This document shows positions 1 through 64,000 of a stretch of 64,000 bases of DNA, piece by piece (position 1 is the stretch's first letter; the number at the start of each line of letters is the position of its first letter). Source of the stretch: an uncultured Actinomycetes bacterium (GTDB lineage: Bacteria > Actinomycetota > Thermoleophilia > Gaiellales > JAICJC01); NCBI GenBank assembly GCA_963757605.1, contig CAVWSF010000001.1, positions 537,531 to 601,530 on the forward strand, in the 5' to 3' direction. Made by a program: the position numbers and the translations under genes. Under the pieces are notes generated by a model. It did no database searches. It worked only from the letters and a program-made list of their open reading frames with translations, and had not been told where the DNA came from.

Positions 1-2
1 CC

Positions 3-407
3 GATCCGGACAGCAGCGGAACCCTTCCGAAGGCCGACCCGCGACAGCTCGGGGTCAGCAGCTCGCAGTTACATGCGACCCAGCAAGCCTGCAGGCACCG
101 GCTTCCGGTCAGCGACCAGGCGATCAACGCCGGGTCGATCCAGCAATGCTTCATGGCAGACGACTGTCCCCAGGCCCTCGTGCAGCAGGTGCTGAACCAG
201 GAACGGAGGTTCGCCCTGTGCATGCGCTCGCATGGGATACCGAACTGGCCCGATCCGATCACCGATCCACATGGGCGTCCCGTGTTCGCGATCAGCATCA
301 GCAAGGACGGCTTCAATCCGTATTCGGCGCCCATCTGGGCCAAGGGCAATGAGTGCTCGCACCTGATGCCAGGCCTGACCGGGGCGCCATTCCAGATCTC
401 TCCATGA
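3..407 (+). CDS. hypothetical Cys-containing protein, 5' end cut by window edge
   Basis: The frame is open from the window edge to TGA 405-407. The stop overlaps the next start (ATGA 404-407). No domain motif recognised. Confidence 0.4.
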   Translation, partial: DPDSSGTLPKADPRQLGVSSSQLHATQQACRHRLPVSDQAINAGSIQQCFMADDCPQALVQQVLNQERRFALCMRSHGIPNWPDPITDPHGRPVFAISISKDGFNPYSAPIWAKGNECSHLMPGLTGAPFQISP

Positions 408-1541
408 CAGGTGTCGACGCACCTTCTGGAATGAGCGTACGCGGTGCGCGGCGCCGCTGGCTGATCGTCGCGTCGGTGCTGGTGCTGGTTGCCGGGTGCG
501 CGCTCGTGGTACTCGCGGGCGTGGTCGACGCCGGCGGGAGGCAGCGCGGCCCGGGCGAGAACGAGTCGGTGACGTCCTTGGCGAGGGTCACGCGCAGGTC
601 GCTGTCGGAGACCACAAGGTTCAACGGCACCCTCGGGTATGCGCGCTCCTACACCGTGCTCAATCGGGCACTTGGCACGGTGACGTGGCTGCCGGCCGTT
701 GGTCGGGTGATCCGTCAGGGGCAGGTGTTGTACCGGGTGGACGAGGCGCCGGTGGTGCTGCTGTACGGATCCACGCCCGTGTACCGACCCCTAACCGGGG
801 GGCGAGCCCCCCAAATGTGACCGGGACGGATGTCGCGCAGTTGAACCACGACCTGGTCGCTCTCGGGTACGTGGACTCCGCTGATGTGGACTCGCGCTGG
901 GACGAGTTCAACTGGGCGACCAAAGCCGGCGTCGCGAAGCTGCAGCGCCACCTCGGAGTGAACCAGACCGGACAACTGTCGCCCGCGGATCTGGTGTTCT
1001 TGCCCACTGCCGCCCGTGTCACCTCGGTGACTGCGCAGCTCGGCGGGCGTGCCGGCGGGCCGGTGCTGCAGGCGAGCTCGACGGCGCGGACGGTCAGCGT
1101 CGCGCTGGATCCGGAGCTGCAATCCGAGGTCACGGCCGGGAACCGAGTCACGATCACACTGCCCGATGGCAGCACCACCCCGGGCAGGGTCACCTCCGTG
1201 GGCAAGGTAGCCACCGGAGCCGTCAGACGGCTCCGACACCGGGCCGACCGTGCCGGTGCGCATCCGGCCGACCGATCCGCGCGGCCACCGGTAGCCTCGA
1301 TCAGGCCCTGGTGGAGGTGGCGATCACCGACCAGACGGTGCACAACGTGCTGGCGGTGCCGGTGACCGCCCTGCTGGCGCGCGTTGGCGGCGGATACTCG
1401 GTGGAGGTGGTCGGCAGCGACGGCAAGCACCGCCTGGTGCGGGTCAAGCCGGGGTTGTTCGACGACGCGGCGGGCATCGTGCAGGTGACGGGGCTCGGGC
1501 TGGCGGCCAAGCAGCGAGTGGTGGTGCCCGGCAATGAGTAG
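404..1541 (+). pseudogene. efflux periplasmic adaptor (HlyD/MFP type with peptidoglycan-binding domain), frameshifted
   Basis: Pieces in three frames together spell three parts. First, an N-terminal TM anchor (RRRWLIVASVLVLVAGCALVVLAG). Second, a PG-binding-type segment (DVAQLNHDLVALGY...AGVAKLQRHLGVNQTG). Third, an MFP C-terminus (LVEVAITDQTVHNVLAVPVTALL...VKPGLFDDAAGIVQV). Frame changes lie near 800-815 (at G6 797-802 and C6 807-812 runs), near 1222 and near 1280. Confidence 0.7.
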
Positions 1542-1559
1542 CCAGGAAACGGTCAGGCC

Positions 1560-2272
1560 GTGACCGTGCTTGGTACAGTCGACCGGGTCAGCAAGACCTA
1601 CCCCGGCATGCCGCCGGTGTCTGCGCTGCGCGGGCGTGAGCCTGACCGTGTAGCGAGGGCGAGCTGGTGGCGGTGGTCGGGCCCGTCGGGGTCTGGCAAG
1701 ACGACGCTGCTGCACGTCATGGGCAGTCTTGATCGGCCCAGCTCCGGCACCGTGAAGATCACGGATCTGGACCTGGCCGTCCTGTCGGATCGGCAGCTGG
1801 CAGCGCTGCGAGCGACACGGGTGGGGTTCGTGTTCCAGCAGTTCTTCCTCGCCGAGCACGCCACCGCGCTGGACAACGTGGCTGACGGGCTGCTCTACGC
1901 CGGCGTGCCGGCCAAGCAGCGCCGTCGACCGATCCGCCCATGCGCTGGCAGCGGTCGGACTCGGTGACCGGCTGCACGCCCGGCCCACCCAGCTGTCGGG
2001 TGGCGAACGCCAGCGCGTGGCGATCGCCCGCGCCCTGGTCGGGCACCCCGCCATCGTCTTAGCCGACGAACCCACCGGCAACCTCGACCAGGCCACCGGC
2101 CAGGCACTGCTCGACGCTGCTCCAGGAGCTCCATGCGGCCGGCACTACCATCGTGGTGATCACCCACGACGAGCGCATCGCCGCGCGTATGCCGCGCCGG
2201 GTCGAGATGCTCGACGGGCGTATCGTCACCGACACGGCACACGCCACCGTCGGCGCAGGACGACGCCCATGA
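1560..2272 (+). pseudogene. ABC transporter ATP-binding protein (MacB/LolD-like), multiply frameshifted
   Basis: Walker A (GPSGSGKTTLL), signature ([15 protein letters not shown]), Walker B ([12 protein letters not shown]) and H-loop ([10 protein letters not shown]) are all present but in different frames. About three shifts fall within 1630-1690 with a TAG at one junction, one near 1920 and one near 2110. The terminal TGA 2270-2272 overlaps the permease ATG. Confidence 0.75.
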
Positions 2273-3477
2273 CCACGACCGCCCCGATGGGCACGCACCG
2301 GATACGCCCGGCGGATCTGGGGCGCCTGTCAGCCGTCGGCATCCGCACGCGCAAACTCCGCGCTGCCCTGTCCGCGCTCGGAATCGCCATCGGCGTCGCC
2401 GCGATCGTGGCCGTGCTAGGGCTCTCGGCCTCCTCCCAAGCCGGACTGTTGAACGAGATCAGCCAACTGGGCACCAACCTGCTCACCGTCGCCAACGGGC
2501 AGAGCCTCAGCGGTGACACGGCCGAACTACCGGTCGCCGCACCCGGCATGGTCTCTCGCATCGGGCCGGTCACCGCCGTGGACGACACCGGCAGCATCCG
2601 GAACGTCTACGCCTACCGCAGTCCGCTGATCCCCTCGATCAACACCAATGCCCTGTCCGTGCGCGCCACCAGCCTTAGTCTGCCCCACACCGTAGGCACC
2701 TCGGTGGCGCGGGGCCGCTTCCTCAACCCGGCCACCGCCCGCGAACCGATCGCCGTGCTCGGGGCCACCGCCGCCGGGCGGCTGGGCATCGACCGCATCT
2801 ACCGCGGCGAGCGAATTCGGGTCGGCCGGCAGTGGTTCTACCTCGCCGGCATCCTCGATCGGGCCGCGCTCGCCCCCGAGATCGACACCTCAGTGCTCGT
2901 GGGATACCCCGCCGCGGAGCGGTACCTCGGGTTCGATGGTCACCCATCCGAGATCTACCTCCGCGCGCACACCGACCAGGTCAACGCCGTCGACACCCTG
3001 ATCGCGGCCACGGCCAACCCCGAATACCCCAACCAGGTCACCGTCGCCCGACCCTCTGACGCGCTCGTCGCTCAGGCCGACGCCAAAGGTGCACTGAACA
3101 GCCTGTTCCTCGGCCTCGGTGCGGTCTCTCTGCTCGTCGGCGCCATCGGCGTCGGCAACGTCATGCTCATCGTCGTGCTCGAACGCCGCTCCGAAATCGG
3201 GCTGCGCCGCGCCCTCGGCGCCACCAAGGGTCACATCCGCATCCAGTTCCTCACCGAAGCCATGCTCCTCGCACTCCTCGGCGGCACAGTCGGTGTCGCG
3301 CTCGGCGCGGCAGCTACCGCCGTCTACGCTCACACCCAACATTGGGCCACCGTCATCCCCACCGCCGCGTGGGTCGGAGGCCTCGCCTCCGCCCCGGCGA
3401 TCGGCGCCATTGCTGGGCTCTTACCGGCCATCCGCGCCGCCCGCATGTCCCCCACCCAAGCGCTTTGGAGCATGTGA
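2269..3477 (+). CDS. ABC transporter permease, FtsX/MacB family
   Basis: Intact 402-aa ORF whose ATG overlaps the upstream stop (ATGA). It has an N-terminal TM, a large extracytoplasmic loop and a C-terminal FtsX-type bundle ([40 protein letters not shown]). Confidence 0.85.
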
Positions 3478-3620
3478 ACCCCAGCCGCCGATGAAGAGGC
3501 GCTTATCCGGCGCCACTGAACGGCCGAATCAAGGCCGAGCCCAGCCAACCAGGATCCGTGCAACCAGGCCGCACAGCGGCATTCTTGGATGCGTCCCTCC
3601 TCCTCTTTTTCGCCTCTGGT

Positions 3621-5966
3621 CTACTGGTGGGCGAAGGCGGCTTTCGCCTCTCGTGCGAGGTCGACGAAGGCATCGCCGCTGACGTCGATCATCACGCGCA
3701 GGATTCTTCCTCCGACGAATGGCCACGGTCGTGAGCCGGTCAAGTCGTCGGTTACCGGCTCCGCGCCTGACCGGCCGACGACGAGGCCGCCGCCGCCCAG
3801 GCCGAACTTGCCGGGCTGCGTCATGATCCGTGCTTCGCCGACTTGCGTCTCGCGAATGTGCAGCGTCAGCGCCCCCTGTGTCGGCAGCGCGTCGCCCTGC
3901 TTTTCGAACGAGGCCGAGACGACGACGTGCCCGGTGGGAAGCGCATCGTCGGCCTCGATCGTCTGGATGTTCTCTCCCACCCAGTTGTAGACGTACTTCA
4001 GCCTGCCGCCGGTGACGTAGAGGGCGTGGCCCCCGAACCGGGAGCCCTGCGAGAAGATCACGCCGCCGGCTTCGGCCGTCTCGACGTCGAGCTCGGCCGC
4101 GATCGTGTACGACCGGTTGCGGATGTTCGGAGCCACGGATTCCGGGATCTCCGCCCCTCCGGGATAGAACGTATAGCGGGTGCGCGGCTTCGACAGCTGT
4201 GGCCGCTCGGCTCCCAGGATCTCGATGGCGGTTCTGGACTCGAGCGGCAGCGCCTGGTGTGCGCCCGCCTCGGCCCACCAGAGCGCGATCAGCTCCTGGA
4301 GCTTGTCCGGGTGTTGCTCGGCGAGATCGTGCGACTCGCTCGGGTCGGCCTCGGTGTCGAACAGCTCCCACCGCTGCGTGTGGAAGTCGCCCCAGGAGTC
4401 GGGGGCAGCCGGGACGGCGGTCGCGGCCTTCCAGCCGCGGTGCCAGATGGCTCGTGTTCCGAGCATTGAGTAGAACTGCGTCTGCTTGCGCGTCGCCGCG
4501 TCCGCGTCGTCCAGGCTGGAGGCGAAGCTGACGCCCTCGATCGGCTTCTGCGTGTACCCGTTCACCTCGTCGGGGGGTTCGAGGCCGAGGCACTCGTAGA
4601 TCGTCGGCACGATGTCGACGGCGTGCGTGTACTGGCGGCGGATCTCGCCGGAACGACCGATACGACTGGGCCACGACACGATCAGCGGGTCGGCGGTGCC
4701 GCCGCGGTAGTTGCTGTAGCGCTTCCACATCTTGAACGGCGTGTTGAACGCCCACGCCCATCCGGTCGGATAGTGGTTGTAGGTGCGCGGGCTCCCGAGC
4801 TCGTCCAGCTGCTTGAGGTTCTCCTCGATCGTGTCGGGGATGCCGTTGAAGAACTTGTTCTCGTTCACGGAGCCGTTCGGCCCGCCCTCGCCCGAGGCAC
4901 CGTTGTCCGATACGAGCACGATCAGCGTGTTGTCGAGCTGGCCGCTCCCCTCCAGGAAGTCGAGCAGACGACCGAGCTGATGGTCGGCGTGGCTGAGGAA
5001 GCCCGCATAGACCTCCGCCATGCGTGCGAACAACTGCTTCTCATCGGCTGAGAGTGAGTTCCAGGGGCGCACGACGTCGAACTCCGACCACGGCTTGCCG
5101 TCGCGGCTCGTAGTTTCCGCATACGGGTTGATCGGCGACAGCTCGGTGTTCTCAGGGACGATGCCGAGCGTCTTCTGCCGCTCGAGCACCTGCTCGCGGT
5201 ACGCCTCGTACCCCATGTCGAACCGACCCTTGTACTTGTCGATCCACTCCTTGGGCGCGTGGTGGGGCGCGTGTGCGGCGCCGGGGCAGTAGTAGAGGAA
5301 GAACGGCTTGTCGGGAGCGATCGCCTTGGCGTCCTGCACGAACTCGATCGCCTTGTCGGTCATGTCGACCGAGAAGTGGTACCCCTCGTCCGGCAGGCTC
5401 GGCTGAGGGACGGGGTGGTTGTCCTCGATCAGGTCGGGATACCACTGGTTGGTCTCGCCGCCCAGGAACCCGTAGTACCGCTCGAACCCGCGACCGAGTG
5501 GCCACTGCCGTTTCGACGAGGCGAGGTTCATCTCGTCCTCCGCGCACAGGTGCCACTTGCCGACGTGGTAGGTGTTCCAGCCGCGCTCGCCCAACACCTC
5601 GGCGATGTTCGCGCACTCGAACGGGATGTGCCCGTTCGCGTTCGGGAATCCCGACGTCGCCTCCGTGATGCAGGCCATCCCATTCGTGGTGTGGTTGCGG
5701 CCCGTCATCAGGCACGACCGGGTCGGCGAGCACAACGCGGTCGTATGGAAGTTCGTGTACGTCAGGCCCTGTTCGGCGATCCGCTTGACGTTCGGAGTGT
5801 CGATCAGCCCGCCGTAGGGCTCCATCGCCGCGAAGCCGACGTCGTCCAACACGACGTACAGCACGTTCGGGGCTTGAGCGGGGGCGATCGGCTGAGTGAA
5901 CGGCTCCCAATCCGGACTCGAATCCTTGATGTCGATATTGACGATGCCGCGAAACGACCTGGCCAT
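3621..5966 (-). CDS. type-I arylsulfatase (formylglycine-dependent), long AtsA-like form
   Basis: 781-aa ORF. Sulfatase signature LCSPTRSCLMTGR (C-x-P-x-R FGly site), GKWHL block and DNGASGEGG block. Long C-terminal extension. Confidence 0.9.
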   Translation of the reverse strand: MARSFRGIVNIDIKDSSPDWEPFTQPIAPAQAPNVLYVVLDDVGFAAMEPYGGLIDTPNVKRIAEQGLTYTNFHTTALCSPTRSCLMTGRNHTTNGMACITEATSGFPNANGHIPFECANIAEVLGERGWNTYHVGKWHLCAEDEMNLASSKRQWPLGRGFERYYGFLGGETNQWYPDLIEDNHPVPQPSLPDEGYHFSVDMTDKAIEFVQDAKAIAPDKPFFLYYCPGAAHAPHHAPKEWIDKYKGRFDMGYEAYREQVLERQKTLGIVPENTELSPINPYAETTSRDGKPWSEFDVVRPWNSLSADEKQLFARMAEVYAGFLSHADHQLGRLLDFLEGSGQLDNTLIVLVSDNGASGEGGPNGSVNENKFFNGIPDTIEENLKQLDELGSPRTYNHYPTGWAWAFNTPFKMWKRYSNYRGGTADPLIVSWPSRIGRSGEIRRQYTHAVDIVPTIYECLGLEPPDEVNGYTQKPIEGVSFASSLDDADAATRKQTQFYSMLGTRAIWHRGWKAATAVPAAPDSWGDFHTQRWELFDTEADPSESHDLAEQHPDKLQELIALWWAEAGAHQALPLESRTAIEILGAERPQLSKPRTRYTFYPGGAEIPESVAPNIRNRSYTIAAELDVETAEAGGVIFSQGSRFGGHALYVTGGRLKYVYNWVGENIQTIEADDALPTGHVVVSASFEKQGDALPTQGALTLHIRETQVGEARIMTQPGKFGLGGGGLVVGRSGAEPVTDDLTGSRPWPFVGGRILRVMIDVSGDAFVDLAREAKAAFAHQ

Positions 5967-6082
5967 TTTGGCGCTCCTGACTCTCTCGGAATGAGCCCGA
6001 GCACGCTACGGGTGCGCGTCCTGCAACCCCTCATCCCACCCGGACGAAAGGCCGACGCCGGGCGGGCGCGTACCATGCAGCG

Positions 6083-7053
6083 ATGTCAGGGCCAGCCGGT
6101 CGTGAGCCTGCAGGCGGCGCGCAAACTGTCCCCGTCGGCGACAACGTGAAGGGCATGGTCGAGGTGCCGGGAGGCACCTTCCAAATGGGGTCCGATCGCT
6201 TCTACCCCGAGGAGCGGCCCGTTCGCGAGGTCGCCGTGGATGGCTTCTGGATCGATCGCCACCCGGTGACGGTTGCGGAGTTTCAGCGCTTCGTCCGCGC
6301 GACCGGCCACGTGACCTGGGCAGAGCAGGAACCCGACTCGGCCGACTATCCCGACGCCGACCCGGAGCTCGTGGTCCCCGGCTCGTTGGTCTTCCAGCCG
6401 ACGACCGGGCCTGTCGACCTCGACGACTATCGCAACTGGTGGCGGTGGGCGCCGGGGGCCGACTGGAGACACCCGGAGGGCCCGGGAAGCGGCATCGGCG
6501 GTCGCGAACGACACCCCGTCACCCACATCGCCTACGCGGACGCAGCCGCGTACGCGGCGTGGACGGGCAAGCGGCTACCGACCGAAGCCGAGTGGGAGCA
6601 CGCTGCGCGAGGCGGCCTCGACGGAGCGACGTTCACATGGGGGGACGACTACGCACCCAAGGGCCGGATGATGGCGAATACCTGGCAGGGCGAATTCCCC
6701 TGGCAGAACCTCCTCACCGACGGCTATGCCGGCACCTCTCCGGTCGAGAGGTTCCCCGCGAACGGCTACGGCCTTCACGACATGGCAGGCAACGTCTGGG
6801 AGTGGACCGAGGACTACTTCGCCGAGGCCGGGGGGATGTCCGGTCCGCGGTGCTGCGTGCCCCGCAACCCGCGCGTATCCACCGCGCCACCGTTGGCGGA
6901 CGGCGGAGGCGGTTCCCGCGCAAGGTGATCAAAGGCGGGTCGCACCTGTGCGCGCCCAACTACTGCCTGCGCTATCGCCCCGCCGCGCGCCAGGGGGAGG
7001 CTGTCGACACGTCCACCAGCCACATCGGATTCCGGTGCGTCCTCAACACCTGA
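6083..7053 (+). pseudogene. formylglycine-generating enzyme (SUMF1/FGE family), one frameshift near 6900
   Basis: FGE blocks ([37 protein letters not shown]) run in one frame, which stops at 6926-6928. The conserved C-terminus [41 protein letters not shown] continues in another frame to 7053. The start could also be GTG 6146. Confidence 0.8.
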
Positions 7054-7170
7054 TTCGCCTTGCGACCTCCATGTGACCGCCCGGCCTGTATACCCGCAAT
7101 CCTGCGTGGCGGCGACGGCCGCAACCCGGACTTGACGTGCTATTGGACGCCGAATCTAGCCGCGCAGTTC

Positions 7171-7186
7171 GAATCGACTGCGATTC
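7171..7186. promoter_or_regulatory. small perfect palindrome GAATCG-ACTG-CGATTC upstream of the DUF1232 gene
   Basis: 6-bp arms and a 4-nt spacer, read directly. Lies about 40 nt upstream of start 7228. Function unknown. Confidence 0.2.
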
Positions 7187-7227
7187 CTCGGCTCTAACCC
7201 GTCGACGTCCGGGTAGGTTTTGCGCGG

Positions 7228-7632
7228 GTGGACTGGCACTTTCTCGCGTACTCCGTCGAGATGCTGATGGCGGTCTATCTCGTCGGCCTCACCGGGCTTG
7301 TGATTCTTGGTCGCCGGCCGGACGCTGCAGCGGTGGCGCGGTTCGTCCCGGACTGCGCGATCCTGTTCGTTCGCTTGGTGCGAGACCCGCGTGTCGCCCG
7401 GCGCCACAAGCTGCTCCTCGTCGCCGTCGCGGCCTACCTGGCTATGCCGATCGACCTCGTTCCGGACTTCATCCCGGTCGCCGGCCAACTCGACGACGCA
7501 ATCATCGTCTCTCTCGCGCTACGCGCAATGCTTCGTGGTGCCGACGACCACCTCTTTGCCGAGCACTGGCCCGGCCCGGCCGCGTCGCTTGCGCTCGTGG
7601 AGCATCTGGCAGGGGCGCAGCGACCGTCCTGA
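7228..7632 (+). CDS. YkvA/DUF1232 family membrane protein
   Basis: 134-aa ORF (GTG start) with TM helices and the DLVPDFIPVAGQLDD motif typical of DUF1232. Confidence 0.7.
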   Translation: MDWHFLAYSVEMLMAVYLVGLTGLVILGRRPDAAAVARFVPDCAILFVRLVRDPRVARRHKLLLVAVAAYLAMPIDLVPDFIPVAGQLDDAIIVSLALRAMLRGADDHLFAEHWPGPAASLALVEHLAGAQRPS

Positions 7633-7634
7633 AT

Positions 7635-7661
7635 CCACCCATGAGCAGCTCCAATGGGTGG
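7635..7661 (+). terminator. hairpin after the DUF1232 gene
   Basis: CCACCCAT (7635-7642) pairs with ATGGGTGG (7654-7661) across an 11-nt loop, starting 3 nt after the stop. It is followed by CCTTCTT. The neighbouring gene is convergent. Confidence 0.35.
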
Positions 7662-7766
7662 GGGCCTTCTTCGACGCTTGGAGCCCCACCGCGGTTCGTG
7701 GGAGACGCCCCGAGATGCACGGCTGCCTTGTTCGGTCGCGACCGCCGTGCAACGTGCCGGCGGCGC

Positions 7767-8249
7767 TCAGGTGGCGTCCTGGCCAAGCGCCTGGGAGACC
7801 TGGCCGATGGCGTCGCGCTCGGCGGGGCTGACGGACTGCCCGCCCTCGCGATGGGCGGCGGCGACCCTCTCGGCGAGCGCGAGCACGAACTGCTCGTACT
7901 CGGCAACCTCGTCGGGCGTGGCCTTCCCTTCGAGCACGGCGACGGCGTCGTTGAGATGGCCGAGGCAGGCCGCGCGCAGCTCGTCCGGCGAGTGGTAGCG
8001 CGTGTGATCCATCTTGGGCTTGGCCGAGACGATCTCGTCGATCAGCTCGCTCTGGCCGTGCTGCTTTCTGGTCTCGGTGTAGGCCTTCGCCATGGCGAAG
8101 CTCTCTCGCAGCGTCCCCCCACGCTGCGCGGCCATGACGAACATCCCCGCGGCGGGCGGGCCTTCGAGCACCTGCGCCCACTCCGCCTCGCTGAAATCGG
8201 CCTTCCCGGTCACGAGCCCCTCCTCGTCGAGAACACTCCGCGCGGCCAC
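7767..8249 (-). CDS. hypothetical cytoplasmic protein
   Basis: 160-aa ORF with a non-repetitive, acidic, helix-rich sequence, unlike the Arg/Pro-rich antisense ORFs. No motif recognised. Confidence 0.55.
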   Translation of the reverse strand: MAARSVLDEEGLVTGKADFSEAEWAQVLEGPPAAGMFVMAAQRGGTLRESFAMAKAYTETRKQHGQSELIDEIVSAKPKMDHTRYHSPDELRAACLGHLNDAVAVLEGKATPDEVAEYEQFVLALAERVAAAHREGGQSVSPAERDAIGQVSQALGQDAT

Positions 8250-8296
8250 GCTAGCGCACGCGTAGCCGCGCCTGCTGCGTCGAAGCCGTCGTTTCG

Positions 8297-8692
8297 CTAC
8301 GGAGCCGCGGTGGCCTCACCCCAGCGCACGATCAGGGCGTAGAGCACGACGAGCGTGAGCCCCATGACGGTGAACGCCCACACGGGGTACGGCGAGCTGC
8401 CCATGAACCCGAGCTGCACGATAAAGCTGAGGCTGCCGATGAAGACCGCCGTCCAGCGGGCCCAGCCCGCCCCCGACAGCAGTCCAACGCCGGCCAGGGC
8501 CACGACGATTCCCCAGAGGAGGGTGATCCAGCCCCATGTCTTGACGTCGAACACGATGATCGACTGCGCCGTCAGGAGGTAGTACTGGCCTCTGATGATG
8601 GCGATCAGCCCCTCGAAGGCGTCGATCGAGCCGATGATGATCATCAACCATCCGGCGAAACCGACCCACCCGCTCCAAGCACTGCGATTCAT
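8297..8692 (-). CDS. DUF7144-type small membrane protein
   Basis: ATG 8692 is preceded by GGGAGG 7 nt upstream. Four TM helices with WGW..LLWG and GWARW blocks. Paralog of 14315-14704. Confidence 0.7.
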   Translation of the reverse strand: MNRSAWSGWVGFAGWLMIIIGSIDAFEGLIAIIRGQYYLLTAQSIIVFDVKTWGWITLLWGIVVALAGVGLLSGAGWARWTAVFIGSLSFIVQLGFMGSSPYPVWAFTVMGLTLVVLYALIVRWGEATAAP

Positions 8693-8792
8693 TGCGACCT
8701 CCCTGTCCATCAGGCAAATTCGTCGCGACCGTACCTCGATCCGCCCGTCGCCCCCTTCGTCCAAACGGGATGACCGCCCTCGAGCGGCTACC

Positions 8793-9287
8793 GTGAGCGG
8801 CGTGGAGAGTGGCTGGCAGCCCTATCCGGGAGCCCACGACGGGGAGGCGGCGTTTCGGCTGCCGCCCGTCGAGCCGGGCCGCGTCGTCGGGCTCGGAGCC
8901 CTCTGCGATCTGGGCCCGCCGCGCGCCGACGCACGGGATCAGGACATCGAGGTGAGCGAGTTCGTCACGCTGGAAGACGGCCGCCGGGTGCTCCTCCACG
9001 ACGGGGGCCGCGGCTTCGCGACGGGTATCCGGTCGAGCGGCCAATCGAAGCCTCCTGACGTCCGCTTGGACCTGACCCTTGAGCAGCTTGCCGGCGACGT
9101 GTTGACCGTCGTCCTTGCCGATGACGACGACGACCCCGAGCCCCATCCCTGGTCGTGGCTGTCCGACCTCGCGCGCGCTCGCGGTCTGGATGTGTCAGCA
9201 GACGACCTGCGAGCGCTGCCGTACGACGTCGTCTTCACCGACGAGCTGCGTCGGTGGCTCGCGGCCTACCACGAGGAGACGCCGTAG
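8793..9287 (+). CDS. hypothetical acidic protein
   Basis: Coding-looking C-terminal 160 aa of ORF 8595-9287. GTG 8793 or GTG 8802 is the likely start. No motif recognised. Confidence 0.45.
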   Translation: MSGVESGWQPYPGAHDGEAAFRLPPVEPGRVVGLGALCDLGPPRADARDQDIEVSEFVTLEDGRRVLLHDGGRGFATGIRSSGQSKPPDVRLDLTLEQLAGDVLTVVLADDDDDPEPHPWSWLSDLARARGLDVSADDLRALPYDVVFTDELRRWLAAYHEETP

Positions 9288-11391
9288 TCAGGGTGCCGGC
9301 GCGGGCGTGACGTACATGCGGTCGAGGTAGTCCTGCAGCATCCGCGTGGCGGTGAACTGCGGTGCGCAGCTCACGATCGCCTCCTTCACGAGCTCGCACC
9401 ACCGGTGCGGCACGCCGGCCTCGTCGCGGTCGTAGAAGAGCGGCACGGCCTCCTCCTCGAGGATCCTGTAGAGGCGCCCGGCGTCGGCCGGGTCGGCGGC
9501 CGCGGGGTCGGCCCCGGCGTCGCTCTCGATCCCCCAGCCGTTCTGGCCAGTGTAGGCCTCGGCCCACCAGCCGTCCAGGACGCTCAGCTGGAGCGCGCCG
9601 TTGAAGGCCGCCTTCATGCCGCTCGTCCCGCTGGCCTCGAGCGGCGGACGGGGCAGGTTGATCCAGACGTCGCAACCGGCGACGAGCTCGCGTGCGACGG
9701 CGAGGTCGTAGTCCTCCAGGAAGACCATCCGGCCGGGGCCGAGCTCGTGGCGGCACGCATACAGGCGCTGAAGCACGCGCTTTCCCTCCTCGTCGCGGGG
9801 ATGCGCTTTCCCGGCGACGAGGAGCTGACAGGGCCGGTCGCCGTTCAGGATCCGCCCCAGCCGGCCCGGGTCGGAGACGAGCAGGTCGAGCCGCTTGTAG
9901 GCCGCGAGGCGGCGGGCGAAGCCCAGCGTGAGCGCCTCGGGATCGAGCCCCGCCGCGGCCTTTGCGTAGTCGAGGTCCTCTCCCGGAGCAGCCGGTCGGA
10001 CACGGCCTTGCCGGCGGCGAACCGCACGAGCTTCCCCGAGCGGCGCAGCGGGCGGCCCACAGCTCCTCGTTGGGGATGGCCCGCACCCCCTCCCACGCCG
10101 AAGCGTCGGCCGGGGCGCGCCGCCAGCGCCCGTCGAGATGCCGGTCGAAGAGCTGCGCCAGCGGCTCGGCCAGGAACGTCCCGAGGTGGGCGCCGTTCGT
10201 GACGTGGTCGATCGCGGCGTCGGGAAACGAGGGCGCCCAGATGTCGCGGGCCGTCTCCCCGTGCAGGCGGCTGACCGCGTTTCGGCGGCCGGAGAGGCGC
10301 ATCGCGAGCGCCGACATGCCGGCCCCGCCGTCGGCCGAGGCGGCGAGGCGCGCCAGGTACCCGGCATCGACACCGAGGCCGGCCTCGAGGCTGGCGAACG
10401 CCCGCCGGAAGAGCTCTGAGGGGTAGGTCTCGTTGCCGGCCGCGAGCGGCGTGTGGGTCGTGAAGACCACCCGCTCCGGTGCCGCGCCGAGCACGATCGG
10501 GGCCAGCGCGGGATGGCCCTCGTTCAGGTGGATCACGGCCGGATCGATGCCGAGCGCCGCGAGCGTCTGCGCACCGCCGGCGCCGAGCAGGCCGTACTGG
10601 GCCAGACGAACCTCCGGGCTGCCCTCATAAAGCCGCCCGCTCGTCCACCGGGCGGCGGCGTCGTTCTCGGGGAGGCCCGCGTCGAGCAGGAGCAGCGGCA
10701 CGCGGCCGACGGCGGCCAGCCACACCTGGAACGCGACCTCGTTCCCGAGCAACGGGACGGACAGCTGCAGCGGCCGGCCGTCGTCGCCGACGACGAGCGC
10801 GAGCGGCAGCTCGGCCGGGTCGTGCTCGAGCCAGTACTCCTGCTGCCAGCCGGACGCGTCGACCCGCTGGCAGAAGTAGCCGCGCCGGTAGAGCAGGCCG
10901 ATGGCGACCATGGCCACGCCGCGATCGCTGGCCTCCTTCAAGATGTCGCCGGCCAGGACGCCCAGGCCCCCGGAGTACACCGGAAGCGAAACGTGGACGC
11001 CGTACTCGGCGCAGAAGAAGGCGATCGGGCCGTCCAGCCCCGGCGCCGGCGCCGCGGGCTCGCGCACGGCCTCGGCGACCTCCCCGGCCAGCCGGCCGAT
11101 GCGGTCGGCGAGGCTCACATCACGCTCGGCGTCGTCCTGGGTATGGCGAGGCAGGCCGGCCAGGAACCGCACCGGGTTCTGGCCCACGAGCGCCCAGCGC
11201 ACCGGGTCGACGGCGGCGAACACGTCGGCCCCGCCCGCGTGCCAGCTCCAGCGGTAGTTGTACGCCACGCCGGCCAGCGCGCGGAGCCCGGGGGCGAGCC
11301 GCCGCCCGAGCTCCTCGATGCGCTGACGCCGATCGCTTGGGATCGCCAGAGTCACGGTTCCGTCAGAGCTCGAGGTTGGTCTCGGGGTCAC
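9288..11391 (-). pseudogene. glgP: alpha-glucan (glycogen/maltodextrin) phosphorylase, two frameshifts
   Basis: The N-terminal two thirds carry YNYRWSWH, FFCAEYG, LPVYSGGLGVLAGD and HTPLAAGNE. A short middle piece (LRRSGKLVRFAAGKAVSDRLLRE) lies in a second frame. The C-terminal third (LTLGFARRLAAYKR...EASGTSGMKAAFNGALQLSVLDGWW, the PLP-Lys block) lies in a third frame. The shifts are near 10047 and 9985. An alternative start is GTG 11355. Confidence 0.85.
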
Positions 11392-12217
11392 CGCCTGTGC
11401 GGTTGTCTCGATTGACGCCGTCGAGCACCGCCATCTGGCCGGCGTCGAGCTCGAAGTCGAAGACGGCCAGGTTCTGGCGCAGCCGCGCCGGGTCGGCCGA
11501 CTTGGGGATGGGGATCGCGCCGAGCTGGACGTGCCAGCGGAGGATCACCTGCGCCGGGGTACGGCCGAGCGCCGCCGCGACCTCGGTGATGCCCGGATGG
11601 GCGAGCACGTCGGTGTCCGGGCCGAGCGGGCTGTAGGACTCGGTGACGATCGCGTGGGCCTCGTGCCACGCGTGCAGCCCGGCCTGCGAGAACTCGGGGT
11701 GCACCTCGATCTGGTTCACGACCGGGCGGACGCCGGTGGCCTCCGTGACCTCCTCGATCTGGGCGGGCGTGAAGTTGGAGACGCCGATCGAGTGCGCCTT
11801 GCCCTGGTCGCGCAGCTCGACGAACGCCTGCCATGTCTCGACGTACTTGCCGACCATGGGGAGCGGCCAGTGGATCAGGTAGAGGTCGACGTACTCCAGG
11901 CCCAGCCGATCCAGGCTCTCGTCGAGGCCCGCGAGCGCCTCGCGGTGACCGTGCTGCGCGCCCGGGAGCTTCGTCGTCACGAAGAGCTGCTCTCGCGGGA
12001 TGTCGGCGTCGCGGACCGCGCGTCCGACGCCCCGCTCGTTCCCGTAGTTCGTCGCCGTGTCGACGAGCCGGTAGCCGGCACGCAGCGCGTCGCCGACGAC
12101 GGCGTGCGCCCCGTCATCGTCGAGCGGCCACGTGCCCAGGCCGAGCACGGGCATCGCGTGCCCGTCGGCCAGCATGCGAGTCGGCACGGTCGTGGTCAGC
12201 TCGCTCATCGACACCAC
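11363..12217 (-). CDS. aldo/keto reductase (2,5-diketo-D-gluconate reductase-like)
   Basis: 284-aa ORF with AKR blocks LVDTATNYGNE, LIHWP, IGVSNF and IPKS. Confidence 0.85.
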   Translation of the reverse strand: MVSMSELTTTVPTRMLADGHAMPVLGLGTWPLDDDGAHAVVGDALRAGYRLVDTATNYGNERGVGRAVRDADIPREQLFVTTKLPGAQHGHREALAGLDESLDRLGLEYVDLYLIHWPLPMVGKYVETWQAFVELRDQGKAHSIGVSNFTPAQIEEVTEATGVRPVVNQIEVHPEFSQAGLHAWHEAHAIVTESYSPLGPDTDVLAHPGITEVAAALGRTPAQVILRWHVQLGAIPIPKSADPARLRQNLAVFDFELDAGQMAVLDGVNRDNRTGGDPETNLEL

Positions 12218-12623
12218 CTTACCCCGCTATCCTCCGCCGATCGCGGAGCAGACGCTCACCAAGCTCGGGAACCCCGACGCGCGCGCCGACCGGCGGCTCG
12301 AGACGTTCGAGACCGCCGACACCACGCTCGAGGTCGTCCTGCACTGCCGCGAATTCACCTGCCGCTGCCCGATCACGGGCCAGCCCGACTGGGCCGAGAT
12401 CACCATCTCGTACCGGCCGAAGGCTCGGATCGTCGAGAGCAAGAGCGTGAAGCTCTACATGGAGACCTTCCGCGAGGAGGGCATCTTCCACGAGCACCTG
12501 GCGACGACCATCCGCGATGACTTCGTCGCCGCGCTCGACCCGCAATCGCTCGACGTGACGGTGATGTTCAGCCAGCGGGGCGACATCGCGATCGACGCCA
12601 CCAGCTCCTACGTGGCGTCCTAG
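12192..12623 (+). CDS. queF: NADPH-dependent 7-cyano-7-deazaguanine (preQ0) reductase, unimodular type
   Basis: CPITGQPDWAEITISY (catalytic Cys block) and ESKSVKLYMETFR motif. The start is uncertain: GTG 12192 is chosen, which overlaps the AKR start head to head. Confidence 0.75.
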   Translation: MVSSLIDTTLPRYPPPIAEQTLTKLGNPDARADRRLETFETADTTLEVVLHCREFTCRCPITGQPDWAEITISYRPKARIVESKSVKLYMETFREEGIFHEHLATTIRDDFVAALDPQSLDVTVMFSQRGDIAIDATSSYVAS

Positions 12624-13135
12624 ACCGCCGCCGGCGCGAGCCGCGGAAACCGCCGCCGCGCGAGCGAGAGGACGACGACCGCGAGCAGCGTCATCCACAG
12701 CTTCCCGACCACCTGGCCGCGCAGCAGGTCGAGCGAGTGAAACGCGATGGTCAGGAAGACGATCGAGTCGACCACCGCGCCGACGACGTTCGACGCCGCC
12801 ACGGCCGCGAGCCAGCGCCGCTCGGCGAGCGGCGTGTAGACGGCGAAGTCGGCCGTCTCCGAGATGAGGAACGCGACGGCGCTTGCGATCGCGAAGCTGC
12901 TCGAGACGGCCCATGACGCCGCGGCGCCCGCCAGGATCGCGGCCACCACCCAGCGGCGGCCAAGCAGGTTCTGGGTCAGGTCGCGAAGTGTGAACGCGAG
13001 CCCGGCGAAGTACACGCCCGCCGGCGCGACCAGGCCCGGCGCGACGGTCACGAAGCCGTAGCGGGTGATCGCCCAGTTGGCGGCGAAGATCGTGCCGACG
13101 TAGAGGGCGAGGCAGACGAGCCCGGCGAGGCGCAT
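12620..13135 (-). CDS. VUT/YhhQ-family (queuosine-precursor type) transporter
   Basis: ATG 13135 is preceded by GAGGA. About 6 TM helices with DUF165-like blocks FLISETADFAVYTPL and VDSIVF. Convergent with queF, with a 4-nt 3' overlap. Confidence 0.75.
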   Translation of the reverse strand: MRLAGLVCLALYVGTIFAANWAITRYGFVTVAPGLVAPAGVYFAGLAFTLRDLTQNLLGRRWVVAAILAGAAASWAVSSSFAIASAVAFLISETADFAVYTPLAERRWLAAVAASNVVGAVVDSIVFLTIAFHSLDLLRGQVVGKLWMTLLAVVVLSLARRRFPRLAPAAV

Positions 13136-13209
13136 GCGCGCATCCTCGCGTGAATCGCCGGAGGCCGACGCGGCAACCGTCACCGAGCCGGCGTGACATC
13201 CTTTCGCGC

Positions 13210-14313
13210 ATGACGAGACCGTTCACCGCGGCGGACTTCACTGAGCGCATGACCCGCGCCGCCGCGCAGGCATCCGCCGCGGGGCTGAGCGGCGTCCTTG
13301 TGACGCCCGGCCCCGACCTGCTCTACCTCGCCGGGTACGCGCCGATCTCGATCACCGAGCGGATCACGATGCTCGCGATCCACGCGTCGCGGCCGCCGGC
13401 GATGATCGTGCCGGCCCTCGAGCGCCCCGGAGCCGAGTCGGCGCCCGTCGCCCTTCGCGACTGGGCCGACGGCGACGACGCCTACGCGGCTGCGGCCCGG
13501 ATGCTCGACCCGGACGGGGCCTACGCGATCTCCGACTCGGCCTGGGCCATGCACGTCCTCGGGTTGCAGCGGGCGCTTCCCGAATCCCGGTACGTCTCGA
13601 TGACGGACGCGCTGCCGACCCTGCGCGCGGTGAAGGACGCCGAGGAGCTCGAGCGCATGGCGGCCGCCGGGGCGGCGGCCGACGCCGTCTTCGAGGAGAT
13701 CGCGACAAGCCGCTTCTCGGGCCGGACCGAGGCCGAGATCGCCGCCGATCTGGCGCGCCTTCTCATCGCGCAGGGACACGAGAGCGCCGAGTTCACCATC
13801 GTCGCCTCCGGCCCGAACGGCGCGAACCCCCACCACGAGGAGAGCGACCGCGTCGTCCAGGAGGGCGACATGGTCGTCCTGGACTTCGGCGGCACGAAGG
13901 ACGGCTACGGGTCGGATACGACCCGCACGGTCCACGTCGGCGAGCCGACCGAGGAGGAGGCGGAGGTGTACGAGGTCGTCCGCCGCGCCCAGCAGGCCGC
14001 CTTCGAGGCGGTGCGCCCCGGCGCCGCCTGCCAGGACGTCGACCGCGCCGCCCGCGGGGTGATCGCCGGCGCCGGGTACGGCGAGCGGTTCATCCACCGC
14101 ACCGGCCACGGCATCGGCCTCACGGCCCACGAGCCGCCGTACATGATCGAGGGCGAGATCCGTACGATCGAGCCCGGCATGTGCTTCTCGATCGAGCCCG
14201 GGATCTACCTGCCGGGACGGTTCGGCGTGCGGATCGAGGACATCGTCGTCGCGACCGCAGACGGCGGCCGGCGGCTGAACGACACGAGCCGCGAGCTTCG
14301 GGTCGTGAGCTGA
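13210..14313 (+). CDS. M24-family Xaa-Pro peptidase
   Basis: 367 aa. Pita-bread metal-ligand blocks VVLDFGG..GYGSDTTRT, HRTGHGIGL..HEPP, SIEPGIY and RIED. Confidence 0.85.
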   Translation: MTRPFTAADFTERMTRAAAQASAAGLSGVLVTPGPDLLYLAGYAPISITERITMLAIHASRPPAMIVPALERPGAESAPVALRDWADGDDAYAAAARMLDPDGAYAISDSAWAMHVLGLQRALPESRYVSMTDALPTLRAVKDAEELERMAAAGAAADAVFEEIATSRFSGRTEAEIAADLARLLIAQGHESAEFTIVASGPNGANPHHEESDRVVQEGDMVVLDFGGTKDGYGSDTTRTVHVGEPTEEEAEVYEVVRRAQQAAFEAVRPGAACQDVDRAARGVIAGAGYGERFIHRTGHGIGLTAHEPPYMIEGEIRTIEPGMCFSIEPGIYLPGRFGVRIEDIVVATADGGRRLNDTSRELRVVS

Positions 14314-14314
14314 G

Positions 14315-14704
14315 CTACCCGGAGTGGCGCGTGTCGCGCCCGATCGTCAGGCCGTAGATCACGAGGCCATTCAGGATCAGCGCCAGGAACGCGCCGAACG
14401 GCGACGCGAACAGGAAGAAGAACCAGATCACGGCTGCGATCACCGCCGCTGCCACGCCGAGCAGGTTCCCCGCGTCGTTTCGGGCGAAGACCAGGTATCC
14501 GGCCAGAAGCTGGATGATCCCGAAGACGAGGATGATCCAGCCCCAGGTGCTGAGGCTCGAGAACAGCATCTCGTTCACGTAGTACTTGCTCTTGTGGATG
14601 GCCGTGATGCCGTTGATCAGGTTGAAGGCTCCGGCCATCACCAGCCAGACCGCCGCGAACATCGTCCAGCCGGTCAACTCGTCACGTCGTGCTCGGGTCG
14701 TCAT
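14315..14704 (-). CDS. DUF7144-type small membrane protein (paralog of 8297-8692)
   Basis: ATG 14704. Four TM helices with the shared GW..F and [16 protein letters not shown] pattern. Confidence 0.65.
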
Positions 14705-15110
14705 GTCGTCGCAGTCCTTTCGTCGGAGCCGCGAGCGTAGATCCGCGTCCGGCGGTGCCCATACCGCCAAATGGACGATCCTGGGAGCAGGCACGGATGG
14801 ACATCGCGTAGAAGTCCGCGATGCGTTTCCGCGCCCGGCCGGATGTACCCGGGCCGCGCGCGGCCGATCATCTTGGGTGCCCGCTGATTCGCGGTTCGAC
14901 GCCGGCATGACCCGGCGCTCCGGGGTTCGACTCCCCGGCGGCGGCCATTTGACGATCAGGCGGCCGCCGCATCGGGGCGCACACGGATCCTGGGGCCGGG
15001 ATTTCGCGTACCCGGCATCGGCCTTCTCCCCGATGCGCCGGCGCTGCGGCCGTGATGAGGTTCATGTGCGGCCGTGCGTTTCGCGGTCACGCAAGGCAGA
15101 GGAGGTTTCG

Positions 15111-16652
15111 ATGGCCACCATCGAATATCCGGCCACCTACGCCGTCCCCGGAAGCCTCGACAGCATCGTCGAGGTCTTGCCGCGGTACGACAACTTCATC
15201 GGCGGGCGCTGGGTCGCCCCGGTGAAGGGTGGGTACAAGGCGAACCTGACGCCGGTCACGGGGAAGCCGTTCACGGAGATCCCCATGTCGACGCCGGAGG
15301 ACGTCGAGCTGGCGCTCGACGCCGCCCATGCCGCACGCGTGGCATGGGGTGAGGCCTCGACGACGGAGCGATCGCGCGTTTTGAACCGCATCGCCGACGC
15401 CATCGAGGAGCACAAGACGATCCTGGCGATCGCCGAGAGCTGGGACAACGGCAAGCCGGTGCGCGAGACGCTCGCCGCCGACATCCCGCTCGCAGCCGAT
15501 CACTTCCGCTACTTCGCGTCGGTCATCCGCGCGGAGGAGGGGACGATCTCGGAGATCGACAAGAACACGATCGCCTACCACTTCCATGAGCCGCTCGGCG
15601 TCGTCGGGCAGATCATCCCGTTCAACTTCCCGCTGCTGATGGCGGCGTGGAAGCTGGCCCCGGCTCTGGCGGCGGGCAACTGCTCGGTGCTGAAGCCGGC
15701 GAGCCCGACGCCGTGGTCGATCCTGAAGCTCGCAGAGCTGATCCAGGACATCGTCCCGCCAGGCGTGCTGAACATCGTGAACGGCCCGGGCGCGGAGATC
15801 GGAAAGGCGCTTGCCACCAGCAAGCGCATCGCCAAGATCGCGTTCACCGGCGAGACCGTCACCGGCCGGCTGATCATGCAGTACGCGGCCCAGAACATCA
15901 TCCCGTCGACGACCGAGCTGGGCGGCAAGTCGCCCAACATCTTCTTCGCCGACGTGATGGCCGAGGACGACGCGTTCTTCGACAAGGCAATCGAGGGGCT
16001 CGTGCTCTACGCCTTCAACAAGGGCGAGGTGTGCACGTGCCCATCGCGGGCGATCGTCGACGAAGCGATCTATGACGAGTTCATGGATCGGTGCCTCGCC
16101 CGGATCGCGACGATCCGCCAGGGCAACCCGCTCGATCCGAGCACGCAGATCGGCGCGCAGGTGTCGACGGCGCAGCTCGAGAAGATCGAGGGCTACGTCG
16201 ACATCGGCGTCAAGGAGGGCGCCGAGGTGCTGATCGGCGGCAACCGCAACATCCTCGAAGGCGACCTGGCCGAGGGCTACTACTTCGAGCCGACCGTCCT
16301 CAAGGGGCACAACAAGATGCGCGTGTTCCAGGAGGAGATCTTCGGCCCGGTGCTCGCGGTCACGACCTTCAAGGACGAGGCCGAGGCGCTCGAGATCGCA
16401 AACGACACGCCCTACGGCCTCGGCGCCGGCGTGTGGACACGCGACACCGCCCGGGCCTACCGGATGGGTCGCGCGATCCAGGCCGGCCGTGTGTGGACGA
16501 ACTGCTATCACGTGTATCCGGCCCATGCCGCGTTCGGGGGCTACAAGATCTCCGGCGTCGGCAGGGAGACGCACAAGATGATGCTCGACCACTACACGCA
16601 GACCAAGTGCATGCTGGTCAGCTACGACCCCAACCCCCTCGGGCTCTTCTGA
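15111..16652 (+). CDS. NAD-dependent aldehyde dehydrogenase (AcoD-like)
   Basis: ATG 15111 has AGAGGAGG just upstream. ALDH blocks [23 protein letters not shown] (catalytic Cys) and [10 protein letters not shown]. Confidence 0.9.
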
Positions 16653-16662
16653 GAGGCATGGG

Positions 16663-16998
16663 ATGTGCACGCGAGTGAGCGCCACCGATGCGGCCCGCGG
16701 GGCCATCGAGGCGCTCACCCGCGCGCACGGCAGGCTGATGTTCTTCCAGTCGGGGGGCTGCTGTGACGGCAGCTCCCCGATTTGCCTCGCCGAGGGCGAG
16801 CTGCCACTGTCGCCCCACGACCTGAAGCTCGGCGAGGTGGGCGGCGCGGGCTTCTACATCGACGAGGAGCTGTACGAGCGCTGGAACCGGCCGTCGTTCG
16901 TGCTCGACGTGTCGCCTGGCGCGCCGGAGGGGTTCTCGCTCGGCGCCGGCGACACGCACTTCGTCAGCCGGCCGGCCGCCGGGGGCGGACCGGACTAG
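16663..16998 (+). CDS. DUF779 domain protein
   Basis: 111 aa with an FFQSGGCCDGS block. Begins 10 nt after the aldehyde dehydrogenase, the usual partner of this family. Confidence 0.8.
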   Translation: MCTRVSATDAARGAIEALTRAHGRLMFFQSGGCCDGSSPICLAEGELPLSPHDLKLGEVGGAGFYIDEELYERWNRPSFVLDVSPGAPEGFSLGAGDTHFVSRPAAGGGPD

Positions 16999-17204
16999 GC
17001 GTCGGTCGCGATCATCACGTCAGATGCCTTGATGATCGCCGTGGCGGTGCTGCCTTCCTTCAGGCCCAGCTCGTCGACGGCCTCGACGGTGATCGACGAG
17101 ACGATGCGCTGGCCCCCGACGTCGAGCGAGACGTTGGCGATGGCCTCGCCGCGGTTGATCGACGTGACGGTGCCGGTGAGGCGGTTTCTGGCGCTGAGCT
17201 TCAT
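16995..17204 (-). CDS. Mop/TOBE-domain molybdate-binding protein (molbindin)
   Basis: 69-aa MKLSARNRLTG.V......A.V.......I...IT TOBE pattern. GGAGGA lies upstream of the ATG. Confidence 0.8.
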   Translation of the reverse strand: MKLSARNRLTGTVTSINRGEAIANVSLDVGGQRIVSSITVEAVDELGLKEGSTATAIIKASDVMIATDA

Positions 17205-17329
17205 GGGATGTCCTCCTTGTGCGATGACCTGAGCAAGCCTCGAACCCTAGTGGCGCTCTGCCTGGCGACCCGCGGCGGGCTGCCCAAGCATCGTCGCTCC
17301 CACTGACGGCCCGACCGTGGCGCGCGGGG

Positions 17330-17362
17330 ACGGTGTCACGTCGGTGTGACGGGCGTGTCACG
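17330..17362. repeat. three tandem 11-bp direct repeats (ACGGTGTCACG / TCGGTGTGACG / GGCGTGTCACG)
   Basis: Read directly. The GTGTCACG core recurs with a helical-turn period of 11 bp in the mop/membrane-protein divergent region. Confidence 0.5.
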
Positions 17363-17364
17363 CG

Positions 17365-17400
17365 GACGGTCTGGATCAACTCCGGTCAGAACAGACCGTC
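17365..17400. promoter_or_regulatory. 9-bp perfect inverted repeat GACGGTCTG-N18-CAGACCGTC
   Basis: 17365-17373 pairs with 17392-17400, immediately after the 11-bp repeats and about 70 nt before the GTG at 17468. Confidence 0.4.
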
Positions 17401-17467
17401 TCGAACGACATCAGCTCACAACAGATCCCCGCGGAGGCGACCGTGGTTCCGCGTCATAATTGTCCCT

Positions 17468-18253
17468 GTGACCCAGCAAAGGGGCCAGAACGTGAGTCGC
17501 GCCGAAAGCGCGAGTCCATGGGATCGCTCAGCGGTGCTGCTCGTTGCTGCGCGAGTGCTTGCGCCTGCCGTGATCCTCACGGTGTTCGGGTTGCTTGTCG
17601 CCGGGGTCATTCCCGTTTCCCCCTGGACGTGGGTTGCGACGGGCGTGCTCTTCGCAGCGGTGGTTGCCGTAGTCAACCTCGGAGCATGGGACACCGCGGG
17701 CGTGCCCAGGAGGGTGTTCGCCGCGTTGTCGTTCATGCTCGTCTTGGTGGTCTACTACTACCTCCTCAGCCGGTGGCTCGCGACCCAGGATGACTGGGGG
17801 CTTGCCGTGTTCATGGCGTTCCTTCTGGCCGGCGCCGTGGCGCTCGGGATCGGGCTGGGCATGCCGAGGGTTCGACGGAGCTGGCTGGGACAGCCGGGCG
17901 AGGACAACGACCCGCGGACCGGGGTGCTCGGGCCGTTCGCGTGGCTCGCCGTGCTGATCGCGATCATGACCTCCGTGTTCGCTTCGGTCACGCTGTTCGC
18001 AGCCGAGAAGGATCTCATCAGTCTCACCGCCGCCGGCGTTGACCTGCCGTCGTTCGAGCAGATCGCGCAACTGTACGTCTGGCAGTTCTGCAAGTCCGTC
18101 CCGCTCCTGGACATCACCCAGACCCTCCGCTGGAAGGTTCCGTTCCTCTACCCCGACGCGGGAACAGGGACTCTCGTCTTGCTCTACAAGCTCGCCGTGA
18201 TCATCCCGCTCATCGGAGCCTTCCTCGCGTACTGGAAACAGCAGACCGATTAG
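17468..18253 (+). CDS. hypothetical polytopic membrane protein
   Basis: Hydrophobic 261-aa ORF (GTG 17468, alternative GTG 17492). CATAAT at 17455-17460 sits 7 nt upstream, so the transcript may be leaderless. GC is lower than in the neighbours. No motif recognised. Confidence 0.55.
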   Translation: MTQQRGQNVSRAESASPWDRSAVLLVAARVLAPAVILTVFGLLVAGVIPVSPWTWVATGVLFAAVVAVVNLGAWDTAGVPRRVFAALSFMLVLVVYYYLLSRWLATQDDWGLAVFMAFLLAGAVALGIGLGMPRVRRSWLGQPGEDNDPRTGVLGPFAWLAVLIAIMTSVFASVTLFAAEKDLISLTAAGVDLPSFEQIAQLYVWQFCKSVPLLDITQTLRWKVPFLYPDAGTGTLVLLYKLAVIIPLIGAFLAYWKQQTD

Positions 18254-18648
18254 GAACGCGCAGCGGGGTGGGTTTGCCAAGAAGGGGTGGGGAGATGAGC
18301 GTGCTGATGGCCGTGCGGGTTCCCGGAGACACGGCTAAGTTCCAGCGCGTCGTACCTACGTCTAGCCACGCACCGGCTCTCCGTCGCGAATTTCAAAGCC
18401 TCTTCCCGAACGGGATGCATCCGAGTCCTCCCTCGCTGTAGGTCCTGGCAGACCACGGCCTCCAGGGAGGCTCGGATGTACCCAGCTACCCGCTCACAAC
18501 GTCCGTAAGGCACATCAGTAGAGCCCGACGACTGCGGACGGCGCCGAGCGCTGCGCCGAGACTAGCGACCCGCAGTTCGGGTGTCTACCGGCGTCGAGAA
18601 CTCCACTGCCGTGTCTCGCCCCTGTCAGGCGTCAGGGACTGTGCCCGT

Positions 18649-19083
18649 TCACCGCCGCGCGTCACCGCTCTCCGCGATCCGGGCCAGGAGCACGGCGGCG
18701 TCGGCCAGCGCGCGCTGCTCCTTCGGCGACAGGTCTCCCCGGATGGCGTCCGCCAGCCAGCCCTCCCGGCGGCGGCGGTCGACGGCGAGCGCCTCCCGGC
18801 CAGCGGGCGTGAGCGCGATCAGCACGCGGCGGCGATCGCCGGGGTCGGGAGCCCGCGAGACGAGGCCGGCGGTGAGGAGCGCCGCCACCGTGCTCGCCAT
18901 CGACTGCGGCCGCACCCGCTCGCCGGCCGCCAGGTCGCTCACTCCGCGGGGGCCGACACGGTCGAGCCGCCCCAACACCGTCACCTGTGCGAGCGTGAGG
19001 TCGCGGCGCTCGGCCCGCAGGCGGCGGACGAGCTGGCCGATCACGACCCGCAGGTCGCTTGCGAGGGCCTCGGGCTCCGTCAC
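18649..19083 (-). CDS. MarR family transcriptional regulator
   Basis: 144 aa with winged-HTH blocks LTLAQVTVLGRL...GVSDLA and DPGDRRRVLIALTPAG. Divergent from the MFS gene. Confidence 0.85.
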   Translation of the reverse strand: MTEPEALASDLRVVIGQLVRRLRAERRDLTLAQVTVLGRLDRVGPRGVSDLAAGERVRPQSMASTVAALLTAGLVSRAPDPGDRRRVLIALTPAGREALAVDRRRREGWLADAIRGDLSPKEQRALADAAVLLARIAESGDARR

Positions 19084-19106
19084 GATGTGCAGCCTACCTT
19101 AACAGT

Positions 19107-20822
19107 TTGCCTGTAGAGTTCTGGGCGTTGGATTCGGGCAGCTACAAGTGGATCGCGCTCTCGAACACGACGCTGGGCGTGCTCCTCGCCACCCTCGACG
19201 CGTCGATCACGCTGATCGCGATGCCGGACATCTTCCGCGGCATCCACCTCGATCCGCTCGTCCCGTCCAACAGCTTCTACCTGCTGTGGATGATCCTCGG
19301 CTACCTGGTGGTGTCGAGCGTCATGATCGTCAGCCTCGGCCGCCTGGGCGACATGTACGGCCGGGTCAAGATCTACAATCTCGGCTTCGTCATCTACACC
19401 GTCGCCTCGCTCCTGCTCACAGTCGACTGGATGACCGGGCGCGACGGGGCGACCTACCTGATCGTGTTGCGGATCGTGCAGGGGCTGGGCGGAGCCTGCC
19501 TGCTTGCGAACGCGGCCGCGATCATCACCGACGCCTTCCCGTCCAACCAGCGCGGCATGGCGCTCGGCATCAACAACATCGTCGGGGTGAGCGGCATGTT
19601 CGTCGGGCTCGTGCTCGGCGGCATCCTGGCGCCGATCGACTGGCGCCTGGTCTTCCTCATCTCGGTTCCGGTGGGCCTCTTCGGGACCGTCTGGGCGTAC
19701 CTGAAGCTCGAAGAGCGCAGCACGCCCAGGCGGGCCTCGATCGACTGGTGGGGCAACGTCACGTTCGCGCTGGGGCTGGTGCTCCTGATGGTCTCGGTGA
19801 CCTACGGGATCCGGCCGGCGGGCGGCAGCTCCACCGGGTGGACGAGCCCGCGGGTCATCGTGCTGCTCTCGGGCGCCGCGATCAGCTTCATCGTGTTCGC
19901 GATCGCCGAGCAGCGCGTCGCCGAGCCGATGTTCCGGCTGCCGCTCTTCCGCATCCGGGCGTTCACCTTCGGCACGCTCTCGACCTTCCTCTCGGCGGTC
20001 GCCCGCGGCGGGCTCATGTTCATGCTCATCATCTGGCTCCAGGGCATCTGGCTTCCTGAGCACGGCTACAGCTTCGAGCGCACGCCGCTCTGGGCCGGGA
20101 TCTACATGCTGCCGCTCACGCTCGGCATGCTGGTCGCGGGGCCCGCGTCCGGCTACCTCTCCGACCGCTTCGGAGCGCGGCCGTTCGCGACCGGCGGGAT
20201 GCTCGCGGCGGCGGTCAGCTTCGGGCTCCTGATGCTGCTCCCGACCGACTTCCAGTACACGGAATTCGCGGCCATCCTCGCGCTGACCGGGATCTCGATG
20301 GGCATGTTCGCCTCGCCCAACCGCGCCGGCGTCATGAACAGCCTGCCCGCGGGCGACCGCGGAGCCGGCGGCGGCATGAACCAGACGTTCCAGAACTCCG
20401 CCCAGGTGCTCTCGATCGGGATCTTCTTCACGCTCATGATCCTGGGCCTCGCGGCGACGCTCCCCGAGACGCTCCTCGGCGGCCTCCAGGCCCACGGCGT
20501 GCCGCACGCCACCGCCGCGCGGCTCGCGCACCTGCCGCCCGTCTCGATCCTGTTCGCCGCGTTCCTGGGCTACAACCCGATCGAGCACCTCCTGGGGGCG
20601 GGGTCGCTCCACGCCCTCTCGGCCCACAACCAGGCGGCGCTGACCGGGCCGTCGTTCTTCCCGAACCTGATCTCCGGGCCGTTCCAGGACGGGCTGCACG
20701 CGGCGTTCACGTTCGCGATCGTCGCCTGCCTCGTCGCCGCCGCCGCGTCGCTCATGCGCGGGGCGCCGGCCGCCGCGGAGGGCGGCGCTGGCCGGGCGGT
20801 CGTCCCAGCGCGGCGCATCTAG
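19107..20822 (+). CDS. MFS transporter, DHA2 (EmrB/QacA, 14-TM) type
   Basis: LDASITLIAMPDI and GRLGDMYGR motifs with about 14 hydrophobic segments. The start is uncertain (TTG 19107 or TTG 19128). Confidence 0.8.
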   Translation: MPVEFWALDSGSYKWIALSNTTLGVLLATLDASITLIAMPDIFRGIHLDPLVPSNSFYLLWMILGYLVVSSVMIVSLGRLGDMYGRVKIYNLGFVIYTVASLLLTVDWMTGRDGATYLIVLRIVQGLGGACLLANAAAIITDAFPSNQRGMALGINNIVGVSGMFVGLVLGGILAPIDWRLVFLISVPVGLFGTVWAYLKLEERSTPRRASIDWWGNVTFALGLVLLMVSVTYGIRPAGGSSTGWTSPRVIVLLSGAAISFIVFAIAEQRVAEPMFRLPLFRIRAFTFGTLSTFLSAVARGGLMFMLIIWLQGIWLPEHGYSFERTPLWAGIYMLPLTLGMLVAGPASGYLSDRFGARPFATGGMLAAAVSFGLLMLLPTDFQYTEFAAILALTGISMGMFASPNRAGVMNSLPAGDRGAGGGMNQTFQNSAQVLSIGIFFTLMILGLAATLPETLLGGLQAHGVPHATAARLAHLPPVSILFAAFLGYNPIEHLLGAGSLHALSAHNQAALTGPSFFPNLISGPFQDGLHAAFTFAIVACLVAAAASLMRGAPAAAEGGAGRAVVPARRI

Positions 20823-20852
20823 AATCCGGCCATCGCCAGCTTCCACGTCATC

Positions 20853-21131
20853 ATGCACCGCTCGGGCCCCGAGTGGATCGAGGGCGCTCCGCTCGAGGAG
20901 CAGTCCGGCTGGGAGGCCCACGCCGAGTTCATGGATGGCCTGGTCGACCAGGGCTTCATCGTGCTCGGCGGCCCGCTCTCCGACGAGTTCCGCGTCGTCC
21001 ACGTCGTCGAGGCCGGCTCCGAGGACGATGTCCGCGCGACGCTCGCGCGCGATCCGTGGAGCGAGAGCCATCTCCAGGTCGCGGCCGTCGATCCGTGGAC
21101 GCTGCGGCTCGACGCGCGGAAGACCGTGTAG
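20853..21131 (+). CDS. YciI-like (YCII-related) protein
   Basis: 92 aa with the typical H..F...L...G....GGPL pattern and length. Confidence 0.65.
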   Translation: MHRSGPEWIEGAPLEEQSGWEAHAEFMDGLVDQGFIVLGGPLSDEFRVVHVVEAGSEDDVRATLARDPWSESHLQVAAVDPWTLRLDARKTV

Positions 21132-21437
21132 CTACGCGAGGTCTGCGACGGTGCGGCCCGAGGCCGCGAGCGCGGCCACGAACCGGCGCATGCCCGGGTC
21201 GGCGGCACACGGCAGGAGCGCCACCTCGTAGCCGCCGTCGAGGAGGGCCATCACCTGGTCGACGATCGCGGCAACCAGCGGATGGGCGACGTCGGCGGGC
21301 AGGGTCGCCGGCGGCAGCGCGACGACGCCCCAGCCGCTGAGCGCGAGGTCGCTCAGGCGGTCGCGGGCGCCCTCCGGCGGGTTCACGACCACGTCGGGCA
21401 CCACGACGACCCGGCGCGAGCGCGCGTCACCCCGCAT
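21132..21437 (-). CDS. small acidic protein of unknown function, partner of the TudS-like gene (copy 1)
   Basis: ATG 21437 overlaps the upstream gene's end by 11 nt. Paralog of 32529-32870, sharing DAR..RV, (V/L)NP, WG...LP, PL(V/L) and GY blocks. Confidence 0.6.
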   Translation of the reverse strand: MRGDARSRRVVVVPDVVVNPPEGARDRLSDLALSGWGVVALPPATLPADVAHPLVAAIVDQVMALLDGGYEVALLPCAADPGMRRFVAALAASGRTVADLA

Positions 21438-21987
21438 CGCCGGCCCCCTCCCCGAACATCGCGTCGAGCTTCGCCAGCTCCTTCGCCTCGTCGTAGTCGA
21501 ACAGATCCTGGCCAATGCCGACCGCACGGACGTGCAGGATGACGCCGGAGAGCAGATCGAGCAGCGTCTCGGTGAAGAGGCCCGCCCCGAGCGTGACCGG
21601 GTAGTCCTCGTCGCGCGGCTTGTCGGGCCGCCCGCCCCACTCCGGGCTGGCCGCCGTCAGCTCGACTCCCATGCTCGGGCTGCCGTCGATCCCGATCACG
21701 ATCACCCGGGCGCCGGTCGCCAGGTCGGCCCGGATCTGGGCGGCGACCGGCTCGGCCAGGCGGCGGCAGTGGGCCCGGTAGACCGGCGTGTCGTACTGCT
21801 CGCGCACCGCCCAGAAGCGGCTCGTGCCGCCGAAGGCGAGCTCCGGGCACGGCATCTGCCGGATCGTGCAGTCGTGATCGCGAAGGAGCGCCAGGACCGG
21901 CGAGGAGACGCCCTGGCAGCGGGCGCCCTCGTCGACCTTGGCGTTCGCGTTCAGGAGGCAGTGGGCCAGGTAGCAGACCGTCTTCAT
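21427..21987 (-). CDS. divergent TudS/DUF523-like Cys-rich protein (copy 1)
   Basis: 186 aa. The ATG overlaps the upstream stop (ATGA). Blocks are AHCLLN, GARC, QMPCPELAF and GIDGSPSMGV, in the same order as the DUF523 CLLG / CPE / SPSCG motifs. Paralog of 31983-32528. Confidence 0.7.
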   Translation of the reverse strand: MKTVCYLAHCLLNANAKVDEGARCQGVSSPVLALLRDHDCTIRQMPCPELAFGGTSRFWAVREQYDTPVYRAHCRRLAEPVAAQIRADLATGARVIVIGIDGSPSMGVELTAASPEWGGRPDKPRDEDYPVTLGAGLFTETLLDLLSGVILHVRAVGIGQDLFDYDEAKELAKLDAMFGEGAGDAG

Positions 21988-23012
21988 GGCACCATCACGA
22001 TCTTGCCGACGTGGCGGCGCTCGTCCATGTAGGCGTGGGCGTCCGCGGCCGCCGACAGCGGGAACGTGCGGTCGACTGGGACGGCGATCCGGCCGTCGAG
22101 CGCCATCCGAAGCGCGGTGCGGATCTCGTCCGGGGTCGCCATCCGGAAGCCGAGGATGCGGTGGCCGCGCCGGAAGAGCTCGATGACGTCGAGCCGCACC
22201 ACCTCGCCGGCGTGCGCGCCGCAGGTGACGAGTCGGCCGTCCGGCGCCATCGCCGCCAGGTGCTCCCCGAACCGCGGGCCGCCGGTGGTGTCGACGACGA
22301 CGTCCACCCCGCGGCCCTCGGTGGCCTCCGACACGACCTCGGCGACCGACGTCTCGCGGTAGCAGAAGACGACATCGGCGCCCAGCGCCCGCACCGGCTC
22401 GACCTTCTCGGGCGCTCCCACCGACGCGATCACCCGGGCGCCCGCGATCCGGGCGGCCTGGACGGCGGCACTCGCGACGCCTCCCGAGGCGGAGGGCACG
22501 AGCACCGTCTCGCCGGCCCGGACGGCGGCGACGCTCACGATCATCGACCACGCCGTCGAGGCCACGCACTGGGCGGCCGCCGCGGGCACGAGCTCGTCCT
22601 CCCCACGCAGCGGGATCACGGCCCGGGCGGGCACGACCGCGAGCTCCGCGTAGCCGCCCCAGCGGTCGGTGCCGAACACCACGAAGCGCTCACACAGGTC
22701 CTGCCGCCAGCGCGCGCACGCCGGGCACGCGCCGCACGCGTACTGCTGGTAGGCGGTCACCGGGTCGCCAGGCGAGATCCCCTCGACCTCCACGCCGACC
22801 GCCGCGACCGTCCCGGCGAACTCGGCGCCGAGCACCCACGGGAGCGGGAACGGCCACCGCGACGTCCCGGCGCGGGAGTCGAGGTCGCTGTGGTTCAGGC
22901 CGCACGCGCGCACCTCGAGGATCACCTCGTCGGCGGCCGGCACGGGGTCGGCGAGCTCCTCCCAGCGCAACACCTCGGGCCCGCCGTACTCGCGAAACGC
23001 CGCCGCGTGCAC
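21984..23012 (-). CDS. zinc-type MDR alcohol dehydrogenase / oxidoreductase
   Basis: 342 aa. GroES-like N-terminus with a Cys cluster (CGACPAC) and a Rossmann segment VPSASGGVASAAVQ. Confidence 0.8.
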   Translation of the reverse strand: MHAAAFREYGGPEVLRWEELADPVPAADEVILEVRACGLNHSDLDSRAGTSRWPFPLPWVLGAEFAGTVAAVGVEVEGISPGDPVTAYQQYACGACPACARWRQDLCERFVVFGTDRWGGYAELAVVPARAVIPLRGEDELVPAAAAQCVASTAWSMIVSVAAVRAGETVLVPSASGGVASAAVQAARIAGARVIASVGAPEKVEPVRALGADVVFCYRETSVAEVVSEATEGRGVDVVVDTTGGPRFGEHLAAMAPDGRLVTCGAHAGEVVRLDVIELFRRGHRILGFRMATPDEIRTALRMALDGRIAVPVDRTFPLSAAADAHAYMDERRHVGKIVMVP

Positions 23013-23015
23013 CGA

Positions 23016-23750
23016 CTAGCCTCGATACCCCTGCATGCCCGAGTAGGCGATGGCCTCCGGCCACCCGTACGCCCCGGTCTTGCTCGTCCGAAGGCCGGAG
23101 CGCCACAGCCCGTAGGCGGTCATCGCGCCGAACGCGACGCCGTCGCAGACCGGCACGCCGACCTCGGCCGTGACCGCCCTCGCGACGTCCGCCATCCCTC
23201 CGCACGCCAGGACGAGCGCCTCGGCGCCGGCGCCGGAGACGACCCGGCGGCCGGCGGCGACGATCGCCGCCGTCGTGTCGGGGTTGTGGCTGCCCTGGTC
23301 GGCGACGGGGATGCCGAGCGGCTCGACGGCCACGCAACGGCTGCGCATGCCATGCCGGTCGAGGGCGTCCTCGATCTCGGGGACGCTGCGCGGAAGCGTC
23401 GTGACCACGGCGAACCGGCGGGCGATCGTGACCGCCGCCTGGAACGCGGCCTCGCCGATCCCCACCACGGGCGCCTCGGTCAGCTCGCGGGCCGCGCCGA
23501 CGCCTGGGTCGCCGAAGCACGCGATCAGATAGGCGTCGTGCGCCGGGAGCTCGCGCACGAGCTCGGCCACGGCGGCGGCCGCCACCACGGAGTCGGCCTC
23601 GCTCTCGATCGAGGTCGGCCCCCGCTCGGGCGACACGGCCGTCACCTCGCAGCCGTCCGGCAGCGTGTCGCGCACGACCGCGCCCATCGCCTCGGTGTGG
23701 CGGGCGTCGGTGTTGGGGTTCAAGAGGGCGAGCCGGAAGACGGCGCTCAC
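23016..23750 (-). CDS. Asp/Glu/hydantoin racemase family protein
   Basis: GTG 23750 overlaps the upstream stop (GTGA). Two Cys blocks, IACFGDPG and LACGGM, are typical of the family. Confidence 0.75.
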   Translation of the reverse strand: MSAVFRLALLNPNTDARHTEAMGAVVRDTLPDGCEVTAVSPERGPTSIESEADSVVAAAAVAELVRELPAHDAYLIACFGDPGVGAARELTEAPVVGIGEAAFQAAVTIARRFAVVTTLPRSVPEIEDALDRHGMRSRCVAVEPLGIPVADQGSHNPDTTAAIVAAGRRVVSGAGAEALVLACGGMADVARAVTAEVGVPVCDGVAFGAMTAYGLWRSGLRTSKTGAYGWPEAIAYSGMQGYRG

Positions 23751-25156
23751 TCCCCGCTCGCCGCCGGCTCGAGAGGCGCCGCCAGCGAGTGGTCGTCGTG
23801 GCAGGACAGGTACGCGCCCGACCCCGGCTCGGCCACGATCTCGCCGTCGGCGTAGACGGTCTCGCCGCGCACCAGCGTCCGCACGACCCGGGCCCGCACC
23901 CGCCGGCCGTCGAACGGTGACCACGGGTTCTTCGAGAACTGCTGGCTCTTCGCGTCGACCACCCACTCCGAGTCGAGGTCGTAGAGCACGACGTCGGCGT
24001 CGGCGCCCGGGAGGAGCGAGCCCTTGCGGGGGTAGAGACCGGCGATCCGGGCGGCGTTCGTCGCCGCGAAGCGCACGAACGCGTCGAGCGGCATGCCGCG
24101 CCGGTGGTAGGCCTCGTCGAGCACGAGCGGCACGGTCTCCTGGATCACCTGGCACCCGAGGAGGGCGTCGAAGATGTTGTCCCAGCCCGGCTCCTTCTCC
24201 TCCAGCGTGTAGGCCGAGTGGTCGGACACCAGGCAGTCGGCGGTGCCGTCGAGCACGGCGTCCCAGAGCCGCTCGACCAGCGCCCGCTCGCGCAGCGCCG
24301 GCGCGCACACCCCGTAGGGGCCGAGGCGCACGAGGTCGTCGAGGTCGAGCAGCAGGTGGTGCGGGCAGACCTCCATGGTCGCCGGCCGGCCCTCCGCCTT
24401 CTCGCGCCGGACGAGGTCGGCGCTCACGGGGCTCGAGACGTGCACGATCTGGATGCGGACACCCGCGTGGGCGGCGAGGAAGAGCGCCCGGTGGACGGCC
24501 TCCTCCTCGACGAACGCCGGCCGCGCCTCGTGGTGGGCGAGCGGGTCGCGGCGGCCGGTGGCGGCCATCCTGGCGAGCCCGTCCTGGAGCAGCGAGTCGT
24601 TCTCGGCGTGCACGAGCACGAGCCCGCCGAGCTCCTTCACCCGCCGCATCCCGTCCAGGAACTCCGCGTCGGTGACGTTGGGGTAAGACGGGTCGGAGAC
24701 CGGCATGAACGCCTTGAACCCCGGCGCCCCCTCCCCCCACTGCGCGGCGATCTCCGGGAGCGACGGCGCGGTGAGCGCGCCCCACAGGCCGAAGTCGACG
24801 ACCACCTTCCGGCGGGCCATCTCGCGCTTCTCGCGGTAGAGCTCGGCGGTCGTGACGGGCGGATAGGTGAGCGGGTGCTCCATCACCGTCGTGAAGCCGC
24901 CGGCGGCCGCCGACATCGTGCCGGTCATGAAGTCCTCGCGCTCGGTGTGGCCCGGGTCCTCGAAGTGGGCGTGCATGTCGATCGCGCCGGGCATCACCAC
25001 GAGCCCGGTCGCGTCGATCAGCTCGTCGGCGGCGCCGGCCCCGCCCGGATCGGCGATCGCGGCCACGCGCCCGCCCTCGATCGCGAGGTCGGCCCGAAAC
25101 ACCCCCGCCGCCGTCGCGAGCGTCCCGCCGGCGACGACCGTGCGCCGGCCGCTCAT
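23747..25156 (-). CDS. cyclic amidohydrolase (allantoinase / hydantoinase / dihydropyrimidinase family)
   Basis: 469 aa. HxH block (AIDMHAHF), carbamyl-Lys context (APGFKAFM), VHAEN and the Asp block VSDHSAY. Confidence 0.85.
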   Translation of the reverse strand: MSGRRTVVAGGTLATAAGVFRADLAIEGGRVAAIADPGGAGAADELIDATGLVVMPGAIDMHAHFEDPGHTEREDFMTGTMSAAAGGFTTVMEHPLTYPPVTTAELYREKREMARRKVVVDFGLWGALTAPSLPEIAAQWGEGAPGFKAFMPVSDPSYPNVTDAEFLDGMRRVKELGGLVLVHAENDSLLQDGLARMAATGRRDPLAHHEARPAFVEEEAVHRALFLAAHAGVRIQIVHVSSPVSADLVRREKAEGRPATMEVCPHHLLLDLDDLVRLGPYGVCAPALRERALVERLWDAVLDGTADCLVSDHSAYTLEEKEPGWDNIFDALLGCQVIQETVPLVLDEAYHRRGMPLDAFVRFAATNAARIAGLYPRKGSLLPGADADVVLYDLDSEWVVDAKSQQFSKNPWSPFDGRRVRARVVRTLVRGETVYADGEIVAEPGSGAYLSCHDDHSLAAPLEPAASGE

Positions 25157-25791
25157 CCGTCCTCCTCCGCGTGCATGCGCCGCAGCACCGGGCCGGGCAC
25201 GCCCAGCGTGCCCATGTGGTGCACGAGCCGGCCGCGGGCGTCCTCCCAGCGGTCGTCGAGCCACGCCCTGAGGCCCAGGCCGTCGATCAGGCGGGCGAGC
25301 ACGGACGCCTCGGCCGCCGCGTCGATGTTGGCGAGAAGGCCGGCCTCCCGCGCCCGCTCGAGCACGGCCCTGATCTCGCGCTCCCACATCGCGTCGGTCT
25401 CGACCAACTGCGCAGCGAAGGCCGGGTCGCGGCCCGCGTACGTCCACATCTCGCCCCAGAGCCGCCACTCCGCCCGCCGGCTGGGATCCGTCGGGAGCGC
25501 CAGGTGGACGATCGCGATCAGCTGCTCCTCCGGCCCTCCGGCCCGGGCAAGCCGGTGGTGGAGCTCGGCGAACCAGTCCTCGGACGCCGCCAGGAACGCC
25601 CCGACGATCACCGCCTGCTTGTCGGGGAAGTAGTGCGTGAGAACGCCGGTCGTGAAGCCGCCCTCGCGCGAGATGTCGCGCATGGTGGTCGTCTCGAGGC
25701 CGTTGCGGACGATGACGCGGCAGGCCGCCTCGCACACCTCCCGGCGGCGGCGCTCGGAGCGCTCGCTCGTGGACGGGTGCGACGCGCTCAC
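25153..25791 (-). CDS. TetR family transcriptional regulator
   Basis: N-terminal HTH TTMRDISREGGFTTGVLTHYF. Both gene ends overlap their neighbours by 4 nt. Confidence 0.85.
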   Translation of the reverse strand: MSASHPSTSERSERRRREVCEAACRVIVRNGLETTTMRDISREGGFTTGVLTHYFPDKQAVIVGAFLAASEDWFAELHHRLARAGGPEEQLIAIVHLALPTDPSRRAEWRLWGEMWTYAGRDPAFAAQLVETDAMWEREIRAVLERAREAGLLANIDAAAEASVLARLIDGLGLRAWLDDRWEDARGRLVHHMGTLGVPGPVLRRMHAEEDG

Positions 25792-27011
25792 AGGAGCGAC
25801 CTCAGGGTCCCGGTGAGGACCGCGATCGCGGCGGCGATATCGGCCTCGCTTGAGAGCTCGTCGGGGCGGTGGCTCACGCCCCCGTTCAGGCTGCGCACGA
25901 AGAGCATCCCGGCATCGACTCCGGCGGCGGCCAGGATCCCCGCGTCGTGGCCGGCGCCCGAGGCCATCTCGGCGACCGGCACGCCTGCGCTGCCCGCTGC
26001 CGACTGGACGGCGGCTCGGACGCGCGGCGAGAGCGACACCGGCTCCGAGCGCCAGGCGCGGACGGCGTCGACCCCGCACCGGTTCCGGGTGGCGACCTCG
26101 GCGGCGACGGCGGGCACGGCCGCGACCAGGAGGTCGAGCGCGGCCGCCGACGGGGCGCGCACGTCGACGGTCGCCCGCACGACGCCGGGGATCACGTTCG
26201 CGGCCGGCTGCGCGATCGCCACGTCGCCGATGGTGGCCACGGCGCCGGGCACCTCGAGCGCCCGCTCGCGCAGGCGCACCGCGAGGTCGGCGCAGGCGGC
26301 GAAGGCGTCGCTGCGGCCGGCCATCGGCACCGTGCCGGCGTGGCCGGACGCGCCCCGGAACGTCACGTTGAAGCCGGCCATCCCGGCGATCGCCGTGACG
26401 TCGGCGAGCGCGTAGCCGGCCGTGTCGAGCGCCGGCCCCTGCTCGATGTGCACCTCGACGTACGCCGCCGGCAACGTGACGTCGACCGGTGGGCCGGGCA
26501 GGCCGAGTGCGGCCAGCGCCTCCTCGATGGTGACCCCCGCGGCGTCGGCGCGGGCCAGCCCGACGGGCCCGACCTGGCCGGCGACGCTGCGGCTTCCGAA
26601 GCAGCCCTCCCCGAACCGCCAGCCCTCCTCGTCGCGGAAGACGACGACCGCGAGCGGCGCGCCGGGTGCGTCGTCTGCGACCGCCGCGACGGCCTCGATC
26701 GCGGCGACGACGCCGAGCGCGCCGTCGAAGCGGCCGCCCGACGGCACGGTGTCGACGTGCGAGCCCGACCAGACCACACCGGCGGCCGGAGCGCCGGACG
26801 GCCGCGCGTACAGATTCCCCGCCGAGTCGCGTGAGACCGCCATCCCGTCCTCCTCGCACCAGGCGGCGACGAGCGCGTGGGCCTCGTCCTCGAGGACGCT
26901 CAGCCCGGGCCTGGTGATCCCGCCGCTTTGGCCGTCGGAGCCCACACGGGCGAGGAGGTCGAGCCTTTCCATCGCCCTCTCAGCGCGCGGGATGCTGGTG
27001 ATCTGCTCCAT
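25788..27011 (-). CDS. M20 ureidohydrolase (N-carbamoyl-L-amino-acid hydrolase / allantoate amidohydrolase type)
   Basis: 407 aa with blocks SGSHVDTVPSGGRFDGALGV, EEGWRFG, GHAGT.PM and SGAGHDAG. Confidence 0.85.
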   Translation of the reverse strand: MEQITSIPRAERAMERLDLLARVGSDGQSGGITRPGLSVLEDEAHALVAAWCEEDGMAVSRDSAGNLYARPSGAPAAGVVWSGSHVDTVPSGGRFDGALGVVAAIEAVAAVADDAPGAPLAVVVFRDEEGWRFGEGCFGSRSVAGQVGPVGLARADAAGVTIEEALAALGLPGPPVDVTLPAAYVEVHIEQGPALDTAGYALADVTAIAGMAGFNVTFRGASGHAGTVPMAGRSDAFAACADLAVRLRERALEVPGAVATIGDVAIAQPAANVIPGVVRATVDVRAPSAAALDLLVAAVPAVAAEVATRNRCGVDAVRAWRSEPVSLSPRVRAAVQSAAGSAGVPVAEMASGAGHDAGILAAAGVDAGMLFVRSLNGGVSHRPDELSSEADIAAAIAVLTGTLRSLL

Positions 27012-27029
27012 GGGCCGGCGCGGTAGACT

Positions 27030-27056
27030 CGTCCATCATAATGGTTGTGATGGACG
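27030..27056. promoter_or_regulatory. candidate operator: perfect inverted repeat CGTCCATCA-N9-TGATGGACG
   Basis: 9-bp arms with an AT-rich spacer TAATGGTTG. It is centred in the 58-bp divergent gap between the M20 operon (which includes the TetR gene) and the SDR gene. Confidence 0.5.
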
Positions 27057-27069
27057 GGACGTAGCCGCC

Positions 27070-27852
27070 GTGGATCTCGGGCTCAAGGGATGCGTTGCGA
27101 TCGTCGGCGGGGCATCGTCCGGCATGGGCCGGGCCTGCGCCGTGGCGCTCGCACGGGAGGGCTGCAACGTCGCGGTCTTCGCCCGCCGGCGCGAGCTCCT
27201 CGACGAGGTGGTCGCCGAGATCGAGGCCCTCGGGAGCGGCGCGCAGGCGCTCGCGGTCGCCGGCGACTCGGCGCTTCCCGCCGACCTCGAGGCGCTGGTC
27301 GAGCGGACGCTCGAGCGCTTCGGCCGGCTCGACATCGTCGTCAACAACACCGGCGGCCCGCCCGCGGGGACGTTCGAGGACTTCGACGACGACGCCTGGC
27401 GTCGGGCCTGGGACCTGACGCTCATGTCGACGCTGCGCCTGACCCGGCTCGCCCTTCCGGAGCTCCGAAAGAGCGGCCGCGGCCGGGTCGTCAACATCAC
27501 CTCGTCGGCGGTGAAAGAGCCGAACGAGGGCCTCCTGCTCTCGAACACCTACCGGCCCGGCGTGATCGGCTGGGCCAAGACGCTGTCGCAGGACGAGGGC
27601 CCGCACGGCGTCACCGTGAACTCCATCGCTCCCGGCTTCATCGACACCGAGCGGATGAAGAACCTCTACGCCGGCGGCGCCGACCCCGAGGGCGACCGCA
27701 CCCGTGACGAGGCGCTGATCCCGGCCCGCCGGTTCGGCGACCCGGCCGAGATCGGCGACCTGTGCGCGTTTCTCTGCTCGACCAACGCCGCCTACCTGAA
27801 CGGCATCACCGTCCTCATGGACGGCGGCCTGGCGAAGGGGCTTCTGAGCTGA
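27070..27852 (+). CDS. SDR family oxidoreductase
   Basis: GTG 27070. Blocks VGGASSGMG, NNTGG and the Y...K context (SNTYRPGVIGWAKTL). Confidence 0.8.
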   Translation: MDLGLKGCVAIVGGASSGMGRACAVALAREGCNVAVFARRRELLDEVVAEIEALGSGAQALAVAGDSALPADLEALVERTLERFGRLDIVVNNTGGPPAGTFEDFDDDAWRRAWDLTLMSTLRLTRLALPELRKSGRGRVVNITSSAVKEPNEGLLLSNTYRPGVIGWAKTLSQDEGPHGVTVNSIAPGFIDTERMKNLYAGGADPEGDRTRDEALIPARRFGDPAEIGDLCAFLCSTNAAYLNGITVLMDGGLAKGLLS

Positions 27853-28632
27853 GCGGCCGGCTGGCCGGCAAGTCCGTCGTGGTCACGGGCGGCTCGTCGG
27901 GGCTCGGCCGGGCGATGTCGCTCGCGTTCGCGCGCGAAGGCGCCGACGTGGTGATCGGCGACGTGCGCGAGGATCCGCGCGAGGGCGGACGGCCGACGGT
28001 CGAGCTGATCGCCGAGGCGGGCGGGAGCGGCGTCTTCCTCGAAGCGGACGCGGGCCGCTGGGACGACATCGACCGGCTGGTGCGAACGGCGGTCGAGCGG
28101 CGCGGACGGCTCGACGTCGATGGTTCCGAACGCGATCGTGGCCGGGCCGCACTCCAGAGGGCTCCTCGACACGACCGAGGAGGACTGGGACGCGATGATG
28201 CACGTCGGCCTGCGCGGCGTCTTCCTCTGCTGCAAGCGCGCCGTCCAGCAGATGCTCGGCCAGGAGCCGGTCGCCGAGGCCCGCGGCCGGATCATCAACA
28301 TCTCCTCGCAGCACGGCATGATCGGCGCGCCCGGCCACGTGGCGTACTGCACGGCCAAAGGGGGAATCGTCAACCTGACCCGCCAGCTCGCGGTCGACTT
28401 CGGCCCGCAGGGCATCATCGTGAACGCCATCGCCCCCGGAAAGATCCTGACCCGGCCTGCCGACGAGCCCGACTCGCCGGAGGTGCTCGCCTACTCGCAT
28501 GCGCGCACGCCGTTCGCGCGGCTGGGCCGGCCCGCCGACGTGGCGGCCGCGGCCGTCTTCCTGGCCTCCGACGAGTGCACCTACGTGAGCGGTACGAACC
28601 TCATGGTGGACGGCGGCTGGATGGCCTACTGA
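27849..28632 (+). pseudogene. SDR family oxidoreductase, frameshift near 28117
   Basis: The N-terminal part (GKSVVVTGGSSGLGRAMSLAFAREGADVVIGD...GRLDV) is in one frame. The rest (MVPNAIVAG...SSQHGMIGAPGHVAYCTAKGG...LMVDGGWMAY) is in another. Paralog of the intact 31183-31953 gene. The start codon is unclear (CTG 27849 or GTG 27762). Confidence 0.7.
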
Positions 28633-29582
28633 TGCGAGCGGCCGTGATCCACGAGCTGGGCGCGACGCCGGTCGTGGAGGAGCACGACGAGCCGGCCCGC
28701 GGCGAGGGCCAGGCGCTGGTCGAGACCGGCGCCGCCGGCGTGAACCCGGTCGATCTCGCGATCGGCGCCGGGGTCTTCTACGGCGGCCATCCGCCGCTCC
28801 CGTTCGTCGCAGGCCGGGAGGGCGCCGGGCGGGTGGTCGAGGGCGAGGCGTTCGCGCCCGGGACGCTCGTGGCCACGCTCAAGACGGCCACCGGATCCAT
28901 GGCCGAGCGGTTCGTCGCCGACGAGGCGGAGCTGTGGGAGATCCCGGGCGAGGCGGACCCGGTCGTTGCGACCGCGCTCGGCATCGCCGGCCTGGCGGGC
29001 TGGCTGGCGGTCGAGGAGCGCGGGCGCATCCAGGAGGGCGACCGCGTGCTCGTGCTCGGAGCCACCGGGACGGTGGGGTCGGTCGCCGTGCAGGCGGCCC
29101 GGCTCCTGGGCGCGTCGCGCGTCGTGGCGGCCGGCCGCGATCCGGCGCGGCTCGAGCGGTCTTTGCGGTTGGGAGCCGACGAGACGGTTACACTCAGCGA
29201 GGGGGACGCCGCGGAGGCATTCCGGGCCGTGTTCCGAGACGGCGGCCCCGACCTCGTCATCGACCCGCTCTGGGGGCCGCCGGCGCTGGCGGCGATCGCG
29301 ATCGCGCCGATCGGGATGCGGTTCGTGAACCTCGGCCAGTCGGCGGGCGCGTCCGTGGAGCTGGCGTCGGCAGCCGTGCGGGGCCGCCTGCTCGAGATCA
29401 TCGGCCACACGGTCTTCGAAGCCCCCCACGCCGACCTGGCCCGCGGGCACCGCGCCATGCTCGGCCACGTCGCCGCCGGCGAGCTCGAGGTCGACGTCGA
29501 GACCTACCCGCTGGAGCGGGCGGCCGAGGCCTGGGACGCGCAGCGCGCGGGGCCCGCGCACAAGCTGGTCGTCACGGTGTAG
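28632..29582 (+). CDS. MDR quinone-oxidoreductase-like protein
   Basis: 316 aa. The ATG overlaps the upstream TGA by 1 nt. Rossmann segment VLGATGTVGSVAVQ. No zinc Cys cluster. Confidence 0.8.
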   Translation: MRAAVIHELGATPVVEEHDEPARGEGQALVETGAAGVNPVDLAIGAGVFYGGHPPLPFVAGREGAGRVVEGEAFAPGTLVATLKTATGSMAERFVADEAELWEIPGEADPVVATALGIAGLAGWLAVEERGRIQEGDRVLVLGATGTVGSVAVQAARLLGASRVVAAGRDPARLERSLRLGADETVTLSEGDAAEAFRAVFRDGGPDLVIDPLWGPPALAAIAIAPIGMRFVNLGQSAGASVELASAAVRGRLLEIIGHTVFEAPHADLARGHRAMLGHVAAGELEVDVETYPLERAAEAWDAQRAGPAHKLVVTV

Positions 29583-29614
29583 GCGGACTCCGGTTGTTCC
29601 TGTGTCGAGCAGGA

Positions 29615-30133
29615 GTGACCCGCCGGATCCTGAACTCATCGTGGGTGTCCTCCGCCGACAGCAACTCGTCAGACCAGGAGCACGAGTCCAGAGACGCCAA
29701 GGAAGACCGCCAGCTGATCGAGCTTCTGAACGAGCTTCGGGTCGCGCTTCCGGGGGTGCAGATGCTCTTCGGGTTCATGCTCGCGGTCCCCTTCACGCAA
29801 CGGTTCGGGTCGCTGAGCGACCGCCAGCGGTTGCTGTTCTACATCGCGTTTCTGGCCACGGCGAGCGCATCGATCTGCTTCATCACGCCCACGTCGTTTC
29901 ACCGCATCACCTGGCAGCGCGGCGTCAAGGGCCGGATGCTTCGGATCTCGAGCCGCCTCGCGATCGCGGGCACCGTCTTTCTCGGCGTCGCGATCGGCTG
30001 CGTCGTCGGCTTCCTGAGCAGCTACCTCTACAACTCGGTGCTCGCGTCGATCCTCACGGCCGTGGTGTTCACCATGATCGCCGTCCTGTGGTACACGATC
30101 CCGCTCGTCCTGCGCGAGCGCCGGCACGTGTAG
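29615..30133 (+). CDS. DUF6328-like membrane protein
   Basis: Blocks LIELLNELRVALPGVQMLFGFMLAVPF and HRITW with 3-4 TM helices. Start is GTG 29615 or GTG 29645. Confidence 0.6.
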   Translation: MTRRILNSSWVSSADSNSSDQEHESRDAKEDRQLIELLNELRVALPGVQMLFGFMLAVPFTQRFGSLSDRQRLLFYIAFLATASASICFITPTSFHRITWQRGVKGRMLRISSRLAIAGTVFLGVAIGCVVGFLSSYLYNSVLASILTAVVFTMIAVLWYTIPLVLRERRHV

Positions 30134-30148
30134 CCAAGGTCGAGCCAC

Positions 30149-31183
30149 CTACGGCGCGAGCAGCACGCGGCCGTAGTGCGCCCGCGTGGCCAGAAGCTCC
30201 TGCGCCCGCGCCGCCCCCTCGAGCGGCAGCACCGCCTCGATGGCCGGCGGGTCGACGAGGCCTTCGCCGAGCAGCCGGAAGACCTCCCACAGCTCCCGCC
30301 GCGACCCGTCGCTCGATCCGATGAGCGAGATCTGGCGGGCGAAGAGGTCGATCAGGTCGAGCTCGACGCGCGGGCCCGACGAGGCGCCGCAGAGGACGAT
30401 GCGGCCCGTGTTCGCAAGCGCGGCCAGCGCCTCCGGGACCGCGGCCGCGCCGACATGGTCGACGACCACATCGACGCCGCGGCCGCCGGTCAGCCGCCGC
30501 ACCTCCTGCCCCCACTCCGGCTGCGTGTAGTCGACCGCGTGCTCCGCGCCGGCGGCGAGCGCCCGCTCGCGCTTCTCGGCGCTCGACGCGGTGGCGAGGA
30601 CCCGCGCGCCGGCGAAGCGCGCCAGTGCGATCGCCGCGCCGCCCACGCCCGAGCCGGCCGCCGTCACCAGCACGGTCTCGCCCGCCCGGAGGCCGGCCCG
30701 CGCGAAGAGCATGTGGTAGGCCGTCAGGTAGACCGACCCCGCCGCGGCGGCCGTCTCGTACGACACGCCGTCGGGCAGCGCGAACAGGTTGCGGACCGGC
30801 GCGACAACGCGCTCGACGTACCCGCCGGGCCGGTTCACGCCCATGACCCCGTACTCGGCGCAGGCCGCCTCGTCGCCCTCCAGGCAGTAGGGACAGCGGC
30901 CGCACGAGAAGTCGTAGTGGACGTACACGCGGTCGCCGACCGCGACGGCTTCCACGCCCTCCCCCACCTCGACGACCTCGCCCGCCACGTCGTAGCCGGG
31001 CACGATCGGGAGGGTCGCGCCGTAGGCATGGCCGACGTCCTCGCGCACCCAGATGTCGAGCCGGTTCACGGCGACCGCCGCAACCCGGACGACCGCCTCG
31101 CCATGCCCCGGCGCCGGCTCCGGGAGCTCCTCGACGCGCAGCACCTCCGGCCCGCCGTGCTCGCGCATCACGATCGCGCGCAT
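30149..31183 (-). CDS. zinc-dependent MDR alcohol dehydrogenase
   Basis: 344 aa. Structural-zinc Cys cluster CGRCPYCLEGDEAAC and Rossmann segment VTAAGSGVGGAAI. Confidence 0.85.
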   Translation of the reverse strand: MRAIVMREHGGPEVLRVEELPEPAPGHGEAVVRVAAVAVNRLDIWVREDVGHAYGATLPIVPGYDVAGEVVEVGEGVEAVAVGDRVYVHYDFSCGRCPYCLEGDEAACAEYGVMGVNRPGGYVERVVAPVRNLFALPDGVSYETAAAAGSVYLTAYHMLFARAGLRAGETVLVTAAGSGVGGAAIALARFAGARVLATASSAEKRERALAAGAEHAVDYTQPEWGQEVRRLTGGRGVDVVVDHVGAAAVPEALAALANTGRIVLCGASSGPRVELDLIDLFARQISLIGSSDGSRRELWEVFRLLGEGLVDPPAIEAVLPLEGAARAQELLATRAHYGRVLLAP

Positions 31184-31953
31184 CAGTAGGCCATCCAGCC
31201 GCCATCGACCATCAGGTTGATGCCGCTCGTGTAGCTCGCCGGCCCCGCCAGGTACGAGACCGCGGAGGCCACGTCCTCCGGCCGGCCCAGGCGCGCGAAC
31301 GGCGTCCGCGAGCGCACGTACGCCAACCCCTCCTCGCTGGCGGAGAGGTCGCCCGCCGTGCCCGTCACGATCTTGCCGGGCGCGACCGCGTTGCACAGGA
31401 TCCCCTGCGGCCCGTAGTCGACCGCGATCTGGCGCGTCATCTGCACGAGCCCGCCCTTCCCCACGCTGTAGGCGAAGTGGCCCGGGCAGCCGACCATCCC
31501 GTGCTGGGACGTGATGTTCACGATCCGGCCGCGGACGTCGCCGTCGAGCGGCTGCTCGAGCATCCGCCGCACGGCCGCCCGGCAGAGCAGGTACGGCCCG
31601 CGCAGGTTGACGGCCATCATCGCGTCCCAGTCCTCCGGCTCCGTCTCGAGGAGCGGCTTCGAGTGCGCCCCTGCGAGGACCGCGTTGTTCACGACGACGT
31701 CGAGCGACCCGCACCGCTCCACCGCCGTCGCGACCAGGCGGTCGCAGTCCTCGGCCGACGACACGTCGGCGATCACGTGGACGGCGCTTCGGCCGGCCGC
31801 GCGGATCACGTCCTCGGTCGGCTCGCCGCCCGTGATCGGGTCGCGGCGGATGTCGCCCATCACCACGTCGAACCCGTCCTCGGCGAGCCGGATCGCCACG
31901 GCCCGGCCGATCCCCGACGCCGCCCCGGTCACGATCGCGCTGCGCTGACTCAT
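31183..31953 (-). CDS. SDR family oxidoreductase
   Basis: 256 aa with blocks TGAASGIGRA, NNAV and the YSVGKGG catalytic context. Ends GGWMAY with a TGATG junction to the MDR gene. Confidence 0.85.
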   Translation of the reverse strand: MSQRSAIVTGAASGIGRAVAIRLAEDGFDVVMGDIRRDPITGGEPTEDVIRAAGRSAVHVIADVSSAEDCDRLVATAVERCGSLDVVVNNAVLAGAHSKPLLETEPEDWDAMMAVNLRGPYLLCRAAVRRMLEQPLDGDVRGRIVNITSQHGMVGCPGHFAYSVGKGGLVQMTRQIAVDYGPQGILCNAVAPGKIVTGTAGDLSASEEGLAYVRSRTPFARLGRPEDVASAVSYLAGPASYTSGINLMVDGGWMAY

Positions 31954-31982
31954 GCCGATGCCACCTCCTGCATACTGACGCC

Positions 31983-32528
31983 ATGCCCGGCGTCGCGTTC
32001 GTCGCTCACTGCCTGCTGAACCAGAACTCGAAGACGCACGGCGGCGCGCGCTGCCCGGGCATCTACTCGCCGCTCGTGGAGGAGCTCCGCACCGCCGGCT
32101 GGCGGCTGGAGCAGATGCCGTGCCCGGAGCTGGCCTTCACCGGCCTTCACCGCTTCTGGGCGGTGAAGGAGCAGCTCGACACCGCGGCCTACCGCCGCCA
32201 CTGCCGCCGCATCGCCTCCGCGGTCGCCGCCGCGATCGAGGTGCACGTGCGCCGCGGCGACGACGTGATCCTCGTCGGCATCGAGGGCAGCCCTTCGATG
32301 GGCGTCCACATCACGAGCTCGGACCCCGACCGCGGTGGGCGGCCGGAGTGGCCGGACGGGTCGAGCGAGCTCTCGCCCGGAAGCGGCATCTTCATGGAGG
32401 AGATCGTCGCCGAGCTCACCGAGCGCGGCGTCGCCGCCCCGCGGGCGATGGGGATCTCCCACCAGCTCCCCGATCACGACCCGGACGCCGAGCGCGCCCG
32501 GCTCCGCGACCTGATGGGGACCGCCTAG
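31983..32528 (+). CDS. divergent TudS/DUF523-like Cys-rich protein (copy 2)
   Basis: 181 aa with blocks AHCLLNQN, GARC, QMPCPELAF, HCRR and GIEGSPSMGV. Paralog of 21427-21987. Confidence 0.75.
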   Translation: MPGVAFVAHCLLNQNSKTHGGARCPGIYSPLVEELRTAGWRLEQMPCPELAFTGLHRFWAVKEQLDTAAYRRHCRRIASAVAAAIEVHVRRGDDVILVGIEGSPSMGVHITSSDPDRGGRPEWPDGSSELSPGSGIFMEEIVAELTERGVAAPRAMGISHQLPDHDPDAERARLRDLMGTA

Positions 32529-32870
32529 GTGGACACCGACGCCCGCTGCTTCCGCGTCGCGCTCGTCGCCGGCGAGCTCCTGAACCCCGTCGCCGGGGAG
32601 CTCGACGCGCTCTCGGTGCTCGAGCAGGAGGAGTGGGGCGCGATCCAGCTCCCCGCGGCCGACTACCCGGACGAGGTGGCCGGGCCGCTCCTGGAGCAGG
32701 TCGCCGAGCAGGCCGAGGAGTTCGTGCGGAACGGCTACACGCTCACGGTGATCCGCGGCCGGGCAGGCCTCGACGAGGCGCTCGCACGGGTCGGCGTCGC
32801 CGCACCGCCCGCGTGTGCTCCCGAGACGGCCGACGAGCTGCGGGCGTTCCTGGCGGAGGCCTGCAGGTGA
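32529..32870 (+). CDS. small acidic protein of unknown function, partner of the TudS-like gene (copy 2)
   Basis: The GTG start directly abuts the upstream TAG. 113 aa. Paralog of 21132-21437. Confidence 0.6.
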   Translation: MDTDARCFRVALVAGELLNPVAGELDALSVLEQEEWGAIQLPAADYPDEVAGPLLEQVAEQAEEFVRNGYTLTVIRGRAGLDEALARVGVAAPPACAPETADELRAFLAEACR

Positions 32871-32874
32871 GGAC

Positions 32875-33621
32875 GTGACGGCGCGCGCGCTGGTGACAGG
32901 CGCGGCGTCGGGGATCGGCCGGTCGACCGCCGTCCTGCTCGCCGAGCGCGGAGCCGCCGTCGCGTGCCTCGACGTGAACGCGGCCGGGCTGGACGAGACC
33001 GCAGCGGCGATCGGCGAGCACGCCGTTCCCATCCCGTGTGATGTGACCGACCTCGCCGCGGTCGAGGCCGCGGTGTCGCAGGCGGCCGCCGAACTGGGCG
33101 GCCTGGACGCGGTCGCCAACGTCGCCGGCGTCGGCGACTTCACCGGCGACGTCGCCGAGATCGCACCCGAGGAGTGGGCGCGCGTCCTGGCGATCAACCT
33201 GAACGGGCCGTTCCACGTCTCCCGCGCGGCGATCCCGCACCTGCGCGCGGCCGGCGGCGGGGCGATCGTGAACGTCAGCTCGCAGTTCGGGCTGGTCGGG
33301 TGCCTGGCGAGCCCGGCGTACTGCGCCTCGAAGGCGGGACTCATCGGCCTCACCCGGGCGATGGCGATCGACCACACGTCGGAGGGCATCCGCGTGAACT
33401 GCGTCTGCCCCGGCCCGGTCGACACGCCGATGCTGGCCTGGACCGACGCGACCCCCGAGCTCACGGCGCGCGAACGCGGGCGGACGCAGGGCCGCAACCT
33501 GAGCGGCCGCTCCGGCCGGCCCGCGGAGATCGCCGCCACCATCGCCTTCCTGCTCTCGGACGACGTCGGCTTCATGTCGGGCAGCATCGTCGCCGTCGAC
33601 GGCGCCTGGACGGCGGGGTAG
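32875..33621 (+). CDS. SDR family oxidoreductase
   Basis: GTG 32875 follows AGGTGAGGA. Blocks TGAASGIGR, and the YCASKAG catalytic context. Confidence 0.85.
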   Translation: MTARALVTGAASGIGRSTAVLLAERGAAVACLDVNAAGLDETAAAIGEHAVPIPCDVTDLAAVEAAVSQAAAELGGLDAVANVAGVGDFTGDVAEIAPEEWARVLAINLNGPFHVSRAAIPHLRAAGGGAIVNVSSQFGLVGCLASPAYCASKAGLIGLTRAMAIDHTSEGIRVNCVCPGPVDTPMLAWTDATPELTARERGRTQGRNLSGRSGRPAEIAATIAFLLSDDVGFMSGSIVAVDGAWTAG

Positions 33622-33628
33622 CCCGGAG

Positions 33629-34978
33629 TCACGCGGGCTGGAGCACGCGGCCGACGGGCAGGTACTCGCCGCGGTGCTCCTCGCCGACGAAGCGGCCGTC
33701 GGCGACCACGTGCTCGCCGCGGGCCAGGACGTCGCGCACCCGGCCGGGCACCTCGATGCCCTCGTACGGCGTCCAGTCCAGGCCGTCGTTGATCGCCTCG
33801 AGCGTGAGCCTGACCGGCGCGGCGGGGTCCCAGACGACGACGTCGGCATCGCTCCCCGGGGCCAGCACCCCTTTCCGCGGATAGAGCCCGAAGATGCGCG
33901 CCGGCTGCGTGCACGCCGCGTCGACCAGCCGCTCGACCGCGAGCGGATCGCCGCCTCCGAGCGCGAACCCGAGCGGGAGACGAGCGCCGATGCCGGGCAG
34001 GCCGGTCGGGATCTTCGTGAAGTCGCCCTGCACCGGCACCTTGTCGCGGTCGAGCCGCAGGTGGCAGTGGTCGGAGGCATAGGTCGTGACGTCGCCCGAT
34101 CGCAGGCCGTCCAGGAGCGCGGCCCGGTCGGCGGCCTCGCGCAGCGGCGGCGTCATCACGTAGCGCAGGGCGTCGGGCCCCTCGTGATCGGAGCGCTCGA
34201 AGAGCAGGTGGTGCGGGCACACCTCGGCATGGACGGTCTGGCCGCGGCGGCGGGCGGCGCGGATCTCGTCGAGCGGCGCGCGGCCGGTGACGTGGACGAC
34301 GTAGGGCGTCGCTCCCGCGAGGCCGGCGAGCACCAGGAACCGGTGGACGCACTCCGCCTCGAGCTCGATCGGCCGGCTGGCGGGGAGCGAGTCGAGGCCG
34401 AGCTCGCCGGCCTCGACCCGCTGTCGGGTGAGGAGGTCGACGGCGCGGCCGTTCTCGCAGTGGGCGAGCACGACAACGCCGAGGTCGGCCGCCTCCTGCA
34501 TCACGGCCAGGGCGACGTCGTCGTCGGCCATGATCCCGAGCTCGACGTAGGCCAGCCACAGCTTGACGCTCCCCACCCCGAGCGCCGCGGTCTCGGCGAG
34601 GTCGCCGCGCCGATAGGCCGCCGGCTCCCAGATCACCGCGTGGAAGGCGAGGTCGATGTGCGACTCGGGCACCTCGTCGGCCAGCGTCCGCCGGGCCGCC
34701 TCGGCCGGCCGCTCGCCGGGCAGCGCGTCGACGAAGGCGAGGGCGGAGGTGGTGCCGCCGCAGAGCGCAGAGCGCGAGTCGTCGCCGAGGCCGCCGAACG
34801 GGTGCGTGTGGACGTCGATCGCGCCCGGCAGGACGAGGCAGCCGCTCGCGTCGACGACCTCGGCGCCGGAGCGGTCGACCGCCCCGATCTCGACGACCCG
34901 GCCGCCGTCCACCAGCACGTCGGCCGGCACCGACCCGTCCGGCCCGACGACCGTGCCGCCGGCGATCACCGTCGCCAC
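33629..34978 (-). CDS. D-hydantoinase / dihydropyrimidinase family amidohydrolase
   Basis: 449 aa. HxH block (AIDVHTHP), Lys context (VGSVKLWLAY), LAHCENG and the Asp block ASDHCH. The GTG overlaps the upstream TAG by 1 nt. Confidence 0.85.
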   Translation of the reverse strand: MATVIAGGTVVGPDGSVPADVLVDGGRVVEIGAVDRSGAEVVDASGCLVLPGAIDVHTHPFGGLGDDSRSALCGGTTSALAFVDALPGERPAEAARRTLADEVPESHIDLAFHAVIWEPAAYRRGDLAETAALGVGSVKLWLAYVELGIMADDDVALAVMQEAADLGVVVLAHCENGRAVDLLTRQRVEAGELGLDSLPASRPIELEAECVHRFLVLAGLAGATPYVVHVTGRAPLDEIRAARRRGQTVHAEVCPHHLLFERSDHEGPDALRYVMTPPLREAADRAALLDGLRSGDVTTYASDHCHLRLDRDKVPVQGDFTKIPTGLPGIGARLPLGFALGGGDPLAVERLVDAACTQPARIFGLYPRKGVLAPGSDADVVVWDPAAPVRLTLEAINDGLDWTPYEGIEVPGRVRDVLARGEHVVADGRFVGEEHRGEYLPVGRVLQPA

Positions 34979-36777
34979 TAGCCCACCGCCCGGTCGGGCA
35001 GGCAGGGCGCGGCGCCCAGCAGCCGCCGGGTGTAGTCGTCGGAGGGCGTCGAGAGGACGTCCTGGACCGCGCCCGACTCGCACAGCGAGCCGCGGTCCAT
35101 CACGAGCACCGAGTCGCTCACGCACGCCACGACGCCCAGGTTGTGGGTGATGAAGAGCATGGAGAGGTGCAGCTCGCGCTGGAGCTCGGCGAGGAGCTCG
35201 AGCACCGCCGCCTGGACCGAGACGTCGAGCGCCGAGGTCACCTCGTCGCACACCAGGAGGTCGGGCTTGGCCGCCAGCGCCCGGGCGATCGCCACCCGCT
35301 GGCGCTCGCCGCCGGAGAGCTCGACCGGATACCGCTCGGCCACCCGCGCCGGCAGCCGCACGCGCTCGAGCAGCGTCGACACCTCGCCGGCGGCGTCCGC
35401 CCGCGACAGCCGGCGAAGGACGCGCAGCGGGCGCTCGATCGAGGCGCCCACCCGATGGCGCGGGTTCAGCGACTCGAACGGGTTCTGGAAGACGATCTGG
35501 ATCCGGCGGCGCTGGTCGAGCGCCCGGTCCCGGGCCGATCCGTCCAGCTCCTGGCCGTCGAAGACGATCCGCCCAGCTGTCGGCACGTGCAGGCCGGCGA
35601 TGCAGCGGCCGATCGTGGTCTTGCCGCTTCCGGACTCGCCGACGAGCGCCACGCACCGGCCGGCCTCGATCGCGAACGACACGTCGCGGACGGCGACGTT
35701 GCGGCCCCGGCCGGAGCGGTACTCGACCGCGAGCGCCGACACCTCGAGCAGCGGACGCCCAGCGGCCGCCGGCGCGGCGGCCCGGGCCCCTCCCGAACCG
35801 GACTCCGTGAGCTCGAGCTCGTCCCAGCGGACGCACCGCACCGAGTGGGCGGCGGAGGCCTCCTCCAGCGCCGGCACGGCGGCCTGGCAGCGCTCCTGCG
35901 CGAACGAGCACCGCGGCGCGAAGGAGCACCCCGGGGGCCACTCGCCCACCCCCACCGCGACGCCCGGGATGCCCTGGAGCGCCCGCGGGCGGCGCACGTC
36001 CGGGATGGCGCCGACCAGCGCGCGCGTGTACGGGTGCCGCGGCCGCCCGATCACCTCGTCGACCGGCCCGTGCTCCACCACCCGCCCGGCGTACATGACG
36101 GCGATCCGGTCGGCCATCCGGGCCACCACGGCGAGGTCGTGGGAGACATAGACCATCGCCATCCCCTCCTCGCTGCGAAGCCGCATGAGCTCGGTGAGGA
36201 TGCGGTCCTGGGTGAGGACGTCGAGGCCCGTCGTCGGCTCGTCGAGCACCGCCACGGGCGGGCCGCACACGCACGCCATCGCGATCGTGACCCGCTGCTG
36301 CTGACCGCCGGAGAGCTGGTGCGGGAAGCGACGGGCGAAGCGCGGGTCGGCGCCCAGCTCGACGCGCTCGAGCGCCGTGTGGACGGAGTCGTGCGAGGCC
36401 GCGTCGGAGCGGTGCGCGCGCAGGACGTCCATGATGGCGTCGCCCACCCGAAGCGACGGGTTGAGCGCGCCGCCCGGATCCTGGGGGACGTACGAGACCA
36501 CGCGCCCGCGCAGGCTGCGGACAGCCCGGGCGCCGCTGCCCAGTATGGCCTCGCCGCCGACCTCGACCGACCCGCCCCGCAGGACGACGCCGGGGCGCGT
36601 GTAGCCGAGGAGCGCGAGCGCGGTCGTCGTCTTGCCGCTTCCGGACTCGCCGACGAGCCCGAGGATCTCGCCCGCGCCCACGGCGAAGCTCACGTCCTGC
36701 ACGACCGGATCGCCGCTCGTGAGCTCCAGGCACAGGCCCTCGACGCGGACGACCGGACCGCCGCCGTCGCCGCTCAC
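34978..36777 (-). CDS. ABC transporter ATP-binding protein, fused double ATPase (DppD/DppF type)
   Basis: 599 aa with two complete sets: Walker A (GESGSGKTT twice), signature (LSGGQQQRV / LSGGERQRV) and Walker B (LDEPTTGLD / VCDEVTSALD). Confidence 0.9.
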   Translation of the reverse strand: MSGDGGGPVVRVEGLCLELTSGDPVVQDVSFAVGAGEILGLVGESGSGKTTTALALLGYTRPGVVLRGGSVEVGGEAILGSGARAVRSLRGRVVSYVPQDPGGALNPSLRVGDAIMDVLRAHRSDAASHDSVHTALERVELGADPRFARRFPHQLSGGQQQRVTIAMACVCGPPVAVLDEPTTGLDVLTQDRILTELMRLRSEEGMAMVYVSHDLAVVARMADRIAVMYAGRVVEHGPVDEVIGRPRHPYTRALVGAIPDVRRPRALQGIPGVAVGVGEWPPGCSFAPRCSFAQERCQAAVPALEEASAAHSVRCVRWDELELTESGSGGARAAAPAAAGRPLLEVSALAVEYRSGRGRNVAVRDVSFAIEAGRCVALVGESGSGKTTIGRCIAGLHVPTAGRIVFDGQELDGSARDRALDQRRRIQIVFQNPFESLNPRHRVGASIERPLRVLRRLSRADAAGEVSTLLERVRLPARVAERYPVELSGGERQRVAIARALAAKPDLLVCDEVTSALDVSVQAAVLELLAELQRELHLSMLFITHNLGVVACVSDSVLVMDRGSLCESGAVQDVLSTPSDDYTRRLLGAAPCLPDRAVG

Positions 36778-37623
36778 GCCGGCACGCTCCTCGTCGTCCG
36801 GGGGACGTACGAGCGCCCGAGGCTGCGGGCGATCGCGTCGCCCATCAGGTTGACCCCGATGGTGAGCAGGGCGATCATCGCCGCCGGCGCCAGCACCGCC
36901 CACACGTTGAGCGCGATGTACTCGCGGTTCTCGCTGATCAGGAGCGCCCAGTCGGAGGCCGGCGGCTGCAGGCCGAGGCCGAGGTAGTTGACCGAGGCGA
37001 TGATGAGGATCGAGTAGGTGAAGCGCAGGCCGGCGTCGACCAGGACGGGCGCGAGGATGTTCGGCAGCACCTCCCGGACGACGACGGCGGCGGCCCGCTC
37101 GCCGCGGGCGACGGCCGCCTCGACGTAGCCGCGCACCGTCACCTCGAGGGTCGCCGTGCGGACGATGCGGCTGATGCTCGGGGCCTGGATCGCCGCGACC
37201 CCGATGACGAGGACGCCGACCCCCGAGCCCGCGCCCGTGATGAGCACGAGCAGGAAGAGGAGCGGCGGGAAGGCCAGCATCACGTCGACGGTACGCATCA
37301 GGATCGGGTCGACCTTGGAGCGGCTGTAGCCGGCGATGAGCCCGATCGCGAGGCCGATCGCGTAGCCCAGGACGGTCGCGGCCGCGGCCAGCCCGATCAC
37401 CGACCGGCCGCCGTAGAGGAGCCGGCTCAGGACGTCGCGGCCGAGGAAGTCGGTGCCGAGGTGGGCCGCCGACGACGGGCCGGAGAGCGGCGTCCCGACC
37501 GGCACGTTGGGGTCGTGCGGCGCGACGTAGCGGCCGAAGAGCGCCACCACGACCACGAAGACCACGACGGCCAGCCCGATCGCGCCCGAGCGGATCCGCA
37601 GGAAGCGGAACGCCGCCGCTCAC
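36774..37623 (-). CDS. ABC transporter permease (DppC/OppC type), apparent frameshift at the extreme 5' end
   Basis: The intact body runs from 37565 downward (the ORF track's MVFVVVVALFGRYVAPHDP...). The real N-terminus FRFLRIRSGAIGLAVVVF is in frame but has no start codon after the TGA at 37620-37622. A GTG at 37623 (GTGA overlap with the upstream gene) is 1 nt out of frame. Confidence 0.7.
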
Positions 37624-38633
37624 GCCGGCTCCCTGAGCTTGGGGACGAGCAGCATCACGATCAGGTCGGCAAGCAGGTTCAGGAAGACGTAGACGACCGC
37701 GATCATCATCGCCACCGACTGGACGAGCGTGAGGTCGCGGTTCCCGACCGCCGTCACGAGCGTCGTCCCGATCCCGGGGTAGGCGAAGACGTTCTCGGTG
37801 ATGATGATGCCGCCGATCAGCCACTGGAGGTTCTGGGCCAGGACCTGCACGCTGGGGGCGAGCGCGTTTCGCATCGCGTAGCGCCACAGCACCCACCGCT
37901 CGGCGAGCCCGTTCAGCCGCGCGGTCTGCACGTACTCGGTCTGGAGCACCTCGACCATGCCGGCCCGCACCATCCGGATCCCGGCCGCGAGCGACGCCAG
38001 AAGCAGCGTCGCAACCGGAAGAACAAGCTTCTTCGGGTCGCTGAGCGGGTTGTCTCCGGGCGGGATGAGCGCGACGGGCGGGAGCACGTCGAGCCAGACG
38101 AAGAAGACCCCCACCAGGAGCGACCCGATGACGAACTCGGGCAGCGCGATCGCCGCCAGCGACGCGATCGAGACGGCGTGGTCGATGGCCCGCCCCGCGT
38201 AGACGGCCGCGAGGGCGCCCAGGCCGAGCGAGAGCGGGATCATGAAGAGCGCCGTCACGAGCGCCAGGATCAGGCTGTTCTTGACCTGGTTCGAGATCAG
38301 GTCCCACACGGGGGCGTGCTTCTGCCCCTGCGCGAGCCCGACCGACGAGTCGCCGAGGTCGCCGTGGACGAAGCCGCCGAGCCAGCTCGTGTACTGCTCG
38401 AGGAGCGGGCGGTCGAGGTGCATCCGCTCGTCGAGGGTGTGCACGGCCTGCGGCGTGGCGCCGCGGCCGAGGACGACGCTCGCCGCGTCGCCGGGCAGCA
38501 CCGCCGTCCCGACGAAGATCAGCACCGACGCCACGAAGAGCGCGAGCACGGCGCCGATGAGCCGCCGCCCGAGGAACACGAGCACGGGCGAGGCCTCGCG
38601 GGACGCCCGCCGAGGCTCCGCCACCGCTGTCAT
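37620..38633 (-). CDS. ABC transporter permease (DppB/OppB type)
   Basis: 337 aa with 6 TM helices and an EAA-like loop (YVQTARLNGLAERWVLWRYAMRNA). Confidence 0.9.
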   Translation of the reverse strand: MTAVAEPRRASREASPVLVFLGRRLIGAVLALFVASVLIFVGTAVLPGDAASVVLGRGATPQAVHTLDERMHLDRPLLEQYTSWLGGFVHGDLGDSSVGLAQGQKHAPVWDLISNQVKNSLILALVTALFMIPLSLGLGALAAVYAGRAIDHAVSIASLAAIALPEFVIGSLLVGVFFVWLDVLPPVALIPPGDNPLSDPKKLVLPVATLLLASLAAGIRMVRAGMVEVLQTEYVQTARLNGLAERWVLWRYAMRNALAPSVQVLAQNLQWLIGGIIITENVFAYPGIGTTLVTAVGNRDLTLVQSVAMMIAVVYVFLNLLADLIVMLLVPKLREPA

Positions 38634-38643
38634 CGAGCCCGTC

Positions 38644-40272
38644 TTACGCCGTGAGCCACGCGTTCATGAAGAGGTAGTTGCCGAGCACTCCGCCGGGGTG
38701 CGGCGCGAGCCCCTTCAGCTTGGTCGACACGCCGTCGACCCAGTCCGCGTTCGTCCAGTTCAGGTAGCCGCCCTGGTCCCACTGGATCTGCTGGACCTGG
38801 TTCCAGGTGTCCTGCGCTGCCGTGGGGTCGGTCGTGCCGATCGCCTTGAACAGAAGGTCGTTCCAGCTCTTGTCCTTCCAGTGCGTCTCGTTGTACGGCG
38901 CCTGGGCGGAGAGCGACTGGAGGTAGAAGAACTTGAGCGACGGGATGGGCCACTGCGTCTCGGCGAACGCCATCTTCAGGTAGAGCAGCGACGGGTTGTA
39001 GTACGAGTTGGGCGGCACCTGCTTGAGCTGGATCGTGACGCCCGCCGCCTTGGCCTGCTGCGCGAGCAGCGTAGCCGCCTCGACGAAGCCGGGGAAGATC
39101 GGCGACGTGCGCAGGAGCACCGTCAGGTTCTCCTGGCCGGCCTTCTTCAGGAGGCTCTTGGCCTGGTCGATGTCCTGCTCGCGCTGCGGCAGGCCGGTGT
39201 TGTAGAACGGCAGGCCCTTGCCGAAGATGTCGTTGCCGACCGTTCCGAACCCGTTGATCGCGCTGTCGACGAGCGCCTTGCGGTCGGCGATGAGCCGGAT
39301 CGCCTGGCGCACGTTCACGTCGGTGAACGGCGCCTGCGTGGTGTCCATGTAGAACATCATGGCCTGGGGCGAGGGCGCGATCAGCACCGTGATGTCGCCG
39401 GTCGTCTGGTGGGCCTTGGCCTGGGCGGTCGGGAGCTGCGCCATCGCGTCGATGTCGCCGTTCAGGAGCGCGTTCAGGCGGGCGGTGTTGTCGTCGATCG
39501 ACTGGATCGTGAGCGCGTCGACGTACGGCTTGCCGGTGATCCAGTAGTTGGGGTTCTTCTTGAACGAGCTCTGCTCGCCGGGCTTGAACGAGTCGAACAT
39601 GAAGGGGCCGGTACCGACCGGCTTCGTGAAGTCGGTCTCGCCGTCCTGGACGATCCACGTGTTCCAGTAGACGAAGTTGGCGCCCAGGTCGGCATCCGGG
39701 AACTTGAGCGGGATGCGGACCGTGGTCGGGCTCAGGGCCTTCAGCCCGTTCAGGTCGATGCCGGCCACGAACGGCACCGACGCGAAGTTGGCGGGCTTGG
39801 ACATGAGCCGGATCGAGTAGATGAGGTCCTCGGCGCCGAAGGTCTTGCCGTTGTGGAACTCGACTCCCGGCCGCAACTTGACCTCGTACTCGGTCGCGTC
39901 GGCGTTGGCGTTCATCTCGAGCGCGAGGCCGGGGCTCGTGGTCAGGTCGGGGTTCTGCACGAAGAGCGGATCGAAGAGGTTCTGCACCCGCGACTCGTCG
40001 ATCGGGGTCACGCCGGCGTACGGGTTCAGCGTCTCGGCCGTGCCGCCGCCGACGAACCCGGCGCGGATCGTGCCGCCCCGGACGGGCTTGCCGCCGCCGG
40101 TCGAGGCGGCGCCGCCGGAGCCGCCTCCGCCGCTCCCGCCGCATGCGGCGGCCAGGAGCGGGGACATCCCGACCATCGCGCCGGCCGCTCCACGCAGGAG
40201 CGTCCCGCGCGAGAGGCGGAAGCCTTCAGTCTCGGTGCCCGAGGGCGCGTGTGGGTGGTTCGGGTCGGTCAC
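38644..40272 (-). CDS. ABC transporter substrate-binding lipoprotein, family 5 (peptide/nickel type)
   Basis: 542 aa. Signal peptide with lipobox LLAAAC followed by a Gly/Ser linker. Family-5 SBP body. Confidence 0.9.
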   Translation of the reverse strand: MTDPNHPHAPSGTETEGFRLSRGTLLRGAAGAMVGMSPLLAAACGGSGGGGSGGAASTGGGKPVRGGTIRAGFVGGGTAETLNPYAGVTPIDESRVQNLFDPLFVQNPDLTTSPGLALEMNANADATEYEVKLRPGVEFHNGKTFGAEDLIYSIRLMSKPANFASVPFVAGIDLNGLKALSPTTVRIPLKFPDADLGANFVYWNTWIVQDGETDFTKPVGTGPFMFDSFKPGEQSSFKKNPNYWITGKPYVDALTIQSIDDNTARLNALLNGDIDAMAQLPTAQAKAHQTTGDITVLIAPSPQAMMFYMDTTQAPFTDVNVRQAIRLIADRKALVDSAINGFGTVGNDIFGKGLPFYNTGLPQREQDIDQAKSLLKKAGQENLTVLLRTSPIFPGFVEAATLLAQQAKAAGVTIQLKQVPPNSYYNPSLLYLKMAFAETQWPIPSLKFFYLQSLSAQAPYNETHWKDKSWNDLLFKAIGTTDPTAAQDTWNQVQQIQWDQGGYLNWTNADWVDGVSTKLKGLAPHPGGVLGNYLFMNAWLTA

Positions 40273-40484
40273 CGTCTCCTCCAGATCGGGGCTCCAGGCG
40301 GGTCGCAGCGCTCACTCTCGCATACGCGGACGACGAGGTGAAGTGGCGCAGGCGACACATGGTCGCGCGCTCGAATGGCCGTCTCTGCGACGCGAATTGG
40401 CTACAGATGCGGGAGTGCCGCTCGGCCAAGGGGGCGGTATGCTATCAGACCAATCTGACGCCGACAGAGAAGGGACAGGTCACC

Positions 40485-41354
40485 GTGGAAGGAACGCTGC
40501 TCGCCTCGAAGCTCGGGTTTCCCGAAGGCCCCGTCGTCATGCCGGACGGCTCGATCGTCATCTGCGACGGGAACACCGGCGAACTGCTGCGCTGGGACGG
40601 CTCGTCGATGTCGACGTTCTCGGACATGGGCGGCTCGCCCTGGGGCGCGGTGCTCGGGTCGGACGGGGCCGTCTACGTCACCCAGGGCGGGAACGTCCCC
40701 GGGAGCCCCGACCAGAGCGCGGTGGCGGGCATCCAGCGCGTGACCGCCGACGGGTCCGTGGAGACGCTCTCGACGGAGATCGGAGGGCACGCGCTCGCGG
40801 GCCCCAACGACCTCGCGTTCGGCCCGGACGGCCGGCTGTGGTTCACGGACTCCGGCACCGAGCAGGACGACCGCTTCGCCGCCGAGGACCGCGCGCCCGG
40901 CCGGCTCTTCGTGCTCGGCTCCGGCGGCGCCGGGGAGCTCCTGATGGAGCGTCCGGACGTCTACCCGAACGGGATCGCGTTCGACGCCCAGGGCCGGCTC
41001 TACTGGACGGAGTCGGCCGCGCACCGCGTCTGCCGGCTCGACGACGGCGAGGCGACGACGTTCTGCCAGCTCTCCGACGGCCACGTCCCCGACGGCATGG
41101 CGTTCGCCGCCGACGGCCGTGCGTTCGTGTGCACCACCATCTCGGGCGGCGTCACGGTGCTGTCCGCCGAGGGCGGGGTGCTCGAGGAGATCTCGCTCGG
41201 CGAGCACGCGACCAACTGCATCTTCGACGGCCCGACGCTCTACGTCACCGCAACGAAGGTGGCCGAGATCCACGCCGACCAGCGCACCGGCACGTTCTGG
41301 AGCGTCGCGACCGACGCGACCGGGCCGCTGCCGCTCCTGCCCGGCAGGCTGTAG
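40485..41354 (+). CDS. SMP-30/gluconolactonase/LRE-like beta-propeller protein
   Basis: Blocks PEGPV, GPNDLAFGPDGRLWFTD, YPNGIAF and PDGMAF. The start is uncertain (GTG 40485 or ATG 40407). Confidence 0.7.
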   Translation: MEGTLLASKLGFPEGPVVMPDGSIVICDGNTGELLRWDGSSMSTFSDMGGSPWGAVLGSDGAVYVTQGGNVPGSPDQSAVAGIQRVTADGSVETLSTEIGGHALAGPNDLAFGPDGRLWFTDSGTEQDDRFAAEDRAPGRLFVLGSGGAGELLMERPDVYPNGIAFDAQGRLYWTESAAHRVCRLDDGEATTFCQLSDGHVPDGMAFAADGRAFVCTTISGGVTVLSAEGGVLEEISLGEHATNCIFDGPTLYVTATKVAEIHADQRTGTFWSVATDATGPLPLLPGRL

Positions 41355-41357
41355 AGC

Positions 41358-41385
41358 GACCCCGAAACCCCGGGGTCTGACCCCG
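41358..41385. terminator. GC-rich hairpin(s) between convergent genes
   Basis: GACCCCG-AAACCC-CGGGGTC (41358-41377), or alternatively CGGGGT-CTG-ACCCCG (41371-41385). No U-tract. The same 15-mer recurs at 53406-53420. Confidence 0.4.
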
Positions 41386-41386
41386 C

Positions 41387-42382
41387 CTACCCGCCGGCGA
41401 CGGCGATGCGCTCGCCGGTCGCGACCGAGCGCTCGGCGGCGAGCGCGACGCGAAGGGTGCCGAGCGCGTCCTGCGGCGAGCAGGCGACGGCAGACTGACC
41501 GCCGCCCGAGACGGCCGCCAGGAAGCGGGCGATCGACGCGCGGCGCGGTTCGGCGGCGCCGGCGACCTCGAGGTCCGCCCCGCGCGAGCGGCCGTGGATC
41601 GATCCCGCGCCGGCGAGGTCGAGCCGCAGCGCGACGTCCGCCGCCATCACGTCGAGCGAGTACACGGGCGGATCCTGCGCGTCCGTCCAGCCGAGCGCCA
41701 CGATGCCGATCCCGCCGCCCGCGAAGCGCATGACGACTGCGACCGTGTCATCCAGGTCGGGCGCACCAGCGGCCGCCGTCGCGAGAAGGCCGCCGGCCGC
41801 CGACGCCTGCACCTCGACGACCGAGCCGGCGACGGCCCGCTGGAGGTCGACGTCGTGGCTTGCGAGCTCGAAGAGGACGCCGCCGCTCGCGCGCGCATCC
41901 TCGAACCAGCTGCTCGTCCGGCCGCGCTGCGCCGGCCCGATCCCGCGGCTCACGACGAGGCCCGGCGGATCGCCGCCCAGCTCTGCCCGGACGCGCTCGA
42001 GCACGTCGAGGCTCCTCCACTGGTAGCCGACCGCGCACACGACACCGCTCTCCCGCCACGCGTCGACGATCGCTTCGCCGTCGGCCGCCGTCCTCGCGAG
42101 CGGCTTCTCGAGGTAGACCGGGAGGCCGCGGTCGAACACCGGTTTCGCCGCCGCCAGGTGCGTGCCGGGCGGCGTGCACACGAAGACCGCGTCGAGCTCC
42201 TCGGATGCGAGCATCGCGCCCGGATCGCCGTACGCCGTCGCGCCGCCTGCGGCGGCCGCCGTCTCCTCGGCGACGGCGCGGCTCAGGTCGCAGACGGCGG
42301 CCACGCTCACGTCGGGGAGATCCGCCAGGATGCCCAGGTGGCTGCGCGCGATGGCGCCGGCGCCGACGAAGCCGATCCTCAT
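41387..42382 (-). CDS. Gfo/Idh/MocA family oxidoreductase
   Basis: 331 aa. N-terminal Rossmann segment MRIGFVGAGAIA and an EKP block (YLEKPLA). Confidence 0.85.
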   Translation of the reverse strand: MRIGFVGAGAIARSHLGILADLPDVSVAAVCDLSRAVAEETAAAAGGATAYGDPGAMLASEELDAVFVCTPPGTHLAAAKPVFDRGLPVYLEKPLARTAADGEAIVDAWRESGVVCAVGYQWRSLDVLERVRAELGGDPPGLVVSRGIGPAQRGRTSSWFEDARASGGVLFELASHDVDLQRAVAGSVVEVQASAAGGLLATAAAGAPDLDDTVAVVMRFAGGGIGIVALGWTDAQDPPVYSLDVMAADVALRLDLAGAGSIHGRSRGADLEVAGAAEPRRASIARFLAAVSGGGQSAVACSPQDALGTLRVALAAERSVATGERIAVAGG

Positions 42383-42780
42383 CCCCCGCCCTCCGTCCGG
42401 ACGAGGAACTGGTACTGCACCCCGCCGCTGGTCTCGCCGTCGGTCCAGATCATCCGCGCCGTCCCCGACGGGAAGGGCGGCCAGGAGACGGCGACGCCGC
42501 GGGCCTCGAGCAGCTCGCGCACCTCGTTCAGGTCGTCGACCTCGAACGCGATGTGCTCGATGCGCGCCTGCTCACCCTCCGGCAGCCGGCGCGCGCGGGC
42601 ATCGGCGTCGCGCACCTCGATCAGCTCGACGCTCGCATCCCCGCACGGGTAGTAGCGGGCGAAGCTCTCGTCGTTCTCGTTGGTGCGCCCCAGCGAGAGG
42701 CCGAGCACCTCGAGCTGGTCGACGTGAGCGGCCAGATCGGCCACGACCACGCCCACGTGGTCGATCCGGCGGAGCCTCAC
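42379..42780 (-). CDS. VOC/glyoxalase-family protein (methylmalonyl-CoA-epimerase-like)
   Basis: 133 aa with IDHVGVVV and IEHIAFEV metal-ligand blocks. Confidence 0.75.
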   Translation of the reverse strand: MRLRRIDHVGVVVADLAAHVDQLEVLGLSLGRTNENDESFARYYPCGDASVELIEVRDADARARRLPEGEQARIEHIAFEVDDLNEVRELLEARGVAVSWPPFPSGTARMIWTDGETSGGVQYQFLVRTEGGG

Positions 42781-43742
42781 GCCGGCATCTCGAGCAGCAC
42801 CTTGCCGAGCTTGCCCGGCGCGCGGACGTGGTCGAGCGCGTCGGCGGCCTCGTCGAGCGGGAACACGCGGTCGACGAGCGCCGTGGCCCGCCCCGATGCG
42901 AGCAGCGGCACCACCCGGCGCCCGAACTCCTGCACGAGCGCGGCCTTCTCGTCCGGCGGGCGCGACCGCAGCGTCGTCCCGAGGATCCGGGCCCGGCGGC
43001 TCATCAGGTCGCGCAGGACGAGGGTGGCTTCGTCGCCCGGCTTCCCGGCCACCACCACGAGCCGGCCGCCGCGGGCCAGCGACTCGATGTTGCCCGCCAT
43101 GTGCACCGCTCCGACGAGCTCGAGGATGACGTCGGCGCCGCCCAGCTCGCGGACGCGGGCGAACGCCTCGTCGGCCGCCGTCACCTCCGCTCCCAGCTCG
43201 GCCACGCGCGGGCGCAGCTCCTCCGAGCGGACGCTCGCCACGACCCGCGCTCCCATCGCTGCGCCGATCTGCACGGCCGCCGTCCCCACCCCGCCGTTGC
43301 CGCCGTTCACGAGCAGCACGTCGCCCCCTGCCAGGCCGGCCTGCTCGATCGCGTCGAAGGCCGTCAGGAACGCCTGGGGAGCCGCGGCCGCCGCGCGCGC
43401 GTCGAGCGCATCAGGCACCTTCACGAGCTCGCGCTCGGAGGCCAGCACCCGCTCGGCCATCCCGCCGCCGCCGACGAGCCCGAACACGCGGTCGCCCACG
43501 GCGAGCGAGGTGACGCCGACGCCGACGCCCACGACCGGCCCGGCCACCTCGAGGCCGGGAACGTCGGCCGGCCACCCGGGTGGAGGTGGATGCTTGCCCT
43601 CGCGCTGGAGCACGTCGGCCGGGTTCACGCCGGCGAACGCCGGCGCGATCACGACCTCGAACCGGCCCGCCTCCGGCTCCGAGCGCTCGTCGATCGCCAC
43701 CATCTCGCGGCCGCCGACGCCGCGGTAGACGACGCACCTCAT
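42777..43742 (-). CDS. NADPH:quinone-oxidoreductase-like MDR protein
   Basis: 321 aa with blocks GVNPAD, PG.E.AG and VNGGNGGVGTAAVQ. Confidence 0.85.
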   Translation of the reverse strand: MRCVVYRGVGGREMVAIDERSEPEAGRFEVVIAPAFAGVNPADVLQREGKHPPPPGWPADVPGLEVAGPVVGVGVGVTSLAVGDRVFGLVGGGGMAERVLASERELVKVPDALDARAAAAAPQAFLTAFDAIEQAGLAGGDVLLVNGGNGGVGTAAVQIGAAMGARVVASVRSEELRPRVAELGAEVTAADEAFARVRELGGADVILELVGAVHMAGNIESLARGGRLVVVAGKPGDEATLVLRDLMSRRARILGTTLRSRPPDEKAALVQEFGRRVVPLLASGRATALVDRVFPLDEAADALDHVRAPGKLGKVLLEMPA

Positions 43743-44656
43743 GCCGGCGGGTAGGTGTCGAGCCACCAGCGGGCGATGTCCCGCCGCCGCATGAACTTGA
43801 CGCCCGGCTGGGCCGTCGCGTGCTCGAGGAACATCCTGAGCGCCGCCGCCCGGGCGGCCTGGCCGCTCCAGCGGGCGTGCATGGCCACCGTCATCATCGT
43901 GCGGCGCTCCTCGCCCTCGCGCAGCAGCTCGTCGAGGCCCATCACGCACGTGTCGAGGAAGTCGCGCGGGCTCGCGAACCCCGGGTTCATGAGGAAGCGC
44001 GAGTCGTTGTACGTCTTCGAGTACGGGATGACCAGCATCGGCTCGGACTCGACCACCTCGTAGTAGGGCACGTCGTCGGCCGAGCCCTCGGAGTGGTAGA
44101 GGAAGCCGCCGATCTCGCGCAGGAGGCCGCGGGTGTTCTCGCTGGGCCAGCCGCGCGAGTTCCAGCCCTCGGGGCGCGCGCCCAGCACGCGCTCGTAGGT
44201 GTTGATCGCGCGCCGGATCGACGCGCCCTCCTCCTCGCGGCTGAACGTCCACGCCTCGGTCCAGCGCCAGCCGTGCCCGAGCAGGTCGTGGTCGTGCTCG
44301 CGCATCCAGTCCGCGACGGCGGGGTTCAGCTCCAGCGCCACCGCGGCCGCCGACACCGTCACCGGCACGGCGAAGGAGTCGAAGATGCGCGCCAGCCGCC
44401 AGACGCCCGCCCGGCTCCCGTACTCGTAGTGCGACTCGGTTCCGGGGTCGCGCTGCGGCGGCTGGACGCCCGGGTCGGCGTACTCGCCCCAGCCGTCGTT
44501 TCGGTCGTCGCCCCACATGACCGAGTACTCCGAGCCCTCCTCGTAGACGAGGACGAGGTTCACGACGACCCGGGCGCCGTCGGGCCACTCCCAGGCCGGC
44601 GGCGTCCGCCCGTACCCGACGAGGTCGCGGGCCCTGACCGCGTCGGGGATCGTCAT
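43739..44656 (-). CDS. polysaccharide-deacetylase-fold cyclic amidohydrolase (PuuE allantoinase-like)
   Basis: 305 aa. DLVGYGRTPPAWEWPDGARVVVNLVLVYEEGSE and HGWRW blocks resemble PuuE-type enzymes. Confidence 0.7.
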   Translation of the reverse strand: MTIPDAVRARDLVGYGRTPPAWEWPDGARVVVNLVLVYEEGSEYSVMWGDDRNDGWGEYADPGVQPPQRDPGTESHYEYGSRAGVWRLARIFDSFAVPVTVSAAAVALELNPAVADWMREHDHDLLGHGWRWTEAWTFSREEEGASIRRAINTYERVLGARPEGWNSRGWPSENTRGLLREIGGFLYHSEGSADDVPYYEVVESEPMLVIPYSKTYNDSRFLMNPGFASPRDFLDTCVMGLDELLREGEERRTMMTVAMHARWSGQAARAAALRMFLEHATAQPGVKFMRRRDIARWWLDTYPPA

Positions 44657-45285
44657 GCCAGCGGCTCCATCGCCGCGAACGCGGGCCGGGCGGTGACCGT
44701 GTCGCGCAGGAGCGCCACCTTCGGCCACGGGTCGAACGGGAGCGGCATCCTGTACCAGCGCCACAGGACGGGCGCGAAGGCGCAGTCCGCGATCGTGAAC
44801 GTCCCGAGCACGGTGCCGTTGTCGGCCACAAAGCGCTCCATCAGGTCGAGCTTCGGCCTCACGGCGTCGATCGCCGCGGACAGCGCGGGCCGGTCGGCGT
44901 CCTCGGCCCGGCTTCCACCCTCGTCGATCGGCGTCTGCATGAGCGCGAGCAGTTCGGCGGGGAAGAACGTGCCTCGGAACTGGGTGCTCCAGGCGTCGAG
45001 CGCCCAGTCGACCCGCGCCCGCTCGCGCGGGTCCCGCGGATAGAGGTCGGCCCGTCCCTCACGGTCGGCCAGATAGCGCAGCATCGCGTTGGACTCGCCG
45101 AGCTCGAAGTCGCCGTCGCGCAGGAACGGGATCGTCCCGAACGGGTAGATCTCGACGTACCAGTCCGGCCGCGGCCGCGCGAGCGGCACGTGCTCTCGCT
45201 CGTAGTCGAGGCCCAGCTCGGCGAGCAGGAACCGCACCTTCATCGCGTTGCTCGAGGCGGGGTTCGAGTAGAGGACGAGGCTCAT
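44653..45285 (-). CDS. glutathione S-transferase family protein
   Basis: 210 aa. The N-terminal thioredoxin-like part carries S..A.KVR..L.E and TIPFL, and ESNAMLRYL is present. Confidence 0.8.
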   Translation of the reverse strand: MSLVLYSNPASSNAMKVRFLLAELGLDYEREHVPLARPRPDWYVEIYPFGTIPFLRDGDFELGESNAMLRYLADREGRADLYPRDPRERARVDWALDAWSTQFRGTFFPAELLALMQTPIDEGGSRAEDADRPALSAAIDAVRPKLDLMERFVADNGTVLGTFTIADCAFAPVLWRWYRMPLPFDPWPKVALLRDTVTARPAFAAMEPLA

Positions 45286-45716
45286 CCGGACACCACGTCC
45301 GCGGTGACCCGCAGCGCCATGCTGCCGGAGATCGCCTGGCAGACCGGGCACTCGGCCTCGGCATCGGCGATGAGCGTGCGCACGTCGGCCTCGGGCGCCG
45401 GCGACGCGACGCGCGTGTGGAGCTCGGCCTCGGACAGGTGGTGGCCCTCGCCTCCTCCCCACGCGAGCCGCGTCGACACGCGGGTCTCGATCGGGCCGAG
45501 CGGGATCTCGCGCGAGCGGGCCATGCTCGTGAGCGTCGAGGTGAAGCAGTTGGCGAGCGCGGCCGAGAAGAGCTCCTCGGGGTTCGACTTGCCGCCGGGC
45601 CCGCCCAGCTCCGACTGGGTCGCGGTCGCGACCGAGAGAGCGCCCGAGCCGCCCTCGATCTCGCCGAGGTAGCCCTCCCAGCGGAGCGTCGCGGATGCGG
45701 TGAGGGAGTCAGTCAT
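45282..45716 (-). CDS. OsmC/Ohr family peroxiredoxin-like protein
   Basis: 144 aa with blocks NPEELF..AL..C and CP...A. Confidence 0.8.
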   Translation of the reverse strand: MTDSLTASATLRWEGYLGEIEGGSGALSVATATQSELGGPGGKSNPEELFSAALANCFTSTLTSMARSREIPLGPIETRVSTRLAWGGGEGHHLSEAELHTRVASPAPEADVRTLIADAEAECPVCQAISGSMALRVTADVVSG

Positions 45717-45724
45717 GGCGGCGA

Positions 45725-45933
45725 GTCTAGATGGTTGATTCCGAATCGACGTGATGTCCTGGGCGGCGAGAACCGAGCAGCGCAAGGACGCAGGGAGGCG
45801 CAATATCCGGTGATATTGGGCTGACCGAGGACGCCGCGATGCGACGGTTCGCAGCCGCAGCCCCACCACAGCCCGCCGACCCACCACAGTCGAACGTCCA
45901 GGCGCGCGTGGATTCGGAATCAACCATCTAGAC
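45725..45933. repeat. 209-bp element bounded by perfect 23-bp inverted repeats (GTCTAGATGGTTGATTCCGAATC)
   Basis: 45725-45747 is the exact reverse complement of 45911-45933. Each arm contains TCTAGA and GATTC-N-GAATC sub-palindromes. A central AT-rich palindrome CAATATC-CGGT-GATATTG lies at 45801-45818. Confidence 0.85.
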
Positions 45934-45966
45934 GCTCCCGGGCTTCGCGGATCGCCATCCGTTAGA

Positions 45967-46692
45967 GTGTTCGGCACGATGAGCAACGGCGGAGCTCAGG
46001 TCTTCCAGGCGGTCAACCGTGAGGCGCGGCTGTCGGACAAGGTCACAGCCGCGATCCTCGAGACGATCGCGTCCAACCAGCTGCAGCCCGGCGACCCGCT
46101 CCCGCCCGAGCGCGAGCTGGGGCGCCAGTTCGGGGTCTCGCGCACGGTCATCCGCGAGGCGGTCCGGGCGCTCGCGGCGAAGGGCCTGCTCGAGGTGCGG
46201 AGCGGAAGCGGCGTCCGCATCGTCGCCGTCGACGAGGGCACCGTGCGGGAGTCGATGCGGCACTTCGTGCACGGGAGCCGGCTCGACTACGGCAAGCTCG
46301 ACGAGGTGCGTCACGTGCTCGAGGTGGCGTGCGCCGGGCTCGCCGCCGAGCGCGCCAGCGAGGACGACATCGCCGCGATGGACGCCGCCATCGACGCGTT
46401 CGAGAACGAGTGCAGCGACCTCGAGAAGAGCATCGGCCACGACCTGGCCTTCCACCGCGCCATCGCAACGGCCACCCACAACGAGCTCTTCCTCGTGCTG
46501 CACGACAGCATGGGCGAGATGCTGCTCGAGGTCCGGCGCCGCAACCTGTCGAAGGGCCGCGACGAGCGCCGCCTCGTGGTCGGCATGCACCGCCGGATCC
46601 GCGACGGCATCGCCGCGCACGACCCTGCCACGGCCCGCCAGGCCATGCTCGACCACCTGGGCCACGTCTCGGCGACCTGGGCCGGCCACTAG
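45967..46692 (+). CDS. GntR family regulator, FadR-type C-terminal domain
   Basis: Winged HTH (LPPERELGRQFGVSRTVIREAVRALAAKGLLEVRSGSG) plus a helical FCD-like C-terminus. Start is GTG 45967 or ATG 45979. Confidence 0.85.
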   Translation: MFGTMSNGGAQVFQAVNREARLSDKVTAAILETIASNQLQPGDPLPPERELGRQFGVSRTVIREAVRALAAKGLLEVRSGSGVRIVAVDEGTVRESMRHFVHGSRLDYGKLDEVRHVLEVACAGLAAERASEDDIAAMDAAIDAFENECSDLEKSIGHDLAFHRAIATATHNELFLVLHDSMGEMLLEVRRRNLSKGRDERRLVVGMHRRIRDGIAAHDPATARQAMLDHLGHVSATWAGH

Positions 46693-48335
46693 CCTCCCTC
46701 CGGCTGGTCGGGCTCCTCGTGGGTCATCACCTCGAGGAGCGTGGCGTTGCCGTCCGCGACGCTCGCGATCGCGCGCTCGAGCGCAGGCCGCAGCTCGGCC
46801 GGCTCGCCCGCGTGCTCGGCGTGGCCTCCGAGGGCGCGCGCGATCGCGGCGTAGTCGCCGCCCATGCTGCTCGAGCCGAAGCGCTCGACTGCAGCGGGCA
46901 TCCACTTGCCGTAGCCGCCCATGATCCCGTTGTTCATCACGATCGTGAGGATCGGGATCCGGGCCCGGACGGCGGTCTCGAAGTCCATCCCGATCATCCC
47001 GAACGCGGCGTCGCCCATGATGTTCACGGCCAGCCAGTCCGGCTTCGCGAGCTTCGCGCCGAGCGTCAGCCCGAATCCGGTACCAAGCTGGGTCGACTTG
47101 CCCCAGCCCAGGTAGCCGCGCGGGACGACCGCCTCGTAGAACGGCACGATCTGGTCGCGCGGGTGGCCGGCGTCATGGGTCACGACCGTGCGGGGGCGAT
47201 CCACGACCTGCATCAGCTCGTGCACCAGCCGGTACGGGCTGAGCGGGGCGGCGTCGGAGGTGAGGCCGGGACGCCACCGCTCCGCGAACGCGGCCCGCGA
47301 ATCGGCGAGGCCGGCGGCCGGCGACTGCCGCTCCGGCGCGCCCGAGCCGCGCAGCTCGGCCAGGAGCTGGCCCAGGACGAGGCGTGCGTCGCCCACGCAG
47401 GCGAACGCGACGTCATAGCCGGTCGCGACGTCGCCGCGGTCGTTCACGATCTGGCCGAGCTCGGCCGACGCGGGGAGCGGCGTGATGTAGAGCGAGCGGG
47501 TGAAGCTCGTGCCGACGCCCAGGATCAGGTCGGCCCGGGCGAAGTGCTCGTCGACCATCGCCGGCCGCGTCCGGGCCGCGGTGCCCAGCGAGAGCGGGTG
47601 ATCCTCGGGGAAGGCGCTCTTGCCGTTCAGGGTGGTCGCGACGGGCACGCCGGCCAGCTCGGCGAGCTCCACCAGCTCGGCGGTCGCGCCGGCGTAGAGG
47701 ACGCCCTGGCCGGCGAGGATCACCGGGTGGCGGGCGGCCGCCAGCCGCCGCGCCGCTTCGGCCACGTCCTCTGGGGAGGCCTGCGAGAGGTGCGGCCGCG
47801 GCGAGTGCACGTTCCAGTCGGCGTCGCCGGGGTCGCCGTTCATGACGTCGTTGGCCACCGCCACGAGCGCCGGCCCGGTGCGCGCGCCGCGCACGACGTG
47901 AAGCGCCCGCCGAAACGCCTGCGGCCCGGCCTCGGCGGTGTTGACCGTGGCGGCGAACCGCGTGATCGGCCGGTAGGCCTGCTCGCTTCGGAAGCTCGGC
48001 CCGGCGTCCTGCTCGGGCACGGCGTACTCGGTCGGGACGAGCAGGATCGGGCTGCGGTCGCCGTACGCCTGCGCCACCGCCCCGAACGCCGCCTCGGCGC
48101 CGGGGCCGTACTGCGCCACACAGGGCAAGAGCCGCTCGCCGTTCGTGGCCCGGGCGAAGCCGTCGGCGATGTTCACGGCCACCCGCTCGGTGCGGGTGAT
48201 GATCGGCCGCATCCCAAGGGCGGCGGCGGAGTCGATCAGGCGGTTCTCGGGGAACCCGACGACGTGCTCAGCGCCCTCGCGCTGAAGCAGCTCCGCGATC
48301 TTGTCGGCGACGATCGTCAATTGGTACGCCATCAT
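46689..48335 (-). CDS. thiamine-diphosphate-dependent enzyme (acetolactate-synthase-like family)
   Basis: 548 aa. The N-terminal Pyr domain carries the G.PEN block (VVGFPEN). The C-terminal PP domain carries GDAAFGM...NNG. Confidence 0.8.
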   Translation of the reverse strand: MMAYQLTIVADKIAELLQREGAEHVVGFPENRLIDSAAALGMRPIITRTERVAVNIADGFARATNGERLLPCVAQYGPGAEAAFGAVAQAYGDRSPILLVPTEYAVPEQDAGPSFRSEQAYRPITRFAATVNTAEAGPQAFRRALHVVRGARTGPALVAVANDVMNGDPGDADWNVHSPRPHLSQASPEDVAEAARRLAAARHPVILAGQGVLYAGATAELVELAELAGVPVATTLNGKSAFPEDHPLSLGTAARTRPAMVDEHFARADLILGVGTSFTRSLYITPLPASAELGQIVNDRGDVATGYDVAFACVGDARLVLGQLLAELRGSGAPERQSPAAGLADSRAAFAERWRPGLTSDAAPLSPYRLVHELMQVVDRPRTVVTHDAGHPRDQIVPFYEAVVPRGYLGWGKSTQLGTGFGLTLGAKLAKPDWLAVNIMGDAAFGMIGMDFETAVRARIPILTIVMNNGIMGGYGKWMPAAVERFGSSSMGGDYAAIARALGGHAEHAGEPAELRPALERAIASVADGNATLLEVMTHEEPDQPEGG

Positions 48336-48344
48336 ACGGCATGC

Positions 48345-49455
48345 TCATTTCGTCCGTTCGACCTCCTCGGCGACCATGGCCGCAACCCGCTCCATGAGCG
48401 GCGCCGGAGCCACGGTGACGCGCGCCGTCCCGGGCAGGCCCACGCTCTTCCCGGGCCGGACGAGGACGCCGCGGGCCAGGAGCGCATCGCACACGGGGCC
48501 GTCGTCCACGCCGAGCTCGACGAGCACGAAGTTCGCCTGCGACGGGTGCACCACGAGCCCGTGCGCGGCGAGCGCCTCGCGCAGCGCATCTCGGGCCGCG
48601 GCCACCTCGGCCCGCCGCCGGACGAGGAAGCCGTCCAGGCCGACGGCGGCGCGCCCCGCGGCCAGCGCGGCCCGGTTCACGTTGAACGGCTCCAGCACGA
48701 CGTCCATCAGCCGGGCCACGGCGGGGTCGGCGATCGCCACGCCCAGCCGCAGGCCGGCGAGCCCGAACACCTTCGAGAACGAGCGGATGACGACGACCGG
48801 CCGGCCCTCGACCACGTCGCGCAGGCGGTCGGCCCGGGCGGCCGGGTCGGCGAAGTCCATGTAGGCCTCGTCGGCGACGACGACGCACTCCGGCGGGAGA
48901 TCGCGCGAGAAATGCGCTCCAGACAGCGGGCTCGACCAGCGACCCGGTTGGGTTGTTCGGGTCGCACACCCAGACGACGTTCGCGCCCTCCGACCGGGCC
49001 CGCGCCGCCAGCGCCTCGAGGTCGAGGTCCATCCCCAGGACGGGCGTCTGCACGACCCGGGCTCCGGCTGCGGCCGAGACGTGGGCGTAGAGGCCGTACG
49101 TGACGGCCGGGACGACCGTCGTCCGGCCCGGCTCGAGGAAGGTGGCCGCGAGCCCGGCGACGAGCGACTGGGCGCCGTGCGCCGGGATCACGCACTCCGC
49201 GGGCACGCCCAGTGCCTCCGCGGCGGCGGCCTGGAAGTCGGCGTAGGCCCGCTCGGGGTAGAAGGCAGCGTTACGAAGCTCGGCGGCGGCGGCGTCGAGG
49301 GCCTCCTGCGGCGGCCCGAAGCGGTCCTCGTTCCAGTTCAGCGGCTCGAGGTGGTCGAGCCCCAGCTGCTCCTTCAGCTCGTCGCGGGTGAGCCCCGGGT
49401 GGTACGGCACGAGGTCACGCAGCGACGGCCGGGCGAGCGCCTTCCAGTCGGTCAT
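48345..49455 (-). pseudogene. class-I/II (histidinol-phosphate-type) aminotransferase, frameshift near 48903
   Basis: The N-terminal part (MTDWKALARPSLRDLVPY...VCDPNNPTGSLV...FLA) is in one frame. The continuation (DLPPECVVVADEAYMDFAD...IRSFSKVFGLAGLRLG, the PLP-Lys block) is in another. Confidence 0.8.
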
Positions 49456-50726
49456 GCCGCCAGCTCCCTGAGCGCCGCCTCGAGCACGGCGACGGCCGCC
49501 GCGACCGCGTCGGCGCCGGTGTCCTCCTCGGGGGCGTGGCTCACGCCGCCCGCGTCGCTTCGCACGAAGAGCATCGCCGCGGGGATCCCCGCCTCGGCGA
49601 GGATCGCAGCATCGTGGCCGGCGCCCGACGGGAGCTCGGCCGGCTCGAGCCCCGCGGCGGCGACCGCGCGCCGCAGCGCGTCCATCGGGCCGGGGTGCAT
49701 CGCGACGGGCTCGTAGCGCCAGCGCGGTACGACCTCCGCGCCGCAGCCCGCCTCCTCGGCTGCGGAGCGCGCCGCGGCGACGGCCCCGTCGACAAGCGCG
49801 GCGAGCGCCTCGGCGCCGGGCGCGCGCAGGTCGGCGAATGCGGTCACGCGGCCGGGGATCGTGTTGGTGGCGCCCGGTGAGACGTCGAGCCGGCCGATCG
49901 TCGCCACCGCGCCCGGAAGCCCGCGGGCGAGGTCGTGGGCGGCGCGCACGAAGCCGGCCGCGGCGGAGAGGGCGTCGGCCCGCAGCGGCATCGGCACCGT
50001 GCCCGCGTGGCCGCGGCGGCCGGTGAAGACCAGCTCGATGCCCGCCATCCCGGCGATCGAGGTGACGACGCCCAGCGCCGCTCCCCGGGCCGCTAGCCAC
50101 GGCCCCTGCTCGATGTGGGCCTCGACGAAGCAGCCGGGCAGGCGCGCAGCCGCCGGGCCGTCGGGGAGAGCGTCTCCGAGCCCGAGCGCCGCGAACGCCT
50201 GGCCGAGGGTGATCCCGTCGGCGTCGACCAGGTCGGCCTCGTCGGCGTCGAGCCGGCCGACGACCGCCCGCGACCCGAAGACGCCGCGCCCGAACCGCGG
50301 CCCCTCCTCGAGCCGGAACGCGACGACCGCCACCGTGTGGCGGGCCCCGCCCGAGCCGGCGATTGCCTCGGCGGCGTCGAGCCCGGCGACGACGCCCAAC
50401 GCACCGTCGAACCGGCCGCCATCGGGCGGCGTGTCGAGGTGCGACCCGGTCCAGACCTCCGGCAGCTCCGGCTCGGCCCCGGCCGCGCGCCCGAACAGGT
50501 TGCCGGCGCGGTCGACGCTCACCTCCAGGCCCGCGTCGCGCATCCAGCCGGCCACGAGGTCGTGCGCGCGCTGCTCCCCCGCCCCAAGGCCGGGCCGGTT
50601 GGTGCCGGCGGCGCGGTCGATCTCGAAGAGCGCGTCGAGCCGGCCGACGATCCGGGCGGCTCGTTCCTGCGCCGTCGTCTGCACGGCGCGAACCCTACGT
50701 GCTCGCCCGCGGCCGAGTACGCTCAC
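49452..50726 (-). CDS. M20 ureidohydrolase (second copy)
   Basis: Blocks TGSHLDTPPDGGRFDGALGV, EEGPRFG, GHAGT.PM and SGAGHDAA. The real start may be GTG 50684. Confidence 0.85.
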   Translation of the reverse strand: MSVLGRGRARRVRAVQTTAQERAARIVGRLDALFEIDRAAGTNRPGLGAGEQRAHDLVAGWMRDAGLEVSVDRAGNLFGRAAGAEPELPEVWTGSHLDTPPDGGRFDGALGVVAGLDAAEAIAGSGGARHTVAVVAFRLEEGPRFGRGVFGSRAVVGRLDADEADLVDADGITLGQAFAALGLGDALPDGPAAARLPGCFVEAHIEQGPWLAARGAALGVVTSIAGMAGIELVFTGRRGHAGTVPMPLRADALSAAAGFVRAAHDLARGLPGAVATIGRLDVSPGATNTIPGRVTAFADLRAPGAEALAALVDGAVAAARSAAEEAGCGAEVVPRWRYEPVAMHPGPMDALRRAVAAAGLEPAELPSGAGHDAAILAEAGIPAAMLFVRSDAGGVSHAPEEDTGADAVAAAVAVLEAALRELAA

Positions 50727-50731
50727 CCCTC

Positions 50732-51193
50732 ATGACCGATACCCCGTTCGTCCCAGCCGGGTTCGAGCCGCCGAGCGGGCTCGCGAACCCGAGGTTCGTG
50801 CTCGAGCCGCTGGGCCCGCAGCACAACGAGCGCGACTATGCCGCCTGGACGTCGTCCTTCGACCACATCCACGCAACGCCCGGATTCGTCGGCTCGACGT
50901 GGCCGCACGAGATGACGCTCGAGGAGAACCGGGCCGACCTCGAGCGCCACGAGCGCGACTTCGCCGGCCGCACCGGCTTCACGTACACGGTGCTCGACCC
51001 CGGCGACGGGGGCGTGATCGGCTGCCTCTACATCTATCCGGCGAAGGACGGGCCCGGCGCGAAGGTGACGTCGTGGGTGCGGGCCGACCGAGCCGCGCTC
51101 GACGAGCCGCTGGCGGATGCCGTCGCGGCGTGGCTCGAGGACTGGCCGTTCGAGCGTGTGCTGTACAAGGGTCGCCCTACGCTCTCGCGGTGA
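50732..51193 (+). CDS. small GNAT-like protein (tentative)
   Basis: 153-aa ORF with blocks FVLEPLGPQHNERDY.AW and GFTYTVL...VIGCLYIYP. The assignment is from memory of similar actinobacterial proteins. Confidence 0.5.
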   Translation: MTDTPFVPAGFEPPSGLANPRFVLEPLGPQHNERDYAAWTSSFDHIHATPGFVGSTWPHEMTLEENRADLERHERDFAGRTGFTYTVLDPGDGGVIGCLYIYPAKDGPGAKVTSWVRADRAALDEPLADAVAAWLEDWPFERVLYKGRPTLSR

Positions 51194-51728
51194 GATCCGC
51201 GAGCGCGGTGACCGTCCGCCAGTTGCGGCTCGTCGCCCGCACGCCGAGCTGCTTCTCGAGCACGGCGTTCGTGAGCTTCGTACGCGCGTAGCCGTCCGGG
51301 TAGAGCAGGTGGGCCTCGCGCCCGATCACCCGGAGCTCGTCGGGCGCGAACTCCTCGATGCCGAAGCCCTTCACTGCGGCCGTCTTGGGCTTCTCCGAGA
51401 GGAACGCGACGTGGATCTGCTTGGGATCGTGGGTCCGCCCGCCGAACGGGGAGGCGGCGACGACCGCGGCGAGCTCGTCCGAGCGCCGCACCATCACGGT
51501 GACGTCCATCCCGAGCTCCGCGGCGATCGCCTGCTCGATGGCGGCCTCGAGGGGCTTCGCGCTGCGTTTCGGCGAGTCGAAGACGACGTTCCCGCTCTGG
51601 AGGTGCGTGCGCACCGACTCGTGCCCGAGCCCCTCCACGAGCGCGCGCAGGTCGGCCATCGCGATCCGCTTGTTGCGGCCGACGTTGATTCCGCGGAGCA
51701 GCGCTGCGTAGGTGGGCACGGCCCGCAT
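51177..51728 (-). CDS. DUF1697 family protein
   Basis: ATG 51728. Y.ALLRGINVGG-like N-terminus (YAALLRGINVGRNKRIAMADLR). Confidence 0.75.
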   Translation of the reverse strand: MRAVPTYAALLRGINVGRNKRIAMADLRALVEGLGHESVRTHLQSGNVVFDSPKRSAKPLEAAIEQAIAAELGMDVTVMVRRSDELAAVVAASPFGGRTHDPKQIHVAFLSEKPKTAAVKGFGIEEFAPDELRVIGREAHLLYPDGYARTKLTNAVLEKQLGVRATSRNWRTVTALADLTARA

Positions 51729-51911
51729 TGTGGCACGTGAGCGCCGGCGCACTCGCCGCCCGACTTTCCCGGTTATTGGAAAAACCTGTATGATCGCCGC
51801 GGGATCCCGGGGGAGGCATTTCCCGAAGGATCAGTGGGCACAACGGTCGCTCGCCGCCGCCGGCCCTGGCGGCGGCGACGCCTACCTCCGATCACATCTA
51901 GGCTTCCCGCG

Positions 51912-52799
51912 ATGGCGGAGCAGGTGGAGGTCGTCCACTACACGGATCCGAGCTGCCCGTGGGCCTACTCGGCGGAGCCCTTCATGCGGGCGCTCGAGTG
52001 GCGCTACGGCGACGGGCTCGCCTGGCGGCTCGTCACGATCGGGCTGCGCGAGGACACGAAAGGCCTGGAGCAGAGCGGCACCACGCCGGCGTCGCGGATC
52101 GACGGCTGGCGCTGGTTCTCCGAGACGTTCGGGATGCCGCTGCTCACGACGCCGCGGGCGCGCCTGGTCGCATCGGGGCGGATGTGCCGCGCGATCAAGG
52201 CCGCCGGCCTCCAGGGCGGGGCCGCCGAGCGGGGCATGCTGCGCGGCGTGCGGATGGCGTGGTTCGCGTCGCTTCACCTGCTCGACGAGGACGAGGCGTT
52301 CGCAGCGGTGGCGGCCGGCGTGCCCGGCCTCGACCCCGACCGGCTCCTGCGCGACCTGGCCGACCCGGCGATCGAGGAGGCCTACGAGGCCGATCGCGCC
52401 GAGGCCCGTGCCGCGGCCGGCGTCGGCGACCCCGCGATCGCGCAGGACCGGGCCGCCCTCTTCGACGGCGGGGCCCGCTTCACCGCGCCCAGCCTGATCT
52501 TCCGCCACGATGGCCGGACGCTCGTCGCGGGCGGCTTCCAGTCGTTCGAGGCCTACGACGTCTGCGTCGCCAACCTGGCTCCCCACCTCCCGCGCCGCCC
52601 GCAGCCCACGCCGGCCGAGCTCCTGGTCGAGTACCCGCAGGGCCTGACGACCGTCGAGGTGGCCCAGGTCTGCCGCGATCGCAACGATCCCGCCGACCTC
52701 CCCGGGACGGAGGCCGAGCTGGCGCGGCTGGCCGACGCCGGCACCGTCCGGCGCAGCCCGATCGGCGATGACCAGAGCCTCTGGCACGCCGCCGCCTGA
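51912..52799 (+). CDS. DsbA-family thioredoxin-fold protein
   Basis: 295 aa with the N-terminal block VVHYTDPSCPWAY (CPxx motif). Confidence 0.7.
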   Translation: MAEQVEVVHYTDPSCPWAYSAEPFMRALEWRYGDGLAWRLVTIGLREDTKGLEQSGTTPASRIDGWRWFSETFGMPLLTTPRARLVASGRMCRAIKAAGLQGGAAERGMLRGVRMAWFASLHLLDEDEAFAAVAAGVPGLDPDRLLRDLADPAIEEAYEADRAEARAAAGVGDPAIAQDRAALFDGGARFTAPSLIFRHDGRTLVAGGFQSFEAYDVCVANLAPHLPRRPQPTPAELLVEYPQGLTTVEVAQVCRDRNDPADLPGTEAELARLADAGTVRRSPIGDDQSLWHAAA

Positions 52800-53415
52800 G
52801 CGCCGCCTCGTGCTGGTGCGGCACGGGGCGACGAGCTGGAACGCCGAGGGCCGGTTCACCACACGGACGGACGTCGAGCTCTCGCCCGAGGGCGTCCGCG
52901 AGGCCGACGCGGCGGCGCGCGCCCTGGCCGACGCGGCGATCGACCGCGTCGTGTGCTCGCCGCTCCGGCGCGCCCGCGCGACCGGCGAGGCCATCGCCGC
53001 CGCCGCGCACGGCCACCCGCCGATCACGATCGACGAGCGCCTCCGCGAGATCGACGCCGGCCCGTTCGAGGGACTCACCGGAGCCGAGATCGAGGCCGGC
53101 CCGATGGCGGCCGAGTTCCACCGCTGGCGCTCCGAGACCGACCCGGCGTGGCCGGACGGGACGGAGACCTACGACTCGGCCGTCGCCCGCGCGCAGTCCT
53201 TCTTCGCCGATGTCCGCGACCTCCCCGGCACGACGCTCGCGGCGACGCACGGCTCGCTGGCGCGGGTGCTCGTGACCGCCGTCGTTCTGGGCATCGCGCC
53301 CGGGCTTCATCGCCGCATGTGGCTCGACCACTGCCACTGCGCCATCGTCGCGCTCGACGAGCCACAACCGCGCCTTGTCGCTCTGAACGTGGCCGCACTC
53401 AACATCGGGGTCTGA
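52768..53415 (+). CDS. histidine phosphatase (phosphoglycerate-mutase-like) family protein
   Basis: RHG catalytic block LVLVRHGATSWN, plus SPLRRA and a late H (ATHGS). The start may instead be GTG 52810. Confidence 0.8.
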   Translation: MTRASGTPPPERRLVLVRHGATSWNAEGRFTTRTDVELSPEGVREADAAARALADAAIDRVVCSPLRRARATGEAIAAAAHGHPPITIDERLREIDAGPFEGLTGAEIEAGPMAAEFHRWRSETDPAWPDGTETYDSAVARAQSFFADVRDLPGTTLAATHGSLARVLVTAVVLGIAPGLHRRMWLDHCHCAIVALDEPQPRLVALNVAALNIGV

Positions 53416-53426
53416 CCCCGTTGTTG
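53400..53426 (+). terminator. hairpin spanning the stop codon of the phosphatase gene
   Basis: CAACA-T-CGGGGT-CTG-ACCCCG-T-TGTTG gives an 11-bp stem with one T/T mismatch. The core 15-mer is identical to 41371-41385. Confidence 0.4.
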
Positions 53427-53458
53427 CACATGGTTAGGCGTACGGCCGTCGAGCGCCC

Positions 53459-53464
53459 TATTAT
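53459..53464 (+). promoter_or_regulatory. candidate -10 box TATTAT for a near-leaderless L,D-transpeptidase transcript
   Basis: TATTAT lies 9 nt before ATG 53474. No convincing -35 element or SD sequence. Confidence 0.25.
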
Positions 53465-53473
53465 CCGCCCGGA

Positions 53474-54109
53474 ATGCGCCGCGGATTCATCGTCATCGCC
53501 ATCGTCGCCGCGGCACTCGCGGTGCCTGCGCCCGCCTTCGCGTCGCTCTCGATCGGCTCGGCCGGGCCCTCCGTCCACGCGCTCCAGAAGAAGCTGGTGA
53601 AGCTCCGCTACCTGGGGCCGACCGGGCTCACCGGCATCTACTCCGAGCGCACCGCCCAGGCGGTCATGGCCTTCCAGGGGTGGGTCGGCCTTCCCCGCGA
53701 CGGGGTCGCCGGGCCCGTCACCCTGCGGCGCCTGCACAAGGCGAAGTTCCGGCCGCACCCGTGGTCGCGCGCCCACAAGCACATCGAGGTGCACAAGGCG
53801 CAGCAGGTGCTGCTCATGATCGGCAAGGGCGGGAAGGTGACGCGCGCCATCCACGTGTCGACGGCCGCACCGGGCCACGTCACGCCGTCCGGGCGCTTCC
53901 ACATCTACTCGAAGTCGCTCATGTCGTGGTCGAAGCCGTTCCACGTCTGGCTCCCCTACGCCAGCTACTTCTACGGCGGGGACGCGTTCCACCAGTACCC
54001 GTCCGTGCCCCCGTATCCCGCCTCGCACGGGTGCGTGCGCATCTTCGATCGCGACGCGATCGTCTTCTACCAGTTCGCCACGGTCGGCACACGCGTCCGG
54101 ATCGGGTAG
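53474..54109 (+). CDS. L,D-transpeptidase with N-terminal peptidoglycan-binding domain
   Basis: Signal peptide ending in (AFA-S). PG_binding_1-like segment (GPSVHALQKKLVKLRYL...DGVAGPVT). YkuD catalytic block SHGCVR. Confidence 0.9.
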   Translation: MRRGFIVIAIVAAALAVPAPAFASLSIGSAGPSVHALQKKLVKLRYLGPTGLTGIYSERTAQAVMAFQGWVGLPRDGVAGPVTLRRLHKAKFRPHPWSRAHKHIEVHKAQQVLLMIGKGGKVTRAIHVSTAAPGHVTPSGRFHIYSKSLMSWSKPFHVWLPYASYFYGGDAFHQYPSVPPYPASHGCVRIFDRDAIVFYQFATVGTRVRIG

Positions 54110-57100
54110 ATGGCTGAGGGCCAGGGTCCCCTCGGCGAGCATCGCTACCGCCTGATCGCCTTCGACTGGGACGGCACCGCCGTCACCGATCGCAGCGAGC
54201 ACCCGGCCGAGCTCGCTCGGGCGATGCAGCGGCTGCTCGACGAGGGCATGCTCCTGGTCGTCATCACCGGGACGAACGCCGACAACGTCGGCGGGCAGAT
54301 CGCCCCGCTCCTCACGCCGTCGGCGCTCTCGCGCCTGTATCTGATGGTGAACCGCGGGTCGGAGGTGTACGCGCACGAGGCCGACGGCACCCGATCGCTG
54401 CTCTGGGCGCGAGAGGCCTCGTCCGAGGAGGACGCCGCGCTCGACCGCGCCGCCGACGCCGTGCGCGACCGCCTCAAGGCCGAGCACGGCATCGAGATCG
54501 ACATCGTGCGAAACCGGCTCAACCGGCGCAAGCTCGACCTGATCCCGACGCCGGAATGGGCCGATCCGCCGAAGGCCCGGATCGGCGAGCTGCTCGCGGC
54601 CGTCGAGGAGCGGCTCCGTCCTGTGCCGGGCGGCATCGGCGCCGTGATCGACATGACCGACGAGGCGGCGAGGGCCGCGGGCCTGCGCGAGCCGCGCATC
54701 ACCACCGACGTGAAGCACGTGGAGGTCGGCCTCACCGACAAGTCCGACTCGATCGCCTACGTCATGCGCAGGCTGGCGCCGGCCCGGGCGATCCTGGCCG
54801 ACGAGGTGCTGCTCGCAGGCGACGAGTTCGGCCCGATCGCCGGCTTCGAGGGCTCCGACTACCGCATGGTCTCGCGGCTCGCGGCCGGCGCCACGATCGT
54901 GTCGGTCGGGCGCGAGCCGAACGGCGTCCCCACCGGCGTCGTCCAGCTCGGCGGCGGGCCGGCGGCGTTCGTGAAGCTGCTCGAGAACCAGGCTGCGCTC
55001 TCGGCGCGCCCGCTCCCGGTCCCCCGGCCCGAGGTCGAGGAGGAGCCGCCGCCGCCTCCGCCGCCTTCCGACGAATGGGTCGTCGAGCGGTCCGGGTACG
55101 ACCCCGTCTCCGAGGCGTCCTCCGAGACGCTCTTCGCCCTCTCGAACGGGTTCATGGGCATCCGCGGCACGTCGGACGAGGACGGGCCCGGCTCGATGCC
55201 GGGGGCGTACGTCGCCGGCCTCTTCGACGGCACCACCGCAGGCCAGGAGGACCTGGTCGTGATCGGCGACTGGGCGGCGACCGAGATCCTGGTCGGCGGC
55301 CGGCCGCTGCGGCCCTGGGAATGGCAGGTGCTCGAGCACGTGCGCCGGCTCGACCTGCGGGCGCTGCGCCTCGAGCGCACGCTTCGGTGCGTCGACCCCG
55401 ACGGTCGCACGCTGCGCCTGCGCTCGCAGCGGATCGCGAGCCTTGCCGACCGGCACGTGGGCGCGATCCGGCTCGAGATCGCGATCGAGGACGGGCCCAG
55501 CGCGCACGTCGCGGTCGTGAGCGCGGTGCGCACCCACGAGGGCCACGGCCCCCTGCCCCACGTCGAGCTGGTCGCCACGGGCAGCGTCGGCGAGATCGCC
55601 GTCCTCCACTCCCGCACGCCTGGAAACCGGGTCGCGGTCGATCATGCGATCGCCGTCACCGGGAGCGCGCGCGGCTCGGCCCTGGCGGGCGAGCACATCG
55701 CCGATGAGGACATGTGCGGACGGGCGGTCGCGTGCGACCTCTCCGCGGGAGAGGAGCTCGTCGTCGACCGGTTCGTGGCCGTGCACACCGAGCGCGAGGT
55801 GCCGCTCCCGGGGCCGTCCGCCGTGCGCGCCGCCCGCTCCGCGCAGAACGCCGGGTTCGACGCCCTGCTCGACGCGCACGCCGCCGCGTGGGCCCAGATC
55901 TGGGAGGTGGCGGACGTCGAGATCGAGGGCGACAGCGCAGCGCAGGTCGGCGTCCGGTTCGCCGCCGCCGAGCTGATCGCGGCGGCCCCGACCGAGGACA
56001 GCCGCTCGTCGATCGCCGCCAAGGGCCTCACCGGGGACGGGTACAAGGGCCACGTCTTCTGGGACACCGACATCTTCCAGCTCCCGTTCTTCGCCGCGGT
56101 CCGCCCCGACATCGCCCGCCGGATCGTCGAGTACCGCATCCTCACGCTGGACGCCGCCCGCCGGAACGCCGAGAGCGCCGGCTTGAAGGGCGCCTGGTTC
56201 GCCTGGGAGAGCGCCGCCACCGGCGAGGACGTGACCCCGTCGTTCGTGCTCGGGCCGGGCGGGCGGCGGCTCGAAGTGCTGACCGGGCACCAGGAGATCC
56301 ATGTGGTCGCCGACGTCGCCTGGGCGATCGAGACCTACGTGCGCACCTCGGGCGACGAGGCGTTCCTCGCCGCCGGCGGCGGCGAGGTGACCGCGGAGGC
56401 TGCCCGCTTCTTCCTGAGCCGGGCTGTCGAGACCGAGCGCGGGTTCGAGATCCACGACGTGATCGGGCCGGACGAGCTGCACGAGCACGTCCGAAACAGC
56501 GGCTTCACCAACACGATGGCGGCCTGGACGCTGCGCCGCGCAGCCGACCTGGCCGAGGCCGGCCACGCCCCGGCGGAGCCGGACGAGCCCCGGGCCTGGC
56601 GCGACGCCGCCGACCGGATGGTCGTCCTGCGCACCGAGGACGGGCTGATCGAGGAGCACGAGGGGTTCATGTCGCTGCCGCTCGCGCCCGACGAGCGGGC
56701 CGGGCGCGACGAGCTCGCATGGCAGCGCGACCGCATGGAGTGGCGCGATGTGAAGCAGGCCGACGTCGTCATGCTGATGGCGCTCCTCGAGCCGCAGTTC
56801 GACGAGGCCGAGCGGGCGGCCAGCTACCGGCTCTACGAGCCGCTCACTCGGCATCTCTCGTCCCTGTCCGAGGCCGTCCACTCGCTGGTCGCGCGGCGCG
56901 TCGGCCTGGGCGACGCGGCCGACGACTACCTCCGCCGGGCGACCGCGATCGACCTCGACGACAGCCGCGGCAACCGGGCCGAGGGCCTGCACATGGCGAC
57001 CCAGGGCGGGCTGTGGCAGGCCGTCGTCCTGGGCTGTGCCGGCGCGCGCGCGCTCGACGACGGCTCGTTCCGGCTCGATCCGCACCTGCCCCAGCGCTGG

Positions 57101-57289
57101 AAGCAGCTCCGGTTCCGGTGGCTTCACCGGGGAACGCCGCTCACCGTCACCGTCTCGGCCGGCGAGCTGGTGGTCGAGGCGGCCGAGGGGTCCGCGGCGA
57201 TCGTGGCTCCAGGATGGTCGGGCGAGGTGCGCGCCGGCGAGCCGCTGCGGCTGGCGCGCGCCGCCGACGGCTGGCGCACCGCCGCCTGA
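54110..57289 (+). CDS. HAD-like hydrolase fused to a GH65 glycoside phosphorylase/hydrolase
   Basis: 1059 aa. N-terminal HAD motif I (AFDWDGT). GH65 blocks FALSNGFMGIRGT, HVFWDTDIF, WFAWESAATGEDVTP and GPDE(L)HE. Confidence 0.85.
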   Translation: MAEGQGPLGEHRYRLIAFDWDGTAVTDRSEHPAELARAMQRLLDEGMLLVVITGTNADNVGGQIAPLLTPSALSRLYLMVNRGSEVYAHEADGTRSLLWAREASSEEDAALDRAADAVRDRLKAEHGIEIDIVRNRLNRRKLDLIPTPEWADPPKARIGELLAAVEERLRPVPGGIGAVIDMTDEAARAAGLREPRITTDVKHVEVGLTDKSDSIAYVMRRLAPARAILADEVLLAGDEFGPIAGFEGSDYRMVSRLAAGATIVSVGREPNGVPTGVVQLGGGPAAFVKLLENQAALSARPLPVPRPEVEEEPPPPPPPSDEWVVERSGYDPVSEASSETLFALSNGFMGIRGTSDEDGPGSMPGAYVAGLFDGTTAGQEDLVVIGDWAATEILVGGRPLRPWEWQVLEHVRRLDLRALRLERTLRCVDPDGRTLRLRSQRIASLADRHVGAIRLEIAIEDGPSAHVAVVSAVRTHEGHGPLPHVELVATGSVGEIAVLHSRTPGNRVAVDHAIAVTGSARGSALAGEHIADEDMCGRAVACDLSAGEELVVDRFVAVHTEREVPLPGPSAVRAARSAQNAGFDALLDAHAAAWAQIWEVADVEIEGDSAAQVGVRFAAAELIAAAPTEDSRSSIAAKGLTGDGYKGHVFWDTDIFQLPFFAAVRPDIARRIVEYRILTLDAARRNAESAGLKGAWFAWESAATGEDVTPSFVLGPGGRRLEVLTGHQEIHVVADVAWAIETYVRTSGDEAFLAAGGGEVTAEAARFFLSRAVETERGFEIHDVIGPDELHEHVRNSGFTNTMAAWTLRRAADLAEAGHAPAEPDEPRAWRDAADRMVVLRTEDGLIEEHEGFMSLPLAPDERAGRDELAWQRDRMEWRDVKQADVVMLMALLEPQFDEAERAASYRLYEPLTRHLSSLSEAVHSLVARRVGLGDAADDYLRRATAIDLDDSRGNRAEGLHMATQGGLWQAVVLGCAGARALDDGSFRLDPHLPQRWKQLRFRWLHRGTPLTVTVSAGELVVEAAEGSAAIVAPGWSGEVRAGEPLRLARAADGWRTAA

Positions 57290-57342
57290 TATTTACGGTT
57301 TCTTGACGAAATCTGGCCGGACAACGGCCGATTTAAGTCGGT

Positions 57343-57837
57343 ATGAAGACGGGTCGGCGCGCCATCGCGCTGGTCGCCGTGGCGGGCATGCTGGGCATTG
57401 CCGCGGGGCCGGCACAGGCTGCAACTCCACAGTGGGTCAATCTCTTCCGGGCCATCAACAAGGTGCGGACATCGCACGGGCTGCGGCCGATCACCCCATC
57501 GCAGAGACTTCGGATCGCCGCCCTGCAGCATTCGCACGACATGCTGTGGCGCGGCTATTTCGGGCACACGAGCCCGACCGGCTCGACGCTGAGCTACCGG
57601 GTCATGAGCTCGGGCTTCGTCACCTACGGCCAGTGGTGGGCGGGCGAGACGCTCGCCTGGGGCAGCGGCGGCTACGGCGATCCGGCCACGGTCGTCAAGG
57701 AGTGGATGCACAGCCCCGAGCACCGAGCCATCCTGCTCTCGGCCCGGTACCGCTTCGTCGGCATCGGCCGCTCGTACGGCACCTTCCTCGGCCAGCCCGG
57801 CGCCGCCGTCTGGACCGTGGACTGGGGACACCGCTAA
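57343..57837 (+). CDS. secreted CAP/SCP (PR-1-like) domain protein
   Basis: Signal peptide ending in (AQA-A). Blocks GYFGHTSP and WMHSPEHRAILL. Confidence 0.8.
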   Translation: MKTGRRAIALVAVAGMLGIAAGPAQAATPQWVNLFRAINKVRTSHGLRPITPSQRLRIAALQHSHDMLWRGYFGHTSPTGSTLSYRVMSSGFVTYGQWWAGETLAWGSGGYGDPATVVKEWMHSPEHRAILLSARYRFVGIGRSYGTFLGQPGAAVWTVDWGHR

Positions 57838-57841
57838 ATAC

Positions 57842-57868
57842 CGCGGGGGAACCCAGGGTTCCCCCGCG
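57842..57868 (+). terminator. strong GC hairpin after the CAP gene
   Basis: CGCGGGGGAAC (57842-57852) pairs with GTTCCCCCGCG (57858-57868), 5 nt after the TAA stop. No U-tract. Confidence 0.5.
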
Positions 57869-58009
57869 AGCCCCCTCCTTAAGGGGACGCGGGAGGCGAG
57901 GTGCGCGCCGGCGAAGAAGAACGCGGTCTTCGCCGTCGCCGCAATCGTTGGGTGCGTAAAACATGTGTACCCGGTACCACTGTTTCAGCCGAGCAGCGGC
58001 TCCGATACG

Positions 58010-58966
58010 ATGAGTCGCATGGTTCCTCGCAAGCTGGTGCTCGCGTCTCCACGCGGCTACTGCGCCGGTGTCGACCGGGCGGTCGACACCGTCGAGCGGG
58101 CGCTCGACCACTTCGGCGCGCCCGTCTACGTCCGCAAGGAGATCGTCCACAACCGCCACGTGGTGAACGAGCTCGCCGCGCGCGGCGCGGTGTTCGTCGA
58201 CTCCGAGCTCGACGTGCCGGAGGGCGCCGTCGTCGTCCTCTCCGCGCACGGGGTGGCCCCCGAGGTCTACCGCAACTCGAAGGCCCGCGCCCTGCGGGTG
58301 CTCGACGCCACCTGCCCGCTCGTCAGCAAGGTGCACGCCGAGGCCCGCCGCTACGCGGCCCGCGGCTACACCATCGTCCTGATTGGGCACGAGGGCCACG
58401 AGGAGGTCGTCGGCACGATGGGCGAGGCGCCCGACGCGATCCAGCTCATCGGCACGGTCGACGAGATCGACGACCTCGAGGTCCGCGACCCGGAGCGGGT
58501 CGCCTACATCACACAGACGACCCTCTCGGTCGACGAGACGCTCGAGATCATCGCCGCCCTGCGCGCCCGCTTCCCGGCCGTCATCGGGCCGGCCAAGGAC
58601 GACATCTGCTACGCGACGCAGAACCGCCAGAACGCGGTCAAGGAGCTGGCGCGAGACGTCGATCTGGTGCTCGTGATCGGGTCGCGCAACTCCTCCAACT
58701 CGAACCGGCTGGTCGACGTGACCCGCGAGATGGGTGTCGCCGCGCACCTGATCGACGACGAGGCGGGCATCGACCCCGCCTGGCTGGACGGGGTCGAGAC
58801 CGTGGGGATCACGTCGGGCGCGTCCGCGCCGGAGTCGCTCGTCACGCGGGTGGTCGAGCACTTCCAGGCGCTCGGCACCGAGCTCGTCGAGTCGCACGAG
58901 CTGGTGGACGAGGACGTCCACTTCTCGCTCCCGGTCGAGCTTCGCCGGGCAGCGACCGCCGGCTAG
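58010..58966 (+). CDS. ispH: 4-hydroxy-3-methylbut-2-enyl diphosphate reductase
   Basis: Blocks PRGYCAGVDRAV, ATCPLVSKVH, GHEGHEEV, ICYATQNRQ and SSNSNRL (three cluster Cys). Confidence 0.95.
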   Translation: MSRMVPRKLVLASPRGYCAGVDRAVDTVERALDHFGAPVYVRKEIVHNRHVVNELAARGAVFVDSELDVPEGAVVVLSAHGVAPEVYRNSKARALRVLDATCPLVSKVHAEARRYAARGYTIVLIGHEGHEEVVGTMGEAPDAIQLIGTVDEIDDLEVRDPERVAYITQTTLSVDETLEIIAALRARFPAVIGPAKDDICYATQNRQNAVKELARDVDLVLVIGSRNSSNSNRLVDVTREMGVAAHLIDDEAGIDPAWLDGVETVGITSGASAPESLVTRVVEHFQALGTELVESHELVDEDVHFSLPVELRRAATAG

Positions 58967-59568
58967 CAGTTCGCCCGCAGGAACTGCCGCAGGGGCCCGA
59001 AGTCGCCCCGGTGCGCCGCCGCGATCTGGCGGTCGGTGGCCGCAAGCGAGCCGCGCGTGTACCCGCCGGCGTCCTCGAGCTGACCGGCCCGGTGGAGCGG
59101 CATCCGGCGCCGCAGCCGCAGCGCCTCGGCGTACGAGCGGGCGACCCCGGCGTCGTCACCGGCCCGGGCCGCGCCGACCCAGTGGCCGTACCAGGCGCAC
59201 TGGGCCTGGCCGATCGCGAACTGGAGCGCGTAGCCCTGGCCGAACACCGAGCTCGGCGGCAGGTCGATCGGCCGCCAGCGCACGCCCTGCGGCAGGTCGA
59301 TGGTGCGCTTGACCGCGGCGTACTCGTGCCGCACGGTGGCGGCGTCGTCGTCCCCCGGGATCGACGAGTAGACGGCGGCGGCGCCCACCAGGAGGGCCGC
59401 CGCCGCAACTGCGGCCGCCAGGGCCGGCCGGCGCCGGGACCGGCGGTGGCCGGGGGCGGGGCTGCTCAGGATGGCGTCGCGCATCGCGCCCGCCTGGGCA
59501 TCGGGGAGCGGCCGCAGCGCGCGCGCCGGATCGTGGCGGCGCAGGAGATCGATCGTGTCGGGCGTCAT
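58963..59568 (-). CDS. single-pass membrane protein co-transcribed with the ECF sigma factor (candidate anti-sigma)
   Basis: The ATG overlaps the sigma gene's stop (ATGA). One TM (ALAAAVAAAALLVGAAAVY) and an extracytoplasmic C-terminal domain. No zinc anti-sigma motif seen. Confidence 0.55.
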   Translation of the reverse strand: MTPDTIDLLRRHDPARALRPLPDAQAGAMRDAILSSPAPGHRRSRRRPALAAAVAAAALLVGAAAVYSSIPGDDDAATVRHEYAAVKRTIDLPQGVRWRPIDLPPSSVFGQGYALQFAIGQAQCAWYGHWVGAARAGDDAGVARSYAEALRLRRRMPLHRAGQLEDAGGYTRGSLAATDRQIAAAHRGDFGPLRQFLRANC

Positions 59569-60137
59569 GACAGGCCTCCGTGGGAGAAGAGGGTGGAGCC
59601 GCCGGCGGGCGTCTCGGCGACCGCGAGCTGGCGCGCCAGGCGGCGCCGGGCGCGGAGCAGCCGCACCGCGACGTTGGCGCGGGTGCACCCGAGGACCGCG
59701 GCGATCTCGTCGCGGCTGAGCCGCTCCCAGGCGGTCAGGAGCAGCACCTCGCGGTCGCGCTCGTCGAGTTGTCGGAGCGCGGCGTGGACAGCGTCGCGTT
59801 CGCCGACGGTCCCCGCCGGGTCGTCGGGCGCCGCGGGCTCGGCCCGTAGGCGGAGCTCGAGCCGGGCCCGGCGGACGTCGCCGCGGCGCTGGTTCAGGCG
59901 GATGTTTCTGGCCACGCCCAGGAGCCACGGCAGCGGCTCACCGGGCACGGCGTCCAGGCGGCGCCAGCAGACCAGGAACGTCTCCGCCGTGACGTCGTCC
60001 GCCAGCTCCGGGTCGCGCCGCCACAGGTACGCCCGCACCGCCTCGCGGTGGGCATCGAAGAGCTCCGTGAAGCGCGCCTCTCGCAGGTCGTCGGGCACTC
60101 GGTCCTCCGTCGTCGGGGGCGGTCGTCTCCCGTTCAT
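59565..60137 (-). CDS. ECF (sigma-70 family group 4) sigma factor
   Basis: Region 2 (DDVTAETFLVCWRRL, LLGVARN) and region 4 HTH (LSRDEIAAVLGCTRANVAVRLLRARRRL). Confidence 0.9.
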   Translation of the reverse strand: MNGRRPPPTTEDRVPDDLREARFTELFDAHREAVRAYLWRRDPELADDVTAETFLVCWRRLDAVPGEPLPWLLGVARNIRLNQRRGDVRRARLELRLRAEPAAPDDPAGTVGERDAVHAALRQLDERDREVLLLTAWERLSRDEIAAVLGCTRANVAVRLLRARRRLARQLAVAETPAGGSTLFSHGGLS

Positions 60138-60162
60138 GTCCGGATCGCCCTGCGAGATTGCG

Positions 60163-61158
60163 TCAGCCGGCGAGCGCCGCCAGGAGCTCGGACTCGCGTT
60201 CGGGCGAGAGCGTCGCCTCCGAGCGGAGCTCCGGGTGCTCGCGGTCCCACGAGATCGTGTCGCGCACGACGTCCTCGACCGGCCGGAACGCGAGCCCCTC
60301 GGAAACGGCCCGCGCAGAGCTGATCTGCATGAAGCCGGCGTCCGTGGGATCCGCCCCCTCGCCGACCCAGAGCGGCAGCTCGGTCCACGGCTCGACGCCG
60401 GCGTCGATCAGCGCCCGCTCGTCGGCCCACACCGGCCGTGCCCCGGAGCCCGAGACGGCCGCGCAGGCGGCGAAGAGCACCCCCATGCCGACCGGCTCGG
60501 CCGGCCCGCAGGCGTTGAACGTCCCCGTGAGGCCGCGGCGGACGGCGGCCAGGATCCAGGCCGCCAGGTCGCGCCCGTCCACGAACTGCACCGGCCGCTC
60601 CGGCGCGCCCGGCAGGAGGACGTCCCCTCCGGCGGCGATCCGGCGCGGCCAGTAGGTGAAGCGATCGGTCGGGTCCCACGGGCCGACGATGAGGCCCGGG
60701 CGCACGTTCAGGACGCGGCCGGGCATCGCCGCCTCGGCCGCCTCCTCGCAGAGTGCCTTCAGGCCGCCGTACGTCTCGTCGTCGATCACCTCGGTGGCCG
60801 GGTCGGCCAACCGGGCGACCGGTGCCGACTCGTCGACTCCGGCCTCCCCAACGCTGCCGTAGACCGACTCGCTCGAGATGAACGTGTAGTGGCCGCACCG
60901 CTCGGCGAGGGCGGCGGCCGACAGGGCGACGACGCGCGGGACGTACCCACACGTGTCGACGACCGCGTCCCACTCGCCGCCCGCGAGCCCCTCGAGGCCG
61001 CCGTCGCGATCGCCCGCGATCCGCTCAACCCGTCCGGCGAAGAGGCCCGGGTTCGTGCGGCCGCGGTGAAAGAGCGTGACCGAGTCGCCCGCCTCGAGCG
61101 CTGCGTCGACCAGGTGCCGGCCGAGGAACTGCGTGCCGCCGAGGACGAGGAGGCGCAC
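60163..61158 (-). CDS. NAD-dependent epimerase/dehydratase family (extended SDR) protein
   Basis: N-terminal block MRLLVLGGTQFLGRHLV. 331 aa. Confidence 0.8.
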   Translation of the reverse strand: MRLLVLGGTQFLGRHLVDAALEAGDSVTLFHRGRTNPGLFAGRVERIAGDRDGGLEGLAGGEWDAVVDTCGYVPRVVALSAAALAERCGHYTFISSESVYGSVGEAGVDESAPVARLADPATEVIDDETYGGLKALCEEAAEAAMPGRVLNVRPGLIVGPWDPTDRFTYWPRRIAAGGDVLLPGAPERPVQFVDGRDLAAWILAAVRRGLTGTFNACGPAEPVGMGVLFAACAAVSGSGARPVWADERALIDAGVEPWTELPLWVGEGADPTDAGFMQISSARAVSEGLAFRPVEDVVRDTISWDREHPELRSEATLSPERESELLAALAG

Positions 61159-61165
61159 GCCCCTG

Positions 61166-64000
61166 CTAGGCCTTTGCGATGGTCAGCTCGGAGCCCGGCT
61201 CGACCGAGACCGCCAGCGTCTCGGCGGCGATCCAGTCGCGGTGCTCCGTGAACGCGCGCGTGATGTCGCCGTCGCGCTCCGGATAGGTGAGCCGGATGCG
61301 GTCGGTGATCTCGAGGCCGGCGTCCTTGCGCATGTCCTGGATCTGGCGGATGAGGTCGCGCACCACGCCCTCGAGCTTGAGCTCGGGAGTGATCTCGGCG
61401 TCGAGCGCGACCACGAAGCCGTCGCCGTCGGTCACCGCGAACCCCTCGCGCGCGCGGCTTCGCAGCTCGAACTCGCCCGGCTCGAGCGTCCAGTCGCCGA
61501 CCTGCACGCGGTCGCCGCGCAGCTCGAACTGGTTCTCGCGCAGGAGGCCGCGGATCATCGCCAGGTCGCGGCCGTGCTTGGGGCCGAGCACCTTGAGCAG
61601 CGGCACCACCTCTGTCTGCGCGAACTCCTCCGCCGACGTGGCGAGCCGGACCGCCTTCACGCCCAGCTCGGCGCCGATCAGGTCGACGTGCTCGCCCACC
61701 TGGCGGCGGCGGTCGCCGTGGTCGGTCGCGACGATGACCTCCGCGAGCGGCTGGCGCAGCTTGAGGTTGGCCTCCGAGCGCGCCCGGCGGCCGAGCTCCA
61801 CCACCGTCCGCACGGACTCGAGCGCCGCGACCAGGCCCTCGTCGTCGAGCGCGGTTGCCGGCTCGGGATAGCCGGCCAGGTGGACGCTCGGCTCGGCATC
61901 GGCGCACGCCCCGCGCACGAGGTTCTGCCACAGCTCGTCGGCCAGGAACGGCATCACCGGCGCCACGCAGCGGATCGCCTGGACGAGCGCGTACCAGAGC
62001 GTCGCGTGCGCCGCCCGGGTCGAGACCTCGTCGTCGGACTTCCAGAAGCGCGACCGCGAGAGCCGCACGTACCAGTTCGAGAGGTCGTCGACGTGCGCCT
62101 CGAACGCGCGCACCAACCGGGGCGAGTCATAGGTGTCGAGCGCCGCCCGGCACTCGCGCACGAGGCCCTGCGTGCGGGCGACGACCCAGCGGTCGAGCGG
62201 CTGCATGCCCTCGGCCGGCGGGCCGTCATCGAGCGTCGAGACCTCCGGCTGGAAGTCGTTGATCCCCGCGTAGGTGACGAAGAAGGCATAGGTGTTCCAC
62301 AGCGTGAGCAGCCGCTTCTTCACGTCGCCCGCCCGCCCGTACCCGAAGTTCAGGTTCTGGGCCGGCGGCTGGGCGGCGTACATCCAGCGCATGACGTCGG
62401 CGCCCATCTCCTCGATCGCGTCCTCGAACCAGATGGCGTTGCCCCACGACTTGTGCATGGGGCGGCCGGTCTCGTCGTTCACCTTCTCGTAGGTGAGCAC
62501 CCGCCGGTACGGCGAGCGGCCGTCCAGCGTGACCCCCATGAAGAGCATCGAGTAGAACCAGAGCCGGATCTGCTCGCGCATCTCCGACACCCAGTCGGCC
62601 GGGTACCACTTGTCCCAGTGCGCCTGGTCGGGGAGGTCGGCAACCGTCACCCCGACGCCCGCGCCCTCGGCGTAGCCCGCCTCGACGAATGCCTCGTTGT
62701 GCCAGCCGAGCGTCGAGAACGGGACGATGCCGGCGTCGAGCCAGGCATCGCCGACGTCGGCGACCCGGCGCGCGTCCCCGGCGCACTGGCCGCAGCGGAT
62801 CACGACATCGTCGATCCAGGGCCGGTGCAGCTCCTCGAGCCCCTCGGTGCCGCGCACGGCCCGCTCCTGGAGCTCGGCCTTCGACCCGACCACGGTCAGG
62901 TGACCGTCCTCGCAGAAGTAGAACGGCAGCGGCAGGCCCCAGTAGCGCTTGCGGCTGATGCACCAGTCGCCCATGTTGCGCAGCCAGTCCTCCATGCGCT
63001 TCGCGTACTGGGGCGGTGTCCACTCCACGCCGCGGGCGGCGTCGATCATCGGCTGGCGGATCTCGTCGCAGCCGATGAACCACTCGTCCACCAGCCGGTA
63101 GATGAGCTCGGTGCCGCAGCGCCAGCAGACGGGGTAGCGGTGCGTGATCTCGCCGTCGGCGACGAGCCGGCCGCGCTGGCCCAGGTCGTCGACGATCATC
63201 TGGGCGGCCTCGGCGGTAACGTGGCCGTGCAGCCAGCCGTACCCGCCGACGAACGCGCCGGCCTCGTCGACCGGGATGAGCGGCTCGAGCCCCTCGCGCT
63301 TTCCGAGCTCGAAGTCCTCCTCGCCGCAGCCGGGGGCGATGTGGACGATGCCGGTGCCCTCCTCCATCGACACGTCGTCCCAGGCCACGACCCGGTTCTC
63401 GAACCCCTGCTGGGCGGGCAGCTCGTCGAACGGCGCCGTGTAGGTGAGCCCCACGAGCTCCGACCCGCGCACCGTGCCGAGCACCTCGCCCCGGATCGGA
63501 TTCGCCTCCAGGCGGGAGGCGGCGACGATCGCGACGCCGGCCCCAGTCTGGACGCGCGCGTACTCGGCGTCGGGCCGGACGGCGGCGGCGACGTTGGCCG
63601 GGAGCGTCCACGGCGTCGTCGTCCACACGACCAGGTACTCACGGTCGCGGCCCTGGAGCGGCAGGCGGACGTGCAGCGACGGGTGGGTCAGGTCCTTGTA
63701 GGAGTCGATCAGCTCGTGCTGGGAGAGCGACGTCCCGCAGCGCGGGCACCACGGCATCGAGCGGTGGCCCTGGTAGAGCCAGCCGCGCTCGTTGCAGACC
63801 TGCAGGAAGCCCCAGATGTAGGAGATGTTCGGGTCGGTCATCGTGTAGTACGACCGCTCCCAGTCCATCCACTGGCCCAGCCGCTTCGACTGGGCAGTCA
63901 GGTCGCCGGAGAAGTGCGCCACCCGGTCGCGGCATGCGCGCGAGAACCGGTCGAGCCCGTACTCCTCGATCTCGCGCTTCGAGTTGAGGCCGAGCTCCTT
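61166..64000 (-). CDS. ileS: isoleucine--tRNA ligase, 5' end beyond the window
   Basis: The frame is open to the window edge. Blocks HRSMPWCPRCGTSLS, WTTTPWTLPAN and KMHKS-type (PMHKSWGN). Long C-terminal extension. Confidence 0.95.
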   Translation of the reverse strand, partial: KELGLNSKREIEEYGLDRFSRACRDRVAHFSGDLTAQSKRLGQWMDWERSYYTMTDPNISYIWGFLQVCNERGWLYQGHRSMPWCPRCGTSLSQHELIDSYKDLTHPSLHVRLPLQGRDREYLVVWTTTPWTLPANVAAAVRPDAEYARVQTGAGVAIVAASRLEANPIRGEVLGTVRGSELVGLTYTAPFDELPAQQGFENRVVAWDDVSMEEGTGIVHIAPGCGEEDFELGKREGLEPLIPVDEAGAFVGGYGWLHGHVTAEAAQMIVDDLGQRGRLVADGEITHRYPVCWRCGTELIYRLVDEWFIGCDEIRQPMIDAARGVEWTPPQYAKRMEDWLRNMGDWCISRKRYWGLPLPFYFCEDGHLTVVGSKAELQERAVRGTEGLEELHRPWIDDVVIRCGQCAGDARRVADVGDAWLDAGIVPFSTLGWHNEAFVEAGYAEGAGVGVTVADLPDQAHWDKWYPADWVSEMREQIRLWFYSMLFMGVTLDGRSPYRRVLTYEKVNDETGRPMHKSWGNAIWFEDAIEEMGADVMRWMYAAQPPAQNLNFGYGRAGDVKKRLLTLWNTYAFFVTYAGINDFQPEVSTLDDGPPAEGMQPLDRWVVARTQGLVRECRAALDTYDSPRLVRAFEAHVDDLSNWYVRLSRSRFWKSDDEVSTRAAHATLWYALVQAIRCVAPVMPFLADELWQNLVRGACADAEPSVHLAGYPEPATALDDEGLVAALESVRTVVELGRRARSEANLKLRQPLAEVIVATDHGDRRRQVGEHVDLIGAELGVKAVRLATSAEEFAQTEVVPLLKVLGPKHGRDLAMIRGLLRENQFELRGDRVQVGDWTLEPGEFELRSRAREGFAVTDGDGFVVALDAEITPELKLEGVVRDLIRQIQDMRKDAGLEITDRIRLTYPERDGDITRAFTEHRDWIAAETLAVSVEPGSELTIAKA

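Follow-up and report, generated by a model that had tools for sequence, protein, structure and literature searches.

The 64,000-nucleotide window analysed here, from an uncultured Actinomycetes bacterium, carries two copies of a gene pair that, judged by gene order and junctions, is a translationally coupled two-gene module. The larger product is, by sequence and structural model, a member of the TudS superfamily, and the smaller belongs to no described family. Our best guess, still tentative, is that the two form a heteromeric TudS-superfamily desulfidase for a cyclic thio-ureide or thio-heterocycle.

Two paralogous gene pairs

All four open reading frames named in a preliminary description of this DNA are present. 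Large1 (21427..21987, minus strand, 186 aa) is paired with small1 (21132..21437, minus strand, 101 aa), and large2 (31983..32528, plus strand, 181 aa) with small2 (32529..32870, plus strand, 113 aa, pI 4.1). Their GC3 of 0.88-0.95 is typical for real genes in a window of ~73% GC. The proposed paralogy held for both partners: the large proteins share 47% identity over 180 aa (E=1e-56), with 61 of the first 110 residues identical, and the small proteins 36% over 75 aa (E=1e-14). Small1 additionally scored 87.8 bits against the small-family HMM. Every motif previously listed was recovered from the large proteins (AHCLLN, GARC, QMPCPELAF, RFWAV.EQ.DT..YR.HCRR, and GI(D/E)GSPSMGV) and the small ones (DAR..RV, (V/L)NP, WG...LP, PL(V/L), and GY). 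The small proteins had been called acidic, and the median pI of 77 family members was 4.36.

Gene order, large then small, is identical in both copies. The junctions were read directly and agree with the earlier account: small1 begins inside large1, with an 11-nt overlap (ATGCGGGGTGA), while the GTG start of small2 abuts the TAG stop of large2.

Conservation of the pair

Synteny was surveyed at the top 80 species-representative genome loci, drawn from Actinomycetota, Chloroflexota, and Dormibacterota. The small gene lay directly 3' of the large gene in 79 of these 80 species-level loci, with a stop-to-start gap of <=0 nt in 61 of 73 called pairs. Homologues of the large protein (47-49% identical) were also found on four Neorhizobium replicons, and on the one replicon examined the next gene is a small-family member (hhalign probability 94.6%, E=7e-8). 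A natural fusion, P0276, has the order small-linker-large and was assembled on three contigs, forming one sequence cluster only. Neither the top 80 genome loci nor the plasmid set yielded a homologue outside soil-type Actinomycetota, Chloroflexota, Dormibacterota, and rhizobia.

The suggestion that the pair is a conserved functional unit is thus strongly supported by synteny, by translational-coupling positions, by one natural fusion, and by occurrence in four phyla. As the genes are kept together across these four bacterial phyla, they probably encode a two-subunit enzyme, and probably one so far unstudied.

The large protein

NF045597 (CD3072 family, equivalog) was the only NCBIfam match for the large proteins, at 107.2 bits for large1 (E=1e-31; 5.8e-31 in our feature list) and 115.5 bits for large2 (E=1e-33), both under the curated cutoff of 130 bits. 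Neither protein matched Pfam DUF523 (PF04463), or any other Pfam-A family, at E<=1. Precomputed matches to PF27735 (2-thiour_desulf_put) were present on 117 of the 120 homologues listed, which are 72-97% identical to large2; one carrier is 97% identical, and the fusion P0276 has a weak precomputed match. Judged through these homologues, the window proteins very likely belong to PF27735.

The TudS three-dimensional fold was found in an AF2 model of large2 (mean pLDDT 81, with low-confidence loops). Its best four PDB matches in Foldseek were the TudS structures 6ZW9, 6Z96, 6Z93, and 6Z92 (probability 1.0, E=2e-4 to 8e-4, TM 0.43-0.51, 24-25% identity). The relation to TudS and the CD3072 name given in the preliminary description were therefore upheld, with limits. 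The NF045597 match and the top TudS structures support them, whereas the score below cutoff, the lack of a DUF523 match, and a missing canonical third cysteine ligand do not.

TudS is an iron-sulfur enzyme that strips sulfur from thiouracil, and the canonical cluster-ligating cysteines of TudS_A are Cys10, Cys43, and Cys104. The corresponding cysteines in the TudS domain of RudS_vir are Cys12/44/110 (PMC11417400), and the catalytic residues of TudS are Glu45, Ser101, and Ser103 (PMC10611767). Alignment to the RudS_vir domain brought C10, C47-P-E49, S103-P-S105, and G133/G135 of the large protein into correspondence, with C10 and C47 matching TudS Cys1 and Cys2. Over 160 distinct family sequences, C10, C47, and C74 were invariant save for one alignment gap at C10, E49 and S103 occurred in all 160, and position 105 was Ser in 154 and Thr in 6. 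C24 was mostly conserved, and large1 retains C10 and C24 together with the CPE, HC, and SPSM motifs.

The third cysteine position (106) held Met in 151 sequences, Leu in 8, Arg in 1, and Cys in none of the 160; both window proteins have Met106. Cys74, at the start of a long helix, is a likely replacement for the lost ligand. Because the canonical cysteine is absent, cluster binding and TudS-type chemistry are not to be assumed. The conserved residues H9 and H73 flank C10 and C74, an arrangement which would also fit a mononuclear metal site. The family further contains an invariant insertion of ~25 residues (RFWAVxEQxDT..YR.HC), with invariant polar residues R57, W59, Q64, T67, R71, and H73, and a C-terminal extension relative to TudS.

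The small protein

The small proteins gave no Pfam match at E<=1, DUF1722 included, and not one of 372 small2 homologues carries a Pfam domain. At 50% identity the family comprises 161 representative clusters. The AF2 model of small2 (pLDDT 90.7) shows a generic alpha/beta fold of four parallel beta strands alternating with helices, and it had no significant PDB match. That the partner lacks a described family, as first supposed, agrees with its lack of Pfam, NCBIfam, and PDB matches. Family members are ~110 residues long, acidic, and without a conserved Cys or His.

The small and large families align collinearly in hhalign (E=0.04-0.05, probability about 1%), a score that 11 of 200 column-shuffled and 27 of 200 block-shuffled alignments also reached. 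The two models share the order of their secondary-structure elements, and in MAFFT the small proteins align to the large domain. When the small model was run through Foldseek, TudS did not appear among the top 50 matches.

Genomic context

Pair 1 forms the last two of seven minus-strand genes, an operon in which stops and starts overlap. It opens with an M20 hydantoinase/carbamoylase-family amidase (25788..27011; TIGR01879, 309.6 bits, above the 204 cutoff) and a TetR-family regulator (25153..25791; TetR_N, TetR_C_6). These are followed by a cyclic amidohydrolase of allantoinase/hydantoinase type (23747..25156; TIGR03178, allantoinase AllB, 368.3 bits, above the 357.85 cutoff) and an Asp/Glu/hydantoin racemase family protein (23016..23750; PF01177, 170 bits). 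Directly 5' of large1 is an MDR zinc-type dehydrogenase (21984..23012; ADH_N, ADH_zinc_N; PIG3-type quinone oxidoreductase family below cutoff).

Pair 2 is flanked on one side by a divergent SDR dehydrogenase (31183..31953, minus strand; adh_short), separated from large2 by a 29-bp gap, with an MDR dehydrogenase 3' of it (30149..31183, minus strand). On the other side, 4 nt past small2, lies a second SDR dehydrogenase (32875..33621, plus strand). A dihydropyrimidinase/hydantoinase-like amidohydrolase (33629..34978, minus strand; TIGR02033, 339 bits, below the 393 cutoff) is the last gene of a convergent transporter operon; pair 2 and its amidohydrolase occupy separate transcription units. The transporter is a Dpp/Opp-type ABC importer consisting of a fused ATPase, two permeases, and a family-5 solute-binding protein (34978..40176, minus strand). 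Beyond it are an SMP-30/gluconolactonase/LRE-like beta-propeller protein (40338..41354, plus strand; PF08450) and a PuuE-type allantoinase-like protein of polysaccharide-deacetylase fold (43739..44656, minus strand; TIGR03212, 272.6 bits, below cutoff). The MDR/SDR/amidohydrolase setting described earlier was thus recovered, except that the SDR nearest to pair 1 is 5 kb off, at 27070, and divergent from the operon start. No gene specific to thio compounds (a known ergothioneine-pathway enzyme, for example) was identified in the window.

Of 50 informative loci, 29 had a ring-opening cyclic amidohydrolase within 10 kb of the pair and 21 had none, and a Dpp-type ABC importer likewise recurred near the pair in 29. 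Some pairs sit behind a sulfatase or among unrelated genes. The earlier idea that the pair was recruited twice into N-heterocycle catabolism therefore finds only partial support.

The most widely conserved neighbor was the divergent SDR: 45 of 80 loci had a homologue of >=50% identity, which in 31 lay directly beside the pair in divergent orientation. An SMP-30/lactonase-like protein occurred near the pair in 35 of 80; outside the lineage of the window its gene directly follows the pair, and copies 64-92% identical adjoin the pair in Streptosporangiaceae, Acidimicrobiia, and Chloroflexi loci. PuuE-type homologues (cluster c9) were found upstream in many loci, and outside the lineage of the window they are adjacent to the pair and divergent. 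A secreted sulfatase on the same strand preceded the large gene by 22-31 nt in 6 loci (one overlaps the large start), and 10 loci had a sulfatase within 10.5 kb. The Neorhizobium pair is adjoined by a pyrimidine-type nucleoside hydrolase, an SsuA-like ABC transporter, and an NtaA/DmoA monooxygenase. Overall, the gene upstream of the pair was on the opposite strand in 52 of 68 cases.

Proposed function and alternatives

According to the desulfidase model, the large and small proteins would form a heteromer whose large subunit holds a [4Fe-4S] cluster in which one iron is open. The large protein retains the catalytic Glu, the two Ser, and two of three cluster cysteines of TudS, and Cys74 would be the replacement ligand. 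The small subunit may be a non-catalytic partner which stabilises or completes the substrate pocket. The likeliest chemistry would be TudS-like, a non-redox exchange of thiocarbonyl sulfur for oxygen with release of sulfide, the substrate being a cyclic thio-ureide of the thiouracil or thiohydantoin kind. Within the window, the oxo product could then be opened by the adjacent allantoinase/dihydropyrimidinase-type amidohydrolases and the M20 carbamoylase. Hints to the substrate come from these genes and the PuuE-type gene nearby, from the nucleoside hydrolase, SsuA-like, and NtaA/DmoA neighbors in Neorhizobium, and from the sulfatase 5' of the pair in some loci. Counting against a desulfidase are the family scores (no DUF523 match, NF045597 below cutoff), the missing third cysteine, the 21 of 50 loci devoid of an amidohydrolase, the separate transcription of pair 2 and its amidohydrolase, and the lack of a thio-specific gene in the window. 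The restriction of the fusion to a single sequence cluster counts against a heteromer. Moreover, TudS works as a monomer (PMC10611767), so a partner is not mechanistically required.

A possible but unlikely alternative is a non-sulfur metalloenzyme, namely a Lewis-acid Fe-S or mononuclear-metal hydro-lyase, hydrolase, or isomerase. It would act on an oxygenated ureide, lactam, or lactone intermediate in a pathway served by the SDR, SMP-30-like, PuuE-like, and amidohydrolase proteins and the Dpp-type importer. The best-conserved neighbors in distant lineages (SDR, SMP-30/lactonase-like, and Dpp-type importer) include none that is sulfur-specific, the third TudS cysteine is lost, and the invariant polar insertion reshapes the pocket. 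Other three-Cys [4Fe-4S] enzymes are dehydratases. However, the family conserves the Glu and the two Ser of the desulfidase mechanism (S105 is Thr in only 6 of 160), and the sulfatase and SsuA/NtaA-like contexts point to sulfur metabolism. In other lineages the SDR and lactonase-like genes are mostly on the opposite strand, so they may not be co-transcribed with the pair.

It is improbable that the large protein plays an ordinary TudS role, recycling 2-/4-thiouracil or 4-thio-UMP from RNA turnover, with incidental catabolic neighbors and a small protein that acts as stabiliser or cluster-handling helper. In favor of this role, the only relative to have been characterised is TudS, which also heads the structural matches, the pair is usually its own bicistronic unit behind an opposite-strand gene, and a pyrimidine nucleoside hydrolase adjoins it in Neorhizobium. 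Yet one genome holds two diverged copies in different catabolic clusters, the first inside a seven-gene operon, and the invariant insertion and changed ligand set suggest a different pocket. The limited distribution of homologues is also unlike that of a housekeeping salvage enzyme.

More doubtful is a specific version of the desulfidase model, a heterodimeric Fe-S enzyme in which the small protein is an ancient cysteine-less paralogue completing a pseudo-symmetric dimer. Its ligands would be C10, C47, and C74, with or without C24, and its substrates thio-hydantoins or thio-imidazolones such as 2-thiohydantoin-5-propionate, which is made during ergothioneine breakdown. Finally, although high-GC genomes yield many spurious long ORFs, the notion that the small ORFs are spurious or their similarity a high-GC by-product is refuted by a GC3 of 0.95 in the correct frame, the 372 homologues, the 161 representative clusters, the position kept at 79 of 80 loci, the confidently modeled fold, and the in-frame fusion to a large domain in P0276.

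Significance and comparison with known systems

TudS and RudS are the model for an iron-sulfur cluster as sulfide acceptor in non-redox desulfuration. To our knowledge, characterisation of TudS-type enzymes has been limited to single-chain TudS and the RudS fusion. The module represents a superfamily branch in which the canonical third ligand was lost, another invariant cysteine and a pocket insertion were gained, and the enzyme is encoded with a partner that merits a family definition of its own. If it is a heteromeric thio-heterocycle desulfidase, this chemistry would reach beyond nucleobases, and in soil bacteria that are abundant and mostly uncultured it would be tied to the pathways for hydantoins, pyrimidines, and sulfur scavenging. 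If the pseudo-symmetric heterodimer acts on thio-hydantoins, it would give soil Actinomycetota and relatives a so far unrecognised way of turning natural thiones into amino acids and sulfide. Neorhizobium galegae, which has the module and is culturable and genetically tractable, offers a practical test system.

The hydantoinase/allantoinase, hydantoin racemase, and N-carbamoyl-amino-acid amidohydrolase of hydantoin, allantoin, and dihydropyrimidine utilisation clusters all occur in the operon of pair 1, plus a TetR regulator, although many genomes have the pair without such genes. We are not aware of a TudS-like pair in any described cluster of this type.

The CD3072 family (NF045597), which probably also lies within PF27735, has the motifs AHCxLNQN and QxPCPE in common with the window large proteins, as well as a Cys at the C74-equivalent position. 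Identity is only 27-28%, however, and CD3072 proteins keep the canonical SPSC/SPNC cysteine that the window proteins lack. The CD3072 name also fails on the partner gene: true CD3072 genes (PGAP-named; Enterococcus, Cetobacterium) adjoin a CD3073 ECF-transporter S component, whereas the window large genes adjoin the small gene and MDR/SDR genes. In Enterococcus raffinosus, CD3072/CD3073 is next to selenium-metabolism genes.

TudS itself (thiouracil/4-thio-UMP desulfidase, DUF523, PF04463; 6Z92/6Z96) has the fold in common with the large protein, with C10, C47/E49, S103/S105, and the Gly-x-Gly loop at the same positions. The large protein differs by its Met, Leu, or Arg (Ser in Neorhizobium) in place of the third cluster cysteine, and by the gain of H73-C74, C24, the insertion, and the C-terminal extension. 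TudS is a stand-alone monomer, in contrast to the large protein and its co-encoded partner. RudS, a TudS-DUF1722 fusion and tRNA 4-thiouridine desulfidase, is a precedent for a TudS catalytic module with a C-terminal accessory module that determines which substrate is used. The small protein differs from the DUF1722 of RudS, given its lack of a Pfam match and its predicted parallel-strand alpha/beta fold, and it is made as a polypeptide of its own, apart from one fusion in which the order is reversed. The order of catalytic part followed by accessory part is nevertheless common to RudS and the pair.

Two paralogous gene pairs in the window

All four open reading frames, large1 (21427-21987, minus strand) with small1 (21132-21437, minus) and large2 (31983-32528, plus) with small2 (32529-32870, plus), gave clean translations and the GC3 signature typical of real genes. 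The window has a GC content of ~73%, and its nearest genomes are Gaiellales (Thermoleophilia) metagenome-assembled genomes at no more than 93% amino-acid identity. The preliminary description had called the pairs paralogous, and alignment bore this out: large1 and large2 share 47% identity over 180 residues (E=1e-56), with 61 of the first 110 residues identical, and small1 and small2 share 36% over 75 residues (E=1e-14). The junctions it gave, an 11-nt overlap in pair 1 and TAG-GTG in pair 2, were likewise read in the sequence, and profile matches of the neighboring genes agreed with its account of both neighborhoods.

Pair 1 forms the last two genes of a seven-gene minus-strand operon in which junctions overlap or abut. 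The order is M20 hydantoinase/carbamoylase-family amidase, TetR regulator, amidohydrolase, Asp/Glu/hydantoin racemase, MDR dehydrogenase, large1, and small1, and the amidohydrolase scored above the AllB allantoinase cutoff. Upstream of pair 2 lies a divergent SDR at 29 bp, with an MDR behind it. Downstream, an SDR follows at 4 nt, and then a convergent dihydropyrimidinase-like amidohydrolase, the closing gene of a Dpp-type ABC importer operon.

The 29-bp spacer (31954-31982) separates the divergent start codons of the upstream SDR (31953, minus) and large2 (31983, plus). Two promoters with leaders would hardly fit within it, which suggests leaderless transcripts. Scans for a riboswitch, consensus promoter or terminator found none. 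A further SDR gene at 27860-28632 (+) is apparently frameshifted, with its N-terminal Rossmann part (GKSVVVTGGSSGLGRA...) in one frame to ~28115 and the remainder, from 28120, in the next frame; it is either a pseudogene or the result of a sequencing error.

The large protein and its predicted cluster ligands

Profile searches with large1 and large2 yielded part of what the preliminary description had anticipated. The Pfam-A copy searched gave no match, and NF045597 was the sole NCBIfam family to match, at 107 and 115 bits, under its curated cutoff of 130. The name given in that description, "CD3072 family TudS-related putative desulfidase", is indeed that of NF045597. Homologues sharing 72-97% identity with large2 carry a newer Pfam model, PF27735 ("2-thiour_desulf_put"). 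With this model and the sister NCBIfam model, the large family already has catalogue entries. PDB sequence searches with single proteins and profiles returned spurious de novo design matches only. The AlphaFold2 model of large2 (mean pLDDT 81, pTM 0.82) has low-confidence loops at residues 15-27 and 111-130, and its best four PDB matches were TudS crystal structures (probability 1.0, 24-25% identity). Membership of the large protein in the TudS superfamily is very likely. Most large-family proteins among the matches listed (homologues P0001-P0120) carry the JGI label "predicted secreted protein", probably because the hydrophobic N-terminal strand (VAFVAHCLLN) was mistaken for a signal peptide.

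Residues were assigned by alignment to RudS_vir of phage 1H12, a bona fide TudS domain with cluster cysteines Cys12, Cys44, and Cys110 (PMC11417400). C10 fell on Cys1, C47-P48-E49 on Cys2-Pro-Glu, S103-P104-S105 on the catalytic Ser-Pro-Ser, and Met106 on Cys3. As the TudS catalytic triad (PMC10611767) is kept while the Cys3 position is changed, the large protein appears to be a TudS-superfamily member with an altered cluster-ligand set.

Among 160 distinct sequences of the family, position 106 was Met in 151, Leu in 8, Arg in 1, and Cys in none, while C10, C47, and C74 were invariant, save one alignment gap at C10, and C24 was kept in 148. TudS lacks an insertion that is almost invariant here (R57, F58, W59, Q64, T67, R71, H73, and C74). 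The model places Cys74 at the N-terminal end of a long helix (68-90). In such folds this end of the helix is expected to point toward the C-terminal edge of the sheet, the position of C10 and C47, and we therefore infer that Cys74 replaces the lost third cluster ligand. Cys74, with its invariance, and the added insertion in the pocket are new observations on the large family.

The small protein

Single and profile searches with small1 and small2 found no match in Pfam, NCBIfam or PDB sequences, which fits the earlier statement that the partner was not known to have been described. None of 372 homologue clusters at 90% identity carried a Pfam domain. Searched by profile, 1.84 billion representative proteins yielded only 161 relatives, almost all of them stand-alone and 90-130 residues long. 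The family is acidic (median pI 4.36). Its invariant residues (D4, R6, D26, W36, G37, L41, P42, P47, V50, L54, G69, Y70, P98, and F107) include no Cys or His, so that no cofactor site is evident. AlphaFold2 predicted a small alpha/beta protein (pLDDT 90.7, pTM 0.83), whose Foldseek matches were all generic: flavodoxin-like, CheY-like, and arginase-like (best E=0.014).

By-eye alignment and the behavior of MAFFT, which puts the small proteins on the large domain, raised the idea of a degenerate origin, in which the small protein would be a paralogue of the large one that has no cysteines. Secondary-structure elements follow the same order in both models. Comparison of the two families by hhalign gave E=0.04-0.05, a score reached by 11 of 200 column shuffles and 27 of 200 block shuffles, and Foldseek gave no link to TudS. 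As the idea found no statistical support, it is retained solely as a reading of low probability.

The two genes as a conserved unit

One genome per GTDB species was scanned, and the top 80 loci with a large gene were compared. These spanned Gaiellales and other Thermoleophilia, Solirubrobacterales, Acidimicrobiia, Streptosporangiaceae, Nocardiopsis, Chloroflexi, and Dormibacterota. In 79 of the 80, the gene directly 3' of the large one and in the same orientation belonged to the small family. The exception, a Dormibacterota metagenome-assembled genome (locus L050, 10001-10540), has no small gene after the large gene or anywhere within 10 kb; an opposite-strand MDR gene begins 34 nt past its large gene. 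For pairs called by the gene finder, the distance from large stop to small start was 0 nt or less in 61 of 73 and 1-2 nt in 4 more. Eight related Gaiellales loci hold a second copy of the pair 1 type, in most cases within the operon that surrounds it in the window, and two more hold a partial match.

The pair extends to Alphaproteobacteria, where a large homologue (47-49% identity) occurs on four Neorhizobium replicons. On the one replicon checked, a gene matching the small profile follows with a 4-nt overlap (hhalign probability 94.6%, E=7e-8). Annotation of Neorhizobium galegae VafX2 (pNgVX; locus L085, 7980-8554) splits the large gene into two overlapping hypothetical proteins, suggestive of a frameshift; in sister strains the gene is one unbroken tblastn match. 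We also found a natural fusion, P0276 (375 aa), consisting of a small domain, a linker, and a large domain and assembled on three contigs. A search for recurrent fusions left it as the sole genuine one, and as a query it retrieved only itself. P0262 and P0267 appear to be chimeras created by a frameshift or by assembly, and the genes neighboring P0276 were uninformative.

The preliminary description had proposed a conserved functional unit. The near-constant succession of the two genes, their tight spacing, and the fusion support this well, and conservation of the module is nearly certain. That the two proteins form a heteromer is a somewhat favored reading.

Genomic context

Context was counted in 50 loci with at least 4 kb on each side of the pair, taking neighbors within about 10 kb. 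A close homologue of the divergent SDR occurred in 30 of 50, a Dpp-type ABC importer in 29, and an SMP-30/lactonase-like protein in 25. The recruitment into N-heterocycle catabolism proposed earlier found partial support: 29 of 50 have a DHOase-superfamily or PuuE-type cyclic amidohydrolase nearby and 21 have none. The hydantoin/pyrimidine/ureide theme is real, though not universal, and the context of the pair is conserved only in part. In 52 of 68 cases the gene upstream of the pair runs in the opposite direction, so the pair is usually its own bicistronic unit.

Within the window, the SMP-30-like gene (40338-41354) has counterparts directly 3' of the pair in Streptosporangiaceae, Acidimicrobiia, and Chloroflexi, and the PuuE-like gene (43739-44656) is elsewhere often divergent from and adjoining the pair. 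Both belong to a catabolic island (40338-45716) reaching well past the pairs, with SMP-30/lactonase-like, Gfo/Idh/MocA oxidoreductase, MDR, PuuE-like allantoinase, and OsmC-like genes, together with a probable glyoxalase and a probable GST read from sequence. Homologues of several island genes directly adjoin the large-small pair in other phyla.

Sulfur scavenging appears to be a second theme, arising independently. In six loci a secreted sulfatase gene lies on the same strand 22-31 nt upstream of the large gene, and one overlaps the large-gene start; a sulfatase lies within 10.5 kb of the pair in 10 loci, in one clade of uncultured Actinomycetes. The arrangement looks like a sulfatase-large-small operon in that clade. 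The upstream sulfatases of L026, L028, L030, L032, L039, and L042 (about 8500-10000) bear an N-terminal signal-like segment. The Neorhizobium pair neighbors a pyrimidine-type nucleoside hydrolase, an SsuA-like ABC transporter, and an NtaA/DmoA-family monooxygenase.

Proposed function and rival readings

A heteromeric TudS-type enzyme is the best-supported reading of the pair. The large subunit would hold a [4Fe-4S] cluster on three cysteines (C10, C47, and C74) with an open iron, alongside which the conserved Glu49, Ser103, and Ser105 would act. The substrate would be a cyclic ureide resembling thiouracil, thiohydantoin or thio-dihydropyrimidine, whose thiocarbonyl would become a carbonyl with release of sulfide. 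The small subunit would shape or stabilize the pocket, and large loops 15-27 and 111-130 may become ordered on binding of the cluster or partner. A desulfidase acting on a thio-heterocycle is a tentative assignment. The module is directly testable in Neorhizobium galegae.

In one rival reading, the pair is a non-sulfur Lewis-acid or mononuclear-metal enzyme of a pathway with SDR, lactonase, and amidohydrolase steps; the kept TudS triad and the sulfatase-linked loci sit with desulfidation. Ordinary salvage of thiouracil or thio-UMP is a second rival. It would make the neighboring genes incidental.

A link to ergothioneine is weak. Only L041 (10901-12394, minus) and L037 (1630-2943, minus), loci from Chloroflexia and Dormibacterota genomes, have a HAL/PAL-family lyase gene downstream of the pair. 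These lyases lack the Ala-Ser-Gly MIO motif and have Cys-Ala-Gly in its place, so they probably form no MIO; they did not match ergothionase models. Homologues of ornithine cyclodeaminase, sarcosine-oxidase-type, homocysteine methyltransferase, and formaldehyde-activating enzymes lie nearby, and these loci could be a betaine pathway (trimethylammonia-lyase type). The gut thiourocanate desulfhydrase described in the literature is homologous to xanthine oxidase, and hence unrelated to the pair.

Comparison with TudS, RudS, and CD3072

In the searchable literature we found only TudS and RudS characterized, and found no description of the two-gene form. The pair was also compared with PGAP-annotated CD3072 proteins of Enterococcus raffinosus and Cetobacterium somerae. 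On the plasmids of both species (L086, NZ_CP081847.1, 1-7021, and L087, respectively) the CD3072 gene always adjoins CD3073. In E. raffinosus it stands directly 3' of selD-yedF-selB-selA, a context which may reflect the salvage of a compound bearing a seleno or thio modification.

CD3072 keeps the canonical SPSC/SPNC cysteine, unlike the large proteins of the window, and its partner is the ECF-transporter S component CD3073 rather than a small acidic protein. This contrast indicates that one branch of the superfamily combines the small partner with loss of Cys106. An obligate partner belonging to no family, together with the correlated loss of the canonical cysteine, is new, as is the clear boundary that now separates the pair from the ECF-linked CD3072 family.

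Follow-up and report, generated by a model that had tools for sequence, protein, structure and literature searches.

TudS-related proteins with methionine at the third cluster-ligand position: a putative rebuilt metal site and a degenerate partner paralog in soil Actinomycetota

TudS is a [4Fe-4S] thiouracil and 4-thio-UMP desulfidase of the DUF523 family (PF04463; PDB 6Z92/6Z96), in which the cluster, held by three cysteines, has a non-redox role as sulfide acceptor. To our knowledge, all studied relatives, namely TudS and RudS, use the same three cysteines. In TudS the ligands are numbered Cys10, Cys43 and Cys104 (PMC10611767). RudS is a fusion of a TudS-type domain with DUF1722 and acts as a tRNA s4U desulfidase. 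A sister family of DUF523 is represented by PF27735 ('2-thiour_desulf_put') and NF045597 ('CD3072 family TudS-related putative desulfidase'), and a literature search found no characterised member of it, so that the presence of a cluster even in its Cys-type members is an assumption. Most members of this family keep the third cysteine, here Cys106, with SPSCG found in 66/96 representative clusters.

The window, meaning the whole stretch of 64,000 nucleotides that was analysed, contains two TudS-like genes. Gene A (31983..32528, +) encodes a PF27735-type, Met-type protein of 181 amino acids, whose translation contains ...VGIEGSPSMGVHIT... and whose numbering is used below. Its codons for Cys10 (32010-32012), Cys24 (32052-32054), Cys47 (32121-32123), Glu49 (32127-32129), His73-Cys74 (32199-32204) and Ser103-Pro-Ser105 (32289-32297) are followed by the ATG codon of Met106 (32298..32300, +), at the position of the TudS cluster ligand Cys104. 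A tblastn search of the protein against the window found a single paralog, on the minus strand (47% identity, E 2e-48). This is gene B (21427..21987, -), which encodes 186 amino acids, has its Met106 codon at 21670-21672 and has a product that reads ...IGIDGSPSMGVELT.... The motif GSPSMGV described for both paralogs in the first-pass annotation was confirmed, and both possess Cys10 (AHCLLN), Cys47 (MPCPE), Cys24 (GARC) and Cys74 (HCRR). The two paralogs belong to separately conserved subclades in an NJ tree.

The proteins had been taken for members of DUF523, an assignment that was not borne out. No match to Pfam DUF523 (PF04463) was obtained, hmmscan against a Pfam-A copy that does not include PF27735 returned 0 families at E<=1, and the relationship to DUF523 is detected by profile-profile comparison only. 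NF045597 matches the two proteins with E values of 1.7e-33 (115.5 bits) and 5.1e-31 (107.4 bits), both scores lying under its curated cutoff of 130 bits, and homologs as much as 97% identical to them carry a precomputed PF27735 annotation. They carry the family motifs AHCLLNQN, QxPCPE, R.HC and GSPSxGV, with the Cys of SPSCG alone missing and Met in its place. By these profile matches and motifs both proteins are probably members of PF27735/NF045597 (CD3072), the sister family of DUF523.

The correspondence of SPSMG with SPSCG was checked by alignment with TudS, and two procedures agree on it. When the family HMM was compared with PDB sequences, 'gSPScG' aligned on 'GSPSCG' of TudS (residues 100-105) and 'ahClLNq...PCPE' aligned on 'SACLLGQ...FCPE'; a PDB search with a single sequence gave spurious matches to de novo designs and nothing else. 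When 81 family members were compared by hhalign with 8 genuine DUF523 proteins, from full-length genes taken from plasmid and chromosome records, the match had a probability of 96.5% (E 7.7e-10), and the Met106 column coincided with the invariant Cys of DUF523. Cys10, Cys47 and Met106 thus fall on the three TudS ligands, the first two being matched and the third missing in both paralogs. In the same alignment Glu49, Ser103 and Ser105 correspond to Glu45, Ser101 and Ser103 of TudS, Arg57 corresponds to the catalytic Arg of RudS (Arg60 of RudS_KT), and Cys74 falls on the invariant Thr of the DUF523 'DVT' motif. The catalytic set of Glu49, Ser103, Ser105 and Arg57 varies little or not at all in any subtype, and TudS-like chemistry is expected on that account. 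The uracil- and nucleotide-binding Arg17 and Tyr18 (RYDG motif) are not kept; their counterparts are Lys17 and Thr18, the latter replaced by Val in most relatives, within an aligned motif NQNSKT that stands in place of VRYDG. Since the residues for uracil and phosphate are lost, the substrate is expected to be neither 4-thio-UMP nor thiouracil. An AF2 model of the catalytic protein (pLDDT 94, pTM 0.90) retrieved TudS chains at ranks 1-5 in Foldseek (probability 1.0, E 5e-5, TM 0.50-0.59), the sole strong PDB match of the model, which supports a TudS fold.

Met at position 106 is not peculiar to the two paralogs. In the alignments the loss of Cys106, to Met or Leu and, in a sister clade, to Ser or Thr, defines a large clade in PF27735, whose hosts are soil Actinomycetota, Dormibacterota and Chloroflexota; 347 species-level genome contigs, mostly from these same groups, encode a relative. 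Shifts in constraint were followed in a set from which redundancy above 80% identity had been removed. Among the 77 Cys106-type clusters, Cys74 is present in 64 (83%), His73 in 32 and Cys24 in none. Among the 60 Met/Leu-type clusters, Cys10, Cys47 and His73 are present in all, Cys74 in 59 and Cys24 in 48, and the nine Ser/Thr-type clusters all possess Cys10, Cys47, Cys74 and His73, with Cys24 in only one. For the non-Cys106 clusters combined, Cys74 reaches 68/69 and His73 69/69; Fisher tests against the Cys106 type give p=5e-17 for His73 and p=0.0014 for Cys74, values that carry no phylogenetic correction and overstate independence, as the NJ tree allows Cys106 to have been lost in one or few events. 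A transitional pair of closely related sequences, L120 (SPSCG) and L121 (SPSSG), has the partner gene described below in both members. The extra cysteines Cys74 and Cys24, noted earlier as common to the two paralogs, are indeed so, but Cys74 is not peculiar to them, being already widespread in the Cys106 type. A strict complementarity of Cys24 and Cys106 was an early impression that was dropped after wider sampling.

The earlier proposal that the Met is under selection and is not a product of decay is upheld. In 82 orthologs from 80 species-level genomes, position 106 is Met in 80 and Leu in two, while Cys10, Cys47, Glu49, Arg57, His73, Cys74, Ser103, Pro104 and Gly107 are present in 82/82 and Cys24 in 80/82; two genomes without Cys24 still have Met106. 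The dN/dS of the catalytic gene is 0.11-0.22, and about 40 positions are invariant in an alignment of 10 diverged Met-type sequences. Met106 as a ligand was considered and rejected, because Leu substitutes for it in several lineages with all else kept; the exchange with Leu indicates that the Met is a filler.

Each catalytic gene is accompanied by a small second gene, which the first-pass annotation had missed and which looks obligate. Partner gene A (32529..32870, +) encodes 113 amino acids from a GTG start directly after the TAG stop of gene A, and its product is a degenerate, shortened TudS-like paralog without Cys10, Cys47, Glu49, His73-Cys74 or the SPSxG loop, to which no Pfam family was assigned. 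Partner gene B (21132..21437, -) encodes 101 amino acids, has an 11-nt overlap with the 3' end of gene B and is 36% identical to partner A over 75 amino acids. In 79/80 genome loci the partner directly follows the catalytic gene on the same strand, and in most of them the two abut or overlap by a few nt. In the metagenome loci it is found in 51/52 of the non-Cys106 type versus 2/15 of the Cys106 type (Fisher p=6e-11, without phylogenetic correction). Its homology to the catalytic subunit is supported by hhalign (93.9%, E 1.6e-7) and by HMM cross-matches in both directions to ~1e-12, and its dN/dS is 0.20-0.34. The AF2 model of the partner gave generic flavodoxin- and CheY-like matches in Foldseek and no specific match to TudS, so that its kinship to the catalytic subunit is drawn from the profile comparisons. 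From the gene linkage we infer that the catalytic protein and the partner form a heteromer. The possibility that the partner gives a Cys ligand in trans was rejected, since no column of the 83-sequence partner alignment reaches 10% Cys. A Met/Ser-type subclade of PF27735 with a partner is defined in this analysis, and both window copies show a non-Cys residue at 106, the invariant His73-Cys74 and the partner gene.

Gene B is translationally coupled to a Zn-dependent alcohol dehydrogenase or quinone-oxidoreductase-like gene (21984..23012, -; start codon uncertain), whose stop is overlapped by the ATG of gene B (ATGA). Upstream of it, a block of cluster B genes (23016..27023, -) encodes an Asp/Glu/hydantoin racemase family protein (23028-23750, -), an allantoinase/hydantoinase-type cyclic amidohydrolase (23750-25159, -), a TetR regulator (25159-25791, -) and an M20 'hydantase'/carbamoylase-type amidase (25791-27023, -). 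Divergent from gene A are an SDR gene (31183-31953, -), with 29 bp between the two starts, and a Zn-ADH-like gene (30149-31186, -). Downstream of partner A lie another SDR gene (about 32869-33621, +), a convergent dihydropyrimidinase/hydantoinase-like amidohydrolase gene (33629-34978, -) and an Opp/Dpp-type ABC transporter (34978-40188, -). Over 80 loci the context includes SDR (52), the SBP5 component of ABC importers (39), hydantoinase-like (35), Zn-ADH (30) and M20 (15) genes, and neighbourhoods are variable, with a hydantoinase-type gene in just 35/80 loci. The recurrence of hydantoinase-type, M20 carbamoylase, SDR, Zn-ADH and Opp-type importer genes suggests that an N-heterocycle or ureide, as the putative substrate class, is imported and broken down. 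Some neighbours give sub-threshold ErtD- and ErtE-like matches, which prompted the idea of a thiohydantoin substrate; this is speculation, and a literature search on ErtC and thiohydantoin desulfhydrase found nothing relevant.

The metal site of the Met-type clade has probably been rebuilt instead of lost. The reading we prefer, tentatively and with slightly less than even confidence, is a retained Fe-S site in a heteromer with Cys74 as its third ligand, the role of Cys74 being suggested by alignment and conservation. Proteins A and B would be the catalytic subunits of two-gene modules, each made up of a PF27735 protein of TudS fold and a small, catalytically inactive paralog that is encoded by the next, translationally coupled gene. 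The ancestral third ligand, the SPSCG Cys at the end of strand beta3, would have been given up and its place taken by a bulky hydrophobic residue, Met or in some cases Leu. Cys10, Cys47 and Cys74 would hold the metal site, which is most probably still a [4Fe-4S] cluster with a single iron open to the substrate; Cys74 is part of a His73-Cys74 dyad where the long helix begins, in the column of the invariant DUF523 Thr. Cys24 may be an accessory residue in most members, acting as a fourth or alternative ligand or as a redox or persulfide partner. The chemistry would resemble that of TudS: a C=S group, or one like it, bound at the free iron would undergo a water-mediated attack that involves no redox step. 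The first-pass annotation had offered GARC or HCRR as the site of a rewired ligand. HCRR is the better-supported choice, as Cys74 and His73 become invariant exactly when Cys106 is absent, although Cys74 is already present in most Cys106-type members, which counts against this reading.

GARC fares less well. Were Cys24 the replacement ligand, Cys74 could have a family-wide role, for example as a catalytic thiol or persulfide carrier, and the distribution of Cys24 is in keeping with this, since it is confined to sequences without Cys106 (0/77 Cys-type versus 48/60 Met-type clusters), is nearly constant in the genome orthologs and lies in the loop after strand beta1, which is part of the substrate pocket in TudS. 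Arg, Thr or Ala, however, occupies position 24 in 12/60 Met-type clusters, 29/80 metagenome loci show the pattern 'C-R-C-C-M', and Cys24 is absent from 8/9 Ser/Thr-type clusters, all these forms retaining the other conserved residues and the partner gene. The two genomes mentioned above have also lost Cys24 with Met106 kept, and we consider this arrangement improbable. A cluster on two cysteines (Cys10 and Cys47), completed by a non-Cys ligand (His73, His9, a carboxylate or water) or by none, with Cys74 not a ligand, seems to us just as improbable. Precedent exists in the superfamily, as RudS_TT C47A stays active and the Bacteroides fumarase is without its third Cys (PMC11417400), and His73 becomes invariant once Cys106 is lost (69/69 versus 32/77). 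Against these points, the constraint on Cys74 in the non-Cys106 clade (68/69) at least equals that on both undisputed ligands, His73 and Cys74 are neighbours on a helix and hence unlikely both to bind one site, and incomplete ligation would be fragile in host lineages that are mostly aerobic soil bacteria.

A somewhat greater chance, still a low one, is given to the absence of an Fe-S cluster, with Cys10, Cys47 and Cys74 (plus His73 or His9) forming a mononuclear Zn/Fe site or a metal-free thiol site for chemistry other than desulfidation. The loss of the canonical ligand to a hydrophobic Met or Leu, the aerobic soil hosts, the absence of the substrate-binding Tyr18 of TudS, and neighbours that are hydrolases and dehydrogenases, among which no sulfur-metabolism signature was found, would all suit such a site. 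It is opposed by the invariance of the full TudS catalytic set (Glu, Arg and Ser-Pro-Ser), which acts in concert with the free iron of the cluster, and by the number of invariant cysteines, which is three as in the TudS ligand set. SPSCG and SPSSG also coexist in close relatives, a sign that the function has been continuous. That the change from Cys to Met marks decaying or non-functional duplicates is very improbable and conflicts with the observed conservation. The loss of a defining ligand and the duplication of the genes in the window would be in keeping with such decay; yet the low dN/dS and the many invariant positions, the key residues constant across orthologs of 80 species-level genomes, the wide occurrence of relatives and the placement of the paralogs in separately conserved subclades all oppose decay, and the real pseudoenzyme, the partner gene, is very different in look.

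A more far-reaching version of the retained-cluster reading, with Cys74 as ligand, can be put forward as an unlikely conjecture. The modules would then form an unrecognised heteromeric class of TudS-fold Fe-S proteins, in which, after duplication produced the cluster-less pseudo-subunit, the third ligand moved from the beta3 loop to the His-Cys dyad on the helix that follows, re-orienting the open iron and creating a new substrate pocket at the interface of the subunits. The substrate might be an imported heterocyclic thione or ureide, thiohydantoin-like for example, feeding the adjacent pathway of hydantoinase and carbamoylase in aerobic soil Actinomycetota.

A large natural clade that has dropped one ligand Cys, kept the catalytic set, tightened the constraint on His-Cys and acquired a dead paralog may be regarded as a natural experiment on how an Fe-S enzyme shifts a ligand and recruits a pseudoenzyme. 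Concrete and cheap targets for mutagenesis are C24, H73, C74 and M106, together with the partner, which can be present or left out. Because the uracil-binding residues are missing and the neighbours suggest heterocycle or ureide catabolism, the annotation 'putative 2-thiouracil desulfurase' probably misnames the substrate.

Compared with known systems, the window proteins share with RudS the combination of a TudS-type domain, bearing the same catalytic residues, with a second, non-catalytic module. The accessory module of RudS is DUF1722, whereas here it is a polypeptide of its own that descends from the catalytic domain, and nothing points to a tRNA substrate. The C47A variant of RudS_TT illustrates that the superfamily tolerates the loss of one Cys ligand (PMC11417400). 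Cys106-type members of PF27735 are 30-50% identical to the window proteins and have the motifs AHCLLNQN, QxPCPE, EQYDT..R.HC and GSPSxGV in common with them; they differ in that SPSCG is kept, Cys74 and His73 are partly conserved, Cys24 is never found and the partner is usually absent (13/15 loci). With TudS the predicted fold is the same; the alignment also matches cluster cysteines one and two, the catalytic Glu, the Ser-Pro-Ser and the counterpart of RudS Arg60, all of them invariant. The third ligand, Cys104, is replaced by Met, the uracil-stacking Tyr18 and the phosphate-binding Arg17 of TudS are replaced by Thr or Val and by Lys, and an extra His-Cys dyad stands where DUF523 has its invariant Thr. 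TudS is a monomer, whereas the window proteins are encoded next to a paralog gene that looks obligate; their gene context points to ureide or heterocycle catabolism and not to nucleotide salvage.

The TudS-like gene A (31983-32528, plus strand) is an ORF with a 181-aa product that begins with MPGVAFVAHCLLNQNSKTHGGARCPG, continues with EQMPCPELAF and YRRHCRR and also carries VGIEGSPSMGVH. A tblastn search of the window reveals only one paralog, gene B (full gene 21427-21987, minus strand; 47% identity, E 2e-48). AHCLLN, GARC, MPCPE, HCRR and GSPSMGV are common to both proteins, and the SPSMG motif that the first-pass annotation had read in the two paralogs is confirmed at these coordinates by ORF translation and tblastn. 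Residues are numbered here by the gene A protein, in which GARC contains Cys24, HCRR Cys74 and SPSMG Met106. An SDR gene (31953, minus strand) and gene A (31983) are divergent, with start codons just 29 bp apart, scarcely room for two promoters and their leaders; this spacing suggests leaderless transcripts or misplaced starts.

In TudS_A, the [4Fe-4S] cluster is held by Cys10, Cys43 and Cys104, and catalysis depends on Glu45, Ser101 and Ser103 (PMC10611767). TudS (6z92 and related entries) is the top match of the 81-member family profile among PDB sequences, with a weak score (E 0.28), in an alignment that places 'ahClLNq...PCPE' on 'SACLLGQ...FCPE' and 'gSPScG' on 'GSPSCG'. The family alignment was also compared using hhalign with eight genuine DUF523 genes drawn from annotated entries; one of these is the Aeromonas caviae ortholog, at 90% identity to the TudS_A fragment. 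The two align over 128 columns (96.5% probability, E 7.7e-10): Cys10, Cys47 and Met106 occupy the columns of the three invariant DUF523 cysteines, Glu49, Ser103 and Ser105 those of TudS Glu45, Ser101 and Ser103, and Cys74 that of the Thr which is invariant in the DUF523 'DVT' motif. Arg57 aligns with an invariant DUF523 Arg that was found to be catalytic in the RudS work (Arg60 of RudS_KT; PMC11417400). Both alignments thus bear out the proposed correspondence of SPSMG to SPSCG, with Met106 in the column of the third ligand. The AlphaFold model of the gene A protein (pLDDT 94, pTM 0.90) has five TudS chains as its sole strong PDB matches (probability 1.0, E 5e-5 to 3e-4, TM 0.50-0.59), and the next structural matches have E>0.01.

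The kinship with DUF523/TudS proteins that had been assumed is upheld by profile alignment, but the proteins are not DUF523 proper: the gene A protein has no match in Pfam-A, DUF523 included, and appears to belong to a sister family, PF27735/NF045597. NF045597 ('CD3072 family TudS-related putative desulfidase') hits the two paralogs with E-values of 1.7e-33 and 5.1e-31, scoring 115 and 107 bits, below its curated cutoff of 130 bits, and PF27735, '2-thiour_desulf_put', is precomputed on homologs of the window proteins. A literature search for CD3072, PF27735 and TudS-related sister families yielded no papers, and the whole family is therefore considered uncharacterised. In TudS, Tyr18 stacks on uracil and Arg17 binds the phosphate; these residues are aligned with Thr/Val18 and Lys17 in the window family, which makes the annotated 2-thiouracil-type substrate appear unlikely.

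Exhaustive searching of 1.84 billion cluster representatives yielded 617 relatives, and column 106 of the 96 near-full-length representatives contains Cys (66), Met (15), Ser (6), Asp (3), Thr (2) and Leu (2). A genome scan identified relatives on 347 species-level contigs, the closest (93% identity) in Gaiellales/Thermoleophilia MAGs and others in Solirubrobacterales, Acidimicrobiia, Streptosporangiaceae, Dormibacterota and Chloroflexota. The best 80 of the genome loci were combined with the two window copies. All 82 sequences possess Cys10, Cys47, Glu49, Arg57, His73, Cys74, Ser103, Pro104 and Gly107; Cys24 is found in 80, and at position 106 there are 80 Met and two Leu. Given this conservation, a dN/dS of 0.11-0.22 against close orthologs and an NJ tree that puts the window paralogs in subclades that are each conserved on their own, Met106 is under selection and not in decay, as had been argued from its presence in both copies. 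The exchange of Met with Leu shows the side chain at 106 to be a hydrophobic filler, and Met106 as a sulfur ligand was discarded.

To compare residues by type, 368 near-full-length sequences were pooled into 149 clusters at 80% identity and sorted by residue 106. The 77 Cys-type clusters have Cys10 in 75, Cys47 in 77, Cys74 in 64, His73 in 32 and Cys24 in none. All 60 Met/Leu-type clusters contain Cys10, Cys47 and His73, 59 contain Cys74 and 48 contain Cys24 (Arg in six, Thr in five, Ala in one). The nine Ser/Thr-type clusters all possess Cys10, Cys47, Cys74 and His73, with Cys24 in one. Fisher tests of Cys106 presence, which ignore the kinship of the sequences, give p=5e-17 against His73 and p=0.0014 against Cys74. 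The His73-Cys74 dyad thus appears dispensable where Cys106 is present and invariant where it is absent. An early impression of strict complementarity between Cys24 and Cys106 was overturned by the metagenome sample, in which 29 of the 80 loci are Met-type with Arg24. Two closely related metagenome loci, L120 (3150-4110; SPSCG) and L121 (4971-5951; SPSSG), both with the partner gene described below, differ at residue 106 and share all else, which argues that Cys106 became dispensable inside this lineage; they form a natural transitional pair bearing on this dispensability once the partner is present.

The first-pass annotation had proposed a rewired ligand set with GARC or HCRR in the third position, and these distributions favour HCRR. 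The structural case for Cys74 is indirect: it lies within the N-terminal turns of the helix that precedes strand beta3, at an invariant DUF523 site; it is tied to the SPSxG motif by a one-gap hhalign alignment, and its stretch of sequence is rich in invariant residues (Arg57, Glu63, Gln64, Asp66, Thr67 and Arg71). Cys24 is, on the cluster counts, confined to the non-Cys clade yet clearly optional there, and as the ligand it is quite improbable. A cluster held by two Cys is equally improbable, and a mononuclear or metal-free site is unlikely. Most likely, Cys74 has taken over as ligand at the predicted metal site, with His73 and frequently Cys24 in accessory roles.

Small, unannotated ORFs adjoin both genes and are translationally coupled to them. 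Partner A (32529-32870, plus strand; 113 aa) begins with GTG immediately behind gene A's TAG stop, and partner B (21132-21437, minus strand; 101 aa) shares 11 nt with the 3' end of gene B; the two are homologous (36% identity, E 2e-10). A partner gene is located directly downstream on the same strand in 79 of the 80 genome loci, mostly abutting or with a few-nt overlap, and also adjoins Ser/Thr-type members. Among metagenome loci with enough flanking DNA, it occurs in 51 of 52 without Cys106 versus 2 of 15 with Cys106 (p=6e-11), and its presence thus appears to track Cys106 loss across the family. The partner is a shortened, degenerate paralog of the catalytic protein: the two align by hhalign (93.9%, E 1.6e-7), and HMM cross-matches run both ways, the partner HMM reaching ~1e-12 on Cys-type catalytic proteins and the family HMM ~4e-11 on partner ORFs. 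It keeps beta1 (RVALVAD.LVNP), beta2 (WG.IQLP), the long helix and beta3 (GY.VVLVG) and is without Cys10, Cys47, Glu49, the SPSxG loop and the segment from 57 to 74. No conserved Cys was found in the partner alignment, and thiolate donation by the partner is therefore ruled out. It has no Pfam family and is 'hypothetical' in all sources; its dN/dS of 0.20-0.34 indicates purifying selection, and its AF2 model (pLDDT 92) matches only generic flavodoxin/CheY-like folds. From gene linkage only, we infer a heteromer of catalytic subunit and pseudo-subunit.

Cluster B, the neighbourhood of gene B, is read on the minus strand. It contains, in order, an M20 'hydantase'-family amidase and a TetR regulator, then an allantoinase/hydantoinase-type amidohydrolase that scores just over the TIGR03178 cutoff and a member of the Asp/Glu/hydantoin-racemase family. 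Next comes a Zn-ADH-like gene, whose stop and the start of gene B overlap in ATGA, and gene B is followed by partner B. Cluster A contains divergent SDR and Zn-ADH-like genes; behind gene A come partner A, another SDR, a dihydropyrimidinase-like amidohydrolase in convergent orientation and an ABC importer of Opp/Dpp type. The stretches 21984-27023 (minus strand) and 30149-34978 represent two parallel gene sets. Common to both are a cyclic amidohydrolase of hydantoinase/allantoinase type and genes for a Zn-ADH-like protein, a TudS-like protein and its partner; cluster B has in addition the hydantoin-racemase-family gene, the M20 carbamoylase-type amidase and the TetR regulator. An entire catabolic module seems to have been duplicated long ago. 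More SDR and Zn-ADH-like coding sequence occurs within 26416-29582 on the plus strand, with SDR domains near 27090-27840 and 28087-28629 and an ADH at 28638-29582. Throughout the window, which has 70-75% GC, real genes on either strand are overlapped by spurious ORFs of great length, and ORF lists alone are therefore unreliable here. The 64 kb contain no tRNA genes (ARAGORN) and no Rfam families at gathering threshold.

Neighbours recurring at the 80 genome loci are SDR (52), SBP5/ABC importer (39), hydantoinase-like (35), Zn-ADH (30) and M20 (15) genes, and unsupervised ORF clustering adds other recurring families, among them two that by eye resemble a PuuE-like deacetylase and an SMP-30-like protein. 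Such neighbours suggest that an imported N-heterocycle or ureide is catabolised. A distant Cys-type member, P0148, adjoins a DHOase-like amidohydrolase and an M20 peptidase gene, its context (L011, L012, L013) also including an ornithine/aspartate carbamoyltransferase-like gene and an aldehyde:ferredoxin oxidoreductase; this hints that the link to cyclic-amide metabolism predates Cys106 loss and reaches anaerobes. Thirteen Cys-type loci from metagenomes, each 4 kb or longer, show no similarity to the window's neighbour genes. The amidohydrolases at 23750-25159 and 33632-34978 and the M20 amidase at 25791-27023 (all minus strand) have sub-threshold matches to ErtD and ErtE beside allantoinase and dihydropyrimidinase models. 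ErtD is the hydantoin-5-propionate amidohydrolase and ErtE the N-carbamyl-L-glutamate amidohydrolase of ergothioneine utilisation, a pathway that includes a thiohydantoin desulfuration step. Because of this resemblance a thiohydantoin-type substrate may be speculated upon, the desulfuration step being a possible lead to the substrate class; a literature search on this idea found nothing.

The earlier interpretation is thus partly supported and sharpened, the motif correspondence and selection standing and HCRR being preferred to GARC. On sequence grounds, genes A and B represent a variant, conserved and under selection, within an uncharacterised sister family of TudS, and this variant has gained an obligate pseudo-paralog partner gene. 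TudS is a monomer, whereas genes A and B each have an adjoining paralog gene.

Follow-up and report, generated by a model that had tools for sequence, protein, structure and literature searches.

The window, by which we mean the whole 64-kb stretch of DNA analysed here, has a G+C content of about 72% and carries an operon that runs from an OsmC-family gene through a GST gene to a deacetylase-like gene, next to a divergently transcribed gene for a FadR-type GntR/FCD regulator (Table 1). The sequence-only reading had placed a pair of inverted repeat arms between the OsmC operon and the divergent GntR gene, and Pfam supports both gene identities. The OsmC protein is 144 aa long in seven of the eight relatives that have the complete gene and 143 aa in the eighth (L003), and the names of the GntR homologues include Gaiellales bacterium. 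As relatives of the element described below also come from Actinomycetota MAGs, the host is taken to be an uncultured high-GC actinobacterium. For the GntR gene, a start at ATG 45979 is more likely than one at the alternative upstream GTG 45967.

Between the two genes lies a perfect 23-nt inverted repeat, GTCTAGATGGTTGATTCCGAATC, at 45725-45747, with its exact reverse complement at 45911-45933. This repeat had been described from the letters alone and is confirmed by the sequence, as are the 8 nt that separate the left arm from the OsmC start codon (CAT 45714-45716), the 33 nt between the end of the right arm and GTG 45967 (45 nt to ATG 45979), and the presence of TCTAGA and GATTC-N-GAATC in each arm. 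With up to three mismatches allowed, the 23-nt arm matches only twice in the 64-kb window, and two matches were reproduced by none of 100 dinucleotide-preserving shuffles, which bears out the view that a repeat of this kind is not expected by chance. Complementarity of the arms reaches 32 nt at 91%. The DNA that they enclose has the size of a MITE and no transposase, its only ORFs being mechanical ones of 30 and 66 aa. The 66-aa minus-strand ORF (45727-45927) gave no match in a Pfam search, and we reject it as a gene and regard it as a by-product of the palindromic ends. A tblastn search of the window with the IS982 transposase described below returned nothing better than E = 0.99, and neither degenerate termini nor the interior module motif was found elsewhere in the 64-kb window, which thus holds one copy of the element.

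Table 1. Coordinates of the features at the OsmC/GntR locus in the window
Feature	Position	Strand	Basis
OsmC-family gene, first in left operon	45282-45716	-	Pfam OsmC, E = 1.7e-16
Putative OsmC -10 box TAGACT	45724-45729	-	CAT-N7/8-AGTCTA kept in L001-L004, L132, L135-L138
Target CTAG, left copy (putative duplication)	45727-45730	.	Single CTAG in empty sites L004, L132, L135-L138
Left TIR ATGGTTGATTCCGAATC, 17 nt	45731-45747	+	Perfect complement of 45911-45927
Probable MITE proper, 197 bp, without transposase	45731-45927	+	Alignment breaks, L037 match
Conserved structured module, 84 nt	45768-45851	+	Covariation across short copies
Right TIR, 17 nt	45911-45927	-	17/17 perfect, imperfect extension inward
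Target CTAG, right copy (putative duplication)	45928-45931	.	Sequence; CTAG-flanked family copies
Putative GntR -10 box TAGAGT	45963-45968	+	Conserved sequence in relatives
FadR-type GntR/FCD regulator	45979-46692	+	Pfam GntR + FCD; homologues 89-94% identical

The origin of these arms is made clear by the same locus in relatives. The DNA around six GntR homologues (89-94% identity) was taken, giving 11 loci (L001-L004 and L132-L138). Long contigs have in common the gene order deacetylase-like, GST, OsmC, divergent GntR and convergent TPP enzyme, and four short contigs (L135-L138) cover the GntR-adjacent genes only. By gene calls, the OsmC-GntR spacer is about 50-65 bp in all 11 relatives compared with 250-262 bp in the window, and the relatives' spacers are therefore too short for the element. 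When L001-L004 are aligned to the window by BLAST (84-90% nucleotide identity), the alignments break at window positions 45729-45732 and restart at 45927-45957 depending on the relative; in the closest relative, L004, the break is at 45732 and the restart at 45927. The empty site of L004 reads CAT-GTCGGCGA-GTCTAGA-TCCTTCCGGGCTTTGCGG, and the corresponding layout in the window is CAT-GGCGGCGA-GTCTAGA-[TGGTTGATTCC...GGAATCAACCA]-TCTAGA-CGCTCCCGGGCTTCGCGG. Among the nine empty sites that were read directly, there is one CTAG in six (L004, L132 and L135-L138) and none in three (L001-L003). Removal of 45731-45931, which is the element plus one CTAG, makes the window colinear with the empty sites. 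The empty orthologous sites and the alignment breaks at the element ends together indicate that the element was inserted in the lineage of the window and is flanked by a duplication, so that both the target-site duplication and the empty site in relatives expected of a MITE are found here. The sequence-only reading had proposed the orthologous locus as the place to look, since a single copy in the genome, with the same sequence at the same place in relatives, would speak against a MITE-like insertion; instead, the relatives are empty and related copies lie at unrelated loci.

This comparison also provides a rationale for the apparent length of the repeat. We read the 23-nt repeat as a composite of a 17-nt TIR, the 4-nt duplicated CTAG and 2 host bases. 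The target CTAG is itself a palindrome and lies within GTCTAGAC, so that its direct duplication mimics an extension of the inverted repeat, which accounts for the apparent 23 nt and for the ambiguous boundaries. In the same way, the outermost GT/AC belong to the host and owe their pairing solely to the palindromic nature of the pre-insertion site GTCTAGAC. The doubt raised earlier about where the element ends was thus a real one, and the palindromic CTAG target accounts for it. The element is 197 bp long, or 199 bp if only TA was duplicated, and the sense direction of its parent IS corresponds to the plus strand, towards GntR.

Copies of the element were sought by their termini in genomes and metagenomes. 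Scanning a genome collection (one genome per species) with the pattern TGGTTGATTCCGAATCNACG turned up three chance matches and, in two Actinomycetota MAGs, four real copies. From CTAG to CTAG, the latter span 318, 161, 161 and 65 bp, and each is bounded as CTAG-ATGGTTG...CAACCAT-CTAG. One of the MAGs, EKS_GB_MAG_00007, has three copies, two of which are 96.9% identical and at different loci; several loci per genome are thus seen for the family, alongside the one copy in the window's 64 kb. The three other matches, in Bacteroides (L006), in Desulfovibrio (L010) and at L011, are lone chance matches without a partner arm and were rejected as family copies. In JGI metagenomes, a scan with CTAGATGGTTGATTCCNAAT matched at least 120 contigs, and pairing of the termini gave at least 63 pairs, a few of them spurious or overlapping. 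Among the matches listed, the pairs split into about 25 of 974-1044 bp and others of 46-457 bp; transposase-less derivatives of 46-457 bp number more than 30 among these matches, with size clusters at about 160-164 and 194-200 bp. One short copy, at positions 8-204 of L037, matches the full 197 bp of the window element with 88.3% identity and has an unrelated locus around it, which indicates that the short form itself has moved. In L015, a window-type MITE directly adjoins a full IS, and a single CTAG is common to both. The OsmC/GntR locus does not occur among the metagenome loci listed, and the terminus pattern gave 0 matches in viral contigs. From their shared ends and target, we take these sequences to be a widespread soil Actinomycetota family of IS982-type ISs and MITEs, all targeting CTAG.

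The sequence-only reading had also offered the possibility that the arms of the window element serve the neighbouring GntR repressor as a pair of operators, set on both divergent promoters so as to allow DNA looping. Each arm does contain a near-palindrome, TTGATTCNGAATC(A/G)A, and the arms do flank a divergent pair of regulator and operon. However, both arms are missing in 11 of 11 relatives that have the same GntR protein (89-94% identical) and the same operon, and the arm sequence is that of transposon ends in the matched contigs (at least 120), where it forms the ends of more than 60 transposon copies whose surroundings are unrelated and show no tie to GntR genes. FadR/PdhR-type operators have the consensus TGGT-N3-ACCA; the arms contain no contiguous sequence of this type, and GATTCNGAATC alone is not enriched, as at least two matches occur in 24 of 100 shuffles. 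We therefore consider operator arms extremely improbable and drop the proposal in favour of an inserted transposon.

The identity of the parent transposon is provided by the longer members of the family. Among the matches listed, about 25 elements of approximately 1 kb from soil metagenomes have the 17-nt ends and a single long ORF for an IS982-family transposase; together with the L015 tandem, they supply the termini common to a MITE and an autonomous element. At 974-1044 bp, with stop-free stretches of 272-332 codons, they have the size and single-ORF organisation of IS982. The encoded protein scores 151 bits on the NCBIfam model NF033520 'IS982 family transposase' (cut-off 130) and matches Pfam DDE_Tnp_1. 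In tblastn comparisons, annotated IS982 transposases encoded on plasmids of Kitasatospora, Streptomyces and Rhodococcus share 52-61% identity with it, and a match without annotation, on the Corynebacterium efficiens plasmid pCE3, shares about 58%. In all three plasmid ISs examined (Kitasatospora, Rhodococcus and C. efficiens), the ends read CTAG-ATGA...TCC, for example CTAG-ATGATTGATTCCTTGAA, and CTAG is present on both sides. Two other families were considered and rejected as the source of the transposase: for IS5 the protein reaches 30 bits against a cut-off of 110, and IS630/Tc1-mariner is set aside, as IS630 is absent among the profile matches. The label 'mariner-type', offered when only the TA within the TCTAGA ends had been seen, finds no support given an IS982-family partner transposase.

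The ends of the family differ from those of most IS982 members. According to a review of the family, IS982 elements are about 1 kb long, their inverted repeats begin with AC in 57 of 69 members, and their direct repeats measure 0-9 bp (PMC7335449). The 5'-AC start typical of IS982 is absent from the ends of the present family, which begin with AT or GA and read (CTAG)ATGGTTG...; the ends of cultured actinobacterial IS982 elements read (CTAG)ATGA.... As 12 of the 69 IS982 members lack the AC start, ends without AC mark a subgroup and leave membership of the family open to it. Judged by transposase and organisation, the parent clade is IS982, with non-AC ends.

The target preference of this clade is equally distinctive. 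MITEs and ISs of the IS630/Tc1-mariner and IS5 groups use CTAG targets, with duplication of TA (IS630-like) or CTAG (IS5-like). The window family resembles IS630/IS5 MITEs in its CTAG target, but its partner transposase belongs to IS982 instead. Nearly all paired termini among the matches listed are flanked as CTAG...CTAG, and exactly CTAG stands beside 32 of the 47 termini that are free of the search-pattern constraint. The outer base of the flank varies at 7 of the 47 termini and the inner base at 1, a lean towards TA that is not significant. The duplication may therefore comprise CTAG (4 bp) or the central TA (2 bp), with flank statistics that are suggestive of TA. No other tetranucleotide of its composition is as rare in the window as CTAG, with 19 sites compared with 162 expected. 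The actinobacterial IS982 clade appears strictly CTAG-specific. For ISCef2 and ISCef3 of C. efficiens, the direct repeat is given as 0 in the IS982 review (PMC7335449); set against the CTAG flanks, this value suggests a CTAG-specific target with a duplication that would be hidden by palindromy.

Taken together, these data make the element very probably an IS982-derived MITE that inserted at a CTAG in the divergent OsmC/GntR promoter region. The MITE-like insertion put forward from the sequence alone is thereby borne out, with the empty sites, the copies at unrelated loci and an IS982 parent behind it. In the mechanism that we propose, a DDE transposase of about 300 aa supplied by a full-length copy elsewhere would mobilise the MITE; it would recognise the 17-nt ends ATGGTTGATTCCGAATC, integrate at CTAG, and duplicate either CTAG or its central TA. 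A different history would have a full-length IS insert at this site and lose its interior in situ, in which case the element would never have moved in its short form. MITEs originate by internal deletion, and the termini and CTAG flanks of the window element are identical to those of the ISs of about 1 kb. Against this history, L037, at another locus, is 88% identical and shares the internal junction across the full 197 bp, the window element has interior modules in common with L015, L007, L098 and L119, and the short copies fall into discrete size classes (about 161-164 and 194-200 bp among the matches listed). These three observations indicate that the deleted form pre-existed and spread, and deletion at the locus itself is accordingly very improbable.

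Inside the MITE is a conserved module built from an outer stem, the two invariant strands AGGACGCAGG and CCGAGGAC, and an inner hairpin whose sequence varies, and it includes a GAGGA that resembles a ribosome-binding site and an ATG at 45839. Conserved blocks are visible in an alignment of seven short copies. The stem of the inner hairpin varies in sequence from copy to copy with its pairing always kept, and CCGAGGAC is usually followed by ATG. For the 68-nt core (45776-45843), of which there are 14 distinct versions, RNAalifold gives 19 pairs; double changes that compensate each other occur in 12 of these. In a model-fitted alignment of related sequences, a condition under which both of the following values have to be read, pairing holds in 87.9% of cells compared with 68% in shuffles, and the covariation score is 0.314 compared with 0.095 and was reached by 0 of 500 shuffles; slid controls score 0.04-0.09. 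A covariance model matches the module in about 17 short copies. Its match at 27385-27457 of the window (E = 0.068) was rejected as coding-like sequence without termini. In viral contigs the module pattern gave seven matches, of which one is real: L147, a 'viral' contig, has the same module between different terminal repeats. The other six are chance matches in coding DNA without the hairpin and were rejected. As a separate observation, the module strands and the compensatory stem changes persist in at least 14 diverged short copies, including copies that have no ATG.

The full-length ISs suggest where this module came from. In their leader, the ribosome-binding site and the GTG are paired with a strand further upstream, and this pairing encloses an inner hairpin, GGCGTTGC/GCAACGYC. 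The start codon of the IS (AGGAGG, GTG) is 92-106 nt from the left end compared with about 107 nt for the ATG of the MITE, and the blocks around the ribosome-binding site and start codon of MITE and IS match at 17 of 21 positions. We read the interior as the parent's translation-initiation (fold-back) region, apparently joined to the parent's right end. The sampled full-length IS leaders gave no match to the module covariance model at E < 1, and none of the sampled full-length ISs carries the AGGACGCAGG/CCGAGGAC motifs; as the model finds no full-length IS, the proposed derivation rests on the architecture, the position and the 17/21 match. Fold-back leaders that sequester the ribosome-binding site are a feature of IS10/IS50-type transposase mRNAs. 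The full-length ISs appear to have an analogous fold-back, and the MITE seems to keep its architecture. The MITE differs from an IS10/IS50 leader in having no transposase to regulate, yet its pairing is still kept by compensatory changes. A function for the module that is under selection in non-autonomous copies, either as a cis mobilisation signal or as a leader-mimic RNA that affects expression of the transposase, would make it more than a decaying relic of the leader; the persistence of its strands and stem changes in the diverged short copies, in those without the ATG and in L147, and the lack of these motifs in the sampled full-length ISs point that way, but on balance such a function is unlikely. 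In 10 of 13 copies, an open frame connects the internal ATG with the TAG in the right-hand CTAG; these 10 represent only three independent length classes in GC-rich DNA, and this short ORF is therefore probably a chance one.

Such strong structure could also point to a gene for a structured ncRNA, or to a cis-regulatory leader of OsmC or GntR in which the stem formed by the arms is functional. The plus strand folds at -131 kcal/mol (z = -6.0), and the 84-nt internal module shows strong covariation. Nevertheless, terminal inverted repeats by themselves produce a long stem, transposon copies are the only places where the covarying module recurs, and the element is missing from all orthologous loci. 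No Rfam match falls in 45725-45933 (Rfam 15; scan of 45000-46700, E <= 10). The element also lies upstream of both conserved, putative -10 boxes discussed below and is therefore probably in neither leader, which argues against the long RNA stem that had been imagined for either one. An RNA of this kind is thus exceedingly unlikely.

Our comparison of filled and empty sites also bears on the promoters between which the MITE inserted. In Mycobacterium tuberculosis, promoters have a TANNNT -10 element centred 7-12 bp upstream of transcription starts with no -35 consensus, and leaderless mRNAs are common (PMC3898074). Both TAGACT, on the OsmC side, and TAGAGT, on the GntR side, fit this actinobacterial TANNNT. 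The putative OsmC -10 box is 7 nt from the ATG in the window and 7-8 nt from it in the empty sites. On the other side, CCGTTAGAGTG is kept in L001, L002, L004, L132 and L135-L138, and L003 has CGGTTAGAGTG with TAGAGT intact; TAGAGT stands 10 nt before the conserved GntR start, which is ATG 45979 in the window and GTG in relatives. A sigma-70 promoter and terminator scan of 45500-46200 returned no sites, a result that comes from an E. coli-type model and is uninformative for actinobacterial promoters. The spacing suggests that the OsmC mRNA is leaderless. It is true, as the sequence-only reading observed, that there is no room for a Shine-Dalgarno sequence upstream of OsmC; the insertion is not the cause, because the empty sites have the same TAGACT-N7/8-ATG and the missing Shine-Dalgarno sequence is therefore ancestral.

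The exact point of insertion determines what the MITE would have changed. Comparison with relatives places it at the CTAG of GTCTAGAC, within the roughly 62 bp that separated the divergent OsmC-GST operon from GntR. We infer that this target CTAG shares bases with the upstream edge of TAGACT and that the duplication recreated the box. With the OsmC -10 box rebuilt by the duplication, neither core promoter and neither start codon would have been lost. The putative GntR -10 box, 31 nt beyond the right end of the insertion, belongs to the native DNA and is thus untouched. The two -10 boxes would now be 233 bp apart compared with about 32-38 bp before, and the native DNA upstream of the OsmC -10 box would have been shifted 201 bp away. 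At the OsmC promoter, transposon-end sequence would stand where native DNA used to lie upstream, and any operator located rightward of the CTAG would be lost to the promoter with that DNA; the native palindrome CGGATCGCCATCCG (45948-45961) may be a candidate operator of this kind. Insertion of IS982 members into promoters is known to change expression (PMC7335449). Regulation of the OsmC operon would be expected to be altered or uncoupled.

Among known systems, the closest are the actinobacterial IS982 elements, namely ISCef2/ISCef3 and those of Rhodococcus, Streptomyces and Kitasatospora plasmids, which have the same organisation of about 1 kb and a DDE protein of about 300 aa as the parent and share with the parent family the terminal architecture CTAG-ATG(A/G)(G/T)T...TCC. 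In contrast to them, the window element has no transposase and is one fifth the length. Typical IS982 ends follow AC(N)6T(N)5TT, from which the ends of the window family differ. A published example is the IS982-derived MITE of Cardinium, which is about 240 bp long, comes from ISCca4 and has inverted repeats matching an IS982-family parent in the same genome (PMC9769881). It is the same kind of transposase-less IS982 derivative as the window element, although its sequence is unrelated and its host is a Bacteroidota endosymbiont rather than a free-living, high-GC member of the Actinomycetota.

The window element leaves existing knowledge of how MITEs work unchanged, and the aspects possibly worth more work are only the structured module and the CTAG specificity of the IS982 clade. 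At the level of the locus, it provides a natural example, in filled and empty form, of a MITE between the back-to-back promoters of a regulator and operon pair. The locus may thus serve as a natural test of how far a leaderless actinobacterial promoter needs its upstream DNA, and of GntR control of the OsmC operon.

The interior of the window element, an IS982-derived MITE lying between the OsmC operon and the GntR gene, holds a structured module (Table), which consists of an outer stem, two invariant strands, AGGACGCAGG and CCGAGGAC, and an inner hairpin with strong covariation. Besides the window copy, the module is carried by short elements on the contigs L005, L007, L009, L015, L016, L017, L020, L037, L060, L063, L067, L098, L103, L119, L126 and the "viral" contig L147, where it is enclosed by other terminal repeats, GTGGTTCCGTCCGTAAGTTC. 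A covariance model of the module gave no matches among the sampled full-length ISs. An ATG within the module, preceded by GAGGA, opens a short ORF that ends at the TAG of the right-hand CTAG. In 10 of 13 copies this frame stays open as far as the terminal TAG, and its length classes (57, 93 and 156 nt) are each divisible by three. The open frame is probably a chance outcome of GC-rich DNA.

Table. Features of the window element, its promoter region and minimal relatives
Feature	Location	Strand	Remarks
Structured module	window 45768-45851	+	84 nt; interior of element
Short ORF	window 45839-45931	+	30 aa, C-terminal ...DSESTI; from module ATG to TAG of right-hand CTAG
TAGACT, 7-8 nt, OsmC ATG	window 45714-45729	-	conserved in relatives' sites
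Palindrome CGGAT-CGCC-ATCCG	window 45948-45961		immediately upstream of GntR -10 box
Minimal elements	L025 103-150; L072 11203-11250; L098 2928-2973		46-48 bp

The family extends down to minimal elements on three contigs, which are barely more than two terminal repeats back to back and retain CTAG or TTAG flanks. On the contig L015, a tandem pair (7-1145) joins a full-length IS982-type element (7-986) to a window-type MITE of 151 bp with degenerate ends (991-1141), the two having one CTAG in common. IS982-family copies on plasmids of cultured actinobacteria (L139-L141; Kitasatospora, C. efficiens pCE3 and Rhodococcus) are likewise flanked by CTAG on both sides. For ISCef2 and ISCef3, a direct repeat of 0 is given in a published table (PMC7335449), which may reflect a palindromic duplication counted into the inverted repeat. 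Base composition predicts 162 CTAG sites for the whole window; the 19 present are the lowest count among the 24 tetranucleotides containing each base once. Two of these 19 sites adjoin the ends of the element, and another, at 46689, is where the stop codons of GntR and of the convergent gene for the TPP enzyme overlap.

Around the insertion, TAGACT, together with the 7-8 nt separating it from the OsmC start, is conserved at the same place in the relatives' empty sites that were read directly (L001-L004, L132 and L135-L138), and this conserved sequence suggests that the OsmC-GST operon mRNA is leaderless. On the other side, gene callers place the GntR homologue start (241-243 aa) at a GTG overlapping a conserved TAGAGT box (window 45967-45981). 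Moving the start 12 nt downstream, to 45979 (ATG in the window, GTG in relatives), gives 237 aa and agrees better with the inferred promoter than the called GTG does. In the relative L003 (4973-5819), GntR was called at 301 aa and the downstream TPP-enzyme gene as a 233-aa fragment versus about 548 aa, and these calls point to local decay of the contig, or to faulty assembly or a frameshift in it. The palindrome beside the GntR promoter is a candidate operator; L001 has a different palindrome, GGAAC-GA-GTTCC, in the equivalent position, and in the window the insertion has left the candidate operator solely on the GntR side.
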